Below are positions 1-64,000 of a DNA stretch of 64,000 bases, one piece after another. The position numbers and the translations under genes are program-made. The DNA is from an uncultured Christensenella sp. GTDB lineage: Bacteria; Bacillota; Clostridia; Christensenellales; UBA1242. Under the pieces are notes generated by a model. The model saw only the letters and a list, made by a program, of their open reading frames with translations. It was not told the DNA's origin and did not search any database. How positions within the stretch are numbered: the stretch's first letter is position 1; every line of letters begins with the position of its first letter. The stretch spans positions 880-64,879 of the forward strand of contig CASEHF010000001.1 in NCBI GenBank assembly GCA_949287685.1, written 5' to 3'.

Positions 1-2
1 CC

Positions 3-380
3 GATGCAAACCTAAATAGCAACATTATTGAACTAACAGGCTACATTTGTAAAGAGCCGATTTACCGTACGACTCCCTTTAAACGCGAGATTTGCGACTG
101 TTTAATCGCTGTAAACCGTGCCTATAACAAATCGGACTATTTGCCTTGTATAGCGTGGGGGCGGAATGCCAGATTTGTTAGCGGACTAAGTGTCGGGGAC
201 AAACTCTACCTAACAGGCAGGATTCAGAGCCGCGAGTACCAAAAGCGCTTGGAAAACGACACTCTAGAGACTCGCACCGCCTACGAGGTGTCCGTTTCAA
301 AGATTTCAGACCGCGACAATGTCGACTACATTTTAAATCCAGTAGACTTTCCCGAGGACCTCGCAAAAGCATCAAATTAA
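3..380 (+). CDS. single-stranded DNA-binding (OB-fold, SSB-like) protein, 5' end cut by window edge
   Basis: The frame is open from base 3. The translation DANLNSNIIELTGYICKEPIYRTTPF..CLIAVNRAY..CIAWGRNARFVSGLSVGDKLYLTGRIQSREYQ follows the bacterial SSB pattern (LAVNR ... W...A ... G....L.GR.Q.R.Y). Track ORF 141..380 is only the part from an internal Met. Confidence 0.55.
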   Translation, partial: DANLNSNIIELTGYICKEPIYRTTPFKREICDCLIAVNRAYNKSDYLPCIAWGRNARFVSGLSVGDKLYLTGRIQSREYQKRLENDTLETRTAYEVSVSKISDRDNVDYILNPVDFPEDLAKASN

Positions 381-518
381 TTAAACTTTGTGGTAGTAGA
401 ATTTGTAAAACTTAAATCCAAAGCAGAGCGTTAATTGGGTATACAGGTGAGTGTATGATTTCAGTATAGTTGAGTTTGTAAATTAACTACTTAAAAAAGC
501 ATAAGTAATTGATTTTGA

Positions 519-559
519 ATTACACTTCAAAAGTACTTAACTTTTGAAGTGTAATTTTT
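519..559 (+). terminator. rho-independent terminator after the SSB-like gene
   Basis: Perfect 15-bp stem ATTACACTTCAAAAG / CTTTTGAAGTGTAAT with a 7-nt loop, followed by TTTTTA. Confidence 0.6.
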
Positions 560-562
560 AAT

Positions 563-750
563 ATCATCCTCATCCTCGACCCTGTAAGAGTAGTTAGTTG
601 TATGTTCCGTTATAATAAAAGCCTAGGCTGGTGCAAAACTATTCGTTTCTTACTATACTAAGTACTCTTGCGCCAGACTTCCTGCAAGCAGGAAGGCATC
701 CTGAGTGTCGACCCGCGTAAGCCTTCAGACGAAGGATCTATTCCTCTTAA
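563..750 (+). repeat. mosaic intergenic repeat cluster R1 (modules V + A + Y, somewhat degenerate)
   Basis: Contains CATCCT..CGACCC..GTTAGTTGT..TTCCGTTATAAT, then AGGCTGGTGCA..TGCGCCAGACTTCCTGCAAGCAGGAAGGCATCCTGAG, then ..CAGACGAAGGATCTATTCCTCTTAA. It is homologous to the clusters at 23.3, 29.3, 36 and 61 kb. Confidence 0.8.
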
Positions 751-843
751 AACAACTCCATACAAAAAAATCAGCCTATCCATACAAATTATCTAATATT
801 TTTACAAAAATATCACAAAATACGCAATATATTTTTATAAGTA

Positions 844-872
844 TTGACTAATAAACCCAAAAATGGTATAAT
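844..872 (+). promoter_or_regulatory. sigma-70-type promoter for the LRR protein gene
   Basis: TTGACT (844-849), a 17-nt spacer ending in TGG (extended -10), then TATAAT (867-872). It lies about 37 nt upstream of the ATG at 909. Confidence 0.5.
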
Positions 873-908
873 ATAACTATAAAAAAACGATAAATAGGAG
901 ATTGTATT

Positions 909-2747
909 ATGCCAGAAAATCAAAACACAGAGAACCGTAGACAGCGCACAACCCGCGCTATGGGTAATGCTGTCGTAGGTGGTAGCCGTGCTGTTGCCGA
1001 CCTTGCTACACTTGGCGGACATGTTAGGCGCTACAACATTGATAATAGCTTTACCGAGTTTGACAAAATTCCAGAATCGAGGAGGCGCTATGTCACTCGA
1101 ATTATGATGAACGCAAATTTAAAGAGTATCGGTCCCGACTTTGCAAATGGTGCAACGCACTTGCGCGAGGTGAGATTTACTCCCGACCCAGACAGAGACA
1201 GACTAAACCCTGATGACCCAATCGGTGAAAAGGAAGTATCTCTAATTACAGTTATCCCGACCAACGCGTTTAGTGGATGTATACACCTAAATGTAGTCGA
1301 CTGGGAGAGTCTTGTGAGCCTAGCGCGAATCGAGGCAGGTGCTTTTTCGAATACTGCTATTCGTGAGGTAGCGCTTCTACCTAATTTGACATACATCGGC
1401 GAGGGTGCGTTTAATGAATGCTCGAAACTTCGCCATGTGTACCTTTCGGATGATGTAAAATACATCGGGCCGAACGCTTTTGCAGGCTGTACCAGACTTG
1501 TAAATAATGACAAGGCAATTTTTGGTGGCCGTGGCGTGTTTGAGTTGCCAAAAAATCTTGAGTTTTTGGGTGAGGGTGCGTTCGCTGGTTGTAAACGCAT
1601 AAAGAAGGTTAAATTCCCCGAGTCTATTCGCGAAGTTTCAGGTAATCCATTCCTAAACGCATCCTGCTACAAGGAAAATGATAAGTTAAAACTTACTGCT
1701 CGCTGGAGATTATGGCGTACTCAAATTGAAATTCCGGGAATCGAGAGACACCCAATTCGTGCAAAGGAACTTAAAAAGATTGAGACAAGTCTCGATGGCT
1801 TGCGCCATGTTCAATTAAATGAGGAGCACTATATCGAGACCGAACCTGGGAAGTTTACTCAAGTGTCTGCCGAAAATTATGAAAAATGGCTCAAATCACG
1901 CAATGACCAACTTCAAGCATTCCAGGTTACTCCCGAGGCGTTCCGCGAGTACTGTATGGCTACTTGGGGTAAAGAGATTGATATCGAGAATATTCCTCAG
2001 TGGAAACTCGATGCTTGGCTAAACGGTGTTGCACTCGATGATGAAATTAGCATTACTTTTGGCGTGGGCGACAGCGTGACCATTTCTCCCGAGAAATTAA
2101 AGAAAGCAATCTACGAAATGCAGAAAAATAGGGAAAGCGTAAAAGAGGAGCCAAATCCAAAACCTACCGAAGCCGAAGAGGAAAGGGTTAGCGAAAGTAC
2201 TGGTCCAGCTCCCGAGGCAATTGTTGAGGAACCTACCGTACCAACTCCTGAAACTCCCGAAGTAGTTATTGAGGATACTGGGACCCCGACTGTTTCAACC
2301 CCAGAGGATGACTTTGACTACGAAAAGTATAGACAAGAGTGCGCAAGCCAAAATGTGCCTGATGCTGTACTAAGGCAAATGGTAGAGGAAAATGTAGATA
2401 TTACGAAGAGTGAAGCAATTGAAAAATTCTTTACAGATGAGAAAAATCAAGAATTTATTCAAAATGCTTATAACGAAATGATTGCACCATATGCTGAAGC
2501 GCAGGGCGATACGATTACACCCGAGGCGGAAGTTGAGGCTGAGCAAGGTAATCCTATAACATTAGAGGCATCAAAATTGAGAAAATTTATATTAGAGAAA
2601 AAATTGTCTCCCGAATATATTAAAGAAAAATACCAAGAGGGCGTTAATGTTTATAATTTAGAGGAGTTACAAGCCGCTGTGGCGGCAGATGAAGCCGCAA
2701 TGGCAGCACAAGCAAACACAGCGACAGAACGAGAGAGAGGAATGTAA
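909..2747 (+). CDS. BspA-type leucine-rich-repeat (LRR_5-like) protein with an acidic/Pro-rich C-terminal half; no signal peptide seen
   Basis: AGGAGA RBS precedes the start. Repeated units such as IEAGAFSNTAIREVALLPNLTYIGEGAFNECSKLRHVYLSDDVKYIGPNAFAGCTRL are typical of BspA-like LRRs. The C-terminal half is rich in E, P and T. Confidence 0.75.
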   Translation: MPENQNTENRRQRTTRAMGNAVVGGSRAVADLATLGGHVRRYNIDNSFTEFDKIPESRRRYVTRIMMNANLKSIGPDFANGATHLREVRFTPDPDRDRLNPDDPIGEKEVSLITVIPTNAFSGCIHLNVVDWESLVSLARIEAGAFSNTAIREVALLPNLTYIGEGAFNECSKLRHVYLSDDVKYIGPNAFAGCTRLVNNDKAIFGGRGVFELPKNLEFLGEGAFAGCKRIKKVKFPESIREVSGNPFLNASCYKENDKLKLTARWRLWRTQIEIPGIERHPIRAKELKKIETSLDGLRHVQLNEEHYIETEPGKFTQVSAENYEKWLKSRNDQLQAFQVTPEAFREYCMATWGKEIDIENIPQWKLDAWLNGVALDDEISITFGVGDSVTISPEKLKKAIYEMQKNRESVKEEPNPKPTEAEEERVSESTGPAPEAIVEEPTVPTPETPEVVIEDTGTPTVSTPEDDFDYEKYRQECASQNVPDAVLRQMVEENVDITKSEAIEKFFTDEKNQEFIQNAYNEMIAPYAEAQGDTITPEAEVEAEQGNPITLEASKLRKFILEKKLSPEYIKEKYQEGVNVYNLEELQAAVAADEAAMAAQANTATERERGM

Positions 2748-2832
2748 ATATAACCCCCAAATTTAGATTAACACATCTTTTAAATCAACAAACAAAGCGC
2801 TTGGTTCTTTAAGAGCTAGCGGACAAATAAAA

Positions 2833-2862
2833 AACCTAAACTAATCATAGTTTAGGTTTTTT
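2833..2862 (+). terminator. rho-independent terminator
   Basis: Stem AACCTAAACT / AGTTTAGGTT, loop AATCAT, followed by a T-run. Confidence 0.6.
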
Positions 2863-3034
2863 ACTTATAAACTTCCAGTTGTATTAGGTTTTATTTGTAA
2901 TGTTTAAAAATCAGTCTCATTCCTTAATTAAAAACAAGAAATTGTTTTAAATTAAAAATAAAAAAATTTCATAGTTATTATTTGACTAAAATAAATTAAT
3001 ATAGTATCATAAAATAAAACTTAAGGAGGAATTT

Positions 3035-3535
3035 ATGGGTTTTTTAGGTTGGTTGTTCAGTGTTCCTAGTAGGCATTATAGGGATATGCGTAGATATGAA
3101 AAAGGTGGCATTGGCGCTAGGGTTTTTTCAATTATCATTTCAATGCTTTTTATCGGTGCTGCATTAGGGCTTGAATATTGGTTTTTCTCATCGCTTATGA
3201 CAGGCGGTTCACTTGGTGGAGGAATTGCAAAAGTTGTTGCACTAATTTTTATAGGTATTTTCTTTGTAGCGACATTTATTGCAGCACTCGAATTTTGCGG
3301 AGTCTATGCTTTTACCGCTTTTGCAATGGCAACGCTAGGATTAGTTTATTCTGCGCAAAAGAAAAAAGCGATTTTAGAGAAAAACCAAAAGAAAATCGAG
3401 AATTTAGAGGCGGAACTTGAAACAACTCCAAGCCTAAAATATAAAAAACTGGACATATTTGTTGGAATTTTTCAAATACTATTGGCGTTAGGGCTTTTTG
3501 CTGGCGTTATTGCTGTTGCAGTTTTGACAATTTAG
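3035..3535 (+). CDS. small integral membrane protein (about 4 TM segments and a central coiled-coil-like linker)
   Basis: AAGGAGG RBS. Several long hydrophobic stretches flank a KKKAILEKNQKKIENLEAELE segment. No family recognised. Confidence 0.65.
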   Translation: MGFLGWLFSVPSRHYRDMRRYEKGGIGARVFSIIISMLFIGAALGLEYWFFSSLMTGGSLGGGIAKVVALIFIGIFFVATFIAALEFCGVYAFTAFAMATLGLVYSAQKKKAILEKNQKKIENLEAELETTPSLKYKKLDIFVGIFQILLALGLFAGVIAVAVLTI

Positions 3536-3649
3536 AAAATTTGTTCAATTTGCTTGTGATATTATTTATTTAATGCTATACTAATATAGTTATATGTTTC
3601 CATTTTTCACAAACAACTTTTTATACGCGTATAACGGAAAGGAGGATTT

Positions 3650-5014
3650 ATGAAAAAGAAAATTTTAAGTTTTTGTCTTGCTTTTGCACTAATTGTTCCT
3701 GCTGCATTTTTATTAAGCGCTTGCGGTGATAAAAAAGTTCAATCAATAACAGTCGACGACCTTTTTATTAGTAATTTTGCGGAATTCGAATATGGGACCA
3801 ATATTGAGGATATCTATTCTCTTGACAATATGAAGGTGACTGCAACCTATAATGATAATTCTACAAAAGTTTTAAATTCTAATGAATACACCATTAAGTT
3901 TAGCAAAAATTCAAGTTCCATAGAGGAAATCAAAAGTATTCCAGATGTTGGTTATTATGAAATCTATGTTTCTTATGAGGGATTTGGACAAGGTGGTTCC
4001 TTTAGCATAATCCCCAGTGAGACTCCATACTACACAATAGCTTTATCTCATATGTCTTGGACTTATGGAGAGGATAATAATTTCCCAACTGTAACTTTAG
4101 AAAATTATCAGTTACAGGAGGGGGATAGCGTTTCATACTATTATATTGAAAAATCCAAATATGATGCTTTGAATGAGGGAGCAAGTATTTTTTCAGAAGC
4201 ATATAATTGGGAATATGTTGTAGAAAAACAAACTATTCTTGATGCAGGACAATATTATGTGTTTGCATATATCACTTTTGCGAATGAATCTAACTATACA
4301 GGGCTTACGGTTATAGATAATAATACACTTATTACAGTTAACAAAAAGAATGTTGTGGTTACACCCGATGATGCGATTGGAGTTAGTGCATTGAAATTTG
4401 ATTATAACAATTCTTATAACATTCCACATGGACAATCTGATGGTGGTTATCTTATTGGAGACCTCGCTTTAAAACATGTTACATTAGATGGTACTTCTGC
4501 AACTATTTCTGGCGTTGAAGGATATTTTGATTGGAAAAATCCTAATCAAACCTTAAACTCTACTAACAATGGTGACTCTTATCCAATTATATTTATTCCG
4601 AATTCAAGTCAAAATTATAATGTAATCTATAACGAAGGTGAAATAACCTTGCCAGTTTCCATTGAAAAAGGAGTAATTGATAATAAAAGCACTTTGGACA
4701 TATACTTTGTGAATTCTGAAGGACAGGCTAAAACAATAACATATGATGGAAAAGCACACAGCCTTTTACTAGACAACTTTGAAATATTCAATGCTGGCGG
4801 TATTTTGAAAAATACTGTAACATTTACACAAAATGGAGAAAGTGTTGTTGTTCGCGAAGAAACTTCGGAATATGGATTAGTTGATTATTATGTTGATGGA
4901 CTCAAAGAAGTGGGGACTTATACATTCATTGTCTCTATACTTGATAAAATAAATTATTGTTGGTCTGATGGATCGGTAGATGATGTGATATTTACAGTGG
5001 AAATAGTACAATGA
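3650..5014 (+). CDS. putative lipoprotein with repeated Ig-like/MBG-like modules
   Basis: AAGGAGG RBS. Signal peptide with lipobox (FLLSAC-GDKK). Internal segments such as ITVNKKNVVVTPDD and KTITYDGKAHS resemble MBG/Ig-like repeat motifs. The domain call is from memory. Confidence 0.7.
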   Translation: MKKKILSFCLAFALIVPAAFLLSACGDKKVQSITVDDLFISNFAEFEYGTNIEDIYSLDNMKVTATYNDNSTKVLNSNEYTIKFSKNSSSIEEIKSIPDVGYYEIYVSYEGFGQGGSFSIIPSETPYYTIALSHMSWTYGEDNNFPTVTLENYQLQEGDSVSYYYIEKSKYDALNEGASIFSEAYNWEYVVEKQTILDAGQYYVFAYITFANESNYTGLTVIDNNTLITVNKKNVVVTPDDAIGVSALKFDYNNSYNIPHGQSDGGYLIGDLALKHVTLDGTSATISGVEGYFDWKNPNQTLNSTNNGDSYPIIFIPNSSQNYNVIYNEGEITLPVSIEKGVIDNKSTLDIYFVNSEGQAKTITYDGKAHSLLLDNFEIFNAGGILKNTVTFTQNGESVVVREETSEYGLVDYYVDGLKEVGTYTFIVSILDKINYCWSDGSVDDVIFTVEIVQ

Positions 5015-5119
5015 TAAAATAATAAAAATTAAAGGAAATCTCTTTAATGATGGGGCACTCTCAAATTAAAGGGATTTTTTATTATCGTATTTTACTTACG
5101 ACCATCACTAAATAACATA

Positions 5120-5159
5120 AAAAGGGTATAAGTTAGTTTAATCTAAAATATACCCTTTT
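5120..5159. terminator. bidirectional terminator between convergent genes
   Basis: Stem AAAAGGGTATA / TATACCCTTTT with T-runs on both strands. It lies between the stops at 5014 (+) and 5228 (-). Confidence 0.55.
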
Positions 5160-5227
5160 ATTATTTAAAAACCGAAATAAACGGTTTTGTGTCGTATCGA
5201 TGCGTGTGGTCGTATTTTACTAGAATA

Positions 5228-6949
5228 TTATACCGTTTTGTTTTCGCGGCGTTTTTTATTGTTTAGACTAATTACAATCGCAATAATTATCGCCAAAATC
5301 AATGATAAAATCATCAAAACAATACCTATAATTTGTGTGATTGTTAGCGTACCATCGTTTACAAAACTTTGCGACACATATCCCTGTTTAATTTCGCCGT
5401 TTATTAGATATTGAATTTTGCATATTCCGTTAGTTGTCTCTAGCACGGTGATACTGAACCCTTTTTCTAGCGTGTCTTGCTCGGTGCTAAGCCCCTCATC
5501 GGCATATACGATAGTTTCGGCGCGGGTGCTAGCATTGCTCACAATCGTGTTATCAATAGCAGTGTCGAATTCCACACCTACAGCAGTACGGCTGTCTATA
5601 TAGTATACATTGCCCTCAAATTTCACCGCTATAAAGTTAGTCCCAGAGCAATCACTAGGGAAAGTAGGCGCCTCCACAGTGTCTAGAGTTGTGCCATAAT
5701 CCACGCGTGCGCCAAATGGAGCGAATGCGGTTTCATCTTTCTTTACACTGAATGGGAGGTTGTATAATTTTGTTTGTTTCACGACCACGCGCACTTGTTG
5801 ACTCGAAATTGCGATAGATTGAATAGCAGAGTCGCTTTTTAGAATGTAGCCCAGTTTGTATGTGCCACTAAGATTGCTATCTAGCACATAGTAGAAGTGT
5901 TCGCTACTATTCTGGAGTAGTATTACGCTTTTTGAGTCGGAATAGGTGATGCTCGGCGAATTGAGACTTTGGTATTCGTAAAGTTTGGTGCCAGCATCCA
6001 CCCTCAAGACATCAACGACCTCTGATTTTTGTGTATAATTATACAAATCAATCGGCGCCTCAATCTCGCTATATGTGGTGATAAAATTCCCGAGTTCGCT
6101 TGTGATAGCGAATTTTTCAATCGTGTTTTGCTGTGCTAGGTAGCACGCCCCAGTTGTGTAGTCTAGCGTAAATTTCGAGTATCCTATACCAACTTCAACA
6201 GACTCGACAATTTCACTAATCTTATATAGAGTACTCCCGCTATAGCAGTAGACAATTTCCAAACTGTCCACACATATATCTAAAATATTTTGCGTTATTT
6301 CGGTTGAAATTTGTGTGATTTCATATGTTTTTAAGTTAATTTTATATAAATTTTCATCAATATTGAAATATCCAAAGGTTCCAAACTCGTTTACAGCAAA
6401 ATTTCCCACAGTAAATTCTAGCGGCATTTCCTCAAAAATCAACTCACAAACTTGATTTAGAATTAAGTCATTTGTGGTTTCATCATGGGTAACTTTTGCT
6501 AGTGTATTTCCGCTAATCAAGTAAATTTCCCCTGTAGCGCTTGCGGCAATCGCTCTGTTTTGAGTAGGAAAGGGCTCCACTGTGTTTTCATTTTTGTATA
6601 TGCTTATTTCTCGTGCTTCGCTTAAATTATCCAAGTCCAAAATGTATAAATATAAATTTTCTTTTATAAATATTAATTTATTATCAGCGGCATCTAGTGC
6701 TGTGATAATGCCCGTTGGGCTAGTGTATAATAGGTCGCCCGTTGTATTAAAAATATCTGTGCCATCAGTAAAATATAAGTTATTTTCATATAGCACTAAA
6801 TCGTTTATGTTAGATACATCACTTATGTCTAAATCAAGCGTGGTTTTGTTTATATTATAGGAAGTCGCAAACACTGGCGAAATATATAATATAGCCAGCA
6901 GCATAAAAAGCAATGCTATTCCATTTAAGATTACTTTTGTTTTCCTCAT
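5228..6949 (-). CDS. type-I membrane/secreted protein with C-terminal SH3b-like modules and a C-terminal TM anchor
   Basis: The track ORF extends to 7000 on a TTG. I prefer the ATG at 6949 (MRKTKVILNGIALLFMLLAILYISPVFA, a signal peptide). The C-terminus has SH3b-like segments (..GFSITVLETTNGICKIQYLINGEIKQGYV..), then a TM segment and a basic tail (NNKKRRENKTV). Confidence 0.7.
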   Translation of the reverse strand: MRKTKVILNGIALLFMLLAILYISPVFATSYNINKTTLDLDISDVSNINDLVLYENNLYFTDGTDIFNTTGDLLYTSPTGIITALDAADNKLIFIKENLYLYILDLDNLSEAREISIYKNENTVEPFPTQNRAIAASATGEIYLISGNTLAKVTHDETTNDLILNQVCELIFEEMPLEFTVGNFAVNEFGTFGYFNIDENLYKINLKTYEITQISTEITQNILDICVDSLEIVYCYSGSTLYKISEIVESVEVGIGYSKFTLDYTTGACYLAQQNTIEKFAITSELGNFITTYSEIEAPIDLYNYTQKSEVVDVLRVDAGTKLYEYQSLNSPSITYSDSKSVILLQNSSEHFYYVLDSNLSGTYKLGYILKSDSAIQSIAISSQQVRVVVKQTKLYNLPFSVKKDETAFAPFGARVDYGTTLDTVEAPTFPSDCSGTNFIAVKFEGNVYYIDSRTAVGVEFDTAIDNTIVSNASTRAETIVYADEGLSTEQDTLEKGFSITVLETTNGICKIQYLINGEIKQGYVSQSFVNDGTLTITQIIGIVLMILSLILAIIIAIVISLNNKKRRENKTV

Positions 6950-7159
6950 TTTCTTTATCCTTTTTAATATTATACCACAAATACCAATTAAAAAAAACAA
7001 AATAAATAAAAAAAGTTTAACATTTTTATAAATTTGTATGTTAGGTGTCAGTATTTTATATTTATAATACGAACATATGTTCTAAAACATTAAGAACACA
7101 ACATTTTTAAAAACAATAGAAAAAATTTGCAAAAATTTCGAAAAGTGTGGCGCGGGATA

Positions 7160-7189
7160 TTGACAAATGGTTTTTCTATAGGTTATGAT
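7160..7189 (+). promoter_or_regulatory. possible promoter of the sigma-like regulator gene
   Basis: TTGACA (7160-7165), an 18-nt spacer, then TATGAT (7184-7189). Confidence 0.3.
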
Positions 7190-7252
7190 TGAAGTCGAAA
7201 ATACGCATTTTGTGTAATTTTACAAATTTTTTATAAAAAAAGGAGAAAAAAT

Positions 7253-7804
7253 ATGAAGAGTTTTATTTGGGCAAAAACGCTTTTTGAGGCGTATAAATAT
7301 CTAGGTAGGGTGATAAAGAGCATTGATAGATTAGTCCTATCGAGTGGTGTGCATAGTTATTCTTTACACCAATATGGTGAAAATACATTAGGAAAAATGG
7401 AGGCGATTATCGACCTTATTCAACGAAAAAAGCGGCTAGTGTTTATCAAGTTGATTATCGAGGAAGGAGTTAAAAACTTAGACTCCGAGGATGGAAAACT
7501 TTTAATTAGATATTATTTCGATAACATACCTACGGCACGCATAGCCGAGGAGTTAAATAGACCTAGGCGTACAATTCAGAGAAATATAAATGATGCGTTA
7601 GAAAACTTTATGCTAAAACTTCTAGAGCTCGGTTATAACACCGCTACAATAGAACAACTTTTAGAAAATGAAAGTTGGATACTCGGTGTATATAATAGTT
7701 ATGTTGCGAAATATCAAAACAAGGATAAAACGCTCGCTCCACTAACAATTCCAAAACTAAACCGAAATGACAAATTGATAAATTCCGTATATTGTGGTTT
7801 TTAA
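7253..7804 (+). CDS. sigma-70 region-4-like HTH protein (putative phage late-gene activator)
   Basis: AGGAGA RBS. The segment LLIRYYFDNIPTARIAEELNRPRRTIQRNINDALENF looks like a sigma region 4 / ArpU-RinA-type HTH. The gene sits just upstream of the terminase gene. Confidence 0.6.
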   Translation: MKSFIWAKTLFEAYKYLGRVIKSIDRLVLSSGVHSYSLHQYGENTLGKMEAIIDLIQRKKRLVFIKLIIEEGVKNLDSEDGKLLIRYYFDNIPTARIAEELNRPRRTIQRNINDALENFMLKLLELGYNTATIEQLLENESWILGVYNSYVAKYQNKDKTLAPLTIPKLNRNDKLINSVYCGF

Positions 7805-7861
7805 AAAATGCGAAAATGACTGCATAGTACCTAAAAAACGATAAAAATTTGCGATTTTTTA

Positions 7862-8677
7862 TTAAAAATCAAAGTTTTTATCATCTTTGCTTTCTGGGAG
7901 TGAGAGTCTGTTGAGATTCGCAATTTGCCTTGCTGCTACTTTTTTGTGCTTTCGTTTACTTGGCCTAAACACTAATAGCAGTAAAATTATAGCAGGTATT
8001 GTGAGTCCTAAAATGAGTAGCCAGTTGCTTCCGTTTTGCAATTCAGGTGCTATTACGGTACCACCATTTACTGCTTCGCTAGGTTCTGTTTCCACGATTT
8101 CAGTGTTGGGCAAAATTTCAGTTAAGTTGGTTGTCAGTGGCGCATAGACATAGCCGGTTAGTATCCCTTGCTCAAAACTTTTGTACCTGCAAAAATACCA
8201 AACATCCGTTAGTTCTGGGTTGACAAATTCACCCTTAACTTGCCCGAAGTATTCTATATCGGTTGCGTTAAACGGAATAGTCCCGATGTATTCGCTCGTA
8301 GTGTTTGGCTCACTGCGAATGACTAGATTCGCGACACCCTGCACACCGAAGGTTATGTTCTCGAGATATGGTGTTACTGGTGTCGAGTACACTCTCTCCA
8401 CATTATCGCGCAGTACATAACCGCTAAATTCGCGATAGGTGACATTTAAAAAAATTTCATCATACTCGCTATTGAATATTACAAAATACGAGGTCGGTAG
8501 CACAAAGTAAACATTGCTCGCTTCCTCTGAGTTTACTGGGGTGCGATATAGTATTGTATTCTCACTTGTGACACGATAATATGTGACTTCATCGGCTTTT
8601 GTAATAGGTAAATTACAAAAATCGGTCAAACAGAAAATGCATAAAAATGCAGTTAAAATGTATAAATATGCGCGCAT
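7862..8677 (-). CDS. type-I membrane protein with two SH3b-like domains
   Basis: AGGAGTG RBS and a signal peptide (MRAYLYILTAFLCIFCLTDFC). Two SH3b-like segments are present (..YYRVTSENTILYRTP.. and ..ANLVIRSEPNTTSEYIGTI..GYVYAPL), followed by a TM segment and a basic tail (RPSKRKHKK). Confidence 0.7.
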   Translation of the reverse strand: MRAYLYILTAFLCIFCLTDFCNLPITKADEVTYYRVTSENTILYRTPVNSEEASNVYFVLPTSYFVIFNSEYDEIFLNVTYREFSGYVLRDNVERVYSTPVTPYLENITFGVQGVANLVIRSEPNTTSEYIGTIPFNATDIEYFGQVKGEFVNPELTDVWYFCRYKSFEQGILTGYVYAPLTTNLTEILPNTEIVETEPSEAVNGGTVIAPELQNGSNWLLILGLTIPAIILLLLVFRPSKRKHKKVAARQIANLNRLSLPESKDDKNFDF

Positions 8678-8797
8678 AATTCACTCCTAATATATTTTAC
8701 CAAACAATGATTGTATTTCCATTTGCAATTATTGTTTTTTTTGCGAATTTTAAACCTAATGTTGGCATATTTTAGAAAATTTAGTTGATTTGGTGGT

Positions 8798-10243
8798 GTG
8801 ATGGATAACGAATTGTTAAATAAACTGTTACAAATTGATAATGAAATTAAACGGCGGCAGCGGAATAATAAGTTAGCCGAGTATAACAAAACCAAGGTTC
8901 ATAAAAAGCAAATGGCATTTCATAAATGTGACAAACGGAATCGTTGGGTGTTTGGTGGCAATAGAAGTGGGAAATCGCAATGCGGAGCGGTGGAGGCGGT
9001 GTGGTTGGCTCGAGGGATTCATCCCTTTCGCCCGAATAAAACTTGCGATGGGTGGGTGGTGAGTTTAAGTCAGCAGGTACAGCGTGATGTTGCTCAAAGC
9101 AAAATTTTATATTACCTTAATCCAGATTGGATAGTTGACATTATTATGCTGACAGGTCGCAAAGATTCCGCACAAAACGGGGTGATTGACTATATTTTGG
9201 TGAAAAATGTATTCGGTGAAGTGAGTAAAATCGGTTTTAAAACTTGTGATCAGGGCCGTGAAAAATTTCAAGGGACCAGTCTCGACTGGGTGTGGTTCGA
9301 TGAGGAGCCGCCGTTTGACATATATCTCGAGTGCCGTATGCGCGTGCTTGACCGCGAAGGTATTATTTTTGGCACGATGACTCCGTTAAAAGGGTTGACT
9401 TGGGTGTACGATAAAATTTATTTAAACGAGAGTGCCGACCCAGATGTATGGTATATCGAAATGGAGTGGGCGGACAATCCATATTTATCCAAGGCGGAGA
9501 TTGATGCGCTATCGCGGTCGCTTAGTAGCGATGAATTGAAAAGTCGCCGCTACGGGAAATTTATCACTAGAGGTGGGCTTGTTTATAGTGAATTTGATGC
9601 GAATGTGCATATAGTTGAGCCATTTTCGGTCCCGAAAGATTGGTATGATAACATTAGTATTGACCCGGGGCTGCACAATCCCCTAAGTGCGCATTGGTAC
9701 GCGGTCGATTATGATGGAAATATTTATGTCATCGCTGAGCACTATATGGCGGAGCAAACTATTGAGTTTCATGCGAATGCCATAATTGAAAAGTGTAAGA
9801 GCCTCGACTGGCCGACTGGCTTTGATATGAGATACTCAGCGCTAATAGATTCGGCGGCTAATCAAAAAACTTTGTCCTCGCCCAAAAGCGTGAGTGAAAT
9901 GTTTTACGACTATGGTGTAAATGTGAACACTAATGTAAATAAAGACCTCTTTTCGGGCATTTCCCGCGTAAAAAGTTACTTAAAAAACGCAAAAGGTGAG
10001 GCAAAATTGTTTATTTTCTCGACTTGTGTCAATATGATTCGCGAAATCAAAGGGTATTGGTGGGGGGAGGCTGATGTCCCGATTAAAAAAGATGACCACG
10101 CAATGGATGAACTGAGGTACTACATTATGTCGAGGCCCGAGCCGCACGAACCCGAAAAACCCGCTTTAAATGAAATTCAACTTCACAAAGAAAAATTGAT
10201 TTCGCAAAATAAACGCAGGCGACTGTTGTCAAGGAGATGGTAG
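8798..10243 (+). CDS. terL: phage terminase large subunit
   Basis: Walker A FGGNRSGKS, Walker B LDWVWFDEE, and C-terminal nuclease-type motifs (SIDPGLHNP, KKDDHAMDELRYY). The ATG at 8801 is the likely true start, because 8798 is GTG. Confidence 0.9.
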   Translation: MMDNELLNKLLQIDNEIKRRQRNNKLAEYNKTKVHKKQMAFHKCDKRNRWVFGGNRSGKSQCGAVEAVWLARGIHPFRPNKTCDGWVVSLSQQVQRDVAQSKILYYLNPDWIVDIIMLTGRKDSAQNGVIDYILVKNVFGEVSKIGFKTCDQGREKFQGTSLDWVWFDEEPPFDIYLECRMRVLDREGIIFGTMTPLKGLTWVYDKIYLNESADPDVWYIEMEWADNPYLSKAEIDALSRSLSSDELKSRRYGKFITRGGLVYSEFDANVHIVEPFSVPKDWYDNISIDPGLHNPLSAHWYAVDYDGNIYVIAEHYMAEQTIEFHANAIIEKCKSLDWPTGFDMRYSALIDSAANQKTLSSPKSVSEMFYDYGVNVNTNVNKDLFSGISRVKSYLKNAKGEAKLFIFSTCVNMIREIKGYWWGEADVPIKKDDHAMDELRYYIMSRPEPHEPEKPALNEIQLHKEKLISQNKRRRLLSRRW

Positions 10244-10244
10244 A

Positions 10245-10565
10245 TTGGATGCAGAAAAAGAAAGTGAAAAATTAACAAAATCGTTATTAAAAAAGGCTAT
10301 GGGTTACACGGTTGATGAAGTTGTTGAGGAGTATGTGAGTGAGGAGGATGAATTAAAACTTGTGAAAAAGAAAGTTACTAAAAAACACATTCCTCCTGAT
10401 ATAAACGCAGCGCGGGCTTTGCTGGAAAAGTGTTTTGATAATCAATTTAACAACTTGGCAGAACTATCAGATGCGGAGTTATCTAGCCTCCGCGAGCAGG
10501 TTCTAAACGAAATAAAAGAGCAGGAGCAGCAAAATGGAAATACAAAAAGCAAACCGAAAGTATAA
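10245..10565 (+). CDS. small acidic phage protein, possibly related to the C-terminal part of a terminase small subunit
   Basis: Starts 1 nt after the terL stop. The segment KKAMGYTVDEVVEEY..LKLVKKKVTKKHIPPDINAARALLE resembles a motif I recall from Firmicute phage TerS proteins (GYEYEE...K.V.K..PPD..A...L). That assignment is weak. Confidence 0.45.
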   Translation: MDAEKESEKLTKSLLKKAMGYTVDEVVEEYVSEEDELKLVKKKVTKKHIPPDINAARALLEKCFDNQFNNLAELSDAELSSLREQVLNEIKEQEQQNGNTKSKPKV

Positions 10566-10728
10566 ATGTGCGGGTGAGGTACTATGCAATGAAAAAGTCG
10601 AATTTTGCATTAAATTTAGTAAAAAAACCGTAAATTTATGCGAAAAATGCGCGCGAAATCTATTTCAACAACTTGGTACACATTTAGTCCCAAAGTCGAT
10701 TAAAAACAAATTTAATTACAAGGAGTAA
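10534..10728 (+). CDS. small Cys-rich (zinc-ribbon-like) phage protein
   Basis: An AGGAGC RBS precedes the ATG. Cys pairs occur at CAGEVLC and CEKC. The gene overlaps the upstream ORF and ends 3 nt before the portal gene. Confidence 0.45.
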   Translation: MEIQKANRKYKCAGEVLCNEKVEFCIKFSKKTVNLCEKCARNLFQQLGTHLVPKSIKNKFNYKE

Positions 10729-10731
10729 AAA

Positions 10732-12675
10732 ATGCAAAATAAAACAAAGAACACAACGAAGTCAAAAGACACTCGAGAGCGCGAATTAGTAAGCGAGATT
10801 CGCGAGGATTTTGAGCGTAGGCGCGAGGAGCGGAGACCCTTTGATGCGCAGTGGCAACTCAATATGAATTTCGTAATGGGTAACCAGTATTGCGGAATCA
10901 ATGCAAACGATACGCTTGATGATTTTGATAAGCAGTATTTTTGGCAAGAGCGCGAAGTGTATAATCACATCGCACCGATTGTCGAGATACGACTATCCAA
11001 ACTCGCTAAAGTTCGCCCCACTATGACAGTGTTGCCTGCTAGTGGCGATGAGGATGATATCAGCAATGCTCATGTTTGCAAAAACATTCTTCAATCGGTC
11101 ACCAGCAAACTCGAATTAAGTGAAAAAATAGCACAAGCCACTTATTGGAGCGAAATCTGTGGCACAGCGTTCTATAAAATTGTTTGGAATGACAGCGCGG
11201 GTGCTTTGCTCGGAATGACAACGGTTGGTGAGCGTATATATGAGGGCGATGTGGATATTGTCGTATGTTCGCCTTTCGAAATTTACCCCGACAGCAATTC
11301 GTGCGAGGATTTGGAAAGTTGCCGTAGCCTCATTCACGCCCGCGCCTATAATGTCGATGCCATTAAAAAGCATTGGGGAGTTGAGGTGAAAGGTGAGGAT
11401 ATCGATACCTATAATCTCGCCAATTCGCAAGTGGCAGGCGGGCTTGGGTATGTGACCCGCTCCGCAAAAATTGCGAAAACGACCAAGCACAATCAGGCTA
11501 TGGTCATAGAGCGCTATGAAATGCCAAATGATGAGTACCCCGATGGTAGGCTGGTGATAATTGCTGGCGACAAACTGCTTTACGATGGCATTTTGCCTTA
11601 TCAAAATTTGCACAACGGTGCTCGCGGTTTTCCCTTTATTCGACAAATTAGTATTACACAGCCCTCACTTTTTTGGGGTACGACAGTAGTAGAGCGCACG
11701 ATTCCTGTCCAACGCGCGTACAACGCTGTAAAAAATCGCAAGCACGAGTTTATAAATCGCCTCAGTATGGGGATTATGAGCGTAGAGGATGGTTCAGTCG
11801 ATGTCGAAAATCTCGAGGAGGAGGGGTTAAGTCCAGGCAAGATTTTAATTTATCGCCAGGGTGCGCGCGCTCCTCAAATTTTGCAAACACAAAGTTTGCC
11901 AGTTGATTTTCGCGATGAGGAGGAGAGGTTGCTAAACGAATTCTATACCGTGAGTGGCACTAGCGACTTGTTTAGTTCTAATACCTCGGCACTCGCGAGT
12001 CTCAGTGGGGTTGCGCTTCAGTTAATACTTGAGCAAGAGGATATGCGAATTTCGACAAGCGGCGAGTTCATAAAAAATGCAATAAAGGAAATCGGTCGCC
12101 ATATTTTGCGTATGTACAAGCAGTTTGCTACCTCTCAGCGTATGAATAAAATCGTGGGCGAAAATGGCAATAGTCGTCTGTTCTATTGGGACAATAGCGC
12201 GATTACTTCGGATGATATCGTTTTTGAGACCGAAACTGAACTCGGAGAAACGGTCGCCCAAAAACGCAGTATGGTATTTGATTTATTACAGGCAGGGTTA
12301 TTGCACGATGAAAATGGCAAATTGTCAAACGCTATGCGACTAAAAATTCTCGAATTACTCGGTTTCGGTATTTGGGAGGAGGCACTCGATAATAACAATT
12401 TGCAAGTCGAAAAAGCAAAACGCGAAAACATTGAGTTTATCGAGGGTAAAAATCCAGAAGTATCCGAGATACACGACCACGATTTGCATATATCGAGCCA
12501 CATAGCCTTTATGTTGAGTGGTGAATTTGACAATTATGCAAAAAATCGCAAAGATTTGCGCGAAAAAATGTTAGCACACATCCGCACACACAAGAAATTT
12601 AAAAAACTTTCGCAAATGGCGGAGTCCGTTTCATTAAGTGCGACACAAAATCAAGACACAGCACAGGAGGCATAG
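10732..12675 (+). CDS. phage portal protein
   Basis: A 647-aa protein encoded between the terminase and the scaffold/capsid genes. The N-terminal RRPFDAQWQLNMNFVMGNQY motif is portal-like. The call rests on size, position and this motif. Confidence 0.8.
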   Translation: MQNKTKNTTKSKDTRERELVSEIREDFERRREERRPFDAQWQLNMNFVMGNQYCGINANDTLDDFDKQYFWQEREVYNHIAPIVEIRLSKLAKVRPTMTVLPASGDEDDISNAHVCKNILQSVTSKLELSEKIAQATYWSEICGTAFYKIVWNDSAGALLGMTTVGERIYEGDVDIVVCSPFEIYPDSNSCEDLESCRSLIHARAYNVDAIKKHWGVEVKGEDIDTYNLANSQVAGGLGYVTRSAKIAKTTKHNQAMVIERYEMPNDEYPDGRLVIIAGDKLLYDGILPYQNLHNGARGFPFIRQISITQPSLFWGTTVVERTIPVQRAYNAVKNRKHEFINRLSMGIMSVEDGSVDVENLEEEGLSPGKILIYRQGARAPQILQTQSLPVDFRDEEERLLNEFYTVSGTSDLFSSNTSALASLSGVALQLILEQEDMRISTSGEFIKNAIKEIGRHILRMYKQFATSQRMNKIVGENGNSRLFYWDNSAITSDDIVFETETELGETVAQKRSMVFDLLQAGLLHDENGKLSNAMRLKILELLGFGIWEEALDNNNLQVEKAKRENIEFIEGKNPEVSEIHDHDLHISSHIAFMLSGEFDNYAKNRKDLREKMLAHIRTHKKFKKLSQMAESVSLSATQNQDTAQEA

Positions 12676-12676
12676 A

Positions 12677-13486
12677 ATGATAGAAAATCTACCATTTAGT
12701 TTACCTGAGTTTAACCTCGAGGAAATAAAAGATGATGGCTCGACTGATTTGGGGACTTTCAAGTCGGTAAAGACTTTAAAGGAGGCATATGACAGCTTGC
12801 GTAGTTGTTTTACAAAAAACGCGATGGAATTGGCAGAAATTAAGAAAAATATGTCTCAAAATGCGGATAATACACAAAATACCGAAAATAACGCCGAACT
12901 ATTCGCAAAACAAGACCAAAACGCCACAAAAGCGCCTCAAAATAACGAAAATTTGAGCAAACAGGCTGATTTAAATGAGATGAGAGCCGAGATTAATGAA
13001 AGCGATGATATTAGCCCCGTACAGTCAGACAAGGCACAGACCCCTGACACTACGATTACTTCGGACAAGGCAACAGCCCCCGAAAAACCGAACTTTTTGG
13101 ATAATGCAGATTGGTCCAAAAAGGCGGAAAAATTTTTTGAAACATACCCGATAGCGCGTGAGCATACAAAGGAACTTGCCGAAGCTTTGGCGAAAGACAA
13201 GAATTTTGTAAATAACGAAAATTCCCTTTTGGCTGCTTGGGTAAAAGTGCTAGAGCAAAATCGGTACAATGTCGAACTAACTGATGATTTTATCGAAAAA
13301 AACATTGTAAATAATCAAAAAATTAAAGATTTGATTATCAAAAACTATTTAAACGATATCAAAACTTTACGGTCTGCACCGCCAGTTATCGCTTCTAGTC
13401 AGGGAGTTTCCGCACAAGGAACGACTCATATTCGCGCAAACGATATGCAAGAAGCGAAAGAATTGGCAAAAAAACTATTTGAATAG
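12677..13486 (+). CDS. putative capsid scaffolding protein
   Basis: The preferred start is the ATG at 12677 (RBS AGGAGGCA), not the track start at 12638, which lies inside the portal gene. The protein is acidic, low-complexity and helical, and is encoded directly before the capsid genes. Confidence 0.55.
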   Translation: MIENLPFSLPEFNLEEIKDDGSTDLGTFKSVKTLKEAYDSLRSCFTKNAMELAEIKKNMSQNADNTQNTENNAELFAKQDQNATKAPQNNENLSKQADLNEMRAEINESDDISPVQSDKAQTPDTTITSDKATAPEKPNFLDNADWSKKAEKFFETYPIAREHTKELAEALAKDKNFVNNENSLLAAWVKVLEQNRYNVELTDDFIEKNIVNNQKIKDLIIKNYLNDIKTLRSAPPVIASSQGVSAQGTTHIRANDMQEAKELAKKLFE

Positions 13487-13496
13487 GAGATGAAGT

Positions 13497-14675
13497 ATGA
13501 TTACATTACAGACTGCACAAAACGCCTTGAAAACTATTTATCTCGAGGCGATTAGCAATCAGTTAAATTCGTGCGTGGACCCTGTGTTTAATATGATTAA
13601 GCAGAGTACCGCCGATGTTTATGGTAGAAATATCGTAAAACTTGTCCCGTTCGGACTAAATGGCGGGATTGGCGCTGGTGATGAAACTGGTGCACTACCC
13701 GCAGGGGCTGACAGCCATTATGTGAATTTTACCACAACATTGAAAAATTTGTATGGAATGATTGAAATTTCGGATAAAGCAATTCGCTCCTCTGCGAACG
13801 ATGAGGGCGCTTTTGTAAATCTGCTGACTGCGGAAATGGATGGACTACTGCAGTCGAGCAAGTTCAACCTTAGTCGTATGTTTTACGGAGATGGAAGTGG
13901 AAATTTAATTAAATCTATCAGCGCTATCGACACAACGAACAAAGCAATGACAGTCGACAACTCGTATGCATTTGCGGAAGGTATGCTGCTTGACTTTTAT
14001 ATGTCCAATGTTCTTGATGCGAATATGAAAGGGGTCGAGGTGCTGAAAGTTGATCACGCTAACAAAAAAGTTTACTTAAGCACTGTGTCCTCGAACTTTA
14101 CCGACACGAATAAGACCAAATACACCGTTTGTGTTCAGGGTAGCAAGGACAAGGAACTCACAGGACTTGGTGCGTTGTTTGATTCTGATGCTACTACACT
14201 CTATGGTATTACTAGGGCAAACTATGCGTACTTGATGCCGTTGACATATACAAAACAAAGTACTGACACTTTTAATGAAAAGTTTATCCAAAAATATATA
14301 GATTTGCTCGAGGTTAGGTCTGGTTATCAGCCTGACATTATCGTTTGTGGTGGTGACACGCTTTACGACATTATGGATATGTTGGCAGGTTATGCGACTA
14401 ATATCGATGCGGCAAACCTGACAGGCGGATACACCAGCGTATCATTCTGTGGGGTGCCTTTGATTAGAAATCGCTTTGACTCTGCTGACAACTTAATGAT
14501 GCTAAATACGACACAGTTTACCTTGCATCAACTTTGCGATTGGGAGTGGCTCACTCACAACGATGGCTCAATTTTAAAACAAAAAGAAGGTTATGCGACA
14601 TATTCCGCAACTCTAGTAAAATACGCGGATTTAATATGTGACAGACCAAATGCGCAAGCATTAATTACATTATAG
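13497..14675 (+). CDS. phage major capsid protein, paralog 1
   Basis: A 392-aa protein with a GGAG RBS, encoded right after the scaffold gene. It is alignable end to end with the next gene. An HK97-type fold is inferred from size and position only. Confidence 0.75.
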   Translation: MITLQTAQNALKTIYLEAISNQLNSCVDPVFNMIKQSTADVYGRNIVKLVPFGLNGGIGAGDETGALPAGADSHYVNFTTTLKNLYGMIEISDKAIRSSANDEGAFVNLLTAEMDGLLQSSKFNLSRMFYGDGSGNLIKSISAIDTTNKAMTVDNSYAFAEGMLLDFYMSNVLDANMKGVEVLKVDHANKKVYLSTVSSNFTDTNKTKYTVCVQGSKDKELTGLGALFDSDATTLYGITRANYAYLMPLTYTKQSTDTFNEKFIQKYIDLLEVRSGYQPDIIVCGGDTLYDIMDMLAGYATNIDAANLTGGYTSVSFCGVPLIRNRFDSADNLMMLNTTQFTLHQLCDWEWLTHNDGSILKQKEGYATYSATLVKYADLICDRPNAQALITL

Positions 14676-14687
14676 GGAGGTTAGAAA

Positions 14688-15854
14688 ATGATATCTTTAA
14701 CTACAGCGGATAGCGCTTTGAAAAATGTTTATCTTGATGTGATTACAAACCAGTTAAACAACAAACTCGACCCTTTTTATGCAAAAATCGATAAAACTAC
14801 TCAAGATGTAGCGGGAAATGAGGTCAAAAAATTGGTAGCTCTAGGCATCAATGGTGGTATCGGGGCAGGTTCTGAAATCGGTTCGCTGCCAACATCGCAT
14901 GAGAATAACTACCTAGCCCTTACCTCCAAACTAAAAAACCTTTATGGCACAATCGAAATCTCGGACAAGGCTTTGCGCGCGAGTCGCAGTGAGGCTGGTG
15001 CGTTTTTGAATTTGCTCAATGCGGAAATGGAGAATTTGATTGAGTCAAGCCGATTTAATTTTAGGCGTATGCTGTATGGTGATGGCTCGGGGTATTTGGG
15101 TAGTGTAAATGATGATGTTGCTGGTAGCAATGTGTACGAGGTGACAGACCCATACCGTTTTGTGGTTGGGATGCGACTTGATGGATATACCGAGGAGGGA
15201 ACTCCACTGGAAACATACCAAAATCAAACCGTACTCGATGTAAACTACGAGGAGTCCACCATAACTCTACCAATAGCGGTCACCGAGGAACTTGAACTTG
15301 AGCCGATTCGCCTTTATTTTGCAGGGTCAAGGGACAAGGAATTTATAGGTTTAGAGGGAGTATGCAATGCCAATATTAAAGAAATTTATGGTATTGACCG
15401 TACAAATATCTCAGCTCTAAATGCTCTAAATGAAAGTTATGGAACATTGACTATAACTGCGCTAATGAAAACATTGGATAATTTAAAACTAAACTCAAAC
15501 TCTACTAGCGACTTTATTATCAGTAGTTATCACTTTAGGCAGAAATTGCAAGAGGTTTTAAAACAAAAAAGTATGAATACAGACATCACAATGCTGGAGG
15601 GGGGATTTAGGTCGATTACTTTCAATGGTATGCCTGTTTATACTGTACAATTTGTAGAAGATGGATGTGCTTACATACTTGATTCCTCTGTTTGGCATAT
15701 GCACCAGCTCTGTGACTGGACTTGGTTAACCAACAACAAGGGCGAAGTGCTACACCAGCGTGAGGGATATCCTACACATGTTGCGACTTTGGTTAAATAC
15801 TGTGATTTAATTTGCAATCGCCCAAACACAATTGCTAAGGTAAAATCAATTTAA
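14688..15854 (+). CDS. phage major capsid protein, paralog 2 (possible vertex/penton specialist)
   Basis: A 388-aa protein with a GGGAGG RBS. It shares blocks with paralog 1: L/INGGIGAG, LKNLYG.IEISDKA.R.S, M.YGDGSG, HQLCDW.WLT.N.G and ATLVKY.DLIC.RPN. Confidence 0.75.
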   Translation: MISLTTADSALKNVYLDVITNQLNNKLDPFYAKIDKTTQDVAGNEVKKLVALGINGGIGAGSEIGSLPTSHENNYLALTSKLKNLYGTIEISDKALRASRSEAGAFLNLLNAEMENLIESSRFNFRRMLYGDGSGYLGSVNDDVAGSNVYEVTDPYRFVVGMRLDGYTEEGTPLETYQNQTVLDVNYEESTITLPIAVTEELELEPIRLYFAGSRDKEFIGLEGVCNANIKEIYGIDRTNISALNALNESYGTLTITALMKTLDNLKLNSNSTSDFIISSYHFRQKLQEVLKQKSMNTDITMLEGGFRSITFNGMPVYTVQFVEDGCAYILDSSVWHMHQLCDWTWLTNNKGEVLHQREGYPTHVATLVKYCDLICNRPNTIAKVKSI

Positions 15855-15855
15855 A

Positions 15856-16236
15856 ATGGCTTTAATTAGCATAAAAAATGATGTTTTTAACATTTGCGAG
15901 CGTATAAAGCGCATAAATCCGCATTATTTTGTAGTGTACAATACAGACAGACATCAATACGAAGTGCATAATTCTAAACAATTTGCTAATACATTCTGCA
16001 TTTCTTGCGAAAATGGGTTAAATTATAGTGTTATTTCAAAATTAAGAAAGACAAAAATCGAAAATATAGACAAAATTGTGAAAGAAATAGATGAAATTAA
16101 CGAAAAAATTGAAAAAAACACAAAAAAAGAGATAATGGATGTCGCAAGTGTAAAAGCACAAGAAATGTTTAATTACGCCAAAACTAAAATTGATGATTGC
16201 AATTTTGATGATAGTTATATAACTAAATGGGTTTAA
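15856..16236 (+). CDS. phage hypothetical protein (Lys/Glu-rich C-terminal half)
   Basis: Starts 1 nt after the capsid gene stop and fits the operon packing. No family recognised. Confidence 0.55.
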   Translation: MALISIKNDVFNICERIKRINPHYFVVYNTDRHQYEVHNSKQFANTFCISCENGLNYSVISKLRKTKIENIDKIVKEIDEINEKIEKNTKKEIMDVASVKAQEMFNYAKTKIDDCNFDDSYITKWV

Positions 16237-16247
16237 AAGGAGGAAAT

Positions 16248-16817
16248 ATGACAGCAAAAGATGTTATAAAGCATTCGGTAATGTACTTAGGCGAGGGAAA
16301 TCTTGCTTCGACTACCTCGTTAGGTGGCACGGAAGTGCCCGATGACCAGCAAACCGAAAAACTAAATATTTTGCTAACTTGCGTAAATGATGTTGTAGAA
16401 ACACTTGCTTTAATGTATTTTCCCTTAAAATATGAGGAAAAAGTGCAAAATGATACTGGTTTTGTTAGTTTTTCCGAATTAAGCAAAGATTTAGTGGATT
16501 TATTAAAAGTCGTTGATAAATACGGCTATGAATTAGGTTTTAATGCATTTCCTACATATTTCGAGGCGCCAAAAGGCGAGATTACCGTTGTTTATAACTA
16601 TGCGCCGACTGAAGTCGATGATTTTACGGATACTTTGGAGATTGCCGAGGGAAATGTTACCTTGAGGATGCTGAGCATTGGCGTTGTGAGCAGGTACTAC
16701 TTGATTACAGGTATGTACAACGATGCTGAAGCGTGGCAAAATATGTTTGAACGCGCAGTTTTAGTAGCAAAACGCCCAAAAACTGCTAAATTTATTAAAA
16801 AAAGAAGGTGGTTTTAG
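16248..16817 (+). CDS. phage hypothetical protein, possible head-tail adaptor
   Basis: The preferred start is 16248 (RBS AAGGAGGAAATATG), whereas the track start is 16227. The adaptor role is suggested only by position after the capsid genes. Confidence 0.5.
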   Translation: MTAKDVIKHSVMYLGEGNLASTTSLGGTEVPDDQQTEKLNILLTCVNDVVETLALMYFPLKYEEKVQNDTGFVSFSELSKDLVDLLKVVDKYGYELGFNAFPTYFEAPKGEITVVYNYAPTEVDDFTDTLEIAEGNVTLRMLSIGVVSRYYLITGMYNDAEAWQNMFERAVLVAKRPKTAKFIKKRRWF

Positions 16818-18298
16818 TGTTTTATACTGAAAATGTACCCAATATTAGCAAAAATAACTTGCGCGTAAAGTTTAGCGACTTCTCAAAAGGAATCAACACA
16901 AATATTGCCGAAAACATTTTACCTCTAAATTACGCAGTTAATGCGTTTAATTACGATTTTAATTCTGGCGCACTGACTCCGGGGCTTGGATTAAAAGAGT
17001 TGGAGATTTATAACGGTAGTACTACTAAAAATATGTTTATGCCAGAAGTCGGTGTTAGCATTAAAAAATTTTGGCATTTTAGGCGCTACGACCACAGTTT
17101 AAATCAATTTTCACCGCTTTTAATGGTGTATACTGATAATGAAAAAATATTTATGGGCAGATTAATGACTCAAGACTATTTTTTCTACGACACAGGTAAG
17201 ACCTTTGATACCGAGCCTACAGGCATAAATTATAGAATCGATGACACTGATTGCTTTTTATGTTGTTCCCCTAATGAAATTACTGTATTTAACGGAACTA
17301 CTACTCCCACGACTTATTCAAATAATGTCCCTGATATAACTTCGGTTGCGCTGCACGCAGGTAGATTGTTTGCGACTACAGGCGGCGACCAGAGTCAACT
17401 TTGGTTTAGTGATGACTTAAATCCGACCAACTGGAATGTTAGCGCTTTCGAGGGTGGTTACATCGAACTCACTGATGAGCGCGGTACGCTAAAAAAGGTC
17501 ATTGAGTCAAATAATTATCTCTATGTGATTAGAGAGTATGGCATCACGCGTGTATCGGGTTGGGGGCTACAGGATGAGTTCACCGTGACCAACTTGTATC
17601 TTACGACTGGCAAACTTTATCACAATAGTGCCGTGTTGTGTGGTGGTGTAATTATGATGCTTTGTCGTGATGGAATTTATTATTTTACTGGCTCCACTAT
17701 GCAAAAACTTGAGTTAGGACTAGATAAATACTTCAAAAATGTCGACAATAGCAACGCAATTGGTGCTTTTTTAGATGGAAAGTACTATTTGGCGTGTCGA
17801 CTGAATTTTGATGATGCTACAATCGGCTGCGAAAGTGCGACTTATGTAAATAATGCCTTAATAGAGTATGATTTGGAAAACGGTAACATAAACATTTTGA
17901 GAGGCGTTGATATTTGTAGTTTGACACCTTTCCAAACTGAATGGTTTAGTAAATTGGTGGTTTGCCGCCGCGATGCTGAGACCAATAAATTGAGTGAGGT
18001 AACGCATGATGGCTTGATTTATAACACGCCAACGAAAAAAGTCTGGACCAGCGCAATGACTGATATCGGTTACCCTGCATATAAAAAAGCTATTCGCTCG
18101 TTATGTTTAAATACTACAAAAGATGTGGAAATAACTATCAAAACGGATGAAAAAGCGTATAATTTTAATGTAAAAGGCTCAAATTCTCCCGTAAAAGTAC
18201 CAATAAATCTAATCACTAAAAAATTTAGTGTTACTTTTTCGAGTAATACTGCTGATTGCGAAATATCAAATCCCGAACTTGAGGTGTCGCTATGTTAA
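16808..18298 (+). CDS. phage structural protein of unknown role (496 aa, beta-rich)
   Basis: GTG start overlapping the previous gene. This is the largest ORF of the distal part and a candidate tail/nozzle or receptor-binding component. No family recognised. Confidence 0.6.
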   Translation: MVLVFYTENVPNISKNNLRVKFSDFSKGINTNIAENILPLNYAVNAFNYDFNSGALTPGLGLKELEIYNGSTTKNMFMPEVGVSIKKFWHFRRYDHSLNQFSPLLMVYTDNEKIFMGRLMTQDYFFYDTGKTFDTEPTGINYRIDDTDCFLCCSPNEITVFNGTTTPTTYSNNVPDITSVALHAGRLFATTGGDQSQLWFSDDLNPTNWNVSAFEGGYIELTDERGTLKKVIESNNYLYVIREYGITRVSGWGLQDEFTVTNLYLTTGKLYHNSAVLCGGVIMMLCRDGIYYFTGSTMQKLELGLDKYFKNVDNSNAIGAFLDGKYYLACRLNFDDATIGCESATYVNNALIEYDLENGNINILRGVDICSLTPFQTEWFSKLVVCRRDAETNKLSEVTHDGLIYNTPTKKVWTSAMTDIGYPAYKKAIRSLCLNTTKDVEITIKTDEKAYNFNVKGSNSPVKVPINLITKKFSVTFSSNTADCEISNPELEVSLC

Positions 18299-18771
18299 GT
18301 AAATTCGTAACACCACAAGACAATTTGGCAAAAATCGAGGATTTGGAGCAGAAAGTAGATTATTTGCTTGAGCAATTAAAAATTCTCAAAAATACCGATA
18401 TAAAGCCTAATTTCATCACTTCATATTCGGCGACAACTCATACAATAAGCGCCGAAGGAATTGGTACAGGCTCGATACCTTTGTTGAATTTTAGTGGTCA
18501 GGCTAATAAAAAAGGCTTTGGGATAGTGAATGCAATCTTTAATACGGACACGGCGCATAATATAATGGCATCATTGAGTTTTTCAAGTAATTTACAACTG
18601 AATACTTTTAATTTACCCGCCGGCAATACTCCTATAACACTCTGTATTGAAATTAATTTAGGGGAAAACTTGATTGGAAATTTAAACATACTAGCAGGTG
18701 AGGCGGATGTAAAGGTATCAAACATCAGCGTTTTAGTGATAGGGGAAAATGTCATAGAAACATCTACATAA
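18292..18771 (+). CDS. phage hypothetical protein (N-terminal coiled-coil, beta-rich C-terminus)
   Basis: Overlaps the upstream stop by 7 nt. The IEDLEQKVDYLLEQLKILK helix is followed by a beta-rich region, which is fiber/spike-like in style only. Confidence 0.5.
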   Translation: MLSKFVTPQDNLAKIEDLEQKVDYLLEQLKILKNTDIKPNFITSYSATTHTISAEGIGTGSIPLLNFSGQANKKGFGIVNAIFNTDTAHNIMASLSFSSNLQLNTFNLPAGNTPITLCIEINLGENLIGNLNILAGEADVKVSNISVLVIGENVIETST

Positions 18772-18935
18772 AAGTTGCAGCAATGTTTATTGTTATTAAA
18801 CTAATGCATAGTACTATAAAAATTGTGTAAAAAAGGTGATAAAAATGCAAAAAATAAATTATACAAGCAAAATTAAAGTAATAAAATTAATTAAAAAGAT
18901 AAAAAAAGAAAAATATTTAAGAAACGGAGGTTTTT

Positions 18936-19925
18936 ATGCAAACGGAAGTTTTAGATGATGAAAAAAGAAAAAATGAAGAGACTGAGAGTAAAATCAGTGA
19001 AGCGCAAAATGTCTCAACTCAAGACAGTTCACAGGTTGGTGATATTGAAAATTCTGGTTCTGTAGCGGTCGGTAATTCTAGCAATGCGCCATTAACTGCT
19101 GGTGTTGACATCGATGCAGTTAAGGACCACTTGCAAGAAATTGAGGATGAGTTTGCTTCGCAATATCCTGTATTTAACGAATCGATTTACGAAGGGCTAG
19201 ATTACAAGAGGGTCGAAATGCCTACGGCTGAAACTATCGAACGAGAGGCACAGAGTGATCTTAGTGGATATAGACAGAGCAATATCGAGAATATACAAAT
19301 TGATTATTTGGCGGATGTCAACTCGTTAAAAAACAAGGAAAATGCGGTGCAGAGCGATTTGGATGCCACTCAAAGCGAACTTGGGGCGGAGCGAGTAACT
19401 GGGCTTGCGGAGCAGCAGGCGCAAAATATTTCACAAGGGATTGAGCGCTCGAGCATAGCGGGCAACCGTGCTGCTGCTTTTAATGCCGCGATTGACAAAG
19501 AACTCGAGGCGGCGCTTAATCAGGCAAACACTGAAATGGCAGAAATTTCCTTGAAGCGTGAAATTGCAGAAAGCGAATTTAGACAAGCATTGGAAAATTT
19601 TGATATTACCTATGCTAACAAGTTGGAAAATCGCATTTCGGAGTTGACAAAAGAGTATTCGAAAAAGCAAGCCGAAGCTGTGGAGTACAACGAACGCATT
19701 CAAAAGCAGCGTGAAAGAGTGTATAACGAGTGGAAGCGCTGGGCTGACACCTATACTTCACAACTAGATTCTCAAAAAGGTATGCAAAAAGCGTACTATG
19801 TCATCGACCAGATCAAGGATATGTCTCGCCGCGATGCTAAGGAATTTTTGAAAGATGGAGACATCGTAAAAGCACTTGGTATTTGGTACAACGCTGTACT
19901 TGACTATGTGGACAGAGTCCTATAA
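18936..19925 (+). CDS. phage hypothetical acidic coiled-coil protein
   Basis: GGAGG RBS. Long helical Q/E/A-rich segments. No family recognised. Confidence 0.55.
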   Translation: MQTEVLDDEKRKNEETESKISEAQNVSTQDSSQVGDIENSGSVAVGNSSNAPLTAGVDIDAVKDHLQEIEDEFASQYPVFNESIYEGLDYKRVEMPTAETIEREAQSDLSGYRQSNIENIQIDYLADVNSLKNKENAVQSDLDATQSELGAERVTGLAEQQAQNISQGIERSSIAGNRAAAFNAAIDKELEAALNQANTEMAEISLKREIAESEFRQALENFDITYANKLENRISELTKEYSKKQAEAVEYNERIQKQRERVYNEWKRWADTYTSQLDSQKGMQKAYYVIDQIKDMSRRDAKEFLKDGDIVKALGIWYNAVLDYVDRVL

Positions 19926-19937
19926 AGAGGTAATATA

Positions 19938-20762
19938 ATGAGTCAAAGCTTAAAAAACAGGCTCAAAAGTTACAGTTTTTGGGTGTCACTAGCAAGTGCG
20001 GTATTGCTGCTTGTCCAAGCAATCGGAAAGCCTCTGGGGCTAGTTATCAATGAGGAGATATATATGTCGATTGTCAACAGTGTGCTTGGGGTGTTTGTCG
20101 TGCTCGGTATCATTTCGCATCCTGCGCAAAATTTACTAAGCAACAAGGACAATCAAAGTGCAACGGTTACGGATAGTACGACTACAGATGGGGCTCTAGA
20201 GGTAAAAACTCAAGATATTGTCGCAAAAAGTGCTAAAAATTCAACGAAAAACGAAGTTTTTTCTCAAAATTTAAATAGTTCAACTACTAATACACGCGTT
20301 TTGAAGGAGGAAAACTCAAGCGGTTTAAGCTTAAATTTAAATGATTTGCAAAGTAGCATTGGGCTGACCGTTAATGAAAATTGCAGCAATGCTGATACAT
20401 ATGGCAATACCAGTATAAACGATGATGTTGCTTTGAGTGACATAAATATTAATAAGGCATACACAAACGATACGAGCACTAGGTCATTGAGTTTGGGCAA
20501 CAACATATTAAATAATAGTAGTAATGGAGAATTTGGTGGCACTAATTACATGAATGGAAGTCCTATTCAAAAAGAGATAGGCAATTCTATTCAAAGTGGT
20601 AAAATAAGTAATTTCGATAATCAAAGTCAAGTAGCAAGTTCGACCGTAAATACACCTCATATAATAAACGGTGTCGAAGTAAAAAATTACTTAAGCGGCG
20701 AGATTAAAAACAGTTCGGGTGGTGTAGAACAGGACAATAAAAGCGATAGTGCAGATAGTTAG
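19938..20762 (+). CDS. holin-like protein (phi LC3-family-like N-terminus) with a long S/N/T-rich C-terminal extension
   Basis: The N-terminus LKNRLKSYSFWVSLASAVLLLVQAIGKPLGLVI...VNSVLGVFVVLGIISHP matches my recollection of phi LC3-type holins (W..R.KNKTFW.ALIPA.LLLVQAV...VVNA.F.VL..LGIV.DP). The remaining roughly 200 aa are low complexity. Confidence 0.6.
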   Translation: MSQSLKNRLKSYSFWVSLASAVLLLVQAIGKPLGLVINEEIYMSIVNSVLGVFVVLGIISHPAQNLLSNKDNQSATVTDSTTTDGALEVKTQDIVAKSAKNSTKNEVFSQNLNSSTTNTRVLKEENSSGLSLNLNDLQSSIGLTVNENCSNADTYGNTSINDDVALSDININKAYTNDTSTRSLSLGNNILNNSSNGEFGGTNYMNGSPIQKEIGNSIQSGKISNFDNQSQVASSTVNTPHIINGVEVKNYLSGEIKNSSGGVEQDNKSDSADS

Positions 20763-21322
20763 GATTATTCTGCTACTGCTAAAACTAATTACCTAATTTG
20801 TATGATTTTTATAGTACTGGGAAGGAGGGTGAAAATGCCCTCTTTCTTTTTTATAAATTTTTTACCATGTGTAAAATTAAATAATTATACTTGTATTTTT
20901 TTTTAAAAATAGATAAAAATCAGCATATTTAATCAAAAATATAGTGCTATGCAATAATCTTTAATATTGCATAGTGCTGTAAATTATAAAATTTTTATCA
21001 AACAAAAATTTTTGCTAACCTCGGGGTTTGGGTATTTAAAGTTTACTAAATATTGCTTGATTTGTAAGTGATTATTTTAATGTTACGAGGCAAATTATTG
21101 TATTATTTTTCGATGACAAATGATGTTTTTAGGGCTTAATTTTTGATCTAAACACTTAATATTTTGTATAGGTGTTTTTAGTAAATATTTTCTAAACCAT
21201 GTGAGTTTGATATTCCCAATCAAGTGTGAGGTCTGTTGTTTTTTGCTGTAAAAAACTGTAAATTTAAAAATAAAAAAAGATTGTTAACCTAATTTATAAA
21301 ATAGGCTACAATCTATTTAATC

Positions 21323-21652
21323 TCAATGAGTGGGTAACACTTGCGGATGTCCGCGCGGTTTTGTGTCCTCGGTTAACCCAAGCGCCTCACGCTGGCGCTC
21401 TTGGGTATATTCCTGTAATGCCCTTGCTAGTTGCTCAGGGCAACTGGTACCGTTTTTACATTTTATTCCATCACAGAGGTCTATGACTTCGGCTATTGGT
21501 TTTCCTACAGCGAAGCGCACGAGCGCTTGCAACGCCCCTACGCAACCTCCTAGGAATTTTAAATCTGTGAGAATACCATTGTCATCGACCTCGAATAAAA
21601 TTTGTCTTGAGCAAGTACCTTGCGGTCTGTATGCTTCCATAATTTCCTCCAA
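21323..21652 (-). CDS. TSCPD-domain protein (TIGR03905-like, 4-Cys)
   Basis: The sequence YRPQGTCSRQILFEVDDNGILTDLKFLGGCVGALQALVRFAVGKPIAEVIDLCDGIKCKNGTSCPEQLARAL fits the TIGR03905 pattern as I remember it. Confidence 0.75.
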   Translation of the reverse strand: MEEIMEAYRPQGTCSRQILFEVDDNGILTDLKFLGGCVGALQALVRFAVGKPIAEVIDLCDGIKCKNGTSCPEQLARALQEYTQERQREALGLTEDTKPRGHPQVLPTH

Positions 21653-21655
21653 TTT

Positions 21656-22198
21656 TTAGCCGAGCAGGTTTGTGTACACAAACTCGTAAAAACTCGGCGC
21701 TTTATCTGTCCAAATTTCCACGGCCTTGACAGCATCGGCGCGTGTTTGGAAATTGATTTTGATTTCAAACATCGGTTCGCTGCTGGCGGTCTCAATGATT
21801 TTGAGTGTCACCATATATGTGCCATCGCTGTTTTTGTGAAAATCAGCGACATACTCCTGCAAACGCTTGAAGTACATACGATTAGTCTTGCAAAACTCGC
21901 TAATTTCCTCGCGTGTTTTTTCGGGAACCTCCTCATAGTAGATGCTGAGCCCACTGCGCCCCTTTGCGGTAAGGGTGTAGCGGCAGCGTTTGTTGTCCTG
22001 TGAATCGGGCGTATAGATAAAGCCATCGCGTAGGAGGTCGTGAAAAACCGACACGCACTCCATGTAGTTTATCCAATCGTTTCTAGTCGTGCAGATATCG
22101 AGAATGAACTGCTCGGTGAGCGGAATCTCGATTTGCTCTAGCATATATAGTAGCATTAATTTTGTTTGAAAATCATCGTTGCTAAACTCTAACTTCAC
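21656..22198 (-). CDS. DUF4364-family protein
   Basis: The N-terminus TKLMLLYMLEQIEIPLTEQFILDI...NYMECVSVFHDLLRDGFI and the overall length match the DUF4364 architecture. The gene is encoded immediately upstream of the TSCPD gene on the same strand. Confidence 0.65.
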   Translation of the reverse strand: MKLEFSNDDFQTKLMLLYMLEQIEIPLTEQFILDICTTRNDWINYMECVSVFHDLLRDGFIYTPDSQDNKRCRYTLTAKGRSGLSIYYEEVPEKTREEISEFCKTNRMYFKRLQEYVADFHKNSDGTYMVTLKIIETASSEPMFEIKINFQTRADAVKAVEIWTDKAPSFYEFVYTNLLG

Positions 22199-22363
22199 TT
22201 TTGACCACTCCTCAAATTAAAACATATATATTGTAGCACACGCAAGGAATTAAGGCAAACAAAACAATATGATTTTTTGTAGTAAAATGCCGAAAAATCG
22301 TTTTTATTTTTTAATTAAATATGCTATAATATGTATAATTATTCATAAATCAGGTGGTAAAAA

Positions 22364-23131
22364 GTGGAATTAAACGAGCAGTACGAGGCATTTTGTAATG
22401 CGTGTGATGACTTAAGGGCATCAAAAATCATATTAGCGGATGCAAAAGTTAGTAAAATTTTGAGGAGTGTCGTGTCATGTCCGAGTTTGGTCGAAATTAT
22501 CGGCGATGCGCTGGTAGGGTATAATTATGCGAACGAACTTGGCAAATGCACGACCACCGACCTCGAGGGGAATAAGCACATCAATCTGCCGCCCGAGCCG
22601 TATCGGGTGATTGCGCTGGTGTTCAGTATTCTCACCGAGTTTGATACGCGCAGACTTGACTTGCAGGAGTTTGTGGAGCAGTATTTCCACGCGGACACGA
22701 TTCAGGAGTCTTTTGTGAGATTTTGTGAGGAAATGGTCGTGCCTTTCTGTAACTTTTTGTGCGAATGGGTGGGCTACAAAACGGGTAAAAAGGAGGAGAC
22801 TGTGAGCGAAAACGAGGAAGTCGTAGATATGAGAGAGGACACTAATGAGTGCGGAATCGATAGTGCCGAGGCGCTGTTTGCTGATTTAAAAATTATTTTG
22901 AATCAAATCAAAGAGACCGTGAACCTAGACACAAAAATCAAGGCAGACCGCCTCGATGACTTAAATATCACACTGGATGCATTGCAGGAGAGTTTGGAAT
23001 TAAAGAATTTCAAAATTCTAAACGCCCTGTTAATTAGTCTCAACAATATGTTAAGCCCGATAAAATCGGTCAGATTTTACAATATGGAATTGCAGAACCG
23101 TTTGGCAAAATTTTACGACAGTTATCTATAA
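22364..23131 (+). CDS. hypothetical protein (255 aa, helical, acidic linker)
   Basis: GTG start with an AGGTGG RBS and a clean ORF followed by a terminator. No family recognised. Confidence 0.6.
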   Translation: MELNEQYEAFCNACDDLRASKIILADAKVSKILRSVVSCPSLVEIIGDALVGYNYANELGKCTTTDLEGNKHINLPPEPYRVIALVFSILTEFDTRRLDLQEFVEQYFHADTIQESFVRFCEEMVVPFCNFLCEWVGYKTGKKEETVSENEEVVDMREDTNECGIDSAEALFADLKIILNQIKETVNLDTKIKADRLDDLNITLDALQESLELKNFKILNALLISLNNMLSPIKSVRFYNMELQNRLAKFYDSYL

Positions 23132-23138
23132 AAAATTG

Positions 23139-23165
23139 GATGCGATACCCGCATCTTTTTGTTTT
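23139..23165 (+). terminator. rho-independent terminator
   Basis: Stem GATGCG / CGCATC with a 5-nt loop, then TTTTTGTTTTT. Confidence 0.55.
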
Positions 23166-23280
23166 TATTCATTATACGAAGTATATCATCATAAAACATT
23201 CTTGGGTTAGTACGAGGGTAACATATCAAAAGTGTACCATTATACACTTCAACTATACCGCAGGATTTGTAGTAAAGTCA

Positions 23281-23697
23281 AGCGGAATAGATTCTTCGTC
23301 TCAGGCTCTGTAAGCAGGAAGGCATTCTGAACCCGCCCCGCGTAAGCCCTTTGTAACTCAGCGTAAAGTGAAAGGTACCATTAGGAACACTTAGTAATAC
23401 GCTGCTCGAAGGATCTATTCCTCTTAAAAATCACCAAACTAACTGCAAACAACTATTCAAAGTGCGTAGTCTTATTTAATATGTATGTATTGCGTGTGCG
23501 GCTACGCACCGAAGGATCTATTCCGCTTAAAAAATCCTTGGGTTACAACTAAAAAAATAAGAGGATGATGCTGGGCTGGCGCGAGAGTATGCTTTTCTAA
23601 TTGTAATAAACACTTGCGCGCCAGACTTCCCGCAAGCGGGAAGGCATCCTGAGCGCTCCCTGCGTTAGCCCTTAGACGAAGGATCTATTCCGCTTAA
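23281..23697. repeat. mosaic intergenic repeat cluster R2 (inverted Y, then Z, W, P, A and Y modules)
   Basis: Starts with AAGCGGAATAGATTCTTCGTCTCAGG and ends with AGACGAAGGATCTATTCCGCTTAA, so the ends are inverted. Three forward copies of GAAGGATCTATTCC(G/T)CTTAA lie at 23408, 23511 and 23678. Confidence 0.85.
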
Positions 23698-23739
23698 GTT
23701 GTATTGTTTACCAGTGCATTGGTATTAATGTCTAATTTA

Positions 23740-24165
23740 TCAGTATTCACTTCTGCCTATTAAATAATCAAGACTGACATTTAAGTATTTTGCGATATCA
23801 ACCAGAGTCGAGAAATAGGGAGTGGCTCCTCTTTTCCAACGCGTAAAAGCATCACTAGAAAGATTCAAATCTTTCAGAAATTTATTTTTGCTAATTTGTT
23901 GCTGCTCCAAAATCTCGTTTAAGTTATCGTAAAACTTAATTGTGTAGTTTGTCAATATAGTGTTTTCATTTTCGGGTAAATCTGCGAGATAATCAAGAGA
24001 AACATTCAAGCAATCAGCTATTTTTAAAATATTTGTGAGGCTTGGGGTAAATTTGTCAAGTTCATTAATTGCATTTTTACCGATACCTGCCATTTTGCAA
24101 AATTCACCAATGCTTAGGTTTTTATCTTGCAAAAATTCTAAAATTCTATCTTTTATTGTTTCCAT
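23740..24165 (-). CDS. tandem double XRE-family helix-turn-helix protein
   Basis: Two Cro/C1-type HTH units are present: LSIGEFCKMAGIGKNAINELDK..LKIADCLNVSLDYL and ISKNKFLKDLNLSSDAFTRWKRG..LVDIAKYLNVSLDYLIGRSE. Confidence 0.8.
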   Translation of the reverse strand: METIKDRILEFLQDKNLSIGEFCKMAGIGKNAINELDKFTPSLTNILKIADCLNVSLDYLADLPENENTILTNYTIKFYDNLNEILEQQQISKNKFLKDLNLSSDAFTRWKRGATPYFSTLVDIAKYLNVSLDYLIGRSEY

Positions 24166-24284
24166 AATTCTCTGTTCCGTTGTTTTTTCTAAATTTTATA
24201 AAAATTTTTTATAAAAACGCTTTATTCCCAACAGAACAAGGTATATAATATATAAAAGATTTTTTATATAAAAGGAGAAAATAT

Positions 24285-24824
24285 ATGGAAAGTTGCTGTT
24301 TTTGTGGATTTAAACAATTAAATTTAAAGGAAACGAGCAAAATTGAGGATAAGCTAAGAATTATAATTTGTAGTTTGATTGAGAAGGGTGTGAATACTTT
24401 TTTATTTGGATTGGGTGGGAGACTCGAGCATATTGCGTGGGGAATAGTCACCTCACTAAAGATTGGTGGGCGATATTCAAACCTTGAGCGCGTGCTGTAT
24501 CTAAACACGAAAGACTATGCACTTTTTGAAAGTTACGATTTACTGGCGCATAAATACAGCGTGGAGCATAAGACCGAGGTCGATGCTTTTGAAAAAGTTT
24601 TGGAGTATGAGCCCGATTTGGAAAATATGGAATACTCTGAGTTAGAGAATGTTGCTTTTATGTTGTGTAAGGCTGATGTTTATGTTTGCTATCTCGATAC
24701 TTCTAAAACTATTAGGGACATAGACATAGATAATTTTGAAACTAGAGAAATTGGCGAATACGCAAATTATCTAAATGCTAAAAAATTAAATAAACGCATA
24801 ATTAACCTTTTCTACTATTATTGA
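24285..24824 (+). CDS. divergent SLOG/DUF1273-like protein (tentative)
   Basis: AAGGAGA RBS. The layout CCFCGFKQL..IEKGVNTFLFGLGGRLEHIAWGIVTSLK..RVLYLN..CKADVYVCYLD parallels DUF1273 (ITGHR..G...FI.GGALG.D.WAAE.VL.LK..). The match is loose. Confidence 0.4.
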   Translation: MESCCFCGFKQLNLKETSKIEDKLRIIICSLIEKGVNTFLFGLGGRLEHIAWGIVTSLKIGGRYSNLERVLYLNTKDYALFESYDLLAHKYSVEHKTEVDAFEKVLEYEPDLENMEYSELENVAFMLCKADVYVCYLDTSKTIRDIDIDNFETREIGEYANYLNAKKLNKRIINLFYYY

Positions 24825-24863
24825 TAATCTCCAGCGCCTAATAAAAGCCAATATGAGCGTTCT

Positions 24864-24915
24864 CAGCAGTGCGTAGTCGGTGCGTAGGCGTACCAAAGGA
24901 TCTATTCTGCTTTAA
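24864..24915 (+). repeat. single degenerate W-type repeat unit (cluster R3)
   Basis: CAGCAGTGCGTAGTCGGTGCGTAGGCGTACCAAAGGATCTATTCTGCTTTAA, lying between convergent genes and ending 1 nt before the ylbJ stop. Confidence 0.6.
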
Positions 24916-24916
24916 A

Positions 24917-25909
24917 CTACATAAACACCAGTACGAGCAATAGACAAACTAGCCCCGAAATTACACTTTGCGTGAACTTTTGTAGAAAAAACACAGACTT
25001 TTTCACACCACACTTTGATAAAAAGGTGAGGGCTTGGAAATGAATACTGATTCCGCCCCACGAGATGAGCGCGCACGCAATCGGGGTCAAAATGCGCAAA
25101 TCAACCCCAGAGGTGGCAAGGTCGAGACATCCACGCGTTACCTCAAAAATACCGCTAGAAATCCCCACACTTAAACTTTCAGGCAACCCAACCATACCGA
25201 AAATCGCCCCCAACGCATTTGACAAGGCGGACAAAATGCCAAAATTTCCCAAAACATCGATTAGTATGAAAAATATAGCAATATAGCCACCGACTAGCAA
25301 AATTGAAATAATGGAATCATACATAGTTTTGGATAGAATGTCTTGCGTGTCTTGATTGAGGGTGTATGCGCGGTCGAGGCGCTCGCGCTTGTAACCGTAG
25401 TTGCGGTAAAGTATACCGTTTAATAGCGCACCTATATAGTGCGAAAACAGCATAATTAGCCCAGCCGTGTGGCTAATAAACATCGACACTCCCACAGCCC
25501 CCACAATGAACAGAGGCCCCGAGGTCGAGGCAAAGGCGTTTATTCGCATAATTTGCGCTTTGGTGAGTGCTCCGTTTAGATACATTTCGCTAGTTATCTT
25601 TGCGCCCACAGGGTACCCCGAAATTATCGAGAGTAGGTAAACAATGCCGCTGCTCCCAGGGCAGTGGAAAAGGCTTTGCGTGAACTTGCCAAAATGCGCG
25701 CCGAGGCGGTCTACTACTCGTAGTTTTATTAGCAACCCCGAGAAAAAGAAAAAAGGGAAAAGGGCAGGGAGTACGCTATTTAGCCACACAATTAGCCCGT
25801 TTGTGACCGATTGCATATAGGCGCTAGGGTTTAATACCAGAGCCGCCATAAAGAATAAAATCAGTCCGATTAGGGCTATGTACCTCAGCCGAATAAACAA
25901 AATTCTCAT
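24917..25909 (-). CDS. ylbJ: YlbJ-like sporulation integral membrane protein (nucleoside-recognition/Gate domain family)
   Basis: The sequence VTNGLIVWLNSVLPALFPFFFFSGLLIKL..CPGSSGIVYLLSIISGYPVGAKITSEMY..INAFASTSGPLFIVGAVGVSMF parallels B. subtilis YlbJ block by block. Confidence 0.75.
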   Translation of the reverse strand: MRILFIRLRYIALIGLILFFMAALVLNPSAYMQSVTNGLIVWLNSVLPALFPFFFFSGLLIKLRVVDRLGAHFGKFTQSLFHCPGSSGIVYLLSIISGYPVGAKITSEMYLNGALTKAQIMRINAFASTSGPLFIVGAVGVSMFISHTAGLIMLFSHYIGALLNGILYRNYGYKRERLDRAYTLNQDTQDILSKTMYDSIISILLVGGYIAIFFILIDVLGNFGILSALSNALGAIFGMVGLPESLSVGISSGIFEVTRGCLDLATSGVDLRILTPIACALISWGGISIHFQALTFLSKCGVKKSVFFLQKFTQSVISGLVCLLLVLVFM

Positions 25910-25966
25910 AGTTTATTTTATTACGCGCGCGCGACAATTATAACGAGTATAACAAAAAGCACGGTA

Positions 25967-26045
25967 AGTGGAATAGAGTACATGACTGGCGCTGAAACGC
26001 TTAGCAACGATTAAGAGTGTTTACATGCGCGCCAGCCCAGTGTCC
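25967..26045 (-). repeat. degenerate reverse-oriented A-type repeat unit (cluster R4)
   Basis: The reverse complement reads GGGCTGGCGCGCATGTAAACACTCTTAATCG..CAGCGCCAGTCATGTACTCTATTCCACTT, which resembles module A plus the terminal motif. Confidence 0.45.
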
Positions 26046-26248
26046 ACTTAAAAACACTCTGCGGGTCGATATTTAGGATAACCTCTCTTTTCATATAGAT
26101 ATTCTATATTCTTTACAACATTTGCCAAAAAGTTAAAAAATTATCCAAAAAAGGCTAAAAAGATTTGCAAAAAATAATTAAAATTGCTAAAATTAACTTG
26201 TTCAAAATATTGCTAATCGAATTTAATAACATAACAAGCGAGGTTTTT

Positions 26249-28261
26249 ATGAAAAAAATTTCAAAAGGAAAAACAGGACTACTGATTGCTTGCTTAGGCG
26301 TTTTTGCTTTGGCGATGATTTTGCCTGCATTTTTGTTTAGTTCTAGAGCGGCAGTCGATGCCTTTACGAGCGTGAGTAGTTCAAACGCAGTCGAGGTCGG
26401 TCAACTGTGGGACAGCACAAACAAGACCTTTGAAATAGGCACTATGAGGACACTGCTTAGTTACATATCGACCGATGGCACTCTCGAGAGAATCAACACT
26501 AATAACCAAAATGCCGAAAATATTCGCGGTTACACATTTGGCGGTAAAATAAACGGACAAGCAGTGGTTGTTAACCTCGGTGGCTACAAGTGGCAGGTAG
26601 TGTACCTCACAAAAGACAATTATGGTAACCGTATCGCCACCCTCTTAATGACAAATAACGATGGCACTACAACCTACGGTAATAGCAGCTCAAATTATGG
26701 TGGTAGTAGTTTTACTAGTGGTTTTCCTACCAGTATGTATGGTACTAGCCACATTCGAGCAGTTACTCTAAACAATGGTGGGGCATATGTAAATATTACG
26801 AGTAATAGTTCAAACCCCAGTTCTGTAACTAATGCAGGTAGTCCTTCTACTTCACATCAATACGCACTCTATACAGCCCCTTCGTTGGGCTTAACTCAGT
26901 ATTTGGTGCAGCCTAATAATGTATGGTATCAAAAAGAGCCTCAATTGCTCGGCGCTGATAACCCAATAGGCTATACCCTAAACAACGAATCTCTATCTAC
27001 TAATATAACAACTGGCTGGAACAGTGATAACCCCTCACAGTACTCATACCAAACCAAAGCGTACTATACCCAATGGGGCGCAGACTACCTTTGGTTGCCT
27101 AGTATTTCGGAAACTGGTACCAGTGACTCAGATGCAGGGTTATGGGGACTATCATCTACCGAGCGCTCCGCTTCCTCTATTTGGTGGTCCCGTTCCGGTA
27201 ATTACCTTTCTTCGTACTATGTCTACTACCTGAATTCTAGCGGTTCCGGCTATGCTTACAACAGTGTGAACTATAGCTACGGCGTCCGCCCCGCGCTTCA
27301 CTTAAATCTTGACTCTGCCGCGCTCCGCGCGGCTCAAGATGCGGTCTCCACAACCTTGGATGGGAATGTGTCAGTGACCGCCACATACTCAAGTAATGAA
27401 AATGGGGCAGAGGATGTAGTTACTCTAACATTTAGTCCAAAAAACCCGAATGTTTCAAAAATCAGTCTAGCAATTGACTCGAACCCTATAATAATTAGCG
27501 CGAGCGAAGCGAGCGCTCAAATATTTATCAATGCAGACAATAAGTACCAATACAAGTGTTATAATGATGAAAATGGCTCAATCGTGCTAATTATTCGCGC
27601 GATTATGCAAGATATAAATGTCACAGCCACGAGCGTGGGGGTAAATGCCTCCGTTGCGGGCGGTAGCGGCACGATTGAATCATATAGAGAGGGTGATGTA
27701 CTGTATGTGATTGCGCACCCCGCAACAGGACAGTATGTAAACACTATTACAATCGACAATGCGACCATTACACCGACTTATTACAAGGCGCAAATTTACG
27801 GCGCTGGAAATGCCATAAATGTGCGTTATACTGCTATGGATGCCTCGAATTTGTTCGTACTGGAGTTTGAAAAACTGTTTGCTAGCACGACCGTAGTCTT
27901 TAACCTCTCTACGGTGCTGCCTGACTACGAGGTGCCGCCTACTGTTAATGGCGGCGGCGGAGTGGGGATAGTCGGTACAGTGGCGGCTGCGACCTCTGGA
28001 GGCGAGGTGCGTATGGTCGGTAACGACATTGCAAACGGCGCCGACACGGACACGGTTACCTTTATCGCGGTAGCGTATTCGGGGTACCGTTTTGTAGGTT
28101 GGGTCAATGCAAATGATGAGGATGAGAGTTTTGGGAATTCGGACACTATCAGCCTCACAAAAGAGCAGGTAAACGGCAAGGTTATCAAAGCCGTGTTTGA
28201 AAAAACCGATACCGAATACACCACAAATGGCGAGACAAATAACCAAGATGAAATAGTGTAA
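26249..28261 (+). CDS. large secreted/anchored surface protein (DUF6273-like central motif, C-terminal InlB-B-repeat-like modules)
   Basis: The preferred start is 26249 (GAGGT RBS; MKKISKGKTGLLIACLGVFALAMILPAFLF is a signal/anchor), whereas the track start is 26165. The segment WWSRSGN...YGVRPALHLNL resembles DUF6273. The C-terminus ...VAYSGYRFVGWVN...KVIKAVFEK is B-repeat-like. Confidence 0.75.
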   Translation: MKKISKGKTGLLIACLGVFALAMILPAFLFSSRAAVDAFTSVSSSNAVEVGQLWDSTNKTFEIGTMRTLLSYISTDGTLERINTNNQNAENIRGYTFGGKINGQAVVVNLGGYKWQVVYLTKDNYGNRIATLLMTNNDGTTTYGNSSSNYGGSSFTSGFPTSMYGTSHIRAVTLNNGGAYVNITSNSSNPSSVTNAGSPSTSHQYALYTAPSLGLTQYLVQPNNVWYQKEPQLLGADNPIGYTLNNESLSTNITTGWNSDNPSQYSYQTKAYYTQWGADYLWLPSISETGTSDSDAGLWGLSSTERSASSIWWSRSGNYLSSYYVYYLNSSGSGYAYNSVNYSYGVRPALHLNLDSAALRAAQDAVSTTLDGNVSVTATYSSNENGAEDVVTLTFSPKNPNVSKISLAIDSNPIIISASEASAQIFINADNKYQYKCYNDENGSIVLIIRAIMQDINVTATSVGVNASVAGGSGTIESYREGDVLYVIAHPATGQYVNTITIDNATITPTYYKAQIYGAGNAINVRYTAMDASNLFVLEFEKLFASTTVVFNLSTVLPDYEVPPTVNGGGGVGIVGTVAAATSGGEVRMVGNDIANGADTDTVTFIAVAYSGYRFVGWVNANDEDESFGNSDTISLTKEQVNGKVIKAVFEKTDTEYTTNGETNNQDEIV

Positions 28262-28266
28262 ATATA

Positions 28267-28410
28267 AAGAGGAATAGATCCTTCGTCTAAAGGCTCCGTA
28301 AGCAGGGCTCAGGATGACCAGTGCTTTAAAAGTACGGCGTTTACGACTATGCACTACTTATCGGCCGTGCGCCTTCGCACTGTCTACGCGCCGCATCTAT
28401 TCCGCTTTAA
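28267..28410. repeat. mosaic repeat cluster R5 (inverted Y unit plus forward W-like unit)
   Basis: AAGAGGAATAGATCCTTCGTCTAAAGGCTCCGTAAGCAGGGCTCAGGATGAC ... GTGCGCCTTCGCACTGTCTACGCGCCGCATCTATTCCGCTTTAA. It begins 6 nt after the stop at 28261. Confidence 0.75.
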
Positions 28411-28591
28411 TCATTAAATTAGATATATTTAGACAAAATCAACTATAATTTAGATATAAAAAAGCCGAGTTTAGCATTATTAGCCCTCAAAACATTTGCT
28501 AAATCTCGGTTTTTCCTTTATAATATAACTTATCGTAAATATTTCCGCTCACACGCAACTACTTCGCGAGGGCGGAGCGATACTATTCAAC

Positions 28592-29275
28592 TTGGAGGAA
28601 CGGCTCTTGGGTATTCTAAATATATTTTTTTCTAATCTCGATGCGGCGCATATCTTTATACTGCTGGGCGCGTGGCTAATTGCGATTGTGGTGGCGATTG
28701 TGTGCCACGAGTGCGCACATAGTTTTGTAGCGGTGAAAATGGGCGATATGACCCCGAAATACGCGGGGAGGCTTTCGCTCAATCCCGCCAGACACTTCGA
28801 TGCGCTGGGGTTTGTGTTTTTGGTTATTCTAGGATTCGGCTGGGCAAAGCCAGTCCCCATAAACCCTAACAACTTCCGTAATGTAAAAAAAGGCGAGATA
28901 CTCGTGTCCCTTGCGGGAATTGTGACAAACTTTATACTGTGCATTATCTTTACCGTTTGTGCTGCGCTCTGCTTTTTGTACCTCGATAGCAGCGTGCTAT
29001 TCTATTACTTCTTGCAGTATGTTTTCTACTTTTTAGCGGCGACAAACTTGTGTTTTGCGGTGTTTAATCTGCTGCCGCTTTACCCGCTAGATGGCTTCAA
29101 CCTAATTCGTGCTTTCTGCCGCTATGACAACAAATTTATTCAATTTATGTACAAGTGGAGTTTCCTCATTATGCTAGTTTTGTTGATTTCGGGCTTGTTT
29201 GGTTGGATAATTTCATTGTTTACCGATGCTGTAATTGGTGGAATTTTCGGTCTGTTTAACATTAATCTAATTTGA
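28592..29275 (+). CDS. site-2 protease family (M50) membrane metalloprotease
   Basis: The HExxH motif lies in a TM segment (IVCHECAHSFVAVKMGD), followed by NPARHFD and a downstream NLLPLYPLDGF motif. TTG start as in the track. Confidence 0.85.
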   Translation: MEERLLGILNIFFSNLDAAHIFILLGAWLIAIVVAIVCHECAHSFVAVKMGDMTPKYAGRLSLNPARHFDALGFVFLVILGFGWAKPVPINPNNFRNVKKGEILVSLAGIVTNFILCIIFTVCAALCFLYLDSSVLFYYFLQYVFYFLAATNLCFAVFNLLPLYPLDGFNLIRAFCRYDNKFIQFMYKWSFLIMLVLLISGLFGWIISLFTDAVIGGIFGLFNINLI

Positions 29276-29302
29276 ATGCCCTAATATAAGTGGCAAAGAG
29301 TA

Positions 29303-29575
29303 CTGGGCTGGCGCGGTGCGAAGCCGCACACGCAATAAGAAAGTGCAAGTCATACCAACAATAAAATAGTACAAAGCCGTACCTGCAGTACTTTAAAAGT
29401 CTGTCATCCTGAGCGCTCCCCGCGCAAGCCCCTTGACGAAGGATCTATTCCGCTTAAAACATTCTAGACTAACCATAGACAATCATTCAAAGTGCTTAGA
29501 TTATTTAATATGTATCTTATCGGGAGTGCGCCCACGCACCGCCTTCGCACTGCACCTATGCACCGCGCCACTTAA
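29303..29575 (+). repeat. mosaic repeat cluster R6
   Basis: GGGCTGGCGCG.. (start of module A), ..TTTAAAAGTCTGTCATCCTGAGCGCTCCCCGCGCAAGCCCCTTGACGAAGGATCTATTCCGCTTAA (Y), then a W-like ..TATCGGGAGTGCGCCCACGCACCGCCTTCGCACTGCACC.. Confidence 0.8.
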
Positions 29576-29599
29576 CAAAAAACCAAAAAAGGAGTACAA

Positions 29600-30442
29600 A
29601 TGGAAAAGGAAAATCTCGACCTCGGAGACTTTGAGGGGGTGAAAGAGAACCTCGACCTCGAGGGACTTACTCAAGATGATGTGTCTGAAGTCAGCGAAAT
29701 GGTCTTTTACTTCGACAACCACGAGGGTCCGCTCGATGTATTGTGGCGGCTCGTAAAATCGACCAAACTCGACATAAAGGATGTCAAAATCGCGGACATC
29801 ACGGGACAGTATCTCGAATATGTGCGCACGCTAAAAAATATCGATATGGAGTCTATGAGTTGGTTTATTCGCGAGGCGGCGAAGTTGCTGGAAATCAAGT
29901 CTACGAGCCTACTGCCAAAGCCCGAGACCGATGATGACACCGAGGAAATCGATATGGAGGCTCTCTACAAGCGCCGTATGGAACTATATAGACTCTTTAA
30001 AGAGACCAGTGAGAACTTAGCGACATATGAGAATACGGATAGGTTCTACAAAGAGCCCGACAAGTCCGCAAACGACTATCGCATAGTATTAAAAAATATG
30101 AATATGCAGAATCTAGTCGATGCATTTAGCAAACTGCTTATGCGAATTGAGCAGAAAGCGGCGCCCATTCAGGAGCGCAAGATTCAAAAGGACCGCTTTA
30201 CTGTCCACGATTGTTTTGAGAATATTCAGCACAAACTCGATACCAACAAAAAAATGCACTTTAAGGAGTTGTTTGCTAGCGACTTTACGCGTAGCGAGAT
30301 AATTAACACCTTTTTGGCGCTATTGGAATTACTAAAGCGCCAGTTTGTGACTGTCGAGCAGGATACGATTTTCGGGGACATTTGTATCGAGAAAAAAGAG
30401 GGAGGTGAGGTAAGTGGAGATGAATTTACCGAGTATAATTGA
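29600..30442 (+). CDS. scpA: segregation and condensation protein A
   Basis: GPLDVLWRLVKSTKLDIKDVKIADITGQYLEYV is the canonical ScpA N-terminal motif. The gene is followed by scpB. Confidence 0.9.
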   Translation: MEKENLDLGDFEGVKENLDLEGLTQDDVSEVSEMVFYFDNHEGPLDVLWRLVKSTKLDIKDVKIADITGQYLEYVRTLKNIDMESMSWFIREAAKLLEIKSTSLLPKPETDDDTEEIDMEALYKRRMELYRLFKETSENLATYENTDRFYKEPDKSANDYRIVLKNMNMQNLVDAFSKLLMRIEQKAAPIQERKIQKDRFTVHDCFENIQHKLDTNKKMHFKELFASDFTRSEIINTFLALLELLKRQFVTVEQDTIFGDICIEKKEGGEVSGDEFTEYN

Positions 30443-31049
30443 GGGTATACTATTTGTAGCGGGGAATGGCGTGAGTGTCGCCGAAATCGCCGAAAAACTC
30501 GAGGTTTCTGAGGATGCCGTTATGGAGGCGTTTAACACCCTAAAGGAGACTAAGTACAATGAGGCTAGTGGAATAAACCTCATTCATTACAAAGACAAGA
30601 TTCAACTCTGCTCCAACCCCGAGATTTCGGAGGATATCGCGGTTGTTCTTAACCCGATTCGCGAGAGAGCGCTAACTAAAACGGCGCTCGAGACCGTGGC
30701 AATTATTGCCTATCAGCAGCCTATTACGAGGCTCGAGATTGAGAACATACGCGGGGTGAGTAGCGACTACGCGATTCAACTCCTGCTCACGCACAACTTA
30801 ATCGAGGTCGTGGGGCGAAAAGATGTCGTGGGCAAGCCCTTGCTATTTGGCACGACTGAAGAGTTTTTAAAGCGGTTTGAACTCGAGAGCCTCGACCAAC
30901 TACCAAAGTACGAGGAGTTGCTCGCGCAAATCAAAGTGCTAAACGAGGGTATGGATAACGAATCTATCTACAACGAATTTGAGGTGGTCCCTTTGGATGA
31001 GGAGGGCGATGCCGAGGCGGAACTCCTCAAACAGCAGGCCGCCGAGTAA
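30414..31049 (+). CDS. scpB: segregation and condensation protein B
   Basis: IIEGILFVAG..VSVAEIAEKL... LETVAIIAYQQPITRLEIENIRGV..LIEVVGRKDVVGKPLLFGTTEEFLKRF is canonical ScpB. Confidence 0.9.
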   Translation: MEMNLPSIIEGILFVAGNGVSVAEIAEKLEVSEDAVMEAFNTLKETKYNEASGINLIHYKDKIQLCSNPEISEDIAVVLNPIRERALTKTALETVAIIAYQQPITRLEIENIRGVSSDYAIQLLLTHNLIEVVGRKDVVGKPLLFGTTEEFLKRFELESLDQLPKYEELLAQIKVLNEGMDNESIYNEFEVVPLDEEGDAEAELLKQQAAE

Positions 31050-31155
31050 AAATAAAAAAGGGAATAATTCATTCCTTTTTATTTTTTACGCACAAACTTA
31101 GTAAAAAGTTGTAAAATGTGCGTATTTTTTTATTTTTTTCTCAAATAATAGGCGT

Positions 31156-31743
31156 ATGCAAGCCATATTTACCCTTATTATAATCGCGGGGGCGGTGGTG
31201 CTATTCCTGCTACTCCCGATATTTTTTAGTGTCAGTATCTACATCAATGCGCTAGAAAATACGGGGGTCGTGCTACTTTCCGCCTTTGGTATCACGCTAG
31301 TATGTTTTAGAGTGAAACTAAACAAAACGGCACTAACTATCATTAGGCGCAAAGGCAAGGAAAAGGACATTCCGCTAAACCCGATTGACAAACACGCGTT
31401 GTTTTTCGAGTATTTTATTAAGTGTATGTTCCGTTATACGATTTTTCGCCACATTACGCTTTTTCTGTCCCTCGGGCGCAAAAACGATGCGACTGCTACA
31501 GCGCTAATGTGCGGAATAGGTGTTTCGGCAGTCGATAGCATTTTTGCGGCGTTGCTAACTAAAAAAGGAGCAGTGCGTGGGTACGCTAGTGTCGAGCCAG
31601 AATTTAATTGTGACACATTTTCTGGTATCGGCAAGACTAGCGTTGTGTTTAACTTGCTAATTATTTTATCTAGCCTAATCAGGGCAAAACGATTAACAAA
31701 GAGGTGGTTATATGTCTATGAAAGATTTGGAAAACGAGCCTAA
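31156..31743 (+). CDS. YtfI-like (DUF2953) membrane protein
   Basis: N-terminal TM segment, size and position directly upstream of (and overlapping) ytfJ, as in the ytfI-ytfJ pair of spore formers. The family call rests mainly on context. Confidence 0.45.
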   Translation: MQAIFTLIIIAGAVVLFLLLPIFFSVSIYINALENTGVVLLSAFGITLVCFRVKLNKTALTIIRRKGKEKDIPLNPIDKHALFFEYFIKCMFRYTIFRHITLFLSLGRKNDATATALMCGIGVSAVDSIFAALLTKKGAVRGYASVEPEFNCDTFSGIGKTSVVFNLLIILSSLIRAKRLTKRWLYVYERFGKRA

Positions 31744-32143
31744 CCCAATCGCTGGGTTGGTATCTGAGGCAATGCAGAGTATCAAGACTATGGTCGATAT
31801 GGATACAATTGTCGGCAGCGCCTTGGAAATGGGGAATGGGGTCGTGTGTTACCCTATTATAAAAATAACTATAGGCATAGTCTCAGGGGGTGGACAGTAC
31901 GCAAATAAAATGATTGTCCGCAAACTGAATGGCAATTACCCCTTCGCTGGGGGATTAGGTACTGGCTTTACGGCGGAGCCTATGGGCTTTTTGATTGTAA
32001 ACAACGGCGAGCATCAGTTAATTACCATTCAAAATAAAAACGCGTGGGCAAATGTTATGGAAAAGGTGGGTGACTCCCTGGGTGAGTATCTCAAAAATAT
32101 CAGTAAAAAGGAATTAAAAAAGAGCAAAGAGAGGGAAAAATGA
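31712..32143 (+). CDS. ytfJ: GerW/YtfJ-family sporulation protein
   Basis: GAGGTGG RBS. The sequence IKTMVDMDTIVGSALEMGNGVVCYPIIKITIGIVSGGGQY...FAGGLGTGFTAEPMGFLIV matches the YtfJ/GerW pattern. Confidence 0.8.
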   Translation: MSMKDLENEPNPIAGLVSEAMQSIKTMVDMDTIVGSALEMGNGVVCYPIIKITIGIVSGGGQYANKMIVRKLNGNYPFAGGLGTGFTAEPMGFLIVNNGEHQLITIQNKNAWANVMEKVGDSLGEYLKNISKKELKKSKEREK

Positions 32144-33297
32144 GAAAAATTTTCTTTTTGTCAATGTTTGTGCTATGTGTAGCGCTGATGAGTTTTTTTA
32201 GGAGCGATTTGAATGTCTCAGCGATTGCGGACACGCTCCCCGATGCTTCGATTCCTGCGACCACGAGCGCTGCGAGTGCGTATGTATTCGATGCAGGGAG
32301 CGGGAGGGTGTTTTTCGAGAAAAATGCCGACACTGAGCGCCCTATGGCTAGTACTACTAAAATCGCCACCGCTATTACCGTAATAGATAATTGCCAGGAC
32401 CTCGACAGTATCGTTAAGATAGACAAGCGCGCAGTCGGTATCGAGGGTACGAGTATATATCTGCGCACGGGCGAGGAACTAACTGTTCGCGAACTGTTGT
32501 ATGGCTTAATGCTCCGCAGTGGAAACGATGCTGCGGTTGCTCTAGCACTGTATACCGCTGGTAGCATTGAGGACTTTGCCGCCCTTATGAATGAAACGGC
32601 GAAAAAGGCAGGGGCAGAGCATACGAATTTTAAAAACCCGCACGGACTCGATGACCCCGAGCATTACACGACCGCAAAGGACCTCGCCAAAATCACCGCT
32701 TACGCCCTAGAAAACGAGGACTTTAAACAAATTGTGTCGACCAAGAATATAAAGATTAATGGGGTCGAGGGCGAGCGCTTTTTGGCGAATAAAAATCGCC
32801 TCCTTTCGAGTTTTGATGGTTGTATCGGTGTAAAGACTGGATATACTAGCAAGGCTGGTAGGTGCCTAGTCAGTGCCGCTGAGCGTGATAATCTCCGCGT
32901 GGTGTGTGTAGTCCTAAACTGCGGGCCTATGTTTGAGGAAAGCGCCGCAATGCTCGCTTCGGTTTACGAAAATTATGCAAGTTATGAGATTTTAGCGCCA
33001 TATCAGTACATTCGCGATATACCAGTTGAGAATGGCGAGGTGCCTAGCATTGAGGTGTACTCCCGCACGGGGCTAAGACTCACCCTCACAAATGAGGAGC
33101 ACGCAGGCATAAATATCGAGTATGATTTGCCCGAAAAGTTGACTGCACCCGTAAAATCGAACGAAGTTGTGGGAGAAGTCAAAGTTTATAGTGGTAAACA
33201 CTTGATTTTTAGTGAAAAAATATATACAATTAATGAGATAGACTCCAAATTGTTAAAAGACAAGGTCAAGGACATTATCGACCGCTGGGGTGTATGA
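32140..33297 (+). CDS. D-alanyl-D-alanine carboxypeptidase (S11, PBP5/DacB-type)
   Basis: Signal peptide plus the SxxK (ASTTK), SxN (RSGND) and KTG (VKTGYT) active-site motifs. Confidence 0.9.
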   Translation: MRKIFFLSMFVLCVALMSFFRSDLNVSAIADTLPDASIPATTSAASAYVFDAGSGRVFFEKNADTERPMASTTKIATAITVIDNCQDLDSIVKIDKRAVGIEGTSIYLRTGEELTVRELLYGLMLRSGNDAAVALALYTAGSIEDFAALMNETAKKAGAEHTNFKNPHGLDDPEHYTTAKDLAKITAYALENEDFKQIVSTKNIKINGVEGERFLANKNRLLSSFDGCIGVKTGYTSKAGRCLVSAAERDNLRVVCVVLNCGPMFEESAAMLASVYENYASYEILAPYQYIRDIPVENGEVPSIEVYSRTGLRLTLTNEEHAGINIEYDLPEKLTAPVKSNEVVGEVKVYSGKHLIFSEKIYTINEIDSKLLKDKVKDIIDRWGV

Positions 33298-33317
33298 CTT
33301 ACAGAAGGACAAGTTTT

Positions 33318-34025
33318 ATGAGATTAAACAAGTTTATGGCAATGTCGGGCGTGGACAGCAGGCGCAAGTGCGATGAGATTATCGCGAGCGGGCGCGTGCG
33401 TGTAAATGCACGGGTTGTCAAAAAATTAGGCACACAAGTAAATCCAAATCGCGATATCGTAACGGTGGATAATAAACCTATTCGCATTAAAGGTGGCTTT
33501 GTCTACTTAATGCTAAATAAACCCCTAGGTACTGTTACGACCCTACGCGACCCTCAGCACAGGCGCACCGTAATGGACTGTCTGCCACGGTTAAACCAAC
33601 GCGTTTACCCAGTCGGGAGACTAGACTATAACACGAGTGGGCTTTTGCTGTTTACAAACGATGGCGATACCGCGCAGAAATTGATTCACCCGAGTTTTGA
33701 GATTGACAAGAAGTATTTAGTCACCATTTCAGGCGCTCTCAGTGATAGGGAAATTAGTACATTGTGCAGTGGTGTCGACATTGGCGGTTTTGTCACTAGC
33801 CCCGCCACCGTTACACTACATAGTACCGCACACGGTCAGGTTACCTATGAGGTAGTGATTCACGAGGGCAAGAATAGACAAATCCGCAAGATGTTCGATA
33901 GCATTAACAGACCCGTGATTGCGCTAAAACGCATTGAGTTCGGCAAACTATTCCTTGGAGATTTGCCCGTTGGGCATACTCGCGCACTCACAAAAGATGA
34001 AATAAAATACATCACCTCATTATAG
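33318..34025 (+). CDS. rluB: pseudouridine synthase, RluB/RsuA family
   Basis: The preferred start is 33318 (MRLNKFMAMSGVDSRRKCDEII.., an S4 domain). The catalytic motif is GRLDYNTSGLLLFTNDG. The track start is 33294. Confidence 0.85.
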   Translation: MRLNKFMAMSGVDSRRKCDEIIASGRVRVNARVVKKLGTQVNPNRDIVTVDNKPIRIKGGFVYLMLNKPLGTVTTLRDPQHRRTVMDCLPRLNQRVYPVGRLDYNTSGLLLFTNDGDTAQKLIHPSFEIDKKYLVTISGALSDREISTLCSGVDIGGFVTSPATVTLHSTAHGQVTYEVVIHEGKNRQIRKMFDSINRPVIALKRIEFGKLFLGDLPVGHTRALTKDEIKYITSL

Positions 34026-34033
34026 GAGGCATT

Positions 34034-34918
34034 ATGACTGTTTTTTATAGAATACTATGGTGCATTGTCGCACCCTTTGTGCGCCTGCTTTTCCCTACAC
34101 GCGTAATCGGGAGGGAGAATGTACCAAAAGACAAGGCAATACTTGTATGCAATCACCGCTCCGCTATGGATATCGTGCTGATTGACTGCTGTAGAGTCAA
34201 GCGCCCCTATGTCTTAGCAAAGCATACACTCTTTAAGGGGAAGGTCGCTAGCGCGTTTTTTAAATCGCTCGGCGCGATTCCTGTAAATAGGCAGGAGGTT
34301 AGTACGAAGACTATTCGTACGGCGCTTAAAATTCTCGAGGAGGACAACCACCTTATTCTTTTCCCCGAAGGCACTAGAAAAGCTTCACTCGATGAAACGG
34401 CAGCCCTAAAGAACGGTATGGCGTTGTTTGCGTTAAAGGCTAACGCGCCAATTGTGCCTATGTATCTAGCGAAAAAGCCAGTGCCATTTGTGTTTAATAA
34501 ACTTTTTATCGGTTCGCCCCTCTATTTTAGCGAGTATGCGGGTAAACGCCACACAAAGGATACTTTAGCCGAGGTTAGCGCTATGGTTTTGGATGCAATG
34601 CAGAGGTTGCGCACCGATTATGAGGCGAGTCTAACCCCGAAACAGCGCGAAAGACTGGAGAAAAAGACCAAGCGTGAGATTGAAAAGGACAAAGTTCGCC
34701 TCGCAAAAAAGTTCGAAAAAACTGGTATACCTGTTTTCGAGGTGGAGAAAAAGTCCGAGCTTTTGGAAACCTTGGCTGAAATGGAGGAGCGCAAGGAGCG
34801 CGAGGAATTATTAAATACCGCTGCATCCGCGGGGGCGGGTGTTAGTGCGGAAAAATTGCCAAATTCACCATTTGTACGCTCGAGTTTTATCTCGACAGAT
34901 AAGGAAACAAGTGAATAA
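34034..34918 (+). CDS. plsC: 1-acyl-sn-glycerol-3-phosphate acyltransferase with a charged C-terminal extension
   Basis: HX4D motif (CNHRSAMD) and FPEGTR motif. The last roughly 90 aa are a Lys/Glu-rich tail. Confidence 0.8.
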   Translation: MTVFYRILWCIVAPFVRLLFPTRVIGRENVPKDKAILVCNHRSAMDIVLIDCCRVKRPYVLAKHTLFKGKVASAFFKSLGAIPVNRQEVSTKTIRTALKILEEDNHLILFPEGTRKASLDETAALKNGMALFALKANAPIVPMYLAKKPVPFVFNKLFIGSPLYFSEYAGKRHTKDTLAEVSAMVLDAMQRLRTDYEASLTPKQRERLEKKTKREIEKDKVRLAKKFEKTGIPVFEVEKKSELLETLAEMEERKEREELLNTAASAGAGVSAEKLPNSPFVRSSFISTDKETSE

Positions 34919-35004
34919 GAATAAAAGTGCTTAAATTTTATATAATTATAGGGCCGCATATTATAAAACCCTATATGTATGGCTAATAGATTTATAAAAA
35001 TCAG

Positions 35005-35033
35005 TTGAAAAATAATTTCATTTATGGTAATAT
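35005..35033 (+). promoter_or_regulatory. promoter of tRNA-Thr
   Basis: TTGAAA (35005-35010), a 17-nt spacer ending TGG, then TAATAT (35028-35033). It lies about 30 nt upstream of the tRNA. Confidence 0.5.
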
Positions 35034-35063
35034 ATATTCACAACTAAAAACATATTACCATAT

Positions 35064-35139
35064 GCTACTGTGGCTCAGTTGGGAGAGCAGTTGATTCGTA
35101 ATCAACAGGTCGCGGGTTCGAGTCCCGCCAGTAGCTCCA
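35064..35139 (+). tRNA. tRNA-Thr (anticodon CGU), CCA encoded
   Basis: Cloverleaf by hand: acceptor GCTACTG/CAGTAGC, D arm GCTC-AGTTGGG-AGAGC, anticodon stem GTTGA/TCAAC with loop TTCGTAA, T arm GCGGG-TTCGAGT-CCCGC, then TCCA. Confidence 0.9.
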
Positions 35140-35160
35140 ATAAAAGTAATTTATATTCTA

Positions 35161-35313
35161 CCAACTGGCTCAGTTGGCGCGACGCGTTAAGAAAACAGCA
35201 CGGGCGTGCTGTTTTTAGCCAAAGCGGACAAGGCGACTAGCCTTGGCGGGGAGAGCAGTTGATTCGTAATCAACAGGTCGCGGGTTCGAGTCCCGCCAGT
35301 AGCTCCAATAAAA
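35161..35313 (+). pseudogene. decayed partial duplicate of tRNA-Thr (5' part diverged and interrupted; 3' 65 bp identical)
   Basis: 35249-35313 is identical to 35081-35145 (D-arm 3' side through CCA plus AATAAAA). The 5' piece CCAACTGGCTCAGTTGG (35161-35177) is separated from it by about 70 nt containing the terminator. Its acceptor 5' strand cannot pair with CAGTAGC. Confidence 0.6.
35192..35216 (+). terminator. rho-independent terminator after tRNA-Thr
   Basis: 10-bp stem AAAACAGCAC / GTGCTGTTTT with loop GGGC and a T-rich 3' side. Confidence 0.6.
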
Positions 35314-35368
35314 TAAAATCGTGTATAACTATAGTAACTATTTTTTATTTGTAAAATGGGGGATGAAT

Positions 35369-35893
35369 ATGAATATAGGTAATATCATCGCTATAGTAAT
35401 TATTGCATTGTTTATTCCTGTGGTTTTTGTCTTACTTCAAAAAGATATTGTACTTAAAAAAGAGTTTAAAGACTCATTTATTATAGATTACAAAAATATG
35501 TTGAAATTTATCATTGTTATTTTTGTAATTACTGCATTGGTTTCGATAATGCTCATAATTGCTGCGCCCATGCCGTTTTGGGCATATATAATACTTGTCG
35601 TTTGTAACCTTGTGTATATATTTTTTATAGTTATAATCTCTAGATATAAACTTATAATAAGTAGTGATGAAATTACTTATACTTCATTTTTTGCAAAGAC
35701 AAAGTGCTATAATTTTAATGATATAACTTTAATAAAAGTGCGTAAGCTTAATTATGGGATATTAAATTATCAAGTGTTTATAGGGGACAAACGCATTTTT
35801 TCGCTTTCGAATATGAACAAAAATATTCAAGAGTTTATAAACAAAGCGCGCTCTTATAACATCAAATTTGAGGACAAGTCATCAGCACATTAA
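35369..35893 (+). CDS. hypothetical membrane protein (3 N-terminal TM segments plus a small C-terminal domain)
   Basis: The preferred ATG is 35369, 6 nt after GGGGG, whereas the track start 35321 is GTG. Hydrophobic N-terminal half. No family recognised. Confidence 0.6.
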   Translation: MNIGNIIAIVIIALFIPVVFVLLQKDIVLKKEFKDSFIIDYKNMLKFIIVIFVITALVSIMLIIAAPMPFWAYIILVVCNLVYIFFIVIISRYKLIISSDEITYTSFFAKTKCYNFNDITLIKVRKLNYGILNYQVFIGDKRIFSLSNMNKNIQEFINKARSYNIKFEDKSSAH

Positions 35894-35938
35894 ATAACAA
35901 AACTGTCAAAACTGTCTTATATCCTATTTAAATACTTG

Positions 35939-36658
35939 GTCATCCTGAGTGTCGACCTCGGTGCGTGGGCGCAGTGCGAAGGCGCACACCCGATAGATAA
36001 AAGTAAACTACTCGCTTTGTATGATTGTTTACGGTTTGCTTAGAGTTGTTTTTAAGCGGAATAGATTCTTCGTCTCAGGCTCCGTAAGCAGGGCTCAGAA
36101 TGACATTGCTTTAAAAGTACCGCGGGTACAGCAGACTACTTTTCCTAGGCTGGTTAAAAGTGTGTAGCAGTTTATTTGTCTAACAAATAAAAGTCTGTCA
36201 TCCTGAGTGTCGACCCGCGAAGCCTTCAGACGAAGGATCTATTCCGCTTAAGACAACCTCCAATAAATCACGAGTTAACATTAAAAGTGAGTAGTCGTAC
36301 TATATTTATCTATCGGGAGTGCGCCTACGCACCGAAGGATCTATTCCGCTTAAAAAATTCTCGGGTTACAACTAAAAAATAAGAGGATGATGCTGGGCTG
36401 GCGCGGGAGTATACTTTTCTAATTGTGATAATCATTCACGCGCCAGACTTCCCGCAAGCGGGAAGGCATCCTGAGCCTCGACCCGCGGTGCGAAGGCGCA
36501 CTCCCGATAAATAGTACAAGGCCGTATTCCCAAACGATACTAATAAAAGTCTGTCATCCTGAGACCTGCTTACGAAGCCTTCGTAACTCAGCGTAGAGTG
36601 AAAGGTAACATTAGGAATACTTAGCAATACGCTGCCCGAAGGATCTCATCCGCTATAA
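35939..36658. repeat. largest mosaic repeat cluster R7 (about 720 bp, units in both orientations)
   Basis: Contains Y, inverted W, inverted Y, Y, W, P, A and Z modules. Forward terminal motifs lie at 36232, 36334 and 36638 and an inverted one at 36052. The cluster lies between a protein gene and the rRNA promoter. Confidence 0.9.
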
Positions 36659-36861
36659 GCTATAATATTATATATGGATAGGGAGGGACAACTTACAAAT
36701 CCCATAAATTTTATTTAAATTTCAAGGCCGAATTTTTTCGAATTTGGTCTTTTTTTATATCAAACACAGCAAACACGCGGGTGGGTTTATAGCGTTTTTT
36801 GCAAAAATGGCGAAATTTTGCGAAAAAATCAAATTTTTTTATTTTTTTTCGAAAAAAGTTG

Positions 36862-36890
36862 TTGACATTATTAAATACTACTGGTATAAT
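36862..36890 (+). promoter_or_regulatory. 16S rRNA promoter with an A/T-rich UP-like region
   Basis: TTGACA (36862-36867), a 17-nt spacer ending TGG, then TATAAT (36885-36890), preceded by long A/T tracts. It lies about 165 nt upstream of mature 16S. Confidence 0.65.
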
Positions 36891-36928
36891 GGACATCGTT
36901 ATCACCCGTTGTGGAGATAACAACCAGT

Positions 36929-36951
36929 ACCTTGACAATTGAATAGTTTTT
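36929..36951 (+). other. 5' arm of the 16S precursor processing helix (pairs with 38728-38750)
   Basis: ACCTTGACAATTGAATAGTTTTT is complementary to AAAAACTATTCAGTTGTTAAGGT over 23 nt with two G-U pairs. This is the typical RNase III-type stem enclosing 16S. Confidence 0.6.
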
Positions 36952-37054
36952 AAATAAGGTTTTTTGAGTTCTTGTCAATTCTGTACACAGTACATTAATT
37001 AACAACTTTTCAAAATCTCAAATTACGCAAGTGATTTGGTTTTGAGTCATAATT

Positions 37055-38569
<1,515 letters not shown>

Positions 38570-38727
38570 TAAGGAAACGGTTCAGAGCCGTATTTCCAAG
38601 GTCGATTTCGCAAGTCTATGCAACAGTTTGCATAGTGTGTGCATCTATACACTGCTTGCTTTTGGAGCCTCGCTTGGTTCCGAGAGCGAGTTATTTGCGA
38701 ATATCTTAAAACAAGATTAAAAAACTT

Positions 38728-38750
38728 AAAAACTATTCAGTTGTTAAGGT
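38728..38750 (+). other. 3' arm of the 16S precursor processing helix
   Basis: Complementary to 36929-36951 (see that feature). Confidence 0.6.
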
Positions 38751-38759
38751 TCAAATAAG

Positions 38760-38790
38760 AGAACGAAGTTTTCACTTCGTTCTTTTTTTG
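38760..38790 (+). terminator. rho-independent terminator directly after the 16S gene
   Basis: 10-bp stem AGAACGAAGT / ACTTCGTTCT, loop TTTC, followed by TTTTTTG. It lies about 190 nt after the 16S 3' end. Confidence 0.7.
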
Positions 38791-39092
38791 TTATTTAAAA
38801 GTAGGTATGAATTTCGTGACTTTTGGGTTTTGTAATCTCGTTTTAGTGGTGGGGCAATTATCACATATTATCTCGCAGCACAAAGTGAGCAAAAGACAGA
38901 AAATATTAAATTTGTCGCTTAACTAATTTGGGGCGGCATACAATTTACTTCAATAACGAAGAGTAGTATGTTAGTAAATTTGATAGAAGGTAAACGAAAC
39001 TAGCATTTGTTGTGCGAGGTGCTAGGTATATATGGTACAAGATTTAAAATGTTGCATATAGATAAAAACGAGAAATAAATTTTTAATTATAC

Positions 39093-39121
39093 TTGACAGC
39101 GTGCTAATGGTATGGTATTAT
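39093..39121 (+). promoter_or_regulatory. strong sigma-70-type promoter
   Basis: TTGACA (39093-39098), a 17-nt spacer ending TGG, then TATTAT (39116-39121). Confidence 0.55.
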
Positions 39122-39147
39122 ATGAAAAATTGCCAAGGAGGAGTAAA

Positions 39148-39282
39148 ATGGAAAATTTTGATGTTGAAAAGTACCGCGAAGAAGGTGACAAAATGGCTGA
39201 GCAGATTATAAAAAAGTATTACGAGAAAAAGCAAACTCAATTAAAGGAAAAGGCACAAGAAAATGACTCCATTCAGCGCTAG
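39148..39282 (+). CDS. small Lys/Glu-rich ORF (44 aa), possibly the 5' part of a frameshifted gene
   Basis: Not in the track (<60 aa). A strong AAGGAGGAG RBS lies 5-7 nt before the ATG. Translation: MENFDVEKYREEGDKMAEQIIKKYYEKKQTQLKEKAQENDSIQR. It overlaps the next ORF by 20 nt in another frame. Confidence 0.35.
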   Translation: MENFDVEKYREEGDKMAEQIIKKYYEKKQTQLKEKAQENDSIQR

Positions 39283-39517
39283 TAGAGAAAACGCCAAGCA
39301 GGGCGATGAAAATACAGAGGTAGCGGCACTAAAGCAAACAGTGGATAGCCTCAAAGCGGAGATTAGTCTACTCAATAGTCGTATGGCAAAATTAGAAAAT
39401 CAAGTCACTGAATTAAAGGAAGTGGTTGCTTTTCAGCACCGCAGCCTTGAAATCCAAAAGAAAGCAATTGAGGATGTCAAATCGAGTTCAATTGATATGC
39501 TAATTTCAAAATTATGA
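39263..39517 (+). CDS. small coiled-coil protein (84 aa)
   Basis: Track ORF with heptad-like LKQTVDSLKAEISLLNSRMAKLENQVTELKEV. It has no convincing RBS of its own and is followed by a terminator. Confidence 0.4.
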   Translation: MTPFSASRENAKQGDENTEVAALKQTVDSLKAEISLLNSRMAKLENQVTELKEVVAFQHRSLEIQKKAIEDVKSSSIDMLISKL

Positions 39518-39560
39518 CACGCGAAATCGAGTGGGAGACAAGGAGTAAGCATTTATATAG

Positions 39561-39581
39561 CACGCTCGTAGCGTGTTTTTC
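39561..39581 (+). terminator. rho-independent terminator
   Basis: Stem CACGCT / AGCGTG, a 3-nt loop, then TTTTTCTTTT. Confidence 0.5.
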
Positions 39582-39597
39582 TTTTAAAAAGGCTTTG

Positions 39598-39626
39598 TTG
39601 ACAAAATAACGACTTTGTAGTATAAT
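39598..39626 (+). promoter_or_regulatory. consensus sigma-70-type promoter of the HAD gene
   Basis: TTGACA (39598-39603), a 17-nt spacer, then TATAAT (39621-39626). Confidence 0.55.
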
Positions 39627-39642
39627 ATCTGCGGAGAAAATT

Positions 39643-40596
39643 ATGGAAACAAACAATTTAACAATCGCTATTAATGTCGATGATATTTTATTAAATCGGT
39701 ATGGTAAATTACAGCCCGAGGCGCTAAAAATGTTTGTGCATTTAGAGGATAAGGCAAATTTTATTTTTTTGACTAATGGTAGTGCAAATGTTGCTTTTAG
39801 TGCTTTAGCGCAAATCAACGAGAAATTAAACAAACAACTGTTTGCGTGGGTAATTGCGAATGGTGGTAGTCAAATTTTTACGCCAAACAATAGACTTTTG
39901 GATAGTCAGTCTTTTGATGTGCTAAAACTTTGGAGATTAATTTCTTATTTGCGTGCTTACGATAATGATTGTATGCTGCAATATTGCACCGAAAATGGGA
40001 ATTTTGTGGATATTCGTGATAATTTTATAAATAATTTGCGCTTTTATTATTTTAAAAAGCGTGACTTGTTGTTGGGGAATGCAAAGTTAGATGTAAATCG
40101 CGTAGAGGGTATGCGTGAAAATCGTAATATGAAAGCAATTGAGAATGAAATTGGCCCGATAAATCAGTTGGTGGTGCAAGGTTCTGATAAAAAGAAGTAT
40201 TCTAGCCTCCGTTATGTGCTTAGGAATAATTCAAAACTTTTCGATTATTACGAAAGAGATGAAAGGTTTTTTGTGCCAGCGCGAAATAAATTATCGGCAT
40301 TACAAACATTGCTAGAAAGTGCAAAGTCTGTAAAAACCACAGCAATGTCAGAAAAAGAGAAAACCTCTGTTACGGGACTGCCTAGCGAAGTATCAAAAAT
40401 AATTTATATTGGGAACAGTGTTAGTGATGTGGAATGTTTGCGTGCCTGTGATATTAGCGTGGCGCACAAATCTCGTGCTTGTAGCCAAGCCTGCGATTCT
40501 GCAAAGTATTCTGTTGAGCATTTGGGAGAGTTTATCGATTATATTGTTGATAATAATCACTTGGTACCAAACGAGCAGTTGGAGGAGAGTAGATAG
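39643..40596 (+). CDS. Cof-type (HAD-IIB-like) hydrolase homolog with substituted catalytic Asp positions
   Basis: Overall Cof-like layout. Motif I reads AINVDDILLN (consensus hhhDxDxT) and motif IV reads YIGNSVSDVECL (consensus GDxxND). See findings. Confidence 0.6.
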   Translation: METNNLTIAINVDDILLNRYGKLQPEALKMFVHLEDKANFIFLTNGSANVAFSALAQINEKLNKQLFAWVIANGGSQIFTPNNRLLDSQSFDVLKLWRLISYLRAYDNDCMLQYCTENGNFVDIRDNFINNLRFYYFKKRDLLLGNAKLDVNRVEGMRENRNMKAIENEIGPINQLVVQGSDKKKYSSLRYVLRNNSKLFDYYERDERFFVPARNKLSALQTLLESAKSVKTTAMSEKEKTSVTGLPSEVSKIIYIGNSVSDVECLRACDISVAHKSRACSQACDSAKYSVEHLGEFIDYIVDNNHLVPNEQLEESR

Positions 40597-40645
40597 AAAA
40601 AACATATTGTATAACTAATTTTGGTTAGTATACAATATGTTTTTT
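40597..40645. terminator. bidirectional terminator between convergent genes
   Basis: 17-bp stem AAAAAACATATTGTATA / TATACAATATGTTTTTT. Confidence 0.65.
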
Positions 40646-40674
40646 AATTTAAATAGCGTTGAAGTTTGTAGGAT

Positions 40675-41130
40675 TTAACTCCAATCGCACCTAAATTCAA
40701 TTAAAGGGCGGTCAAGTTCGGCGCCATATGTTTCCAAGTCTTGTAAAAGTTGCTCGCAAACTTCGTGCGGCACGAGGTTTACCGCTTTCAAGTCTTTAAT
40801 TGGCACGATTGCAGGTTCAAATGTCCCGTATTTTGAGGTGTCACAAGTGTACTCCTCGGCATCTGTTTTGTGGATTTCTCCTGATATCCATTTTGCCACA
40901 AAAAATCCCTGAATGGTGCTTTTTTGCTCAATGCGGTAAATTAATCTTATAGGCTCGACCTCGATACCAAACTCCTCACGCAGTTCGCGTTGGCAGCATT
41001 GCTCTGGGGTCTCGCTTCCCTCTAGTCCGCCGCCAGGTATGACCGCATAATCTCTACCTTGTCTGTTTCGTTTCATTACCAAAATTTTGTCCTCAACGAT
41101 TATAATTGCCCTATAACGCTCATTTCTCAT
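40675..41130 (-). CDS. NUDIX hydrolase
   Basis: Nudix box GGGLEGSETPEQCCQRELREEFGIE (GX5EX7REUXEEXGU). Confidence 0.85.
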   Translation of the reverse strand: MRNERYRAIIIVEDKILVMKRNRQGRDYAVIPGGGLEGSETPEQCCQRELREEFGIEVEPIRLIYRIEQKSTIQGFFVAKWISGEIHKTDAEEYTCDTSKYGTFEPAIVPIKDLKAVNLVPHEVCEQLLQDLETYGAELDRPLIEFRCDWS

Positions 41131-41349
41131 AATATTCTCCCAAATCGAATTAGTGTTTTTATTAGGTATTCTACATTATAAAAAATTTTCAAACTCTTGT
41201 CAAATCATTGACAGCATACCCACCTTGTTATATACTAATAAAAAATTAGGGTTTATTGATGTTAATTTGGGGGAGGAGTGTATTAATGCAAAAATACTCA
41301 ACTTGCTAAAAATTTAATTTAACATAGTAAAATCGACTAGGGGTGAAGT

Positions 41350-42279
41350 ATGAATTTTAATGAATTTAAGCAAAGCGTACAGCGCAAGCAAGAATTAGAG
41401 AACTTTTTGAATTTAAGCATTCCTGCACTTTACAGGAGGTATGGTAAAGTTTGCTTAAATGCAGATTTTAACTCAGTCATAAATCTTGAGAGCGAGCATA
41501 AAAGCGTTTGCGAGCAAGTTGAAAGGTTTAAAACTGAACTGGTTAATGAATTTGGACCACTTAATCCGCAAGACCCCGATATTAAATGGATATTTCGCAA
41601 GCCCGAAAGACAATGGTACGAATTCTCAGTTTTCGATGTAATAAAGCATCTTGATACATATCTAGCGCAAAATAATTGCAAAAAATCTTATGACATTTAT
41701 AGTATAGAGCAAGATGGCACAAGTTATATGAGTATGAATATTACAAGCTATCTACGAATTGATGTAAATTTCAAAAATGATTATATAGAGAATACAATCA
41801 CTTTTTTGATAGCAAATCAAGATTTTCACAACCTGAGAGAATTTCCCGATGTCTCTTATAAAAAAGTAGGCTCAGTCATAAAGTATTTTACTGATAGATT
41901 GATTCCCGAAGACGATTTATATTTTGATACTAATCTTTCAACAAACGAATTTAGCCCGCTTTGTTTTGAATATCCGGCCTTACCTAAAATTTTTATTGAA
42001 GGGAATTCGCTTCCAAAAGGAAATTCGCTATTTTATCGCGGTATAAGGGGAATTCCGTGGCAAATTATGCACGATAATATATTAGGACTTATAGATAGAA
42101 AAATTGAGCAAAATCAAGAGATTTTGAATGAATTGAGAAAAACAAAAAGTAAAATCAACCCATTGGTAAAAGAGCAGGAGAAAAAGATTTTAGAAATTGC
42201 AGCGCGTAAATCCGAACTTTTCCCTAACGAATTTCAACCAAAAAAGGAGCATTTTGCTCCTGAAATGGTTATAAGTTAA
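41350..42279 (+). CDS. hypothetical protein (309 aa)
   Basis: Clean ORF with a GGGGTG RBS-like sequence and a terminator downstream. No family recognised. Confidence 0.6.
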   Translation: MNFNEFKQSVQRKQELENFLNLSIPALYRRYGKVCLNADFNSVINLESEHKSVCEQVERFKTELVNEFGPLNPQDPDIKWIFRKPERQWYEFSVFDVIKHLDTYLAQNNCKKSYDIYSIEQDGTSYMSMNITSYLRIDVNFKNDYIENTITFLIANQDFHNLREFPDVSYKKVGSVIKYFTDRLIPEDDLYFDTNLSTNEFSPLCFEYPALPKIFIEGNSLPKGNSLFYRGIRGIPWQIMHDNILGLIDRKIEQNQEILNELRKTKSKINPLVKEQEKKILEIAARKSELFPNEFQPKKEHFAPEMVIS

Positions 42280-42421
42280 AGTATAGTTTGAGAGTAATGC
42301 ATTTAACTATTTCTTGCGACAACAATTAAATCGAGTAGGTTCGCCCGCGAAAATAAAAAATAAATTGATAAATATGAACTGAACTCCATTTGGGGTACTA
42401 GAGAAAAAACTTTTTATGATT

Positions 42422-42454
42422 AATACACTCCTAAATGCTAAGGAGTGTATTTTT
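42422..42454. terminator. bidirectional terminator between convergent genes
   Basis: 11-bp stem AATACACTCCT / AGGAGTGTATT with an 8-nt loop and a T-run. Confidence 0.6.
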
Positions 42455-42481
42455 ATCACAGGCAATAGGCAAAGTTTACTT

Positions 42482-42943
42482 TTATGATAAATTTTCATCT
42501 AATACACAAATCGTATAATACGCCTCTTTGGTGTTTATGTCATATTTGTAGCGAAAGAAAAATTTATTGTCTTCAAAATAACCGTGATTTCTAAATTCGC
42601 CTTGTACTCGCGCGGTCAGAGTTTCGAGCCCTTCACCCGAAAAAGTCACAAATCCCGCATTATCTACCGAGTAGTTAAGCGTATAGGTTATGCTGTATGT
42701 CGAGATTTTTGCAACATTGTCATCACTGAAAACGATATCTATAGGGTAGGTGAACTTCGCAGCTGTTTCACTGGCACTGGCATCAATGTTGTCGTTTTGT
42801 GCATCAGTAATGCGGACACCAAAGTATTCGTAAGTCCCGAAATTTATCTCGTATTGACCACAACCAATAAGCAAAATCGTAGAAAATACTAACAAAATCA
42901 CCCCAAAAGTATAAATTTCCATCTTTTTTGTACTAAAATTCAT
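42482..42943 (-). CDS. small lipoprotein
   Basis: Signal peptide with lipobox (ILLIGC-GQYE). No family recognised. Confidence 0.65.
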   Translation of the reverse strand: MNFSTKKMEIYTFGVILLVFSTILLIGCGQYEINFGTYEYFGVRITDAQNDNIDASASETAAKFTYPIDIVFSDDNVAKISTYSITYTLNYSVDNAGFVTFSGEGLETLTARVQGEFRNHGYFEDNKFFFRYKYDINTKEAYYTICVLDENLS

Positions 42944-43429
42944 TGTTTTCTCCCAAAGTAACCCTTTTGTAATTTATTATAACTAAAACTTTATAACCAA
43001 GTCAATAAAATCATAGCACGCAGTGCAAAATTACTTATTTTACAAATTTTTCAATTTTCATTTTAATTATTTTAATAAAATGTATATCAAAAGAACATAA
43101 ATGATAATAAATTTAAATAACCCTTGCCATTGTTACAAACTATTATAGTATGAGTATGGCGCAAGATTATAGTAGCGTTAATAGAGAGAGTGCGCGTAAT
43201 AATATATTAAATAAAAATTTTTCATCCTTATTAACTATAGAAAAACATAGAACAAAGGCAAAAGAGGATATAATAGATGAAAAGGTGCGGCTTTTTAGAG
43301 TAGTGGGGTGGGGTATGGGATATGTAATTAATAATCGATAAATTCAAAAAATAAATATATGAATGATTATCAACCACCCACAATTAGTTACCTGCCTTTG
43401 TTAGTCTAAGTAAGGTATGGAGTACATTC

Positions 43430-43553
43430 TACTACGAGCGAAGCAAGTAGTTAGCTCATTTTGCTTGCGCATAGAGTGTGTTGAGCGATTGTTTACAAGC
43501 GCGTAAACACAAACTCAGCAAGGTTTGCGTTAGCAAACGAAAATTTTTAAAAA
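43430..43553 (+). repeat. copy 1 of a second, about 125-bp direct repeat family upstream of the S10 operon
   Basis: CTACGAGCGAAGCAAGTAG...TTGAGCGATTGTTTACAAGCGCGTAAACA...AAGGTTTGCGTTAGCAAACGAAAATTTTT, with three internal hairpins. Confidence 0.7.
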
Positions 43554-43830
43554 TATTTAATGTAAATTGAATCAATCACTTTATTTTCAGCCTATTTAGC
43601 GGGATAAGAGTATGTGGCAGGTATTGCCTGCGAGCGAAGTGAGCAGCCAATAAAAAATTAGCAAATGAGGGAGGACTTGCGAGGAATACTTGTATTTTGA
43701 GCAAAGGCTTTAGAATTTGCGCCGCGTGAGCGGAGAAAGTTTTTCGAATTTTTCGAAAAATTTTTAACTCCTAGTAGAATACAAAGCCTAATAATAGTTA
43801 AGTGCAATTCTAGTGCCCAAGTCGGTATTG

Positions 43831-43957
43831 ACTACGAGCGAAGCGAAGTAGCCAACCCATCATTGCTTATGAAGAGAATGTTTGAGCGATTGCTTGCAAG
43901 CGAGCAAACATGAACGAAATAAGGTTTGCGTAGCAAACGAAAATTTTTTAAAAAACT
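43831..43957 (+). repeat. copy 2 of the about 125-bp direct repeat
   Basis: ACTACGAGCGAAGCGAAGTAG...TTGAGCGATTGCTTGCAAGCGAGCAAACA...AAGGTTTGCGTAGCAAACGAAAATTTTTT, with the same module order as copy 1. Confidence 0.7.
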
Positions 43958-43979
43958 TAAAAATTTTGTAATAAATGGG

Positions 43980-44008
43980 TTGACAATATTACCACTTTGT
44001 TATATAAT
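43980..44008 (+). promoter_or_regulatory. consensus promoter of the S10 ribosomal protein operon
   Basis: TTGACA (43980-43985), a 17-nt spacer, then TATAAT (44003-44008). Confidence 0.6.
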
Positions 44009-44318
44009 TACACCACTGTTAGTCTGGGTAGAAACTCAAAGTTACCTTAAAATAACTAGGTTTTGAGGAGAATTTGAGCGTACAAGTGGTGCAAAAGCAC
44101 TGCGTCTGAGCACTTAAACTTTTATTTTTATTTTTTTGACTTACAGTATGACACACCCGGAAGTGTGTTCATGTGCGCGTGACATATTAATTAAAAGTCA
44201 TACGGCATATGAAAAATTTTGGTGTGTTGCCTGTCGGTATAAAACGCTAGAGGTTTGCGATGGGCGAGGGATTTCCCTTAGTGCTTGGAGGAGTTTTACA
44301 TAATTTGGAGGTCGTACA
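44009..44318 (+). promoter_or_regulatory. about 300-nt S10-operon leader (candidate autoregulatory/attenuator region)
   Basis: Long untranslated region between the promoter and rpsJ. It contains a T-rich tract (TTTTATTTTTATTTTTTT at about 44130) and several short hairpins. The function is inferred by analogy with L4-regulated S10 leaders. Confidence 0.35.
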
Positions 44319-44627
44319 ATGAGTACACAAAAAATCAGGATTAAGTTAAAATCATTTGATCACCGCTTAATCGATGAAGCTGCCGCTCGCATTGTTGATG
44401 CAGCTACAAAGTCTGGTTGCAAGATTTCGGGACCAATTCCGCTACCAACCGACAAGGAAATTATTACTATCCTGCGTTCACCACATGTAAACAAGGATAG
44501 TCGTGAGCAATTTGAGTTGCGCACACACAAGCGTTTGATTGATATCTTTAGCGCAAGTAGTAAGACTGTAGACCAGTTGTCTAAGTTGGACTTGCCCGCT
44601 GGTGTAGATATCAACATCAAATTATAG
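44319..44627 (+). CDS. rpsJ: 30S ribosomal protein S10
   Basis: [54 protein letters not shown] is canonical S10. Confidence 0.97.
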
Positions 44628-44652
44628 GCAAACAACATAAGGAGAATGAGTT

Positions 44653-45282
44653 ATGAACAAAGCAATTTTAGGTAAGAAACTTGGCATGACACAAGTTTTT
44701 GCTACCAATGGCCTAGTTATTCCTGTAACCGTAGTTGAAGCCGAACCCAATGTAATCGTGCAGATTAAGAACGAGGACAAGGATGGTTACAATGCGCTAG
44801 TTGTTGCCTATGGTAGTATTCGTAAGGACTTGGTCAACAAGCCAAGACTTGGGACTTTTGAAAAGGCTGGCGTGGAGCCGAGGCGCATTTTGCGCGAATT
44901 CCGCGTAGATGATGTGTCTAGCTACGCAGTTGGACAAGAGATTAAATGCGATGTGTTCAGTGAGGGCGAAAAGGTCGATGTAATCGGTACTTCTCGCGGT
45001 CACGGATTTACTGGTATCATAAAGCGCTGGAATATGCGCCACCAGGACAACACACACGGTGGAAACAAGGTTCACCGCCACCAATCACTAGGTAGTGGTC
45101 CAGGAATTGCCAAGGTATTTAAGGGCAAGAAAATGGCTGGGCGTTACGGTGGCACTCGTACAACTGTACAAAATCTTGAGGTCGTAAGGGTCGATTGCGA
45201 CAGAAATCTAATTTTGGTTAAGGGCGCAATTCCAGGCCCACGCAATGGTGTGGTAATGGTTAGAAACGCGGTCAAGGCCTAG
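44653..45282 (+). CDS. rplC: 50S ribosomal protein L3
   Basis: ILGKKLGMTQVF..GHGFTG.IKRWN is canonical L3; operon order supports it. Confidence 0.97.
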   Translation: MNKAILGKKLGMTQVFATNGLVIPVTVVEAEPNVIVQIKNEDKDGYNALVVAYGSIRKDLVNKPRLGTFEKAGVEPRRILREFRVDDVSSYAVGQEIKCDVFSEGEKVDVIGTSRGHGFTGIIKRWNMRHQDNTHGGNKVHRHQSLGSGPGIAKVFKGKKMAGRYGGTRTTVQNLEVVRVDCDRNLILVKGAIPGPRNGVVMVRNAVKA

Positions 45283-45294
45283 GAGGAGTGAATT

Positions 45295-45921
45295 ATGGCT
45301 ACAACTAAAGTATATAATTTACAAGCAGTAGAAGTCGGTAATGTAAAGCTCGATGACAAGGTGTTTGGCGCTGAGTATAACGAGGCTTTGATTCACCAGG
45401 TAGTAGTGGCTTACTTAAACAATCAACGCCAGGGCACAAAGGCAACTCTTAGCCGCAGCGAAGTCCGCGGTCGCGCTAAAAAACCTTGGCGCCAAAAAGG
45501 TACAGGTCACGCTAGACAAGGTAGTCGTAGAGGCCCTCAATGGACCAAAGGTGGCTTGGCATTCGCTATAAAGCCAAGAGACTTTAGCCAAAAGGTGAAC
45601 AAGACTGCAAAGCGCGTTGCTTTCCGTAGCGCGATTAGTGCAAAGCTAAACAAGGGCGATGTGTTTGTCGTGGAGGACTTTAACCTAAAGGACCACAAGA
45701 CAAAGAATATGCAGGCAGTTTTGGATGCATTTAAGTTTAATAAGTCCGTGCTAGTTGTACTTGACCAAGTAAACGAGAATGTACTAAAGGCTAGCGGAAA
45801 CATCGCTAGAGTGTTGGTAGAGAACTACACACTTTTAAATGTGTACCAAATTGTTAGTGCCGACAAAATACTTATCACAAAACAGGCAATCAAATCTATA
45901 GAGGAGGCTTATACTGAATAA
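45295..45921 (+). CDS. rplD: 50S ribosomal protein L4
   Basis: RQGT.ATL.RSEVRG...KPWRQKGTG.ARQGS is canonical L4. Confidence 0.97.
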   Translation: MATTKVYNLQAVEVGNVKLDDKVFGAEYNEALIHQVVVAYLNNQRQGTKATLSRSEVRGRAKKPWRQKGTGHARQGSRRGPQWTKGGLAFAIKPRDFSQKVNKTAKRVAFRSAISAKLNKGDVFVVEDFNLKDHKTKNMQAVLDAFKFNKSVLVVLDQVNENVLKASGNIARVLVENYTLLNVYQIVSADKILITKQAIKSIEEAYTE

Positions 45922-46214
45922 TGGAAGCAAACAAGATTATTATTAAACCGCTTTTATCAGAAAAAAGTTATGCCGATATAGCAAAGAAACGCTACTGGTT
46001 CGTGGTGGACAAGTCGGCTACAAAGACTCAGATTAAGAGCGCAGTTGAGGAAATGTTCAATGTCGATGTTGAATCTGTAAATACCCTCATCACTTCAAAA
46101 AAACCCAGAAAAAGACAAGGTAGAACGACTGGTTACACTCCAGCCAAGAAAAAGGCTGTCGTAACCCTTAAAAAGGATAGCAAGCCTATCGCGTTCTTCG
46201 AAAGCTTGTCGTAA
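45921..46214 (+). CDS. rplW: 50S ribosomal protein L23
   Basis: IIKPLLSEKS...YWFVVDKSATKTQIKSAVEEMFNV.V.SVNT is canonical L23. Confidence 0.95.
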   Translation: MEANKIIIKPLLSEKSYADIAKKRYWFVVDKSATKTQIKSAVEEMFNVDVESVNTLITSKKPRKRQGRTTGYTPAKKKAVVTLKKDSKPIAFFESLS

Positions 46215-46236
46215 TTAAGCACAGGAGGAATTAGTA

Positions 46237-47064
46237 ATGTCAGTTAAAAGATTTAGACCTACAACCCCTACATTGCGTGGCACAATTCGCCCGACATTCG
46301 AGGAAATCACAAAGACTACTCCAGAGAAGTCACTCCTCAAGCCGGTCAAGAAAAATGCAGGCCGCAATATGTACGGCAGAATCACTGTGCGTCACCAAGG
46401 CGGCGGTACAAAGAGACAATACCGCGTCATCGACTTCAAGCGCAACAAGGATGGTATTCCTGCAAAAGTTAAATCAATCGAGTACGACCCAAACCGCAGT
46501 GCATACATCGCTTTACTTGCGTACGCTGATGGTGAAAAGCGCTACATCTTGGCCCCTCTAGGACTTACCGTTGGTGAGATTGTTATGAGCGGTGAGGGTA
46601 GTGAAATTAAGGTGGGTAACGCAATGCCAATGGCTAGTATGCCTGTAGGTACTGTTATTCACAATATCGAAATGCAACCAGGCAAGGGCGGACAAATGGC
46701 CCGCAGTGCTGGTGATTCAGCGCGTTTGGTCGCTAAAGAGGGGACTAGAGCAACTCTAAAACTTCCTAGCGGTGAAATGCGTATGGTATCGGCAAAGTGC
46801 CGTGCCACAATTGGACAGGTCGGCAATGTTGACCACGAACTCGTGAAATGGGGTAAGGCTGGTAACACTCGTTATCGCGGCATTAGACCAACTGTTCGTG
46901 GTAGTGTTATGAACCCTATCGACCACCCTCATGGTGGTGGTGAGTCAAAGGCTCCTATCGGTTTGCCTGGCCCTCGCACCCCTTGGGGTAAACCTGCTCT
47001 CGGTAAGAAGACACGTAACAAGCACAAGCCAAGCAGTAGTATGATTTTAAAAAGAGTTAATTAG
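46237..47064 (+). CDS. rplB: 50S ribosomal protein L2
   Basis: [23 protein letters not shown] and [12 protein letters not shown] are canonical L2 motifs. Confidence 0.97.
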
Positions 47065-47075
47065 GAGTAAGCATT

Positions 47076-47354
47076 ATGAGTAGAAGTTTGAAGAAAATGC
47101 CGTTCGTTGAAAAGCGCTTGATGAAACGCGTGCAAGAGCTCAATGCTAAGAACGAGAAAAAGCCTATCAAGACTTGGTCCCGTTCCAGCACTATCTACCC
47201 TGAATTTGTAGGGCACACAATCGCTGTTCACAACGGTCGTAAACACATTCCTGTTTATTGTACTGCTGAAATGGTAGGACATAAACTCGGCGAGTTTGCT
47301 CCGACAAGAACATTTAAAGGCCACAGCGGTTCTAAAATCGCTGATAAGAAATAA
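47076..47354 (+). CDS. rpsS: 30S ribosomal protein S19
   Basis: [10 protein letters not shown]...[28 protein letters not shown] is canonical S19. Confidence 0.97.
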
Positions 47355-47370
47355 GAGTGAGGTATAATGT

Positions 47371-47988
47371 ATGGCAAAGAGAATGAGAGAAAAAGCATTA
47401 GCTCGCGCACAAAATGCTGACCGCCGCCCACAGGCGACCGTGAAGTTCGTGCGTATCAGCCCTAGCAAAGTCCGCATTGTCCTCGACATTATTCGTGGCA
47501 AAGACTATAACGAAGCAATGGCTATCCTAGAGGGTACTCCAAAGGCCGCTAGCGAGATTTTAGTCAAGTTGCTCGCTTCAGCTGGAGCAAATGCAGAATT
47601 TAAAAATTATTCAAAGGAAGACCTTTACATTGCAGAAGCATACGCAAACGAAGGTCCTACTTACAAGCGTTGGTGGCCCCGTTCACACGGTAGCGCTGAC
47701 CAAATCTTAAAGCGCACCAGTCACATCACAATTATTCTCGATGAGAAAAAGATGGATTTGGGCGCTACAAAGCCCGCAAGAGCGCAGGCTACCGCTACTA
47801 CAGCAGTGAATGTAGCAGATGAGGCTAAGGAACAGGTTAAAGAGGATGTTGTAAAGGCAAAGGAGACCGCTAAAAAGGCTCCCGCAAAAAAGACAACCGC
47901 TACTAAATCTACAGCCGCAAAAAAGACAACAACAAAAAAGACAACAGCCGCTAAATCGGCAAGTACGACAAAAGGAGGCGCGAAGTAA
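47371..47988 (+). CDS. rplV: 50S ribosomal protein L22 with a roughly 70-aa Lys/Ala/Thr-rich C-terminal tail
   Basis: The L22 core ([18 protein letters not shown]....A..IL..TPK.A...) ends near HITIILDEK. It is followed by ...[39 protein letters not shown]. Confidence 0.95.
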
Positions 47989-47990
47989 TT

Positions 47991-48662
47991 ATGGGTCAGA
48001 AAGTCAATCCTCACGGATTTAGAGTAGGTATTGTTAAAGACTGGGATGCGAGTTGGTACGCTGACAAGGTGCAATTTGCAAAACTACTTAAAGAAGACAA
48101 TACTATCCGCGAGTTTATTAAAAAGAAATATCACGACGCATTAATTTCCCGTGTTTCTATTGAGCGCGCACAGGGCGCACAAGGCAAGATTGTCGTAAAC
48201 ATTTTAACAGGTAGACCAGGTTTGGTGATTGGTCAAAAGGGTGCTGGCATCGAGCAATTGAGAAAGGAACTTGCTAAACTCGTTGATGGAAAGCAAATTT
48301 CCATTAACATTAAGGAAGTAAAGAACCTTGATACCGATGCAAATGTCGTAGCACAAAGTATCGCAGCACAGATTGAAAAGCGTGTGTTAGTAAAGCGCGC
48401 TATGAAGTCTAGTATGCAACGCGTTATGAAGGCAGGAGTCCAAGGTTGCAAAATCGCAGTCGCTGGCCGTATTAATGGTGCCGAAATCGCTCGTACTGAG
48501 CAGTATGCTCAAGGGTCGATTCCGCTACACACATTGCGCGCAGATATCGACTACGGTTTTGCAGAGGCACACACTACATACGGTGTGCTAGGCGTAAAGG
48601 TCTGGATTTACAAGGGTGAAATCCTGGCAAACAAGACTCCCAAACAAGGGGGTGAGCAATAA
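47991..48662 (+). CDS. rpsC: 30S ribosomal protein S3
   Basis: [21 protein letters not shown] is canonical S3, with KH and C-terminal domains. Confidence 0.97.
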
Positions 48663-49150
48663 TGTTGATGCCAAAGAGAACAAAACACCGTAAGGTGCAG
48701 AAGGGCCGTATGAAAGGTCAGGCGCTTAGAGGCAATCGTATCACTTACGGTGACTACGGACTTGTTGCTCTAGAGCCATGCTGGGTGAAATCAGTGCAGA
48801 TTGAGGCCGCTCGTGTCGCAATGACTCGTTATATGAAGAGGGTTGGTAAAGTTTGGATTAAGATTTTCCCAGACAAACCATACTCACAAAAGCCACTCGG
48901 TACTCGTATGGGTAAAGGTAAAGGTAACCTCGAGGGTTGGGTCGCTGTAGTTAGACCTGGTAGAGTGTTGTTTGAGATTAATGGTGTTAGCGAAGAGGTC
49001 GCTCGTGAGGCGCTTCGACTTGCATCACACAAACTTCCACTTGCTACTAAGTTCTACTCAAAGGCCGAGCTTGACCGCGTTGTCGATGCCAAGTTGAATG
49101 GCGAAAAGAAAGAAAATGTGACCAAGGAGGAGGCAGGCAATGAAGAGTAA
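48662..49150 (+). CDS. rplP: 50S ribosomal protein L16
   Basis: [23 protein letters not shown]...GDYGL is canonical L16. It carries about 25 extra acidic C-terminal residues. Confidence 0.96.
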
Positions 49151-49349
49151 AGAATTTAGAGATATGACCACAGAAGAACTGCAGGACAAACTCAAAAGTC
49201 TAAAGAGCGAACACTTTAACCTGCGCTTCTCACACGCAACTGGTCAGTTAACAAATCCAATGATGCTAAACACAATTCGCAAGGACATAGCACGCGTTAT
49301 GACAATCCTTCGCGAGCGCGAATTAGCACAGGGAAAAAAGGATAATTAG
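49140..49349 (+). CDS. rpmC: 50S ribosomal protein L29
   Basis: LR.MT.EEL...L..LK.E.FNLRF..ATGQL.N is canonical L29. Confidence 0.95.
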
Positions 49350-49363
49350 GGTGGAGGTAAATT

Positions 49364-49627
49364 ATGGAAAACCAAGTTAGAAACAGTCGTAAACAGCGTA
49401 TTGGTGTAGTTGTTAGCAACCTTATGGACAAGACTTGTGTCGTTGCTATTGTAAATAATGTTCGCCACCCACTATACAAGAAAATCGTTAAAAAGACCGT
49501 AAAGTTCTTTGTTGACGACCCTAAAAATGAGTGCTCAATAGGCGATAAGGTCGTAATCGCTGAGACTCGACCACTTTCTAAAAACAAGCATTTTAGATTG
49601 GTTAAAATCATTGAAAAAGCGAAATAG
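49364..49627 (+). CDS. rpsQ: 30S ribosomal protein S17
   Basis: RK.R.G.VVS..MDKT.VV.V......HP.YKK.V....K...HD..N....GD.V.I.E.RPLSK is the S17 pattern. Confidence 0.96.
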
Positions 49628-49645
49628 AGAAAGGAGTGAACTATT

Positions 49646-50014
49646 ATGATAATGCCACAAAGTAAATTAAAAGTAGCCGACAACACTGGCGCAAAAGAAT
49701 TAATGTGTATTCGTGTGCTAGGCGGTTCTTTTAGAAAAACAGCAAACATTGGCGACATAATCGTTGGTACTGTAAAGAGCGCTATCCCAGGTGGTAGCGT
49801 AAAGAAGGGTGATGTCGTAAAGGCAGTCATCGTTCGTAGTAAGCGCGGCGTTCGTAGACCTGATGGTAGTTCGATTCGTTTTGATGACAACGCAGTCGTT
49901 ATCATTGATAAGGATAAACAACCAAAGGGTACCCGTGTGTTTGGACCTATCGCTAGGGAACTCCGTGAGCGCGACTTTATGAAAATTATTTCGCTTGCAA
50001 ATGAAGTACTATAG
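49646..50014 (+). CDS. rplN: 50S ribosomal protein L14
   Basis: [20 protein letters not shown]....A.IGD.IV..VK.A.PGG.VKKG.V..AVIVR is canonical L14. Confidence 0.97.
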
Positions 50015-50027
50015 GAGGATAATCTCG

Positions 50028-50555
50028 ATGAACAGCAATTTAAGAACAGGCGATATGGTTACCGTAATCGCTGGTAAAGATAAGGGTAAAACTGGTAAGA
50101 TTTTGTCCTCCGATGGGCAAAAGGGTAGAGTAGTTGTCGAAGGTGTAAATATCGTTCACAAGCACACAAAACCTCGTTCCCAAAAGGACAGGGGCGGAAT
50201 CAAGAAAACAGAGGCAAGTATTGATGTTTCAAATGTAATGATTATCTGCCCTAGTTGCGGTAAGGCAACTCGCATAGGTCACGCGTTTGATGACAAAGGC
50301 GTAAAGCACCGCGCTTGCAAGAAGTGTGGCGCATTTATGGATGGCGAAAAGAAGGCTCGCGCCAAGAAAGAGACTAAAAAGTCAAAAGAGCCTGCAACTA
50401 AAAAGGTCGAAAAATCGGAAGAGGTAAAAGAGACTAAAAAGCCTGCTCCAAAGAAAACCGCTCCCAAAACCACAAAATCAACTGTAGACACCGCAGACAA
50501 GACCGCTAGCACAACTAAGCGCCGCGCTCCTGCTGCAAAGTCTCAGGGCAAGTAA
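50028..50555 (+). CDS. rplX: 50S ribosomal protein L24, 4-Cys variant with a Lys-rich C-terminal tail
   Basis: The preferred start is 50028 (RBS AGGAGGA; MNSNLRTGDMVTVIAGKDKGKTGKIL, a KOW motif), whereas the track start is 49995. The protein contains CPSCGKATRIGHAFDDKGVKHRACKKCGAF followed by a roughly 65-aa K/E/T/A-rich tail. Confidence 0.95.
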   Translation: MNSNLRTGDMVTVIAGKDKGKTGKILSSDGQKGRVVVEGVNIVHKHTKPRSQKDRGGIKKTEASIDVSNVMIICPSCGKATRIGHAFDDKGVKHRACKKCGAFMDGEKKARAKKETKKSKEPATKKVEKSEEVKETKKPAPKKTAPKTTKSTVDTADKTASTTKRRAPAAKSQGK

Positions 50556-50570
50556 TTAACGGAGGAATAA

Positions 50571-51179
50571 ATGAGTAAAGAAATTGATCAGGTTGCTAAA
50601 GCATCTGCAACCGACAAGAAAGCATCTAGCAAGGCAAAACCTCGTTTGCAAACGAAGTACGAGCAAGTTGTAGTACCTGCTCTTGAAAAAGAATTGGGCT
50701 ACAAGAACATTAATCAAGTTCCGCGTATTGAGAAAATTGTGGTAAATGCAGGTCTTGGTGATGTCAAGGACAACGCAAAGAGTTTTAATATGGCTGTTGA
50801 TGAGTTAGGACTTATCACAGGACAAAAGCCCCTTGTGACAACCGCTAAAAAGGCTGTCGCAAACTTCAAACTCCGTGAGGGGATGAAAATTGGTGCAAAG
50901 ATTACTTTGCGTGGCGAGAAAATGTGGGAGTTTTTAGACAGACTTATCTCTGTAGCACTTCCTCGTGTCCGCGATTTTAGGGGAATTTCACCAAAGTCAT
51001 TTGATGGCAAGGGTAACTACTCTATGGGTATCAAAGAGCAACTTGTTTTCCCTGAAATCGACTACGACAAAATAGAAAAAGTAAGAGGCTTCGATGTCTG
51101 CATCGTTACGACTGCAAATACCGACAGCGAGGCAAAGGCACTCTTAGATAAACTCGGAATGCCTTTCAAAAAAGCGTAA
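50571..51179 (+). CDS. rplE: 50S ribosomal protein L5
   Basis: PRL...Y.......L..EL.Y.N..QVPR.EKIV.N.G.G is canonical L5. It has about 20 extra N-terminal residues. Confidence 0.96.
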
Positions 51180-51189
51180 GGAGTAAAAA

Positions 51190-51375
51190 ATGGCAAGAAA
51201 AAGTATGGTTCTAAAGGCTAAAAAGCCTCAAAAGTTTTCAACTCGTGAATACACGCGTTGCTCAATTTGCGGCCGTCCTCACGCAGTTTTGAAAAAGTAC
51301 GGAATTTGCCGTATCTGTTTTAGAGAAATGGCTTACCGTGGCGAAATTCCGGGCGTAAAAAAGGCAAGTTGGTAG
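51190..51375 (+). CDS. rpsN: 30S ribosomal protein S14, short zinc-binding type (type Z)
   Basis: A 61-aa protein with [23 protein letters not shown] (CxxC...CxxC). Confidence 0.96.
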
Positions 51376-51384
51376 GAGGGAATT

Positions 51385-51783
51385 ATGGCAGTTACAGATG
51401 TTATATCAGATATGCTCACTCGCATTCGTAATGCGATTGGCGCAAAGCACGCCACAGTTGATGTGCCTACCAGCAAGGTAAAACTTGCAATTGCTAAGAT
51501 TTTAAAGGATGAGGGTTACATTGCAGACTTCGCTGAGAAGGGCGAGGGCGTAAACAAAGTAATCAACATCACCCTAAAGGTAGACAACTCTGGCAAGTAT
51601 GTAATCACTGGTTTAAAGAGAATTTCAAAGCCAGGTTTGCGTATTTATGCAAGCGTTGACAAACTCCCTCGAGTTATCAATGGCTTGGGTATTGCGATCA
51701 TTTCGACAAGCAAAGGAATTATGACAGACAAGCAGGCTCGCGCTCTCAAAGAGGGTGGCGAAGTACTCGCATATGTTTGGTAG
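51385..51783 (+). CDS. rpsH: 30S ribosomal protein S8
   Basis: [13 protein letters not shown]......V.VP.SK....A.ILK.EGYI is canonical S8. Confidence 0.97.
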
Positions 51784-51793
51784 GAGGTAAGTT

Positions 51794-52339
51794 ATGTCAA
51801 GAATAGGTAAGAAACCCATTGAGCTTCCTGCAGGCGTGGACTTTGCAGTGTCTAATAACAATGTAGTTACAGTTTCAGGTAAACTCGGCAAACTTGAGCA
51901 ACAAGTTAGCAAACTTTTGAAAGTGGAACTCGTTGATGGAAAAATCTATGTGACAGCATTAAACAACTCTAGAGAAGCAAATGCTGCACACGGTCTTTAC
52001 CGTACGCTGATCGCAAATATGGTAGAGGGCGTTACAAACGGCTTCACAAAAAACCTCATTATCAACGGTGTAGGTTACAAAGTATTTGATAGAAATGGTG
52101 CTATTGAATTTAAGATTGGCTACAGTCACCCTGTTATTTTCAACGCACCAGAGGGCATTACGCTAAGTTGCCCCAGCCAGACCGAAATAAAGGTGTTTGG
52201 CTACGATAAACAAAAGGTCGGTCAAGTCGCTGCAACAATTCGCGATATTCAAAAGGTTGAGCCTTACCACGCATACGGCATTCGTTACGCTGATGAAGTT
52301 GTCGTAAAGAAAGAGGGTAAGACCGCCGCTAAGAAGTAA
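51794..52339 (+). CDS. rplF: 50S ribosomal protein L6
   Basis: [15 protein letters not shown] is canonical L6 with its two-domain length. Confidence 0.97.
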
Positions 52340-52353
52340 GGGAGAGTAGTACT

Positions 52354-52722
52354 ATGATTAACAAAATCGATAAGAATAAAGAGCGCGCTCGCCGTCACGC
52401 ACGCGTGCGCAAGAACTTAAGTGGTACTATGGAGCGCCCTAGACTCGTAGTTTACCGCAGTTTATCAAATATCTATGCCCAAATTATCGATGACAGCAAG
52501 GGTGTTACACTCGTTTCTGCTGGCACGGTAGAAAAGGCGCTCGAGAGCGCTCTAAAGGGCAAGACAAAGCAGGAGCAGGCGTACATAATCGGTGAAACGA
52601 TTGCAAAACGCGCTCTTGAGAAAAAAATTTCGCAGGTCGTTTTTGACCGTGGCGGATACATTTACACAGGTCGAGTAAAAAATCTTTCTGATGGCGCTAG
52701 AGCCGCAGGATTGAAGTTCTAG
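52354..52722 (+). CDS. rplR: 50S ribosomal protein L18
   Basis: RRHARVRK...GT.ERPRL.VYRS...[12 protein letters not shown] is canonical L18. Confidence 0.97.
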
Positions 52723-52731
52723 GAGGAAATT

Positions 52732-53283
52732 ATGGCAGAAGTTAATAAAAACGAAAAGCGTCGCTCCGACAACAAATCTCGTGGCAAGCGTGAGGACCGC
52801 AAGCCCGTTGATGATGGGCTAGACAAGGTGAGAGTTGATATCCGCCCTGTACAAAAGGTAATAAAGGGTGGCCGTACACTTAGTTACAGCGCTTTGTGTG
52901 TCGTAGGCGACCGCAAGGGTAGAGTAGGTATCGGTACAGGTAAGGCTCGCGAAGTAGCCAGCGCTACAGAAAAGGCCTTTAACGCTGCTAAGAAGAATAT
53001 GATTCATGTAAACTTGGCAGGTACCACCATTCCTCATGAGATTACAATGAAGTATGGTGCAAGTATTGTAAAACTTATGCCTGCAAAGCAAGGTACAGGT
53101 GTCATCGCTGGTGGTGCTGCTCGCCCAGTACTCGAACTTGCTGGTATCAAGGACATCACTGCGAAAAACCACCGCAGTAATAACAAAATTAACACCGTTC
53201 GCGCTACATTTGAGGCACTAAAGACTTTGCAGACTGCAGAGCAGGTTGCCGAGAACCGTGGCAAGAAGTCGGAAGATTTGTAG
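52732..53283 (+). CDS. rpsE: 30S ribosomal protein S5
   Basis: V..RPVQKV.KGGR..S..AL.VVGD..GRVG.G.GKA.EV is canonical S5. Confidence 0.97.
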
Positions 53284-53293
53284 GAGGCGCGTT

Positions 53294-53500
53294 ATGGAAA
53301 AGAAAGAAACAAAGCCTGCTACGGCTAATCAAATCAAAATTAAACTTATTCACAGTGCAATTTGTACTACCCCAAAACAGCGCAAAACTTTGCGCGCTCT
53401 GGGGCTGACCAAAATCAATCAGGTAAAGGTTATGCCTGACAATGCCGCTATCCGCGGTATGATTAAGGTCGTTAGTCACCTTGTACAGGTTGAGCAATAG
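53294..53500 (+). CDS. rpmD: 50S ribosomal protein L30
   Basis: The preferred start is 53294 (RBS AGGAGG), whereas the track start 53246 overlaps rpsE. The I.LI.S.I...PKQR.TL.ALGL.KIN pattern is L30. Confidence 0.94.
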
Positions 53501-53509
53501 GAGGATATT

Positions 53510-53956
53510 ATGGAATTACACAATTTATCTCCTGCACCTAATTCAAAGCACCGCCTCCGCCGTGTCGGTAGAGGTAAGGGCTCTGGATTAGGTAAGACCT
53601 CTGGCCGTGGTGAAAACGGTCAAAACAAGCGCTCTGGCGGCGGTGTACGCCCTCTATTTGAGGGTGGTCAAATGCCTTTGATGCTACACCTAGGCAAGCG
53701 CGGATTCACAAATGGAAAGTTTAAATCAGTTTACTCAATTGTCAACATTGGACAGCTTGATTGCTTTGATGAGGGTACGGTGGTTACTGCCGAACTTTTA
53801 AAGCAAAAAGGAATCATTAGTAAGATCGAAAAAGATGGCCTAAAGGTTTTAGGCGATGGTAAAATTACCAAAGCATTAACCGTTAAGGCTGACAAATTTA
53901 CCCAAACAGCGATCAAAAAGATTCAAAAGGCTGGCGGGACAGTTGAGGAGGCGTAA
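53510..53956 (+). CDS. rplO: 50S ribosomal protein L15
   Basis: L..L.PAP.S....RRVGRG.GSG.GKTSGRG..GQ is canonical L15. Confidence 0.97.
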   Translation: MELHNLSPAPNSKHRLRRVGRGKGSGLGKTSGRGENGQNKRSGGGVRPLFEGGQMPLMLHLGKRGFTNGKFKSVYSIVNIGQLDCFDEGTVVTAELLKQKGIISKIEKDGLKVLGDGKITKALTVKADKFTQTAIKKIQKAGGTVEEA

Positions 53957-55278
53957 TGTTTAAAACTTTAGTCAATGCTTTTAAGCAGAAAGACATTCGC
54001 AAGAAGTTGCTCATAATTTTGGGCATTATTCTTGTTTATAGAATAGGATGTTGGATACCTATTCCAGGGCTTGAGGCTGGTGCCTTTAGTTCTATCGCTG
54101 GAAATGAGACAGGGTTTTTAGATTTGCTAAGTAGTGTGTCTGGTGGCGCATTAGCCAATGGCTCACTACTCGCACTCGGTGTCGTGCCGTATATTTCCGC
54201 ATCAATTATTATGCAGTTACTCACAGTTGCCATTCCCGCACTCGAGAGATTGAGTAAGAGCGGCGAGGATGGGCGCAAGAAAATTGCACTCTACACCCGT
54301 ATTGCAGCCTTAGTTTTCTCGATTATGCAGGCTGTGGCAATCGTTGTCGCATTTTATGGCGATGGCGGTGATAACTGCGTGATTAATCTCGATGCATTCG
54401 GCGCTGGCACTCCCGTGTGGATTGTGCCTACTATAATATGTCTTATCTTGGTCGCTGGTGGTATGTTCACCCTATGGCTTGGTGAAAAGATTACCGACCA
54501 GGGTATAGGAAACGGCGTTTCACTTCTAATTTTTGTAGGTATCCTATCCAGTGCAGGTTCTGCACTTCTAAACGCATTCCAAGGCGTGTTCAGTTCAGAT
54601 ATTGACCAACTTTGGAACATTCTAATCTTTGTGGCAATCTTAATTGTAGTGTTTGCACTTATGGTATTTATCGACTCTTCCGAGCGTAAAATCCCAGTGC
54701 AATATGCAAAGCAGGTTAAGGGTCGTAAAATGTATGGTGGACAGTCAACTATGATTCCTATCAAGGTTAATAGTAATGGCGTACTTCCAATCATTTTCGC
54801 AACCGCTTTGGTTACATTCCCTCAACTGCTTACACAAATGTTCTGGCCCGAGAGCGCATTCTACGCTTGGTGGTCAAACTGGTTGGGTACAGGTACTCCA
54901 TTGTACTTTGTATTTAACGCAATATTCATATTCTTTTTCTCGTACTTTTATGCACAGATTAGCTTTAATCCCGAGGATGTCAGCCGCAACCTACAGCAAA
55001 ACGGTGGATTCATTCCAGGTATCCGCGCTGGTAGACCTACGACCGATTATCTAAAGAAAATCAATAGCCGTATTACATTGTTCGGCGCAACTTACTTGGC
55101 AGTAATTTTCATTGTGCCTACACTAATTTTCTCATTAGTACAAGGTCCAAACACTACCTCTCTTATGACCGCGTTTAGTGTAACTGGTATGCTAATCGTA
55201 GTTAGCGTAGCATTAGAGTTTGACAAGCAGTTAGATGCGCAAATGCTAATGAAAAACTACCGCGGGTTCTTGAAGTAA
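53956..55278 (+). CDS. secY: preprotein translocase subunit SecY
   Basis: A 440-aa, 10-TM protein with conserved SecY blocks (LGV.PYI.ASII.QLL, GEKIT..GIGNG.SL.IF.GI). It sits in the canonical position after rplO. Confidence 0.97.
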   Translation: MFKTLVNAFKQKDIRKKLLIILGIILVYRIGCWIPIPGLEAGAFSSIAGNETGFLDLLSSVSGGALANGSLLALGVVPYISASIIMQLLTVAIPALERLSKSGEDGRKKIALYTRIAALVFSIMQAVAIVVAFYGDGGDNCVINLDAFGAGTPVWIVPTIICLILVAGGMFTLWLGEKITDQGIGNGVSLLIFVGILSSAGSALLNAFQGVFSSDIDQLWNILIFVAILIVVFALMVFIDSSERKIPVQYAKQVKGRKMYGGQSTMIPIKVNSNGVLPIIFATALVTFPQLLTQMFWPESAFYAWWSNWLGTGTPLYFVFNAIFIFFFSYFYAQISFNPEDVSRNLQQNGGFIPGIRAGRPTTDYLKKINSRITLFGATYLAVIFIVPTLIFSLVQGPNTTSLMTAFSVTGMLIVVSVALEFDKQLDAQMLMKNYRGFLK

Positions 55279-55334
55279 AATTAAATGTCAATTAAAATAC
55301 AAAAGCAGTCTAAACATAAAATTGGGGGGAATTT

Positions 55335-55979
55335 ATGAAATTAGTTGTTCTAGGACCTCCAGGAAGTGGAAAGGGACAGAATACAGGAAAAATTGCAAAT
55401 AGATACCACTTAAAGCACATCGTGGTAGGCGACATTGTAAAAGCCGAAATCCGCAACAAAACTGAGGTCGGCAAGATAATGTACGAATATACGAGTGTGG
55501 GTAGATTTGTGCCAAGTGATATCGTTATGCAAGTGCTAAATTCACAATTGGCGGACATTAGCGGTTACGCAGGTTACATTATCGATACGGCGCCTATAAA
55601 TATGGACCAGTACGAGAAAATGAATACTGATGATATTGATGCCGCAATCTCACTCGAGGTTGAGGATAAAAATATCTTGCGTACCCGTACCCTTAACCGT
55701 TTAATTTGCCCAAATTGTCGTAGTGTCACGAGCGTGTTTGAGTCGCCAGACAATATTTGTCGAGTTTGTGGCTCCAAACTTGAGCACCGATATGATGACA
55801 ATTTGGAAACAGTCAATTTCCGCCTCGCTCAGTACGAGCGTGAAACCGTGCCCGTAATAAATGCTTTTGAGGCGCTCGGAAAACTTATCCGAATCGACTC
55901 ATCAGGCACAAAAGAGCAGGTTTTTGACCAAATTTGTAAAAAAATTGATGACTTTTTTGCTAAAAAGCCTTTAAAGTAA
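55335..55979 (+). CDS. adk: adenylate kinase homolog (divergent NMP-site residues, 4-Cys lid)
   Basis: P-loop GPPGSGKG, lid CPNCRS...CRVCGSKLEHRYDD, and canonical position after secY. See findings for the substitutions. Confidence 0.85.
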   Translation: MKLVVLGPPGSGKGQNTGKIANRYHLKHIVVGDIVKAEIRNKTEVGKIMYEYTSVGRFVPSDIVMQVLNSQLADISGYAGYIIDTAPINMDQYEKMNTDDIDAAISLEVEDKNILRTRTLNRLICPNCRSVTSVFESPDNICRVCGSKLEHRYDDNLETVNFRLAQYERETVPVINAFEALGKLIRIDSSGTKEQVFDQICKKIDDFFAKKPLK

Positions 55980-56004
55980 TTAAAAGGTATGGTATAATTA
56001 CTCT

Positions 56005-56790
56005 ATGAGAGAAATTAAAACGCTGACAAATCATCAAATCGAATTAATGCGACAAAGTGGTGAAGTTATGAAGGCTATCTTTGTAGGGCTTCGTGACTTT
56101 ATCAAGGCGGGAATCTCAACTAAAGATATCGATGCTTGGGTATATGACTTTATCATATCCCACAGGTGCAAACCCTCGTGTCTAGGTTATATGGGCTATC
56201 CCGCATCGGCTTGCCTCGAGGTAAACGATGTAGTGGTCCATGGTATACCTAGCGGGAATGTAATTATCGAGGAGGGCGACATCGTGGGTGTCGATATCTG
56301 CGTGAACTACAAGGGTATTCACACGGATGCTTGCCGTACTTACGCGGTGGGCAAAATCAGTCCCGAGGCGCAGCGCCTCATCGATGTTACAAAGGAATCA
56401 TTCTTTGCGGCATTAAAAAACCTCAAGGCTGGTAGCACGACTGGCGACATTGGCGAGGCAGTGCAAAATTATGTCGAAAGCCGTGGATACAGTATCGTTC
56501 GCGAACTACAAGGCCATGGCATCGGCACTACCATTCACGAGGAGCCAGGTATTCCAAACTTTGGAAAGGCTGGTACTGGCACGAAGCTAAAGGAAAATAT
56601 GGCTATTTGTATCGAGCCTATGGTCAATATGGGGTCTCGGCATGTTGTCTTTGAAAAAGATGGGTGGACATGTAGGACCCGTGATGGCAAGTGGTCGGCT
56701 CATTATGAGAACACTATTCTTATTAAAAAAGATGGGGTTGAAATCCTCACATTAGAGGATGATGATGAGTATGCAAAACACCCCCTTTAG
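56005..56790 (+). CDS. map: type I methionine aminopeptidase
   Basis: Metal-ligand blocks VVHGIP, GDIVGVDI, H.DA, GHGIG...HE.P and EPM.. ...E.T are present. Confidence 0.95.
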   Translation: MREIKTLTNHQIELMRQSGEVMKAIFVGLRDFIKAGISTKDIDAWVYDFIISHRCKPSCLGYMGYPASACLEVNDVVVHGIPSGNVIIEEGDIVGVDICVNYKGIHTDACRTYAVGKISPEAQRLIDVTKESFFAALKNLKAGSTTGDIGEAVQNYVESRGYSIVRELQGHGIGTTIHEEPGIPNFGKAGTGTKLKENMAICIEPMVNMGSRHVVFEKDGWTCRTRDGKWSAHYENTILIKKDGVEILTLEDDDEYAKHPL

Positions 56791-57052
56791 CCTAGGGCAA
56801 ATTGTCCTATCCACCCAGGGGCATGACAAGGGCAGTCGGTATGTTGTGGTTAAAATAAATGGCGAGAGAATTTCTGTTGCTGATGGCGAGTTGAAATCTA
56901 TCAAATCACCGAAGCAGAAAAATCGCCGCCATTTGCTTGGCACAAAGTTTATCGATGCCGAAATAAGTAGCAAGCTAAAAGATGGACTAGAAGTTAATGA
57001 CCAAATGATATATCACACTTTACTTAAATTCAAAAAGTCGAATAAGGAGTAA
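56759..57052 (+). CDS. KOW-domain RNA-binding protein
   Basis: SLGQIVLSTQGHDKGSRYVVVKI is a KOW-like motif. The gene sits between map and infA as in many Clostridia. The exact start among four N-terminal Met codons is uncertain. Confidence 0.7.
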   Translation: MMMSMQNTPFSLGQIVLSTQGHDKGSRYVVVKINGERISVADGELKSIKSPKQKNRRHLLGTKFIDAEISSKLKDGLEVNDQMIYHTLLKFKKSNKE

Positions 57053-57057
57053 GTAGT

Positions 57058-57315
57058 ATGGCTAATGATGATTCAATCAAGGCAGAAGGAATTGTTATTG
57101 AGGCACTTCCGGGTGCGAACTTCAAGGTACAATTACCCAACGGCTACATCGTAAACGCTTACATGGCGGGAAAGGTATACAAGTCTCGCACCCGCGTGCT
57201 AGTAGGCGACCGCGTTACAGTCGTGCTGTCGCCATACGACCTATCTCACGGGCGAATTGTATGGCGTACCGATGTGCGCAAATCGTCTGCCAATCCGTCT
57301 AACGACGAAAACTAA
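57058..57315 (+). CDS. infA: translation initiation factor IF-1
   Basis: I..EG.V.EALP.A.F.V.L.NG..V.A...GK......R.L.GDRV.V.LSPYDL..GRI..R is canonical IF-1. It has a roughly 12-aa C-terminal extension. Confidence 0.95.
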   Translation: MANDDSIKAEGIVIEALPGANFKVQLPNGYIVNAYMAGKVYKSRTRVLVGDRVTVVLSPYDLSHGRIVWRTDVRKSSANPSNDEN

Positions 57316-57336
57316 CATAAACAAGGAGAAAACAAA

Positions 57337-57450
57337 ATGAAAGTAAGACCATCTGTTAAACCTATGTGCGACAAGTGTAAAGTAATTCGTCGTGAAGGCA
57401 AGGTTATGGTAATTTGTAAAAACAAGAAACACAAGCAAGTGCAAGGTTAA
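57337..57450 (+). CDS. rpmJ: 50S ribosomal protein L36
   Basis: Not in the track (<60 aa). The hand translation [37 protein letters not shown] is canonical zinc-type L36, preceded by a GGAGAA RBS. Confidence 0.95.
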
Positions 57451-57546
57451 TGCTTGCTTTACTTTGAAAACTATCGAGGTAGCCTCCGCGGCAAATCGGG
57501 CGCCTCGTGATTATAAAACTCAAACTAATTTTTGGAGGAATTTCGA

Positions 57547-57936
57547 ATGGCTCGTATAGCTGGTGTTGACTTACCGAAGGAAAAGAGAGTAGAAATAGGT
57601 CTAACCTATATTTACGGTATCGGCAAGGTAAAGTCAAATGAAATCTTAAAGAATGTGGGTATCAACCCCGACACGCGCGTAAAAGACCTCACCGAGCAGG
57701 AAGTCGCAAAAATCCGTGACTACATTGACAAGAGTGGCTTGCTCGTAGAGGGTGATTTGCGCCGTGAGACAAACTTGAATATCAAGCGTTTGATGGAAAT
57801 CGGTTGCAACCGTGGTATCCGTCACCGCCGTAATTTACCCGTACACGGTCAGCGTACAAAGACCAATGCGCGTACACGCAAAGGCCCTCGCAAGACAGTA
57901 TCTCGTGGTAAGGCCAAAGTAGGCAAAAAAGGTTAA
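57547..57936 (+). CDS. rpsM: 30S ribosomal protein S13
   Basis: The preferred start is 57547 ([26 protein letters not shown]), whereas the track start is 57532. Confidence 0.96.
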
Positions 57937-57959
57937 TAAATAAGGAGTAGTTCTATATT

Positions 57960-58343
57960 ATGGAAAAACCAACAAGAAAAAAGAGAGCGACTAAAAACTT
58001 AGGCACTGGTGCCGTACACATTAAGTCATCATTTAACAACAACCTAGTTACGATTACTGACCAGGCTGGTAATGTAGTGGCATGGTGCAGTAGTGGTGCG
58101 CTAAAGTTCCGCGGTGGTCGTAAAGACACCCCATATGCAGCCCAACTAGTTGCTGAGACTGCTGGGAAAAAGGCTAAGGATATGGGTATAAATCAAGTCG
58201 CAGTTTATGTAAAGGGTGCAGGTGCTGGTCGTGAGGCTGCAATTCGCGCACTCGCAAATGTGGGGTTGGAGGTTACATCGATTAAGGATGTATCAGGTAT
58301 TCCATTCAATGGCTGCCGCCCTTCAAAACCTCGTAGAATTTAA
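57960..58343 (+). CDS. rpsK: 30S ribosomal protein S11
   Basis: G..HI.SSFNN..VTITD..GN...W.S.G...F.G.RK.TP.AAQ is canonical S11. Confidence 0.97.
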
Positions 58344-58368
58344 TTTTTAAAAGTAAGGAGTAAAAACA

Positions 58369-58995
58369 ATGGCTAAATATACAGGTGCCAGCTGCAAGTT
58401 GTGCAGGCGCGAAGGTTGCAAGTTGTTCCTAAAGGGTGACCGTTGTGTTACTGGTAAGTGTGCGCTTGACCGCAGACCTACCGTTCCAGGTCAGCATGGC
58501 GAGGAATCTCTGCGCAAAAAGCCTACGGGCTACGGAATGCAGTTGCGTGAAAAACAAAAAGTTAAGCGTGCATATGGCTTGCTCGAGACCCAGTTTAAGA
58601 AGTATTATCTCGAGGCAAAGCGCCAAAAGGGTGCTACTGGTGAGGTTATGCTCTCGTTGCTCGAGCGCAGACTTGACAATGTCGTTTATCGCCTCGGTTT
58701 CGGCGTGTCTCGTACTCAGTGCCGCCAGATTGTAAATCACAGACACATTACCGTTAATGGTAAGATTGTAAACCTTCCTTCGTACCAAGTTAAAGTTGGT
58801 GATGTTATCGCTGTAAAGCAGTCTAGCTTGGATTCACCTTTGTTTAAGGAGTTAAAGGGTAGTAAAATCATCGCTCCTAAGTGGTTGGAGGTTGACTCAA
58901 ACACCCTGACTGGAAAGGTTATTGCAAACCCTGCTCGCGATGATATCGACTTAAATATCAGTGAACACTTAATCATTGAGTTGTATTCAAGATAA
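58369..58995 (+). CDS. rpsD: 30S ribosomal protein S4
   Basis: [22 protein letters not shown] is canonical S4, with an S4 domain ([14 protein letters not shown]). Confidence 0.97.
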
Positions 58996-59014
58996 TAAGG
59001 GAGGGAATTATTAT

Positions 59015-59968
59015 ATGATGCAAATTGACAAGCCGACTATACAGTATGAGGAGTCTCACCGCGGCGCGGTAGCAAACTTTACTGTCGAGCCACTAGAGCG
59101 TGGCTTTGGTACGACTTTGGGTAACGCTATGCGTAGGGTGCTACTAGGTAGCCTACCGGGTGTTGCTCCAGTCGCTATCCGTATTCAAGGCGTGCAACAC
59201 GAGTTTAGTGCAGTCCCAGGGGTGGACCTCGATGTCGCTGATATCGTGCTGAATATCAAGTCTTTGATTATCCGCACTACGAATACAGAGCCCGACTTTA
59301 CCGCGACTCTCAACATTCGCGTAAAAGGTCCATGCACCGTTACTGGTGGCGATATTATCACCCCAGAGAGCGTGGATGTCGTAAACACGGATATGGAAAT
59401 TTGTCGCGTGGCTGCTGGTGCTACTCTCGATATGGAGATTATTGTAGCAAAAGGCAGAGGCTATGTGTTGGCAAAGGATAACAAGAATTATTGCGAGTCA
59501 ATCGGTTTTATCGCCGTAGACAGTATTTTTTCGCCAGTAAAATCGGTCGAGTACCATGTAGAAAGTGCCCGCGTGGGTCAAAACATTAATTTTGACAAAC
59601 TCACTATGGAAATCACTACTAATGGTGCTATCACAGCAAAAGAAGTGACCAGTATGGCGGCGCGCCTATTGAATGAGCATCTCGATTTGTTTATAGATTT
59701 GATTGAGAATATGAAGGGGCAGAACTTCCTCATAGCGAAGGAGGAGGATGACCAAAAGCGCATTCTCGACCTATCAATTGCAGACCTAGACCTCAGCGTG
59801 CGCAGTACAAACTGCTTAAAGCGCGCTAGCATTAACACAGTCGGCGACCTCACAAACAAAACGCACAAGGAATTGGCAAAAGTGCGCAACTTGGGAAACA
59901 AGTCCCTAGAGGAAATTATTCACAAGATTGAGCAAGTTGGCCTCAGCCTTAAAAACGATGATGAATAA
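59015..59968 (+). CDS. rpoA: DNA-directed RNA polymerase alpha subunit
   Basis: The preferred start is 59015 (RBS AAGGGAGGG), whereas the track start is 58976. The N-terminal FTVEPLERGFGTTLGNAMRRVLL and the C-terminal-domain LDLSVRSTNCLKRA.I.TVGDL are canonical. Confidence 0.97.
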   Translation: MMQIDKPTIQYEESHRGAVANFTVEPLERGFGTTLGNAMRRVLLGSLPGVAPVAIRIQGVQHEFSAVPGVDLDVADIVLNIKSLIIRTTNTEPDFTATLNIRVKGPCTVTGGDIITPESVDVVNTDMEICRVAAGATLDMEIIVAKGRGYVLAKDNKNYCESIGFIAVDSIFSPVKSVEYHVESARVGQNINFDKLTMEITTNGAITAKEVTSMAARLLNEHLDLFIDLIENMKGQNFLIAKEEDDQKRILDLSIADLDLSVRSTNCLKRASINTVGDLTNKTHKELAKVRNLGNKSLEEIIHKIEQVGLSLKNDDE

Positions 59969-59986
59969 GTATAAGGAGTAACTATA

Positions 59987-60499
59987 ATGGCAGGAAACCT
60001 AAAATTGAGCAAGCGCCCTTCGATTCGCGATGGACTCATCCGCAATCAAGTGACCACTCTACTATGGACTGGTAAGGTTGAGACCACACTAGCGCGTGCC
60101 AAAGCCGTTAGTCGTGTAGCAGAGAAGTTGTTAACCAAGGCTATCAATACATACACCGACACTGTCAAAGTGGAAAAGGATGTAATCGTTGATGGCGTAA
60201 CTACCAAAAAGCAAGTTATGAACGATGGCCCCAAGAAACTCGCTGCTCGCCGTGCAATAATGGCTAATGTGTACGATATTCAAGAGCAACGCGCGCCAAA
60301 AGAGTCAAAGGCAGATTACATTGCTCGTACAAAGGATATCAAGCACCCCTTGATTGAGAAAATCTTTAATGTGTATGCTCCAAAGTATGCACAGCGCAAG
60401 GAAGAATTGGGTCAGGGCGGTGGCTACACTCGCATTGTGAAGTGTGGACCTCGCCGTGGCGATGCCGCTGAAAAGGTAATTATTTCTCTAGTTGACTAA
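59987..60499 (+). CDS. rplQ: 50S ribosomal protein L17 (long form with internal insertions)
   Basis: N-terminal L.RN....L...G.VETT...AK......EKL.T.A and C-terminal GGYTRI.K.GPRRGD.A are L17. The protein is 170 aa. Confidence 0.95.
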   Translation: MAGNLKLSKRPSIRDGLIRNQVTTLLWTGKVETTLARAKAVSRVAEKLLTKAINTYTDTVKVEKDVIVDGVTTKKQVMNDGPKKLAARRAIMANVYDIQEQRAPKESKADYIARTKDIKHPLIEKIFNVYAPKYAQRKEELGQGGGYTRIVKCGPRRGDAAEKVIISLVD

Positions 60500-60820
60500 T
60501 TGTAGTCGCGTGATAAGGAGTGCTATGCTGCCCATTTTGTATGGGTGGTAGGAGTATGCTTTAAATTGTAATTAGCGACTAAAACTAGATAAAATACTAA
60601 ATTAACACTTGCAAATTTAAAAGTCCTCTTGAGACTGAGGTGAACCTTTTGAAGTTGTCTAACTTCGGGGGAGACTTCAATCCAAAGCGGGCTTTTTTGT
60701 TTTTTTCACCAAGCGAATTTTTAAACAAGAAAATTGCTACCTACTAGGCTAGCTTATTTATATAATCTAAAATGATTTAAAAAATTACGGTAGGTGCGAA
60801 AGAATATTAATAAATAATTA

Positions 60821-61368
60821 GTCATCCTGAGCGCTCCCCGCGCAAGCCTTCAGACGAAGGATTTATTCCGCTTAAAAATTCTTGGGCTATAACTTAAAAA
60901 ATAAGAGGCAGAGGGGCTGGCGCGAGAGTATGCGTTTCTAATTGAAGTACTCATTCACGCGCCAGACTTCCCGCGAGCGGGAAGGCATCCTGAGTGTCGA
61001 CCCGAAAAGTGTGGTTAGTTGTGCATTCCGCTATAATTAAAGTATTGTCATCCTGAGCGCTCCCCGCGTAAGCCCTTTGATGAAGAATCTATTCCTCTAA
61101 AAAATCTCGGGATACAACTTTGAATAATAAGAGGCAGAGGGGCTGGCGCGAGAGTATGCGTTTCTAATTGAAGTACTCACTTACGCGCCAGACTTCCCGC
61201 AAGCGGGAAGGCATCCTGAGCGCTCCCCGCGCAAGCCCCTTGTAACTCAGCGTAAAGTGAAAGGCACCATTAGGAACACCTAGTAATACGCTGCCCGAAG
61301 GATCTATTCCGCTTAATTACTTTTATTGAGCTGAGCACTCTCCGCGCCGAATAATCTATTCTTCTTAA
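60821..61368 (+). repeat. mosaic repeat cluster R8 (Y, P, A, V, Y, P, A, Z and a degenerate Y; all forward)
   Basis: Two tandem P+A units (60876-60994 and 61100-61220). Terminal motifs lie at 60855, 61082 and 61297, with a degenerate one at about 61345. Confidence 0.9.
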
Positions 61369-61820
61369 AACTTTGATCTTTAAAAGCAAATAATCGTAAA
61401 AATTGCGAATTATTTAGGTAAAAATTGGAAATTTTTGTAAAAAACTTACATAAATATTATGAAAATAAAAAAATTTTAAAAAATATTTTCTATTTTCAAT
61501 TTAAAAAGTTGACTTTTATTGTCGATTTTTAGATAATTATTGCGTATAAATATCGAAAATTGCAATATTTTTTTACAAAATGTAGTTATTTTTAGATAAA
61601 ATGACCACACTATTAGTGCTTTTAAGTAATAAAATTCGTTTGGCTCAAATGAACTTATTTCGTTTAATAAGATGCTTCTTTGTATTCAAATCTACTTTAT
61701 TTACTTTTTGACTATTTAAATATATTGCATTACAAAAATAGTCCCACGAGCTAGATGACTAAAGATTAAAAAATTGAATTGCTTTATAAATTTATTTTTT
61801 CGTTAATTTAGGAGGGAAAT

Positions 61821-63419
61821 ATGCAAAAATTGGGTAAAAAGTCGGTAATTTCGATAGTTTTAGCCTCTATTTTTACAGTCGCTACTATTCTCACTTGTTG
61901 TCTATTATTCATTCCCACCAGTCCCGTCAGCCTCAACCCCGATACCGCTCCCGACTCCACAATCACCACCAGCGGACTAAATTACTCCTACGATGACTCT
62001 AAGACTGACACCTCAATAGCACAAATTGTCGATGACTCTGGTAATGTTACTGGTGAATATGTTTTTGAAGTTACATATTCTACCAAATATATTGAAGGTG
62101 TACTAGGTGGTTGGACTTCATATAGTACCGGAATTTTATCATCTGAGCGTGGTTATTTTTTTAATATACAATTAAAGATAGGTTTGAATTACCCAACGAC
62201 CAATAATATTGTTTGTAACTATATATATAATAATGAAGATTCATACCATCATAATGGTTCATGGACTTTTAGTTACAATACAAAAGTTAATGCATATTTC
62301 GTACAATTGGAAAGTGGCAGTCCTTATAGAAGGGTTAGAATCATTCTACCCCAAATTCATCCTACAACCACGCTTACATTTTACGCAAATAATGGTACTG
62401 AAGCAACAGAACAAACCGTGACTTGCGGTAATCAAATCGGTAGCGCAATGCCAGCAAACCCAACACGCGATGGTTACACCTTTATGGGGTGGTTCGTGGA
62501 TGGCGAGCAAATTATTAGCAATACATATTATATGTGGGACTCTCCAAAAACCGCCTTCGCTCAGTGGGAGCGTAACACTGTGGCATCAAGTAACTACACG
62601 CTGTCTAGTTCGGTAAATAATTCGAGTTACGGCACCATAATCGGGGCAAGTGCTTCGTACCCAGCAAATACAATGGTGGCAGTTAGTGCTGTGCCTACCG
62701 CTGATTACGAGTTTAGTTATTGGACCATAAACAATTCCTACATTTCGACTGCTAACCCGCTTCAGTTCAGTATATCAGCCAATACCACCATACAGGCAGT
62801 TTTCGAGCCTAATTCGCTTTCAAATTTTACTGTAAATTTTTCGGGCGGAGGGGGTACTTACACGGTAGAGCAAACGGACAATAACTACGCCCTAATTACA
62901 ATTACGCCCGAGTCAGGGCAGTACATCGACTCAATTAGTTTCGACAATGGACTTTCCACAAAAATTGAGTACTACAACGGTGCTATTGTAAACTGCGGCT
63001 CAAATGTCTTGTACGCAACCTATCTAACTAATAACAACGACAACAAGAATGTACTAAAACTTTCTCTTTACTACATTTCAGGCAACAGCACAATTAATGT
63101 ATTAACAACTACCAATCCTCCGACACTTGAGGAAAACACTGGCGGCGGAGTGAATATTGATGGCATTGCTCTTAAATCTACTGAGGGCGGTGAGGCGCGC
63201 GTAGTAGGTAGTGGCGAGAGTACCGTGCTAGTGGCCGTAAACTACGCGGGCTACCAGTTTTTGTACTGGGAAGGCTCCAAAAGTGGCGAGATTTCTAGCG
63301 ATATGAGTTATGCAATTAATGAGGAGGACTACGCAGGCGAAATAATTACCGCCGTATTTGCTCCCACCAATTCAAATGGGCTTAACTTTGACACTGACTC
63401 TAATTCCGATGACTTTTAA
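61821..63419 (+). CDS. surface protein with Listeria/Bacteroides-type (InlB B-repeat-like) repeats; C-terminus paralogous to 26249..28261
   Basis: AGGAGGG RBS and an N-terminal signal/anchor. PTRDGYTFMGWFVDGEQI..TAFAQWE is the classic repeat. Further GY.F..W units follow, plus a shared C-terminal module (see findings). Confidence 0.8.
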   Translation: MQKLGKKSVISIVLASIFTVATILTCCLLFIPTSPVSLNPDTAPDSTITTSGLNYSYDDSKTDTSIAQIVDDSGNVTGEYVFEVTYSTKYIEGVLGGWTSYSTGILSSERGYFFNIQLKIGLNYPTTNNIVCNYIYNNEDSYHHNGSWTFSYNTKVNAYFVQLESGSPYRRVRIILPQIHPTTTLTFYANNGTEATEQTVTCGNQIGSAMPANPTRDGYTFMGWFVDGEQIISNTYYMWDSPKTAFAQWERNTVASSNYTLSSSVNNSSYGTIIGASASYPANTMVAVSAVPTADYEFSYWTINNSYISTANPLQFSISANTTIQAVFEPNSLSNFTVNFSGGGGTYTVEQTDNNYALITITPESGQYIDSISFDNGLSTKIEYYNGAIVNCGSNVLYATYLTNNNDNKNVLKLSLYYISGNSTINVLTTTNPPTLEENTGGGVNIDGIALKSTEGGEARVVGSGESTVLVAVNYAGYQFLYWEGSKSGEISSDMSYAINEEDYAGEIITAVFAPTNSNGLNFDTDSNSDDF

Positions 63420-63425
63420 TATACT

Positions 63426-63452
63426 AAAAAGGGCTGAGCCCCTTTTCTTTTT
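63426..63452 (+). terminator. rho-independent terminator
   Basis: AAAAAGGGCTGAGCCCCTTTTCTTTTTT: a short GC stem (GGGC/GCCC) flanked by an A-run and a T-run. Confidence 0.5.
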
Positions 63453-63803
63453 TCTCTAAAATTTGTTTATTTTTGACATAAAAAGCGTTAAATCTACAAA
63501 AAATAATTTAACCTAAAATTAGAGTTGGAGGCAATGAAAACGCACAAAAAAGCGAAATTTTTGCTAAAAATCAATGCTTGTGGATGGATTTTGTGAGTTT
63601 TTTGGAAATAGATGTGTTAAACGAATTTATCGAGGTAATTTTGTATTAAAAAAGTATCAATGTTTTGCGATAGTATACTAATTTGCTTGCTAAAACTAGT
63701 TAAATTTTATATAATTGATTATATGCAGAAATTGTTTTTTCTTGTAAAGTAAACTTGAATTTTGTAATAAATTTTTAGACAATTTTAAAAATAGGGGGAT
63801 AAT

Positions 63804-64000
63804 ATGTCTAAAACAGCAAAAATCGTGATTTCCGTGGTTGTGATAGTCGTGTTAATTGGCTTGATACTCGGACTCATTTTTATATTTCAGGAACCTCCGC
63901 GAAAGAATAATTCGCTCACTTCTAGGCTTGATGCGCCTACAAATGTGCGCGTTGACCTCGAAAATCGGGTACTGACATTCGACCCTGTCGAGAATGCTGA
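63804..64000 (+). CDS. membrane-anchored hypothetical protein, 3' end beyond the window
   Basis: GGGGGA RBS. MSKTAKIVISVVVIVVLIGLILGLIFIF is an N-terminal TM anchor. The frame stays open to the window end. Confidence 0.5.
   Translation, partial: MSKTAKIVISVVVIVVLIGLILGLIFIFQEPPRKNNSLTSRLDAPTNVRVDLENRVLTFDPVENA

Follow-up and report, generated by a model that had tools for sequence, protein, structure and literature searches.

The plus-strand cluster of phage-type genes at 7253-20762 of the window (the whole stretch of 64,000 nucleotides from an uncultured Christensenella sp. that was analysed) appears to be not a prophage but a domesticated, vertically inherited, podovirus-derived GTA-like element of Christensenellales-type Clostridia, a reading to which we assign a probability of roughly 60%. 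It draws on what was observed or computed: the identities of the genes, the adaptor and nozzle folds, the lack of genes for mobility or replication, the conservation of the cluster, its divergence in step with the host, and purifying selection. A domesticated GTA-like module was among the possibilities raised in the initial annotation, and it fits the conserved gene order and site, the co-divergence, the purifying selection and the lack of integrase and replication genes.

The genes form a tight operon for a large terminase (TerL), a small-terminase-like (TerS-like) protein, a portal, a scaffold-like protein, two major capsid proteins (MCP) and a holin, with a sigma-region-4 regulator ahead. 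The particle-gene set is compact (12-13.5 kb); the span from TerL to holin is 12 kb in the window, with a median of 10 kb and a range of 8.4-13.6 kb over 38 loci, and the GC content of the cluster is not distinct from that of its surroundings. The ORFs and coordinates first proposed hold with small corrections of the starts, which follow the genes called on a contig of identical sequence (likely starts: 8801 for TerL, 12677 for the 269-aa scaffold-like protein, 16248 for the 189-aa protein and 16817 for the 493-aa protein), and ORFs of 106 and 64 aa were added between TerL and the portal. The features are:

5228..7000, minus strand: exported 590-aa protein with a C-terminal membrane anchor, an accessory neighbour divergent from the regulator (homolog conservation)
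7160..7189, plus strand: sigma-70-type promoter-like site 5' of the regulator gene (consensus match)
7253..7804, plus strand: 183-aa regulator with a sigma-70 region-4 HTH (PHROG_36, profile searches)
7862..8677, minus strand: exported, membrane-anchored 271-aa protein with SH3b-like repeats (position, weak SH3_3)
8703..8740, no strand assigned: conserved inverted repeat AACAATGATTG-N11-CAATTATTGTTTTTT, just 5' of TerL (conservation)
8801..10243, plus strand: large terminase TerL, ATPase and nuclease (Terminase_6N, PHROG_2)
10245..10565, plus strand: 106-aa small-terminase-like protein (PHROG_309)
10534..10728, plus strand: 64-aa conserved small protein (gene call on identical contigs)
10732..12675, plus strand: portal protein, P22/SU10 type (PF16510, PHROG_156)
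12677..13486, plus strand: acidic scaffold-like protein, 269 aa (position, composition)
13497..14675, plus strand: major capsid protein 1, MCP1 (NF033394, PHROG_14242)
14688..15854, plus strand: major capsid protein 2, MCP2, paralog of MCP1 (NF033394)
15856..16236, plus strand: 126-aa conserved protein (presence across loci)
16248..16817, plus strand: head-to-tail adaptor by predicted fold, 189 aa (AF2 and Foldseek)
16817..18298, plus strand: tail nozzle/hub protein by predicted fold, 493 aa, beta-propeller plus beta-sandwich (AF2 and Foldseek)
18292..18771, plus strand: variable 159-aa protein with an N-terminal coiled coil (slot comparison)
18936..19925, plus strand: 329-aa DUF7934 coiled-coil protein (PF25588)
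19938..20762, plus strand: holin with a long Ser/Asn/Thr-rich C-terminal extension (PF04531, PHROG_297)
20819..20848, plus strand: terminator-like hairpin and T run at the operon end (pattern match)

TerL matches Terminase_6N (37 bits, above the cutoff) and PHROG_2 (E 2.7e-31). Its translation contains the two Walker motifs (A and B) and the nuclease motif noticed at the outset, and across 22 orthologs of 58-79% identity neither the Walker motifs nor the acidic residues of the nuclease vary. The 106-aa gene that follows occurs in 73 of 73 loci; 13 of 25 orthologs of its product match PHROG_309, 'terminase small subunit' (best E 1.8e-8), and the alignment, whose extent refers to the window protein alone among the orthologs, covers only profile positions 197-241 of 319, a C-terminal stretch. 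The protein thus looks like a TerS without the N-terminal DNA-binding part. The 64-aa ORF is found in 59/73 loci. The portal gene, present in all 73 of 73, matches PF16510 (P22_portal; 75 bits against a cutoff of 26) and PHROG_156 (E 6e-34). Between portal and capsid genes lies, in 77/77 loci, the acidic ORF, which has no match in the family scans and whose position and composition suggest a scaffold role for its 269-aa product. MCP1 (213 bits) and MCP2 (200 bits) both match NF033394, 'phage major capsid protein' (cutoff 80), MCP1 also matches PHROG_14242 (E 6e-43), and the two are 40% identical. More than 6000 MCP1 homologs are present in a 90%-identity cluster database, and true phage-like relatives come up only at MCP identities of 36% or lower. 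Two copies occur in 11 of the compared genomes, the MCP1 and MCP2 sets being each monophyletic, and MCP2 shows a dN of 0.29-0.48 with saturated dS. The NCBI label for the capsid is plain 'phage major capsid protein'. TerL, the portal, the two capsid genes and the holin named in the initial annotation all pass the cutoffs of curated families.

That annotation had termed the region a head-gene cluster with five unknown products, a name that is right for the head genes and undersells the locus, which encodes a short tail as well. Among the five, the 126-aa protein (73/76 loci) does remain without a family or PDB sequence match, while those of 189, 496 (now 493) and 329 aa gained an adaptor fold, a nozzle fold and a DUF7934 assignment, respectively. 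The AF2 model of the 189-aa protein, encoded in 76/76 loci, has a pLDDT of 89.6, and its top Foldseek matches in the PDB are podovirus adaptors (KHP30 7wmp_m, E 1e-6; Pa223 9nwi_A, TM 0.64; also N4, SU10 and T7 gp11). The 493-aa protein, encoded in 68/68 loci and modelled with a pLDDT of 88 and a pTM of 0.88, matches the Pa223 tail (9nwi_Y, E 4e-21, TM 0.71) and also VP1, GP4, SU10, P22 gp10 and T7 gp12, with P22 Gp10 family proteins among its BFVD matches. By their predicted folds the two are a podovirus head-to-tail adaptor and a podovirus tail nozzle, and the cluster therefore encodes a head and a short tail. A P22/SU10-type portal, a 12-mer adaptor fold and a beta-propeller nozzle fold are thus found together, as in podoviruses, and the structure prediction and Foldseek check that had been suggested bore out the early podovirus-like guess.

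The slot after the nozzle is occupied in other loci by non-homologous ORFs of 119-660 aa, with a common N-terminal 'aY.k..dLE' motif. Its 159-aa product in the window has no match in the family scans and is a candidate tail needle, fibre or receptor-binding protein. The DUF7934 gene (PF25588, 81 bits against a cutoff of 30) is present in 30 of 57 loci, it and the variable gene being absent in about half of the loci, and it is also found in a larger phage-like relative (L137); its product is probably virion-associated. The holin (PF04531, Phage_holin_1; PHROG_297, E 4.8e-12) is the last gene of the cluster in 49/55 loci, a BhlA-type holin being additionally present in 29/55, and the family scans of the cluster and of window ORFs gave no endolysin.

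Ahead of the operon, the regulator described at first as sigma-region-4-like does match sigma-70 region 4, which is its only domain content. It hits the transcriptional-regulator family PHROG_36 (E 1.8e-9), a profile built from 25 orthologs matches region 4 of SigF, SigW and SigL in the PDB (2e-6 to 3e-4), and Sigma70_r4_2 and DUF1492 are recognised in 14 and 6 of these 25, respectively. The gene is found in 45/66 loci, and its product resembles a phage late-gene activator. The site at 7160..7189 (TTGACA-18-TATGAT) agrees with 11 of 12 consensus positions, and is a consensus match only. The SH3b-like 271-aa protein, whose SH3_3 match is weak, is encoded in 51 of 70 loci, every time between regulator and TerL and on the opposite strand; a homolog of the 590-aa exported protein, which has no match in the family scans, lies at the same position in 19 of the 56 loci with enough upstream sequence. 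In 17/71 loci the trio of regulator, SH3b protein and TerL is not next to the structural genes, and in two IMG/VR cases only was the detached trio located elsewhere on the same contig. The inverted repeat 5' of TerL, present in one copy in the window, has a right arm that is invariant in 8 subclade loci despite saturated synonymous sites, and in the seven loci that match the full pattern its sole placement is upstream of TerL; it may serve the late operon as an operator or promoter element. At the opposite end, the hairpin at 20819..20848 has a 13-pair stem followed by TTTTAT and is terminator-like by pattern match only.

Neither the cluster nor the neighbours scanned in the window yielded an integrase, a repressor, a polymerase, a primase, a tape-measure-sized ORF or a lysin, in agreement with the initial annotation. 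The flanks, in the window as in 80 species loci, carry housekeeping or sporulation genes (SSB, polysaccharide deacetylase, a sigma factor, SpoIIGA, RNase J, ABC transporters, ribosomal protein S2 and others), and the SSB-like ORF, taken earlier for a replication-type gene, is a host gene that flanks the cluster in many genomes and not a replication gene of a phage. When 148 representative ORFs from the 10-kb flanks of the 80 loci were screened (top 25 families per scan), no integrase, excisionase, recombinase, primase or replication family was among the matches listed. No att-like direct repeats were found at the borders of the region; the flanking repeats are copies of a dispersed host repeat that occurs 15 times, and hence not att sites. 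The conservation of the cluster does not extend to a tandem XRE-HTH gene at 23740-24165. What was found is a chromosomal phage-like structural cluster without replication, integration or excision genes of its own, an arrangement expected of a GTA.

An intact temperate prophage is not supported, as no integrase, att repeats, repressor/lysogeny module or replication genes were found in the cluster, its scanned neighbours or the matches listed for the flanks. Nor is a capsid-forming PICI or satellite, a class that relies on helper tails: in the same scans no integrase, AlpA-type regulator, primase/replication module or sign of mobility was found, and the cluster has its own adaptor and nozzle. 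A capsid-encoding satellite had been entertained at the outset. A still-mobile small podophage or cf-PICI-like satellite, using one conserved site and replicated by host or helper, would suit the compact 12-13.5 kb, the possession of terminase, capsid and tail, the phage-type late regulator and the recurrence at the same site. Nevertheless, integrase, excisionase, primase and replication genes are absent from the cluster and from the listed matches for the flanks of 80 loci, att-like direct repeats were not found, the cluster co-diverges with flanking host genes and its TerS-like protein is without a DNA-recognition domain, so that we consider such a mobile element very improbable.

The cross-genome comparison that the initial annotation had proposed speaks for domestication and not for a sporadic prophage. 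The cluster is collinear in at least 575 species-level GTDB genomes, mostly Christensenellales MAGs, the same host neighbour genes recur around it and the chromosomal site is often identical. The 106-aa protein, portal, scaffold, MCP, adaptor and nozzle genes are present in 100% of the loci with coverage. Distances between element proteins follow those between flank genes with Spearman coefficients of 0.17-0.81 (most 0.46-0.81), and for the same genome pairs the p-distance is 0.39 for MCP and TerL against 0.49 for RNase J, which is thus the less conserved. In the cluster genes dS is saturated and dN is 0.15-0.5, dN/dS being well below 1 for every gene. What IMG/VR lists as 'viral' matches is this chromosomal locus again, bordered by the same host genes. 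The element has been vertically inherited under long-term purifying selection across the host clade.

A defective prophage remnant of the ordinary kind, that is, a decaying podovirus late arm with its early genes lost, would explain the missing integrase, repressor and replication genes, the NCBI capsid name and the filing of such fragments as viral in IMG/VR. It is contradicted by a cluster that keeps its genes and their order in at least 575 species, by dN/dS well below 1 in every gene, by TerL and MCP more conserved than the adjoining RNase J, by invariant TerL catalytic motifs and by a conserved non-coding control element, because decay would show none of these signs; we hold it to be extremely improbable. 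The related suggestion of an early arm lying to the left or decayed is not supported either, the left flank consisting of host genes in relatives too and the genes not decaying.

Under the preferred GTA-like reading, the sigma-region-4 regulator would act at the conserved site 5' of TerL to start the late operon, and a small procapsid would be assembled from the portal and scaffold together with one or two capsid proteins. TerL would fill this by headful with whatever DNA is available, assisted by a TerS remnant that may have lost its DNA-recognition domain, while adaptor, nozzle and the variable needle/fibre protein would close the portal and form the short tail. The producer cell would be lysed by the holin(s) and a lysin encoded elsewhere, and the released particles would bring random host DNA fragments into related cells. 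We infer that regulation, non-specific packaging, a small head capacity, release and transfer would operate in this way, packaging and transfer of random host DNA being the most likely activity of the particles. Points against this reading are the missing endolysin, the 17 of 71 loci in which the regulator-SH3b-TerL trio is detached, and the lack of DUF7934 and the variable gene in about half of the loci.

The conservation and selection evidence fits equally well a domesticated element without gene-transfer use (a PBSX-like killer or bacteriocin, a phage decoy, or a lysis/DNA-release device), in which any DNA packaged would be incidental. A precedent among Firmicutes is PBSX, where host DNA is packaged and not transferred, and a variable receptor-binding-like gene would also suit a killing particle. 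However, known killer particles have contractile or flexible tails and not DNA-filled podovirus heads, TerL is intact with invariant ATPase and nuclease motifs, a sign that selection acts on the packaging of DNA as such, and the nearest functional precedent, FpGTA, has been read as GTA-like. We regard this explanation as unlikely.

To our knowledge, GTAs with an identified gene cluster are very few and almost all alphaproteobacterial, and a podovirus-type element was reportedly first described in Faecalibacterium, in 2024-2026. If the domesticated GTA-like reading is true, hundreds of Christensenellales species would carry a second fixed lineage, unrelated in detail; particles of this domesticated, DNA-packaging kind would recur among gut Clostridia; and loci that viromes and prophage predictors now list as "viral contigs" or "incomplete prophages" would be reclassified. 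Experiments could start directly from the conserved regulator, from the operator-like site and from the variant with two capsids. For Christensenellaceae MAGs, GTA-like packaging of fragments of roughly 4-7 kb has been described with no locus assigned (PMC12946183); the cluster is the obvious candidate for its source, and this packaging would then gain a concrete locus. The broader proposal of an order-wide Christensenellales GTA that is a second independent podovirus domestication in gut Clostridia, the source of the 4-7 kb host-DNA particles of human gut viromes and the bearer, in one subclade, of a two-paralog capsid (e.g. penton/hexon specialists), which would have no precedent in a GTA, is tentative, and we would put it somewhat short of even odds.

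Among known systems, FpGTA of Faecalibacterium prausnitzii is a podovirus-like operon giving 40-nm particles with ~9 kb of random host DNA (PMC12946183, Nat Commun 2026), likened here by gene order and annotation (PMC12946183, supplement file 4) and not by sequence. The likeness comprises (i) a ~10 kb chromosomal operon of a gut Clostridia lineage without replication or integration genes, (ii) the order TerL-portal-small protein-MCP-small unknown-adaptor-nozzle-one gene-long coiled-coil 'TolA-like' protein, in which the small unknown gene matches the position of the 126-aa protein and the abundant 'TolA' particle protein that of DUF7934, (iii) a podovirus-like character with a TerS candidate devoid of a DNA-binding domain, and (iv) near-universal presence in its own host clade. 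In contrast, its host belongs to Oscillospirales and not to Christensenellales-type MAGs; its capsid (RCH50849.1) is annotated as N4-gp56 family, whereas the MCPs here have NF033394 as sole NCBIfam match and neither matches the N4-gp56 model at E <=0.01; it has a Prp-like protein in place of the acidic scaffold-like protein (no Pfam match); its TerS gene precedes TerL, the TerS-like gene here following it; its holin, endolysin and fibre genes are in a second operon, whereas the holin is within the operon here; and the sigma-r4 regulator and SH3b membrane protein upstream, as well as the two capsid paralogs in one subclade, are features of the present cluster.

RcGTA and the alphaproteobacterial GTAs are likewise phage-derived structural clusters, chromosomally fixed, vertically inherited and under purifying selection, with a TerS devoid of sequence-specific DNA binding and lysis genes partly elsewhere. 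Their dedicated activator (GafA), which PMC9638019 relates to sigma-factor domains, parallels the regulator here. RcGTA differs in its siphovirus-like form with tape measure and long tail, in unrelated sequence and host phylum, in control by CtrA and quorum sensing, and in neck proteins to which the adaptor model is only weakly similar (6toa, TM about 0.25). PBSX of Bacillus subtilis shares the status of a Firmicute chromosomal defective phage with random host DNA in small heads, but it is about 28 kb in size and forms a myovirus-like killer particle with a contractile tail, and it has no sequence or architectural relation past a weak TerL match to TIGR01547 (E 1.6e-6, far below cutoff). Finally, compared with the P22, T7, SU10 and Pa223 podoviruses, the cluster lacks any recognisable tailspike, ejection protein, early gene or function for genome replication, and its nozzle is only 8-13% identical in sequence, whereas it shares with them the P22-type portal, with P22 a scaffold without prohead protease, and the adaptor and nozzle folds, Pa223 being the best match for both.

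The plus-strand series of ORFs at 7253-20762, initially annotated as a compact phage-type operon, proved to be one, with its genes overlapping or separated by a few bases and a GC content like that of the remainder of the window. Its features are as follows (MCP, major capsid protein).

7253-7804, plus strand: 183-aa regulator
7862-8677, minus strand: SH3b-like membrane protein
8703-8740: inverted repeat
8801-10243, plus strand: TerL
10245-10565, plus strand: p106, a 106-aa TerS-like ORF
13497-14675, plus strand: first capsid gene, MCP1
14688-15854, plus strand: second capsid gene, MCP2
18292-18771, plus strand: 159-aa protein following the nozzle gene

The head and packaging genes named in the initial annotation were confirmed by profile searches. 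TerL passed Pfam Terminase_6N and PHROG_2 (2.7e-31), and its quoted motifs were found in the translation; the Walker A, Walker B and nuclease acidic residues are unchanged in 22 orthologs that are 58-79% identical. The 647-aa portal matched PF16510 P22_portal at 75 bits (cutoff 26), and both capsid ORFs exceeded the cutoff of 80 for NCBIfam NF033394 "phage major capsid protein" (213 and 200 bits). The final gene of the cluster is a holin (PF04531, PHROG_297), and the 183-aa protein at its front carries a sigma-70 region-4 HTH only, in agreement with the proposed regulator. A second ORF, at 24285-24824, was considered as a paralog of this regulator and rejected: an AT-rich leader is common to both, and the proteins are not paralogous. 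The integrase, repressor module, polymerase, primase, tape measure and lysin reported as missing are indeed absent from the cluster and the scanned neighbouring ORFs. For the lysin, this holds for the cluster ORFs, the conserved downstream membrane proteins c15 and c18, and ten further window ORFs.

Directly after TerL, p106 belongs to a set of orthologs of which 13 of 25 match PHROG_309. In the sole alignment shown, the window protein aligns to no more than positions 197-241 of a profile that is 319 positions long, and since the match is confined to this segment, p106 looks like a TerS remnant devoid of the N-terminal DNA-binding part. MCP1 and MCP2 are 40% identical over their full length. 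Two MCP copies occur in 11 compared species-level genomes (the window and loci L005, L007-L012, L024, L038 and L042), while the remaining relatives carry a single capsid gene, their operon being the same in all other respects. As the MCP1 and MCP2 sets are each monophyletic and both constrained, the tandem arrangement points to a single old duplication retained in a subclade.

When the "unknowns" of the initial annotation were submitted to AF2-type structure prediction and fold comparison, two of them gave a podovirus adaptor and nozzle. Modelled with 52 homologs, the 496-aa protein yielded a confident all-beta structure (pLDDT 88, pTM 0.88), for which the best PDB matches were nozzle/hub proteins of podovirus tails, namely Pa223 (9nwi_Y; E 4e-21, TM 0.71), VP1, GP4, SU10, PhiM1, P22 gp10 and T7 gp12; in the viral structure library it matched P22 Gp10-family proteins. 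The 189-aa protein (pLDDT 89.6) resembled the podovirus head-to-tail adaptors of KHP30, Pa223 (9nwi_A, TM 0.64), N4, SU10 and T7 gp11. Only fold comparison was informative here, profiles of the nozzle, adaptor, DUF7934 protein, 126-aa protein and MCP giving nothing meaningful against PDB sequences. The cluster further encodes a 126-aa protein, a 64-aa protein and the DUF7934 protein (PF25588); we found no description of the DUF7934 domain in the literature. In about 40 loci, the slot occupied in the window by the 159-aa protein holds unrelated ORFs of 119-660 aa, which, despite their hypervariable length and sequence, share an N-terminal "aY.k..dLE" coiled-coil motif. From this combination, we infer that the product of the slot is modular and serves as needle, fibre or receptor-binding protein. 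About one third of the loci, including those named Ca. Onthoplasma, pass directly from nozzle to holin, with neither the post-nozzle gene nor DUF7934. Given the identities of the former unknowns, especially the predicted adaptor and nozzle folds, the cluster encodes a short podovirus tail in addition to a head and a packaging motor.

The cluster is widespread: when each GTDB species was represented by one genome, the scan detected it in at least 575 genomes. Its MCP has more than 6000 relatives in 90%-identity clusters, many of them from contigs of 0.1-0.8 Mb; with clustering at 50% identity, 188 clusters match at E <= 1e-30. The named carriers come from the guts of animals and humans: Christensenellaceae, Christensenella, Ca. 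Onthoplasma, Ca. Scatosoma and "Clostridia bacterium" MAGs. ORFs were called and clustered in 86 loci and then searched with family HMMs.

Gene content of related loci, counted over loci with sequence coverage
p106: 73/73
Portal: 73/73
Scaffold: 77/77
MCP: 82/82
126-aa protein: 73/76
Adaptor: 76/76
Nozzle: 68/68
A holin: 49/55

The distance from TerL to the holin is 8.4-13.6 kb (median 10 kb). The trio formed by the regulator, the SH3b-like membrane protein and TerL adjoins the structural genes in 54 of 71 loci, whereas host genes abut p106 in the remaining 17 (L016, L017, L022, L030, L033, L044, L049, L053, L055, L057, L060, L063, L065, L073, L077, L080 and L081). Two IMG/VR cases (L181/L134 and L183/L101) have the trio on the same contig, more than 20 kb away from the structural genes, and the separated trio suggests a split, multi-locus layout as in other gene-transfer agents (GTAs). 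In the gap that separates the SH3b-like membrane protein gene from TerL lies the 38-bp inverted repeat AACAATGATTG-N11-CAATTATTGTTTTTT. Its right arm is unchanged in 8 related loci, a subclade, whose coding dS is saturated, and gave no RNA-structure signal when folded alone (z = 0). The repeat is a candidate for the operator or promoter of the late operon, and may alternatively be a terminator or other RNA hairpin.

The chromosomal setting involves the following window features.

3-329, plus strand: SSB-like ORF
909-2747, 26165-28261 and 61821-63419: large surface-protein genes, one with BspA-type LRRs and two with InlB B-repeat / Listeria-Bacteroides repeats
3035-5014: two unknowns
623-752, 23278-23699, 24880-24916, 28265-29457, 36052-36353 and 60856-61368: copies of a dispersed intergenic repeat
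23740-24165, minus strand: 141-aa protein with two Cro/CI-type HTH domains
35064-35307: tRNA-Thr, then an odd 100-nt "tRNA-Ala" (ARAGORN 35208-35307; Rfam 35233-35304, only 33.6 bits)
37055-38569: complete 16S rRNA gene

Since it contains a 16S rRNA gene and tRNAs, the window is bacterial chromosome; no 23S rRNA match rose above threshold within it. The cross-genome comparison proposed in the initial annotation showed recurring host genes on both sides of the cluster: on the left SpoIIGA, a sigma factor, a polysaccharide deacetylase and an SSB-family protein of 217 aa (a set seen at L014, L019, L024, L032, L059 and L071), and on the right two membrane proteins, RNase J and an O-methyltransferase. 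As the left neighbours recur in many genomes, the site is often beside sporulation-type genes. The SSB-like ORF at the window start, taken initially for a replication-type gene, is one of these host neighbours, being 71% identical to its ortholog at locus L059; in the window, as opposed to most relatives, three additional genes, classed as surface-protein genes (the LRR gene and the two unknowns at 3035-5014), separate it from the cluster. The 148 representative non-core flank ORFs gave matches of housekeeping type (ABC transporters, acetate kinase, ribosomal protein S2, EF-Ts, SpoIVA, Mur ligases, Obg, tRNA synthetase), and no integrase, recombinase or replication family of Pfam or PHROGs appeared among the 25 best families listed for them. 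Homologs of the 141-aa HTH protein, whose gene follows the holin at a distance of 3 kb, occur in only two related loci, so that a connection with the cluster is unlikely.

Direct repeats of 83 nt and 37 nt on either side of the region, at about 0.7 kb and 23.5 kb, were examined as att sites and rejected, as they are members of a repeat found 15 times across the window. This dispersed repeat, with the core GAAGGATCTATTCCKCTTAA (about 0.01 copies expected by chance), matched no Rfam family above the gathering threshold and looks like a REP/MITE-like host element; its longer 83-nt copies at 623-705 and 23571-23653 are 78% identical.

Pairwise distances of element proteins and flank genes were correlated (Spearman 0.17-0.81, mostly 0.46-0.81), and for the same genome pairs the p-distance of MCP and TerL (0.39) was lower than that of RNase J (0.49). 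Between species, dS is saturated and dN is 0.15-0.5, with omega about 0.1-0.3 where computable, and the differences among near-identical contigs of other samples are almost exclusively synonymous. A decaying prophage and a capsid-encoding satellite, two of the explanations first offered, are both contradicted by the data on conservation, selection and flanks, as is an active phage. IMG/VR "viral" contigs bearing the cluster capsid are the same locus with identical host flanking genes, mostly as short fragments. We conclude with high confidence that the cluster is a podovirus-derived particle module which has been domesticated and is vertically inherited, in keeping with the domestication named in the third explanation. 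Relatives of a phage-like kind, with additional structural genes, were seen only at MCP identities of 36% or less. Two larger phage-like relatives, both isolate-genome UViGs, are candidates for the type of the free-living ancestor: L137 (IMGVR_UViG_2875135583_000001, 48 kb; MCP 36% identity), with portal, scaffold, 126-aa protein, nozzle and DUF7934 besides Hoc-like and Ig-domain proteins, and L176 (IMGVR_UViG_2887785357_000001, 35 kb), with portal, scaffold, MCP, 126-aa protein and adaptor. Among cultured phages, the best MCP relatives reach only about 25% identity (Arthrobacter and Microbacterium phages).

As to function, analogy, the putative TerS remnant and published packaging data for the host family make a GTA, which would package random host DNA and transfer it, the most likely role (probability roughly 0.6). 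GTA-like packaging has been reported for Christensenellaceae MAGs, the modal fragment length being about 6.3 kb in QANA01 and about 4.1 and 7.1 kb in HGM11616, with no locus assigned (PMC12946183); we found no description of the cluster in the literature on a Christensenellales GTA locus. The chief competing reading is that the domesticated particle serves some other purpose, for instance as a killer particle like PBSX, the defective phage of Bacillus subtilis.

The analogy to a GTA is with FpGTA of Faecalibacterium, described by its authors as the first podovirus-like GTA-like element, whose 40-nm particles carry about 9 kb of random host DNA (PMC12946183, Nat Commun 2026). FpGTA consists of a 10.5-kb operon encoding a TerS without DNA-binding domain, TerL, portal, MCP, adaptor and nozzle, and a second operon of 5.5 kb with fibre, holin and endolysin genes; its homologs were not detected even in Gemmiger or Subdoligranulum (PMC12946183). 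The gene order of the cluster is collinear with that of the FpGTA proteomics table (TerL, portal, Prp-like, MCP, unknown, adaptor, nozzle, one more gene and "TolA"; PMC12946183). In contrast, annotation places the FpGTA capsid in the N4-gp56 family, whereas the cluster capsids match only NF033394; the cluster has no Prp-like protein, its TerS-like gene comes after TerL, its holin sits inside the operon, and the host order differs. Because of these differences, we treat the cluster as working like FpGTA and not as a member of the FpGTA family.

Follow-up and report, generated by a model that had tools for sequence, protein, structure and literature searches.

To our knowledge, the capsids of tailed phages are almost always built from one protein that fills both the hexamer and the pentamer positions, and the only documented exceptions we know of are the T4-like and, very recently, the c2-like phages. 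In T4 the scaffold gene is followed by gene 23 and then by its paralog gene 24, and the identity between gp23 and gp24 is much lower than 40%. Two accounts of T4 describe gp23 as forming the hexamers and gp24 the pentameric vertices (PMC3012670, PMC9958956). Cryo-EM of the c2-like Lactococcus phage Nocturne116 showed a head in which the capsid protein forms 50 hexamers and a vertex protein 11 pentamers, and the authors emphasised the rarity of a dedicated vertex protein in tailed phages (PMC13595954). Retained duplicates of capsid-shell genes are rare, and the T4-like and c2-like paralogs are too diverged to reconstruct how specialisation arose.

FpGTA of Faecalibacterium is a chromosomal operon of ~10 kb that encodes terminase, portal, scaffold, capsid and adaptor proteins like those of short-tailed phages and lacks replication genes. 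Its particles of ~40 nm contain random host DNA in lengths of 8.4-8.9 kb (PMC12946183). GTA-like packaging of 4.1-6.3 kb fragments was also described for Christensenellaceae MAGs, with no locus assigned to it (PMC12946183). In family 2B encapsulins, two paralogous HK97-fold proteins co-assemble in one compartment (PMC11071501).

Here we analysed a window of 64,000 nucleotides from an uncultured Christensenella sp., in which two capsid genes, MCP1 and MCP2, stand side by side in what appears to be a module for heads, packaging and lysis that derives from a podovirus and resembles a gene transfer agent (GTA; Table 1).

Comparison with described systems

As in T4, two adjacent homologous HK97-fold capsid genes follow the putative scaffold gene, the downstream copy being the specialised one in T4. 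The locus differs from T4 in that the duplication was independent and the capsid family (NF033394) is unrelated, while the element probably makes a small capsid and has none of the tail-sheath and baseplate complexity of T4. With the c2-like phages the locus shares a small, simple system in which the capsid gene is immediately followed by another HK97-fold gene, but the similarity of capsid and vertex protein is barely detectable in those phages, whereas the copies here are 40% identical and have surviving single-copy sisters. The c2-like phages are also autonomous siphoviruses with cross-linked prolate heads, in contrast to the podovirus-type module without replication genes observed here. 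Given the 40% identity and the extant single-copy sister lineages, the pair in our window is much younger and can be dated. With a duplication that can be placed and dozens of single-gene sister lineages, the origin of a dedicated subunit becomes testable. The duplication falls inside capsid_maj_Podo, after the split from single-copy relatives, and no shared ancestry of the pair with gp24 or with the vertex protein of c2-like phages was found; judged from the sequences, the pair is an independent, convergent analogue of both systems.

FpGTA, too, belongs to a Gram-positive gut anaerobe and is a podovirus-like operon free of replication genes, but it carries a single capsid gene, annotated as N4-gp56 (RCH50849.1), in place of the two capsid_maj_Podo genes here. 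Encapsulins enclose protein cargo and have no portal or terminase, while a module with TerL and a portal would specify a DNA-packaging capsid. Among cultured phages, the nearest capsid homologues, aligning over 99% of the length at ~25% identity, were those of Arthrobacter phage Jasmine and Microbacterium phage Shocker. These phages of ~45 kb share the gene order portal, uncharacterised gene, capsid, and Jasmine has a tail-spike gene; both differ from the locus here in having a single capsid gene and full autonomous phage genomes.

Table 1. Features of the capsid-bearing module, with positions in the window.
Feature	Position	Strand	Evidence and remarks
590-aa conserved accessory protein	5228..7000	-	Upstream module edge; same relative position and strand in 12 loci; no Pfam, PHROG or NCBIfam match
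183-aa HTH / sigma-70 region-4-like regulator	7253..7804	+	Weak Pfam Sigma70_r4_2 match; PHROG 36 'transcriptional regulator' E 1.8e-9; same position in 43 loci
271-aa conserved protein	7862..8677	-	Sub-threshold SH3_3 match only; same position and strand in 51 loci
Large terminase subunit (TerL)	8798..10243	+	Pfam Terminase_6N E 2.8e-9; PHROG 2 E 2.7e-31
106-aa protein, weak small-terminase-like signal	10245..10565	+	PHROG 309 'terminase small subunit' E 7e-6 over 50 residues only; 61-71 loci
64-aa Cys-rich small ORF	10534..10728	+	Between 106-aa gene and portal; gene call in relatives; 16 loci at E<1e-5
Portal protein (P22/SU10-like)	10732..12675	+	Pfam P22_portal E 6e-21, SU10_portal E 3.5e-7; PHROG 156
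Putative scaffolding protein	12638..13486	+	Between portal and capsid genes; acidic, low-complexity, helical-looking; in same-species contig, 269 aa from 12677
Shine-Dalgarno TAGGAGA of MCP1	13484..13490	+	Overlaps scaffold stop codon; 6 nt to ATG 13497; read directly
MCP1	13497..14675	+	392 aa; upstream, ancestral-like HK97-fold major capsid protein; proposed hexamer builder
Shine-Dalgarno GGGAGG of MCP2	14675..14680	+	In intergenic gap; 7 nt to ATG 14688; read directly
MCP2	14688..15854	+	388 aa; downstream, faster-evolving HK97-fold paralog; proposed, by analogy, as dedicated vertex (pentamer) protein
126-aa conserved head/neck-module protein	15856..16236	+	Directly after capsid gene(s) in 69-75 loci; no database match
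196-aa conserved protein, candidate head-tail adaptor	16227..16817	+	Same position in 54-68 loci; role suggested by gene order
496-aa virion structural protein, candidate nozzle/tail hub	16808..18298	+	PHROG 3287 'virion structural protein' E 6e-10
159-aa hypervariable slot protein	18292..18771	+	Similar-sized ORFs in relatives' slot; no homologue at E<1e-5
329-aa DUF7934 protein	18936..19925	+	Pfam DUF7934 E 1e-22; 25-32 loci
Holin with long low-complexity C-terminal extension	19938..20762	+	Pfam Phage_holin_1 E 2.5e-7; PHROG 297 holin E 5e-12; downstream module end

Sequence, fold and translation signals of the two capsid genes

The preliminary description of this DNA had read the two genes as tandem full-length paralogs; both ORFs lie precisely where it placed them, and BLASTP bore the reading out with 155 identities in 391 positions (40%), 59% positives and 7 gaps (E 4e-95), residues 1-390 of MCP1 aligning to residues 1-385 of MCP2. 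All of the motif blocks it had listed were found in this alignment, and both genes are intact as claimed, with internal stops absent from either copy. A single gene split by an assembly error was rejected, as two complete genes were present in at least 13 independent assemblies. The strong divergence reported for the central part held as a measurement but not as evidence of specialisation: identity between the copies was 0.59 over residues 1-135, 0.27 over residues 136-335 and 0.57 over residues 336-392, while the central segment was also the variable part inside each paralog clade and among the single-copy relatives. The segment evolves fast in every lineage, so its divergence is not specific to the paralogs.

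Both products matched the NCBIfam model NF033394 (capsid_maj_Podo) well above its cut-off of 80 bits (MCP1 213 bits, MCP2 200 bits), and this model alone at E<=0.01. PHROG 14242 was matched end to end (MCP1 E 6e-43, MCP2 E 8e-35). The AF2 monomer models had pLDDT values of 82.7 for MCP1 and 83.1 for MCP2, and their best Foldseek matches were HK97-fold capsids (E 4e-11 and 3e-11, respectively), with a Foldseek probability of 1.00 for both copies to HK97, SU10, Pa223 and other capsids (E ~1e-10). Both copies are thus predicted, with good confidence, to carry a complete HK97 fold, which comprises an N-arm, an E-loop hairpin, a spine helix and P and A domains, and their identification as capsid genes is upheld by the family match together with the modelled fold. 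A different fold for MCP2, such as that of a decoration protein or protease, was excluded by the same model, Foldseek and NF033394 results. No Pfam model matched either copy at E<=0.01. Sequence searches of the PDB, with MCP1 alone and then with a 28-sequence family profile, returned no matches, so the link to solved capsids runs through the comparison of folds only.

A strong ribosome-binding site precedes each copy, in agreement with the earlier observation of good sites. The MCP1 site TAGGAGA was kept in 12 of the 13 pair-bearing loci, with TAGGAGT in the remaining one (L029), and its duplex energy was -7.3 kcal/mol in the 12 loci and -6.8 kcal/mol in L029. The MCP2 site was purine-rich in all 13 loci, with a GGAGG or GGGGG core and energies of -10.2 to -12.4 kcal/mol, and was stronger than the MCP1 site in 13 of 13. 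Codon adaptation was equal for the two genes and did not discriminate between them. The gap between MCP1 and MCP2 is 12 nt in the window and 11-21 nt across the pair-bearing loci, in each of which the two genes share an operon with no regulatory element in the gap.

Duplication history and selection

One capsid gene was carried by 71 of 80 species-level loci of the family. The order portal, scaffold, MCP1, MCP2 was kept in at least 13 loci. Paralogs were assigned by position-labelled trees, which replaced an identity-based sorting of database matches; sorting matches as closer to MCP1 or to MCP2 had proved misleading. The upstream copies were monophyletic (72% bootstrap), as were the downstream copies (94%), and the two were sister clades (75%) with mirrored topologies. 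In a tree of 324 sequences the upstream clade had 76 members and the downstream clade 77, and no single-copy loci were found inside the pair clade. These trees place a single ancient tandem duplication within a large family that otherwise has one capsid gene. Gene conversion as the source of the conserved terminal blocks was rejected, none being detected between the copies.

The ratio dN/dS was ~0.02-0.26 wherever dS was estimable, an imprecise measure with dS near saturation generally and saturated even against the closest relative with DNA (89% amino-acid identity). Both copies have been retained over the long term under purifying selection. In 11 of 12 ortholog pairs, dN for MCP2 was 1.3-2.1 times that for MCP1, the post-duplication stem leading to MCP2 was 2.7 times longer (0.098, compared with 0.036 for MCP1), and MCP1 was closer than MCP2 to the single-copy relatives. 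By these measures MCP2 is the faster and more derived copy.

Relaxation was complementary, each paralog having relaxed different ancestral positions. Q265 and Q387, which are conserved in 99% and 97% of the single-copy relatives, were kept among the paralogs only in MCP1, while I277, R284 and Q288 (MCP2 numbering) were kept only in MCP2. No paralog signature residues were found at 90% conservation with 11 sequences per clade, and with ~76 sequences per clade a single strongly clade-specific swap, D356/K351, was observed at 85% conservation. No domain-level indels separated the paralog clades. With one such swap and no domain-level indels, specialisation is subtle if it is real.

The pair-bearing loci formed one clade in the trees of the portal (100% bootstrap), g496 (87%), the 183-aa regulator (84%) and TerL (81%), and the whole module co-diverges with the capsid pair. 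The monophyly of the pair-bearing hosts was approached through a flanking host membrane protein, whose tree was too noisy for this purpose.

The module and its chromosomal setting

Several members of the module were characterised by position as well as by similarity. The 590-aa protein may belong to the element, as suggested by its co-occurrence with it, and the 183-aa regulator is a candidate activator of the module. Position and sequence character point to a scaffold role for the gene between portal and MCP1, which had no match in Pfam, PHROG or NCBIfam; the median length of this protein was 256 aa in pair-bearing and 212 aa in single-copy loci, and the module itself measured 11.9 kb and 9.2 kb, respectively. 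The 196-aa protein had no match in Pfam or PHROG, nor did a profile search with it find anything in the PDB. For the 496-aa protein the best PDB match of the family profile was 7z47_G (E 0.015, not significant alone), a 1005-aa chain of the SU10 tail complex deposited as 'Surface protein', which we take to be the nozzle protein. A literature search found the DUF7934 family named in no paper.

The preliminary description had implied an inducible tailed prophage, which is probably wrong: the module of 9-12 kb lacks integrase and replication genes and appears fixed among host core genes. Neither integrase nor replication genes were found in the window flanks, and the 25 commonest Pfam families in 126 flank proteins from other loci included no integrase, repressor-switch or replication genes. 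A capsid-forming PICI or phage satellite differs in having an integrase, its own replication module and a mobile insertion site, none of which was found in the window or the sampled flanks. Host core genes in the flanks included a spoIIGA/sigma gene, a polysaccharide deacetylase, SSB, RNase J and ScpAB, with recurrent host flanks in 12-21 loci each. These flanks differed between groups, including the window, whose downstream flank was unlike that of its nearest relatives, and a conserved chromosomal position was observed in subsets of loci only. Divergence of the host flanks correlated with that of the portal (Spearman 0.5-0.94), and codon usage of the module equalled that of host genes. The family was carried by at least 595 species-level genomes, and 95 relatives had been entered as viral contigs in IMG/VR. 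One locus (L057) had a frameshifted capsid gene, and TerL was absent nearby in 9 loci. We regard the element as an undescribed, widespread GTA-like module of gut and rumen Clostridia, a group in which GTA-like packaging has been observed.

Possible roles of MCP1 and MCP2

The explanation that we find best overall, and hold tentatively, is an ancient duplication within a GTA-like module in which MCP1 makes the hexamers and MCP2 the vertices of one shell. The major capsid gene would have been duplicated once, in tandem, within a module of podovirus origin for heads, packaging and lysis, which would then have become a fixed chromosomal GTA-like element of Christensenellales-type gut Clostridia. 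MCP1 and MCP2 would be co-translated from their neighbouring strong ribosome-binding sites and would form a single small capsid around scaffold and portal for which both proteins are required. The hexamers would come from MCP1, which stayed close to the single-copy ancestor, and the eleven pentameric vertices from MCP2, as for T4 gp24 and the c2-like vertex protein. We infer co-assembly in one shell, MCP2 at the pentons and GTA-type DNA packaging, and the penton assignment of MCP2 draws by analogy on the described vertex proteins. The comparison with gp23 and gp24 that had been offered for the pair is reasonable, and it gains strength from the c2-like phages, in which the vertex protein gene lies directly downstream of the capsid gene (PMC13595954). 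A stronger Shine-Dalgarno site for MCP2 together with equal codon adaptation is a misfit with a low-abundance minor component. One capsid protein is evidently enough for a capsid in the single-copy sister lineages.

A more far-reaching proposal, which we regard as doubtful, is that these are functional Christensenellales GTAs with two-component HK97 shells, in which both paralogs are obligatory and hold fixed, non-interchangeable positions, possibly within the same capsomers. If true, a two-component GTA shell would mark the first case of a domesticated element with a two-protein capsid, and the single-copy sisters would preserve the one-protein ancestral state, giving a datable natural experiment in which dedicated subunits replace quasi-equivalence. 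The module could then also be the missing gene cluster for the packaging of 4-6 kb of Christensenellaceae host DNA in human gut viromes.

An arrangement with obligate mixed capsomers, in which MCP1 and MCP2 share the same hexamers (e.g. alternating 3+3 in a pseudo-T=3-type shell) and neither self-assembles, the loss having affected different parts of the ancestral self-interface in each, would fit the complementary loss of near-invariant ancestral positions. Translation signals and codon adaptation that are strong and roughly equal suggest similar abundance of the two proteins, the clade sizes of 76 and 77 can be taken as a 1:1 relation without losses, and encapsulins provide a mixed two-component HK97-fold shell (PMC11071501). 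We nevertheless consider this arrangement unlikely, since hetero-hexamers are known in no tailed-phage-derived capsid, the T4 and c2-like pairs both split into hexamer and pentamer roles, and the differentially conserved sites are too few to show remodelled interfaces.

One paralog might instead redirect assembly to another size or between prolate and isometric shape, or the two might make separate particle populations with different surfaces. An alternative, pentamer-only capsid protein encoded by a satellite of the staphylococcal phage phi12 turns prolate heads isometric, and c2-like vertex proteins have been proposed to relate to the prolate form (PMC13595954). The capsid, the portal and, weakly, a tail protein of our module resemble those of the prolate podovirus SU10, scaffolds and modules are longer where the pair is present, and the copies differ most in their fast-evolving central segment, which we presume to be exposed at the surface. 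The tight spacing within one operon, with no regulatory element between the genes, argues for co-expression and not for a switch, making such alternative shells quite unlikely.

An ordinary defective or satellite prophage with a tolerated, largely redundant second capsid gene would accord with the IMG/VR entries, with flanks that are not identical across loci and with the decay seen in the frameshifted and TerL-less loci, but it is very unlikely given that MCP2 was kept in every clade member, with ortholog identity falling from 89% to 49%, dS saturated and dN/dS low, and given also the breadth of the family, the lack of recurrent integrase, repressor-switch or replication genes in the flanks and the correlated divergence of host flanks and element.

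As regards the assignment of MCP2 to the vertices, pentons would make up about one third of a T=3 shell, a proportion that softens the objection from Shine-Dalgarno strength.

Sequence and predicted fold of the two capsid proteins

The two tandem, full-length capsid paralogs claimed in the preliminary description were borne out by their coordinates (Table) and by an end-to-end BLASTP match between the upstream product, MCP1, and the downstream product, MCP2 (40% identity, 59% positives, 7 gaps, E 4e-95), a resemblance that is not explicable by chance. All of the motif blocks it had quoted were found within this alignment, and the good ribosome-binding sites it had noted were read directly ahead of both genes. 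MCP1 and MCP2 scored 213 and 200 bits, respectively, against NCBIfam NF033394 (capsid_maj_Podo; curated cut-off 80), and each matched PHROG 14242 (major head protein) over its full length. Neither had a match in a Pfam search, and PDB sequence searches with the capsid protein gave none.

AlphaFold2 models based on 70-sequence alignments were confident (MCP1, pLDDT 82.7 and pTM 0.77; MCP2, pLDDT 83.1 and pTM 0.81). Foldseek matched both to HK97-fold capsid proteins with E-values of about 1e-10 to 1e-11, including those of Pseudomonas phage Pa223, the prolate podovirus SU10 and HK97 itself. The predicted secondary-structure elements followed an identical order in the two models, running from a long N-terminal helix through a hairpin whose flexible tip is glycine-rich, a spine helix (about residues 103-129) and a beta-rich middle to a pair of A-domain-like helices and, last, the C-terminal strands. 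Because both models match HK97-fold capsids and share this order, a different fold for one of the copies was ruled out. The glycine-rich loop (GxNGGIGAGxExGxLP, residues 53-68 of both proteins) was almost invariant in the two paralogs and in all single-copy relatives, and was the least confident segment of both models; possibly it forms the flexible tip of a hairpin and has a conserved function between subunits.

Table. Coordinates of the features discussed, in the window.
Feature	Position	Strand	Remark
MCP1 ribosome-binding site, TAGGAGA	13484-13490	+	overlaps TAG stop codon of upstream putative scaffold gene
MCP1 ORF	13497-14675	+	392 aa
MCP1 glycine-rich loop	13653-13700		residues 53-68
MCP2 ribosome-binding site, GGGAGG	14675-14680	+	in 12-nt intergenic gap
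MCP2 ORF	14688-15854	+	388 aa, adjacent to MCP1
Holin	19938-20762		274 aa
Double-HTH protein	23740-24165	-	141 aa
Putative surface proteins (three)	909-2747; 26165-28261; 61821-63419		large
tRNA-Thr(CGT)	35064-35139		normal
tRNA-Ala(GGC), ARAGORN	35208-35307		100 nt, anticodon at position 38
Rfam match in tRNA-Ala(GGC)	35233-35304		33.6 bits
16S rRNA gene	37055-38569		complete

Occurrence and origin of the capsid gene pair

Homologues of MCP1 at 89, 75, 71, 65, 53 and 49% identity were found in the same module, the TerL-to-holin cluster of head, packaging and lysis genes, each with a second gene of about 390 aa directly downstream. These six come from independent assemblies of different samples, so a single gene split by an assembly error was ruled out. 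When one genome from each GTDB species was scanned, at least 595 stretches encoded a relative, with titles of uncultured Clostridia, Christensenellaceae/Christensenella, Candidatus Onthoplasma, Protoclostridium, Alloclostridium and Scatosoma. Only 8 of the best 80 species-level loci carried the pair, while 71 had one intact capsid gene and one (L057) had a frameshifted gene. The lone gene of L057 (10001-11188 of that locus) was split into ORFs of 242 and 152 aa, either by a frameshift or sequencing error or as a decaying copy. The pair was present in 3 of 75 loci in IMG/VR, and cultured distant relatives at about 25% identity (Arthrobacter phage Jasmine, Microbacterium phage Shocker) had one capsid gene each.

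In a neighbour-joining tree with copies labelled by position and rooted on three phage capsids, the upstream and the downstream copies each formed a clade (72% and 94% bootstrap, respectively), sister to one another (75%), with the internal branching of the upstream clade mirrored in the downstream clade. In a 324-sequence tree these clades held 76 and 77 proteins, with every single-copy locus placed outside them. Pair-bearing loci also formed one group in trees of the portal (100%), TerL (81%), a 496-aa structural protein (87%) and a 183-aa regulator (84%). Together, the sister clades, mirrored topologies and co-grouping module genes indicate one tandem duplication in the ancestor of an element sub-lineage, after which both copies co-diverged with the remaining module, to 49% identity among upstream orthologs.

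Divergence of the two copies

Synonymous divergence was saturated even against the closest relative available; where dS was estimable, dN/dS was 0.02-0.15 for MCP1 and 0.11-0.26 for MCP2. Non-synonymous change in MCP2 was 1.3-2.1 times that in MCP1 in 11 of 12 ortholog pairs and about equal in the twelfth, and the post-duplication stem was 2.7-fold longer for MCP2 (0.098 versus 0.036). Single-copy proteins scored 370-400 bits against MCP1 and about 300 bits against MCP2, so MCP1 has stayed conservative and MCP2 is the derived copy.

Identity between MCP1 and MCP2 was equal within a genome (0.427) and between genomes (0.415). This ruled out gene conversion as the source of the shared terminal blocks, which instead reflect a family-wide constraint. 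The middle of the two proteins was diverged, as the preliminary description had observed, but this is not by itself evidence of specialisation, since the central region was the least conserved part in every group (identity of 0.40 among upstream copies and 0.35 among downstream copies, and conservation of about 0.5-0.7 in single-copy proteins). Only one position was strongly fixed differently between the clades (D356 in MCP1, K351 in MCP2). The two copies were relaxed at different positions that had been nearly invariant ancestrally: MCP1 alone keeps Q265 and Q387 (conservation in single-copy proteins, 99% and 97%), and MCP2 alone keeps I277 (99%), R284 and Q288 (MCP2 numbering). Such complementary relaxation is the pattern expected if each copy serves just part of the ancestral contacts.

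Expression signals and proposed assembly

The TAGGAGA site before MCP1 was identical in 12 of 13 pair-bearing loci (duplex energy -7.3 kcal/mol) and read TAGGAGT in L029 (-6.8 kcal/mol); the conserved overlap with the scaffold stop codon suggests conserved translational coupling from the scaffold to the capsid gene. The MCP2 site was stronger in all 13 loci, purine-rich with a GGAGG or GGGGG core (-10.2 to -12.4 kcal/mol). Gaps between the two genes were only 11-21 nt, leaving no room for a terminator or attenuator, and the next gene begins one base past the MCP2 stop codon. Codon adaptation to the window's ribosomal-protein operon was equal for the two capsid genes (0.671 versus 0.680). From these signals MCP1 and MCP2 are predicted to be expressed together, and MCP2 does not appear to be rare.

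We tentatively favor a model in which the scaffold would nucleate on the portal, the ancestral-like MCP1 would provide hexamers and the derived MCP2 eleven pentamers, TerL would fill the shell with DNA and the holin would then release the particles. By our own arithmetic, pentons would contribute 55 of 175 subunits if the shell were T=3 and the portal took the place of one vertex, so a vertex protein would not be a minor species; with such a share, a strong ribosome-binding site for MCP2 could be compatible with the vertex role. T4 gp23/gp24 is one precedent for a two-protein HK97 capsid (PMC3012670, PMC9958956). In the c2-like lactococcal phages (August 2026), cryo-EM of Nocturne116 revealed 50 hexamers of capsid protein and 11 pentamers of a dedicated vertex protein, whose gene directly follows the capsid gene, an arrangement the authors deem unusual (PMC13595954). 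The present pair belongs to a capsid family other than those of T4 and the c2-like phages; it is the third case of HK97 capsid gene duplication, independent of the other two, and the only one offering both single-copy sister lineages and 40% residual identity.

Obligate mixed capsomers of MCP1 and MCP2 appear unlikely; two-component encapsulin shells show that HK97 shells can be mixed (PMC11071501). Somewhat more doubtful is a size, shape or alternative-shell role for one paralog, for which the phi12 satellite offers a parallel, with an alternative capsid protein that is only pentameric and alters head shape (PMC13595954). A redundant duplicate in a decaying prophage is improbable; the tandem paralogs are real, old and maintained by selection.

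The module and its genomic context

Gene order was common to single-copy and pair-bearing loci: the module opens with an HTH/sigma-r4-like regulator (183 aa) and a divergently oriented gene for a 271-aa protein, continues with TerL, a pair of small ORFs, the P22/SU10-like portal, the putative scaffold and one or two capsid genes, and closes with proteins of 126 and 196 aa, the 496-aa structural protein, a variable slot, the DUF7934 protein and the holin. The TerL-to-holin span was about 9.2 kb in single-copy versus 11.9 kb in pair-bearing loci. The window flanks held no integrase, repressor-switch or replication genes and encoded ScpA/ScpB, a D-Ala-D-Ala carboxypeptidase, an M50 peptidase, surface proteins, a 16S rRNA gene and the S10-spc-alpha operon. 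Such genes were likewise absent from the 25 most frequent Pfam families among 126 flank proteins sampled at other loci, where polysaccharide deacetylase, SSB, sigma factors, SpoIIGA, RNase J, gyrase A and ABC transporters were frequent. Shared host genes flanked the module in 12-21 species each, their divergence correlated with that of the portal (Spearman 0.50-0.94), and codon usage of the element equalled that of host genes; its chromosomal position was only partially conserved. Taken together, the missing mobility genes, recurrent flanks, correlated divergence and host-like codon usage fit a domesticated element of phage origin, passed on vertically, better than they fit a prophage or satellite that moves.

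An analogous architecture is found in the Faecalibacterium gene transfer agent (GTA)-like element FpGTA, a 10.5 kb operon encoding a terminase, a portal, a scaffold, a single capsid protein of the N4-gp56 family and an adaptor, whose particles of about 40 nm carry 8.4-8.9 kb of random host DNA, with a T=3 shell suggested (2026; PMC12946183). The same study reported GTA-like packaging in the Christensenellaceae genera QANA01 (6.3 kb) and HGM11616 (4.1 kb), with no locus assigned (PMC12946183). Unlike FpGTA, the present module has a capsid of a different family and, in this sub-lineage, two capsid genes. The element that holds the pair appears to be undescribed, very widespread and GTA-like.

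Split gene modules occur in known GTAs. In ten single-copy loci (L037, L048, L054, L062, L064, L068, L072, L074, L084, L088) the regulator, the 271-aa gene and TerL were missing upstream of the 106-aa gene and portal, and no TerL was found within up to 10 kb on either side; ABC-transporter genes took their place (only the ATPase gene was detected in L064). Either the module is split or DNA packaging has been lost. In L090 (about 1800-6900 of that locus) the distance from TerL down to the 106-aa gene was some 5 kb greater than elsewhere, implying that the module has taken up an insertion. The module's neighbours in about 20 single-copy species were a sporulation-type sigma factor/SpoIIGA region, an SSB-like OB-fold protein and a polysaccharide deacetylase, and in others RNase J (flanks of, e.g., L085 1445-2221, L036 2857-3516, L053 2218-2979); control linked to sporulation or stationary phase is conceivable.

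The holin of the window exceeded the median of its relatives (about 120-145 aa) by a long Ser/Asn/Thr-rich low-complexity C-terminal tail. Three kb downstream, a protein with two Cro/C1-type HTH domains had no homologue in the other loci examined and is thus probably outside the conserved module. No 23S or 5S rRNA match was found in the remaining 25 kb or so of the window past the 16S rRNA gene, so the rRNA genes appear to be unlinked in this genome. The tRNA-Ala(GGC), matched by Rfam over part of its length and barely over threshold, may be mis-called, intron-containing or degenerate; it adjoins the tRNA-Thr(CGT). The three putative surface proteins scattered around the element carry, among them, BspA-type leucine-rich repeats, DUF6273 with Flg_new_2 repeats, and Listeria-Bacteroides repeats.

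Follow-up and report, generated by a model that had tools for sequence, protein, structure and literature searches.

Mosaic intergenic hairpin repeats in an uncultured Christensenella share flanks with hairpins of GIY-YIG gene cassettes

Clusters and modules of the repeat family

The window analyzed here, a 64,000-nt stretch of contig CASEHF010000001.1 from an uncultured Christensenella sp., carries eight intergenic clusters of common modules, which together comprise 2,431 nt (3.8% of the window). The initial annotation had described them as mosaic, modular and intergenic repeats in eight clusters, and this description was borne out with essentially unchanged module coordinates. The modules were placed by blastn-short, the module scan also found two further spacers, S and T/U, besides Y, Z, W, P, A and V (Table 1), and all copies lay outside ORFs with Pfam support. 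The repeats give rise to spurious ORFs.

Table 1. Repeat clusters of the window, their component modules and adjoining features.
Feature	Position	Strand	Composition and context
Cluster 1	563-750	+	Degenerate Y head, V (590-616), A, complete Y; precedes an 11/12 promoter match (844-872) and a BspA-type LRR gene
Cluster 1, module A	626-676; 677-696	+	Hairpin 1; hairpin 2
Cluster 1, complete Y	695-750	+	Head GGCATCCTGAG, tail ATTCCTCTTAA
Cluster 2	23278-23697		Right end is complete Y; downstream of terminator 23138-23156
Cluster 2, truncated inverted Y	23278-23318	-	Tail 23278-23298; GTCAT head missing
Cluster 2, Z unit	23321-23427	+	Y head GGCATTCTGAA and core, insert, then CGAAGGATCTATTCCTCTTAA
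Z unit, inserted stem-loop	23353-23405	+	CAGCGTA..TACGCTG
Cluster 2, S spacer	23428-23483	+	AT-rich, 30% G+C
Cluster 2, W hairpin	23484-23530	+	GTGCGGCTACGCAC, fused to exact 20-mer copy (23511-23530)
Cluster 2, P spacer	23531-23564	+	AAAATCCTTGGGTTACAACT..AATAAGAGG; end TAAGAGG is the conserved module A leader
Cluster 2, module A	23565-23644	+	Two hairpins
Cluster 2, A hairpin 1	23576-23583 with 23617-23624	+	CTGGCGCG/CGCGCCAG
Cluster 2, A hairpin 2	23626-23643	+	CTTCCCGCAAGCGGGAAG
Cluster 2, complete Y	23643-23697	+	GGCATCCTGAG, core, GACGAAGGATCT, tail ATTCCGCTTAA
Cluster 3	24864-24915	+	Short, degenerate; S end, W-like hairpin GGTGCGTAGGCGTACC, degenerate 20-mer (3 mismatches)
Cluster 4	25973-26043	-	Short; degenerate A-hairpin-1-like unit bounded by TAAGTGGA / TCCACTTA; upstream of surface-repeat gene 26165-28261
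Cluster 5	28265-28410	mixed	Inverted complete Y, W, partial tail
Cluster 5, inverted complete Y	28265-28318	-	Begins 4 nt past the stop of gene 26165-28261
Cluster 5, W	28359-28380	+
Cluster 5, partial tail	28395-28407	+
Cluster 6	29290-29573	mixed	Block bounded by TAAGTGGC..GCCACTTA
Cluster 6, first modules			Inverted W 29314-29337; T 29365-29381; Y 29403-29457 (+)
Cluster 6, remaining modules			S 29458-29516; W 29518-29541 (+)
Cluster 7	35939-36660	mixed	From Y head to Z; upstream of terminator-like site 36724-36751 and of a 12/12 promoter match preceding the 16S gene
Cluster 7, start			Y head 35939; two inverted W (35959-35999); inverted S; inverted Y (36052-36104)
Cluster 7, middle			Y 36197-36251; S; W 36307-36334; 20-mer 36334-36353; P 36354-36386
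Cluster 7, end			A 36396-36466; Y head 36465-36485; inverted W 36486-36513; T/U; Z 36553-36654
Cluster 8	60821-61368	+	Y, P, A, Y head and V, Y, P, A, Z, Y remnant
Cluster 8, first half			Y 60821-60875; P; A 60915-60985; Y head and V 60986-61037
Cluster 8, second half			Y 61047-61101; P; A 61141-61211; Z 61210-61316; degenerate Y remnant 61328-61368

The 20-mer GAAGGATCTATTCCGCTTAA matched the window 14 times with at most three mismatches (6 exact, 11 on the + strand), against a chance expectation of 0 in 100 shuffles. Units had been supposed to end at this 20-mer; its recurrence was confirmed but a strict ending was not, conservation usually running on as ..CTTAAAACA.. A repeat search of the window returned a 116-nt repeat in five copies (D1), 20-mer-bearing units (D2-D4), Z in three copies (D5), W and P (D10 and D14), and inverted arms (I2, I9 and I16). 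Fourteen CATCCTGAG-type heads occur in the clusters, eight being GTCAT.. behind an AT-rich leader and six GGCAT.. fused to hairpin 2 of module A. Twelve of these 14 heads lie on the + strand, whose GC skew is positive throughout the window.

The modules had also been taken for separate units, which did not hold: Z proved to be a Y whose loop carries an additional stem-loop, and a Y head forms the end of every A. The suggested recombination of units at shared junctions, on the other hand, agreed with our data in that module joints do coincide with short common sequences. For example, the truncated inverted Y of cluster 2 is fused at approximately 23311-23325, via a common AAGCAGG, to AAGGCATTCTGAA, the 3' arm of an A-type hairpin. 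In cluster 7, a block of 20-mer, P, A and Y head is enclosed by inverted W arms (36305-36513), and cluster 8 holds a 226-nt tandem duplication (88% identity across 189 nt). Throughout, G+C-rich hairpin modules (Y, Z, A hairpins and W; 54-64% G+C in Y, A and W) alternate with the AT-rich spacers P, S, T/U and V, with 26-38% G+C in spacers.

The family was found in independent assemblies, ruling out the assembly artefact that the initial annotation had named as a possibility. The ENA contig L208 is 99.9% identical to positions 57771-61553 of the window, including all of cluster 8, and CALWKF01, a related metagenome-assembled Clostridia genome, carries the same family at 11 loci. The repeats do break short-read assemblies, and ScpA of close relatives is found on contigs of about 1 kb.

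With Rfam at gathering thresholds, the whole window yielded only 16S rRNA and tRNA; for cluster 7, a search at E values up to 10 gave only a 13-bit match to Whalefall-1. Literature searches with 11-mers and 15-17-mers of the family returned primer coincidences or nothing. The 20-mer was absent from viral contigs, in which the 15-mer GGAAGGCATCCTGAG had 44 matches. As far as searched, the family with tail ATTCCGCTTAA and modules P, A, W, Z, V and S is thus undescribed. The earlier statement that the sequence belongs to no recognized family therefore stands for the specific family, which matches nothing in Rfam or in the literature searched, but not for the Y core, whose flanks are known from a hairpin that brackets GIY-YIG genes, as described below. 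A hammerhead ribozyme, prompted by CUGAGGAG..CGAAG, was considered and rejected, as the core lacks GAAA followed by an in-register stem and no Rfam ribozyme scored.

Recent insertion and genomic neighborhood

The spacer between Peptidase_M50 and ScpA measures 324 nt in the window, where it contains cluster 6, versus 9-24 nt in four relatives (L157, L158, L160 and L163). In a fifth, L162, whose ScpA is 93% identical, it measures 20 nt and lacks cluster 6. Since all five relatives have an empty spacer at this position, the expansion is recent, and the emptiness in L162 places the insertion of cluster 6 after the split from that relative. No module was detected in 16-21 kb of syntenic DNA from four relatives.

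These observations weigh on the idea of inert, fossil arrays left behind by an earlier burst of hairpin elements, with no present partner or function and altered by slippage and recombination only. Truncation or degeneration affects many units (clusters 3 and 4, the Y remnant of cluster 8 and the truncated inverted Y of cluster 2), Y no longer has the canonical motif's clean stem, and no partner gene was found in the DNA examined, all of which would fit such an origin. It is nevertheless difficult to reconcile with the late insertion of cluster 6, with the 90-97% identity of copies at distant loci (D10, D18), and with flank positions strictly retained in 26 copies from two genomes, and we judge it to be unlikely.

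Four of the eight clusters adjoin genes for surface proteins of the BspA-LRR or InlB-B-repeat type, and in CALWKF01 three clusters immediately follow paralogous surface-protein genes on their 3' side. The same genome contains five gene-less inverted pairs in the arrangement Y/Z-spacer-Y/Z, with GTCAT facing outward.

The clean insertion of cluster 6 relative to five relatives would also suit nested MITEs moved by a classical DDE transposase (e.g., IS630-like) encoded elsewhere. On this view, ..CCKCTTAA of the tail and TTAAGAGG.. of the A leader would be terminal inverted repeats with TA or TTAA as the duplicated target, and Y would resemble GIY-YIG hairpins by ancestry or by chance. Indeed, A-Y composites end in inverted termini of 8-9 bp (TTAAGAGGA / TCCTCTTAA) flanked by TA, as at L016 2135-2277; every one of the 11 A copies carries the leader T(T/A)AAG(A/T)GG, TAAGTGG(A/C)...(T/G)CCACTTA delimits clusters 4 and 6, and 150-360 nt lie between the arms of the inverted repeats I2, I9 and I16. 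However, no transposase was found in the CALWKF01 loci examined or in the window, where a Pfam scan of the ORFs agreed with the initial annotation on this point. Clear target duplications were likewise not seen: direct repeats do not flank the gene-less pairs of CALWKF01, and the empty site of L162 (TGA|AAAC) has no TA at the position of cluster 6. Furthermore, conservation extends beyond the supposed terminus (..CTTAAAACA..), and the permutation of module order goes beyond simple nesting. On balance, this proposal as a whole appears unlikely.

The Y hairpin, its widespread relatives and small GIY-YIG genes

The Y core is flanked by GTCATCCTGAG...CGAAGGATCT, and its signature GTCAT-CCTGAG ... 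CGAAGG-ATCT combines an ATCCT/AGGAT stem with a tandem G.A mismatch and one G-C pair, enclosing a poorly self-complementary loop of 24 nt (approximately 75 nt in Z). Because of the tandem G.A mismatch, the hairpin is strand-specific. In an alignment of 26 Y copies from two genomes, 99.4% of the six outer pairs were standard, and positions G1, C3, A4, T5, A42 and T43 were invariant, while 21 copies have T as the second base and the 5 fused to module A have G. Only one outer pair, 6-41, varies in the lineage (CG 18, UA 6, UG 1, other 1); since the six UA copies belong largely to one subfamily, they may represent one or two events. Folded alone with RNA or DNA parameters, Y gave z values from -1.6 to +1.0, and the minimum-energy folds of the copies folded lacked the outer ATCCT/AGGAT stem, showing mostly small internal hairpins. 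The minimal and widespread forms of the hairpin described below, as well as the Neisseria NTS, folded as expected. The hairpins of module A were 93% paired, with four pairs changed on both sides versus 1.1 in shuffles.

Such structure could also be read as that of RNA elements, i.e., 3'-UTR stabilizers, small RNAs or processing sites that were copied for that function. Hairpin 1 of module A has GNRA-like loops (GCAA, GUAA) and G.U pairs on the given strand, one unit of P, A and Y head folds with z = -3.05, and cluster 7 may be transcribed, as it follows a gene and precedes the next terminator-like site. We consider an RNA role very unlikely, however: no Rfam family matched even at E = 10, clusters 1 (before a promoter) and 2 (after a terminator) fall outside likely transcripts, and both unit orientations occur within a single cluster. 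Moreover, no module scored as an intrinsic terminator except for one weak 5-bp match, most Y folds were not better than shuffles, and the nuclease SsnA, introduced below, has no activity on RNA (PMC11893778).

Relatives of the Y core proved to be widespread. The pattern GTCATYCTGAG-N17-22-GACGAAGRATCT occurred in at least 120 metagenome contigs of 0.33-0.75 G+C; as this set was chosen by a Y-derived pattern, its flanks match by construction, and only the GIY-YIG contexts described below are independent. Among 89 unique instances, which carry 88 different inner stems, the Y/R positions were T-A in 59, C-G in 29 and C-A in 1. In the GAG..CGA subtype (47 instances), the uninterrupted inner stem averaged 5.1 bp versus 0.68 bp in shuffles. 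Rfam at gathering thresholds placed nothing on the hairpin at 18 of these loci.

All-against-all clustering of the neighboring ORFs, covering approximately 120 metagenome loci among the matches listed, revealed a GIY-YIG protein of about 95 amino acids as the sole family recurring beside the hairpin in at least three unrelated contigs; no recurrent transposase was found in this set. In the reverse test, starting from GIY-YIG homologs, all four independent contexts examined (L142, L143, L144 and L150) were bracketed by inverted hairpins with GTCAT facing outward. The downstream hairpin of L143, GTCATCCTGAGCGAAGCGAAGGATC, has flanks GTCATCCTGAG..CGAAGGATC identical to those of Y. The neighboring proteins had no NCBIfam match, and their sole PDB match was weak (1zg2, UPF0213, E = 0.009).

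These results also bear on a REP/BIME-type origin, in which extragenic palindromes are spread by a domesticated Y1 transposase (RAYT, IS200/IS605-like). A mosaic, intergenic arrangement in mixed orientation and inverted hairpin pairs without target duplication would be expected of such elements, and a single-strand bias toward the lagging-strand template would suit them as well. Yet no module has a GTAG-type REP head, a Pfam scan found no Y1 transposase among the window ORFs, and the sole recurrent neighbor of the related hairpin (about 120 contigs among the matches listed) is GIY-YIG rather than Y1, with all four of the GIY-YIG genes examined bracketed by hairpins. An origin of this type thus seems highly improbable.

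Small GIY-YIG nucleases acting on single-stranded DNA, termed Ssn, were defined in 2025 together with "Ssn-related motifs" (SRM), hairpin-forming inverted repeats of 20-50 nt that usually flank a cd10448-type GIY-YIG gene (ssn) and of which the NTS/dRS3 repeat of Neisseria is the type example, and their homologs were reported mostly from Gram-negative bacteria (Chenal et al., PMC11893778). The published SRM pattern, HGTCWYN(0-2)YYVSBRHN(0-5)WNVSBRGN(0-2)RNCYNB, does detect the NTS consensus and matches the upstream hairpin of L142, with only five matches in 963 kb of loci. It fits none of the 14 Y heads of the clusters, its single match in the window (28894-28927, - strand) being unrelated to the repeats. 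A search by tblastn and profile found no GIY-YIG gene in the window, in approximately 78 kb of CALWKF01 or in L007, L017 and L021 (best E = 0.43).

Relation to known systems and proposed origin

The repeats share with the Ssn-related motif of Neisseria a 5' flank GTCAT leading straight into the stem and a 3' flank ATC. They are likewise oriented hairpin-type repeats, intergenic, clustered and in many copies, with relatives that bracket genes for GIY-YIG proteins of about 95 amino acids in a hairpin-gene-hairpin layout. The stems compare as ATTCC/GGAAT in the NTS versus ATCCT/AGGAT or ATTCT/AGAAT here. In contrast to the NTS, Y falls outside the published pattern, its stem is broken by the tandem G.A mismatch, its loop of 24 nt (about 75 nt in Z) pairs poorly with itself, and it carries the conserved 11-nt tail ATTCCGCTTAA; in addition, no ssn gene was seen in the window or in the lineage DNA searched, and the host is a spore-forming member of the Clostridia, whereas most Ssn homologs are reported from Gram-negative bacteria.

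As for the architecture, the initial annotation had been reminded of E. coli BIME/REP mosaics, with which the arrays have in common an intergenic mosaic of palindromic units and short linkers, the lack of a clear target duplication and a presumed single-strand mechanism. The comparison could not be maintained, since neither the REP consensus with its GTAG head nor a Y1/RAYT gene was seen here, and the gene associated with the relatives is GIY-YIG. Because of the wave in G+C content, the varied spacers between hairpins and the neighboring surface-protein genes, the arrays resemble the Neisseria intergenic mosaic elements (NIMEs) more than E. coli BIMEs. NIMEs consist of dRS3 repeats flanking diverse RS units of 50-150 bp and were stated to be absent outside Neisseria (PMC1797815). 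In both cases one short, conserved hairpin-type repeat separates diverse families of intergenic spacer units, G+C peaks at the hairpins and drops in the spacers, surface-protein genes adjoin, and array content varies among related genomes. Hairpin 2 of module A (CTTCCCGCAAGCGGGAAG) even resembles dRS3/NTS (ATTCCCGCG.A.GCGGGAAT), but the dRS3 consensus ATTCCCNNNNNNNNGGGAAT is matched neither by Y (ATCCT..AGGAT) nor by this hairpin (CTTCCC-N6-GGGAAG). The arrays further differ in belonging to another phylum, in having several hairpin types (Y, A, W and Z), and in the separation and recombination of hairpin halves. Correia elements and the pneumococcal BOX, as nested MITEs, are comparably small, structured, modular, non-autonomous and intergenic, and some composites here likewise have short inverted termini beside TA; unlike in those elements, no demonstrable target duplication or parent IS was found, and the permutations exceed nesting.

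Taken together, the family is real and recently arrived, has flanks in common with the hairpins of GIY-YIG cassettes, and is built like the mosaic elements of Neisseria. We regard the arrays, with moderate confidence, as non-coding, non-autonomous mosaic repeats that spread recently, derive from Ssn-type hairpins and would be substrates of an Ssn-like nuclease. The Y signature would be a locally derived, enlarged form of the hairpins found on either side of small genes for single-strand-DNA nucleases of the GIY-YIG type. The family would have been seeded by gene-less miniature copies of the hairpin-gene-hairpin cassettes, and the arrays may have grown by local duplication and by recombination at short common hairpin halves. 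The hairpins are predicted to work in single-stranded DNA of one strand, e.g., the lagging-strand template or incoming DNA, where they would be binding or cleavage sites of an Ssn-like nuclease whose gene would lie outside the window; that this genome encodes such a nuclease acting on these units is what we infer.

A more far-reaching version, in which the arrays are both product and substrate of hairpin-directed single-strand cutting and joining by a small GIY-YIG nuclease of the Ssn type, seems to us rather improbable and is put forward as speculation. If correct, the IS200/RAYT-REP system would have a counterpart that is driven by GIY-YIG, with the nuclease parting and rejoining hairpin halves and so generating permuted units such as the block within the inverted W arms of cluster 7. 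Arrays beside the surface-protein genes of a Gram-positive gut bacterium could then control how incoming DNA recombines, a role proposed in Neisseria.

The window thus presents a dense and recent expansion of a structurally divergent relative of the Ssn hairpin in a lineage of uncultured Clostridia. The hairpin class itself, found in metagenome contigs of widely differing composition, is missed by the published search pattern, and the reach of Ssn-type systems is likely wider. Natural variants that have long loops, carry inserted stem-loops or are split into halves are usable for testing nuclease recognition.

Extent and placement of the repeat family

With at most three mismatches, GAAGGATCTATTCCGCTTAA, the 20-mer in which units had been proposed to end, was matched 14 times in the window (six times exactly) and not once in 100 dinucleotide-preserving shuffles of it, and a repeat search of the window detected multi-copy direct repeat families and long inverted arms where the initial annotation had placed its modules, bearing out the recurrent family proposed there. 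All eight clusters it had listed were recovered by a scan with module consensus sequences plus inspection of the raw sequence, by which the limits in the table were set. They total 2,431 nt (3.8% of the window), and each lies between ORFs with Pfam support, in line with the claimed intergenic placement. Confinement to the window, which would have pointed to an assembly artefact, was contradicted: an independent ENA contig (L208) was 99.9% identical to window 57771-61553, including the whole of cluster 8, and the same repeat family filled 11 loci of CALWKF01, a metagenome-assembled genome of related Clostridia ("uncultured Clostridia bacterium BRZ_PQ__bin18"). The repeats are thus no assembly artefact.

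Coordinates of the repeat clusters in the window and of hairpin pairs in two metagenome contigs
Feature	Position	Context or basis
Cluster 1	563-750	upstream of 11/12 promoter match at 844-872
Cluster 2	23278-23697	downstream of terminator 23138-23156
Cluster 3	24864-24915	module scan and sequence
Cluster 4	25973-26043	module scan and sequence
Cluster 5	28265-28410	module scan and sequence
Cluster 6	29290-29573	module scan and sequence
Cluster 7	35939-36660	ahead of terminator-like site and 12/12 promoter match preceding 16S gene
Cluster 8	60821-61368	module scan and sequence
Hairpin pairs (73-90 nt), L007	1366-1442, 4244-4333	GTCATCCTGAGCGAAGCGAAGGATCT, loop, inverse copy
Hairpin pair (73-90 nt), L017	148-220	GTCATCCTGAGCGAAGCGAAGGATCT, loop, inverse copy

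Module anatomy and array growth

In the core hairpin unit Y, GTCATCCTGAG was followed by a 22-25-nt core, CGAAGGATCT and, as tail, ATTCCGCTTAA. Among its 14 heads in the window clusters, eight began with GTCAT and were preceded by an AT-rich leader (..TAAAAGTCT), and six began with GGCAT and were directly continuous with hairpin 2 of module A. Module Z, previously regarded as separate, proved to be a Y whose core is separated from CGAAGG by an inserted 53-nt stem-loop (CAGCGTA..TACGCTG). Module A comprised a hairpin CTGGCGCG..CGCGCCAG and a second one, CTTCCCGCAAGCGGGAAG; in its 11 copies, 93% of cells were paired, and four pairs were altered on both sides, compared with 1.1 in shuffled controls, 2 of 500 of which reached four. 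Its leader T(T/A)AAG(A/T)GG, present in every copy, inverts the Y tail ..CCKCTTAA, which gives A-Y composites inverted termini of 8-9 bp. W was a small hairpin, GTGCG-N4-CGCAC, found in both orientations, and P, S, T/U and V were AT-rich spacers. The G+C content of the Y, A and W modules (54-64%), compared with that of the spacers (26-38%), produces a regular wave along the arrays.

The recombination-like junctions noticed earlier were substantiated, as module joints were located at short strings common to both partners; at 23311-23325, for example, a truncated inverted Y is fused to an A-type 3' arm via AAGCAGG. At 36334-36485, a block of 20-mer, P, A and Y head carries inverted W arms on both sides, an order of modules not accounted for by simple nesting. 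Recombination at shared hairpin halves would have reshuffled the arrays. Within cluster 8, a 226-nt segment is duplicated in tandem (88% identity over 189 nt), indicating that arrays grow locally as well.

Relation of Y to hairpins beside GIY-YIG genes

A metagenome scan with the pattern GTCATYCTGAG-N17-22-GACGAAGRATCT gave, among the matches listed, more than 120 contigs of 33-75% G+C, in which the matched instances were clean hairpins, GTCATYCTGAG(GAG)-stem-loop-stem-(CGA)CGAAGRATCT; because the set was chosen with a Y-derived pattern, its flank match to Y is not independent evidence. In 89 unique instances, carrying 88 different inner sequences, the Y/R positions of the pattern paired as T-A (59), C-G (29) or C-A (1), and among those of the GAG..CGA subtype (47) the uninterrupted inner stem averaged 5.1 bp versus 0.68 in shuffles. 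The helix has tandem G.A mismatches (CUGAG/CGAAG), and its shortest form includes GCGAAGC, an unusually stable DNA mini-hairpin.

The GIY-YIG gene neighbourhood is evidence independent of the Y-derived pattern. Among ORFs within 250 nt of a hairpin in contigs from the matches listed, a single-domain GIY-YIG protein of ~95 aa (5,828 homologs at E <= 1e-10) was the only family recurring in at least three unrelated contigs, and in all four independent contexts examined the gene was bracketed by inverted hairpins with GTCAT outward. One downstream hairpin (L143, GTCATCCTGAGCGAAGCGAAGGATC) has flanks identical to those of Y, and one upstream hairpin (L142, CGTCATTCCGGCATGGATAGCCGGAATCCAG) fits the published pattern of the Ssn-related motif (SRM), which matched only five times in 963 kb of loci. 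The general phenomenon is already known, having been described in 2025: SsnA, a 94-aa GIY-YIG protein, binds NTS (CGTCATTCCCGCGMAVGCGGGAATCYRG), a Neisseria hairpin repeat that forms a subset of dRS3, and cuts ssDNA of one strand only, at a position upstream of the hairpin, leaving dsDNA and RNA uncut; such motifs lie near 71% of ssnA homologs, and the motif-gene-motif arrangement was likened to an insertion sequence (Chenal et al., 2025, PMC11893778).

CALWKF01 was found to hold five gene-less inverted pairs (Y/Z, a ~35-nt spacer and inverted Y/Z, with GTCAT outward), which look like miniature hairpin-gene-hairpin cassettes. In the best supported reading, the arrays would be non-autonomous derivatives of hairpin-bracketed GIY-YIG cassettes. 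Rival origins to be weighed against such cassettes are a REP/RAYT system and classical MITEs using TTAAGAGGA termini; no convincing target-site duplication was found at the cluster 6 site or in the flanks of the CALWKF01 hairpin pairs. A GIY-YIG gene was not found in the window or in ~78 kb of CALWKF01, which is weak negative evidence, since these represent a small fraction of each genome.

Y resembles NTS in its oriented flanks and stem base (GTC-ATCCT..AGGAT-C in Y, GTC-ATTCC..GGAAT-C in NTS), and its outer helix was 99.4% paired in 26 copies from two genomes. One outer-helix pair varied (CG 18, UA 6, UG 1, other 1), the six UA copies reflecting few independent events as they belong mostly to one subfamily. 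However, Y falls outside the published SRM pattern. Its interior is weakly self-complementary, and folding of Y copies neither recovered the outer stem nor gave energies better than those of shuffles (z -1.6 to +1.0), whereas the widespread hairpin form and NTS folded as expected in the same tests; these foldings also speak against the rival reading of the modules as structured RNA. Y is treated here as a divergent relative of hairpins of the Ssn type (small GIY-YIG single-strand DNA nucleases), a candidate rather than a tested member. Cluster Y heads lay on the + strand in 12 of 14 cases, and the GC skew of that strand was positive throughout the window, by which it would be the lagging-strand template. 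This strand bias, in clusters that are not independent observations, is only suggestive in favour of a single-strand role. A further rival reading takes the arrays as inert fossils. The hairpins would work on one strand of ssDNA as sites for an Ssn-like nuclease.

Five metagenome contigs of ~0.4 G+C (L046, L048, L065, L096 and L130) carry other arrays pairing the GTCATTCTGAG hairpin with unrelated short modules, namely heptad runs of the GGTAGACGG type, runs of GTGAAGCGTAAAGCG and the palindrome TTCCCTCTCCC...GGGTGAGGGGG; further lineages thus also have mosaic arrays built around hairpins of this class. L007 and L017 derive from the Bacillota metagenome-assembled genome Lab288P3bin202, and two of their pair loops carry ATTCCGCTTAA, a tail thus common to distinct Bacillota lineages.

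Recent spread and genomic neighbourhood

Homologs of the window ScpA form a graded series of relatives. The Peptidase_M50-scpA spacer, which is 324 nt in the window and contains cluster 6, measures 14, 13, 9 and 24 nt in L160, L163, L157 and L158 (ScpA identity 82%, 83%, 76% and 72%), and in L162 (93%) it is empty, with ~20 nt from the M50 stop to the scpA start. No family modules were detectable in 16-21 kb of syntenic DNA of L156, L157, L158 and L160; the repeat family is accordingly restricted to a narrow lineage, and the arrival of cluster 6 postdates the divergence from a close relative. The derivatives would have spread within this lineage and then grown by duplication. The closest ScpA relatives, P0121 and P0122 (93% and 90% identity), lie on contigs of only 927 and 1,023 nt. 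Clusters 4 and 5 and the surface-repeat gene they flank (26165-28261) take up the 2.7 kb that separate the Gate gene from the Peptidase_M50 gene (25910-28591), an interval of only 630 nt in syntenic L160 (8688-9317); they are a repeat-gene-repeat block present in the window genome and absent from L160.

The arrays resemble the Neisseria mosaics (NIMEs), stated to be unseen outside Neisseria, in the conserved hairpin repeat separating many spacer families, the G+C wave, the array content varying among related genomes and the surface-protein genes close by (PMC1797815), but differ in that their sequences have no match to dRS3. Four of the eight clusters adjoin BspA-type LRR or InlB-B-repeat/Flg_new surface-protein genes (909-2747, 26165-28261, 61821-63419), and in CALWKF01 the surface-protein genes immediately 5' of three clusters are paralogous. 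That the family was undescribed held insofar as neither Rfam nor the literature searched contained a match to it, but not for the Y core, which resembles the widespread hairpin beside GIY-YIG genes. New here are a recently expanded Gram-positive example of such arrays, hairpin variants missed by the published SRM pattern, and evidence for a distribution of this hairpin class far wider than the pattern implies.

The window is an ordinary Clostridia-type chromosome of ~40% G+C encoding ScpA/ScpB, the sporulation protein YtfJ, a D-Ala-D-Ala carboxypeptidase, 16S rRNA and the S10-to-L17 ribosomal protein operon. A prophage-like block (2900-21000), with a large terminase (8798-10243), a P22-like portal (10732-12675), a holin (19938-20762) and many ORFs without Pfam match, contains no repeat modules; clusters 1 and 2 flank this block and the neighbouring LRR gene, one on each side, and G+C falls to 0.32-0.35 at 2-8 kb. 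Upstream of the S10 operon, 1.4 kb without genes hold an 80-nt direct repeat (43481-43560/43882-43961, 74% identity), which matched nothing in Rfam at E up to 0.1 and is unrelated to the mosaic family. No tRNA or 23S gene was found within 1.1 kb after the 16S rRNA gene (region 37055-39640), so that the rRNA genes appear unlinked; the sole match there was a sub-threshold L20-leader (38707-38794, 23 bits, E = 0.05). The 3' part of tRNA-Thr(CGT) (35064-35139) recurs 168 nt further on, identical over 65 nt (35081-35145 = 35249-35313); this copy, called by ARAGORN as a 100-nt "tRNA-Ala" with an Rfam score of only 33.6 bits, looks like a scar left at the attachment site by an element that integrated or was excised.
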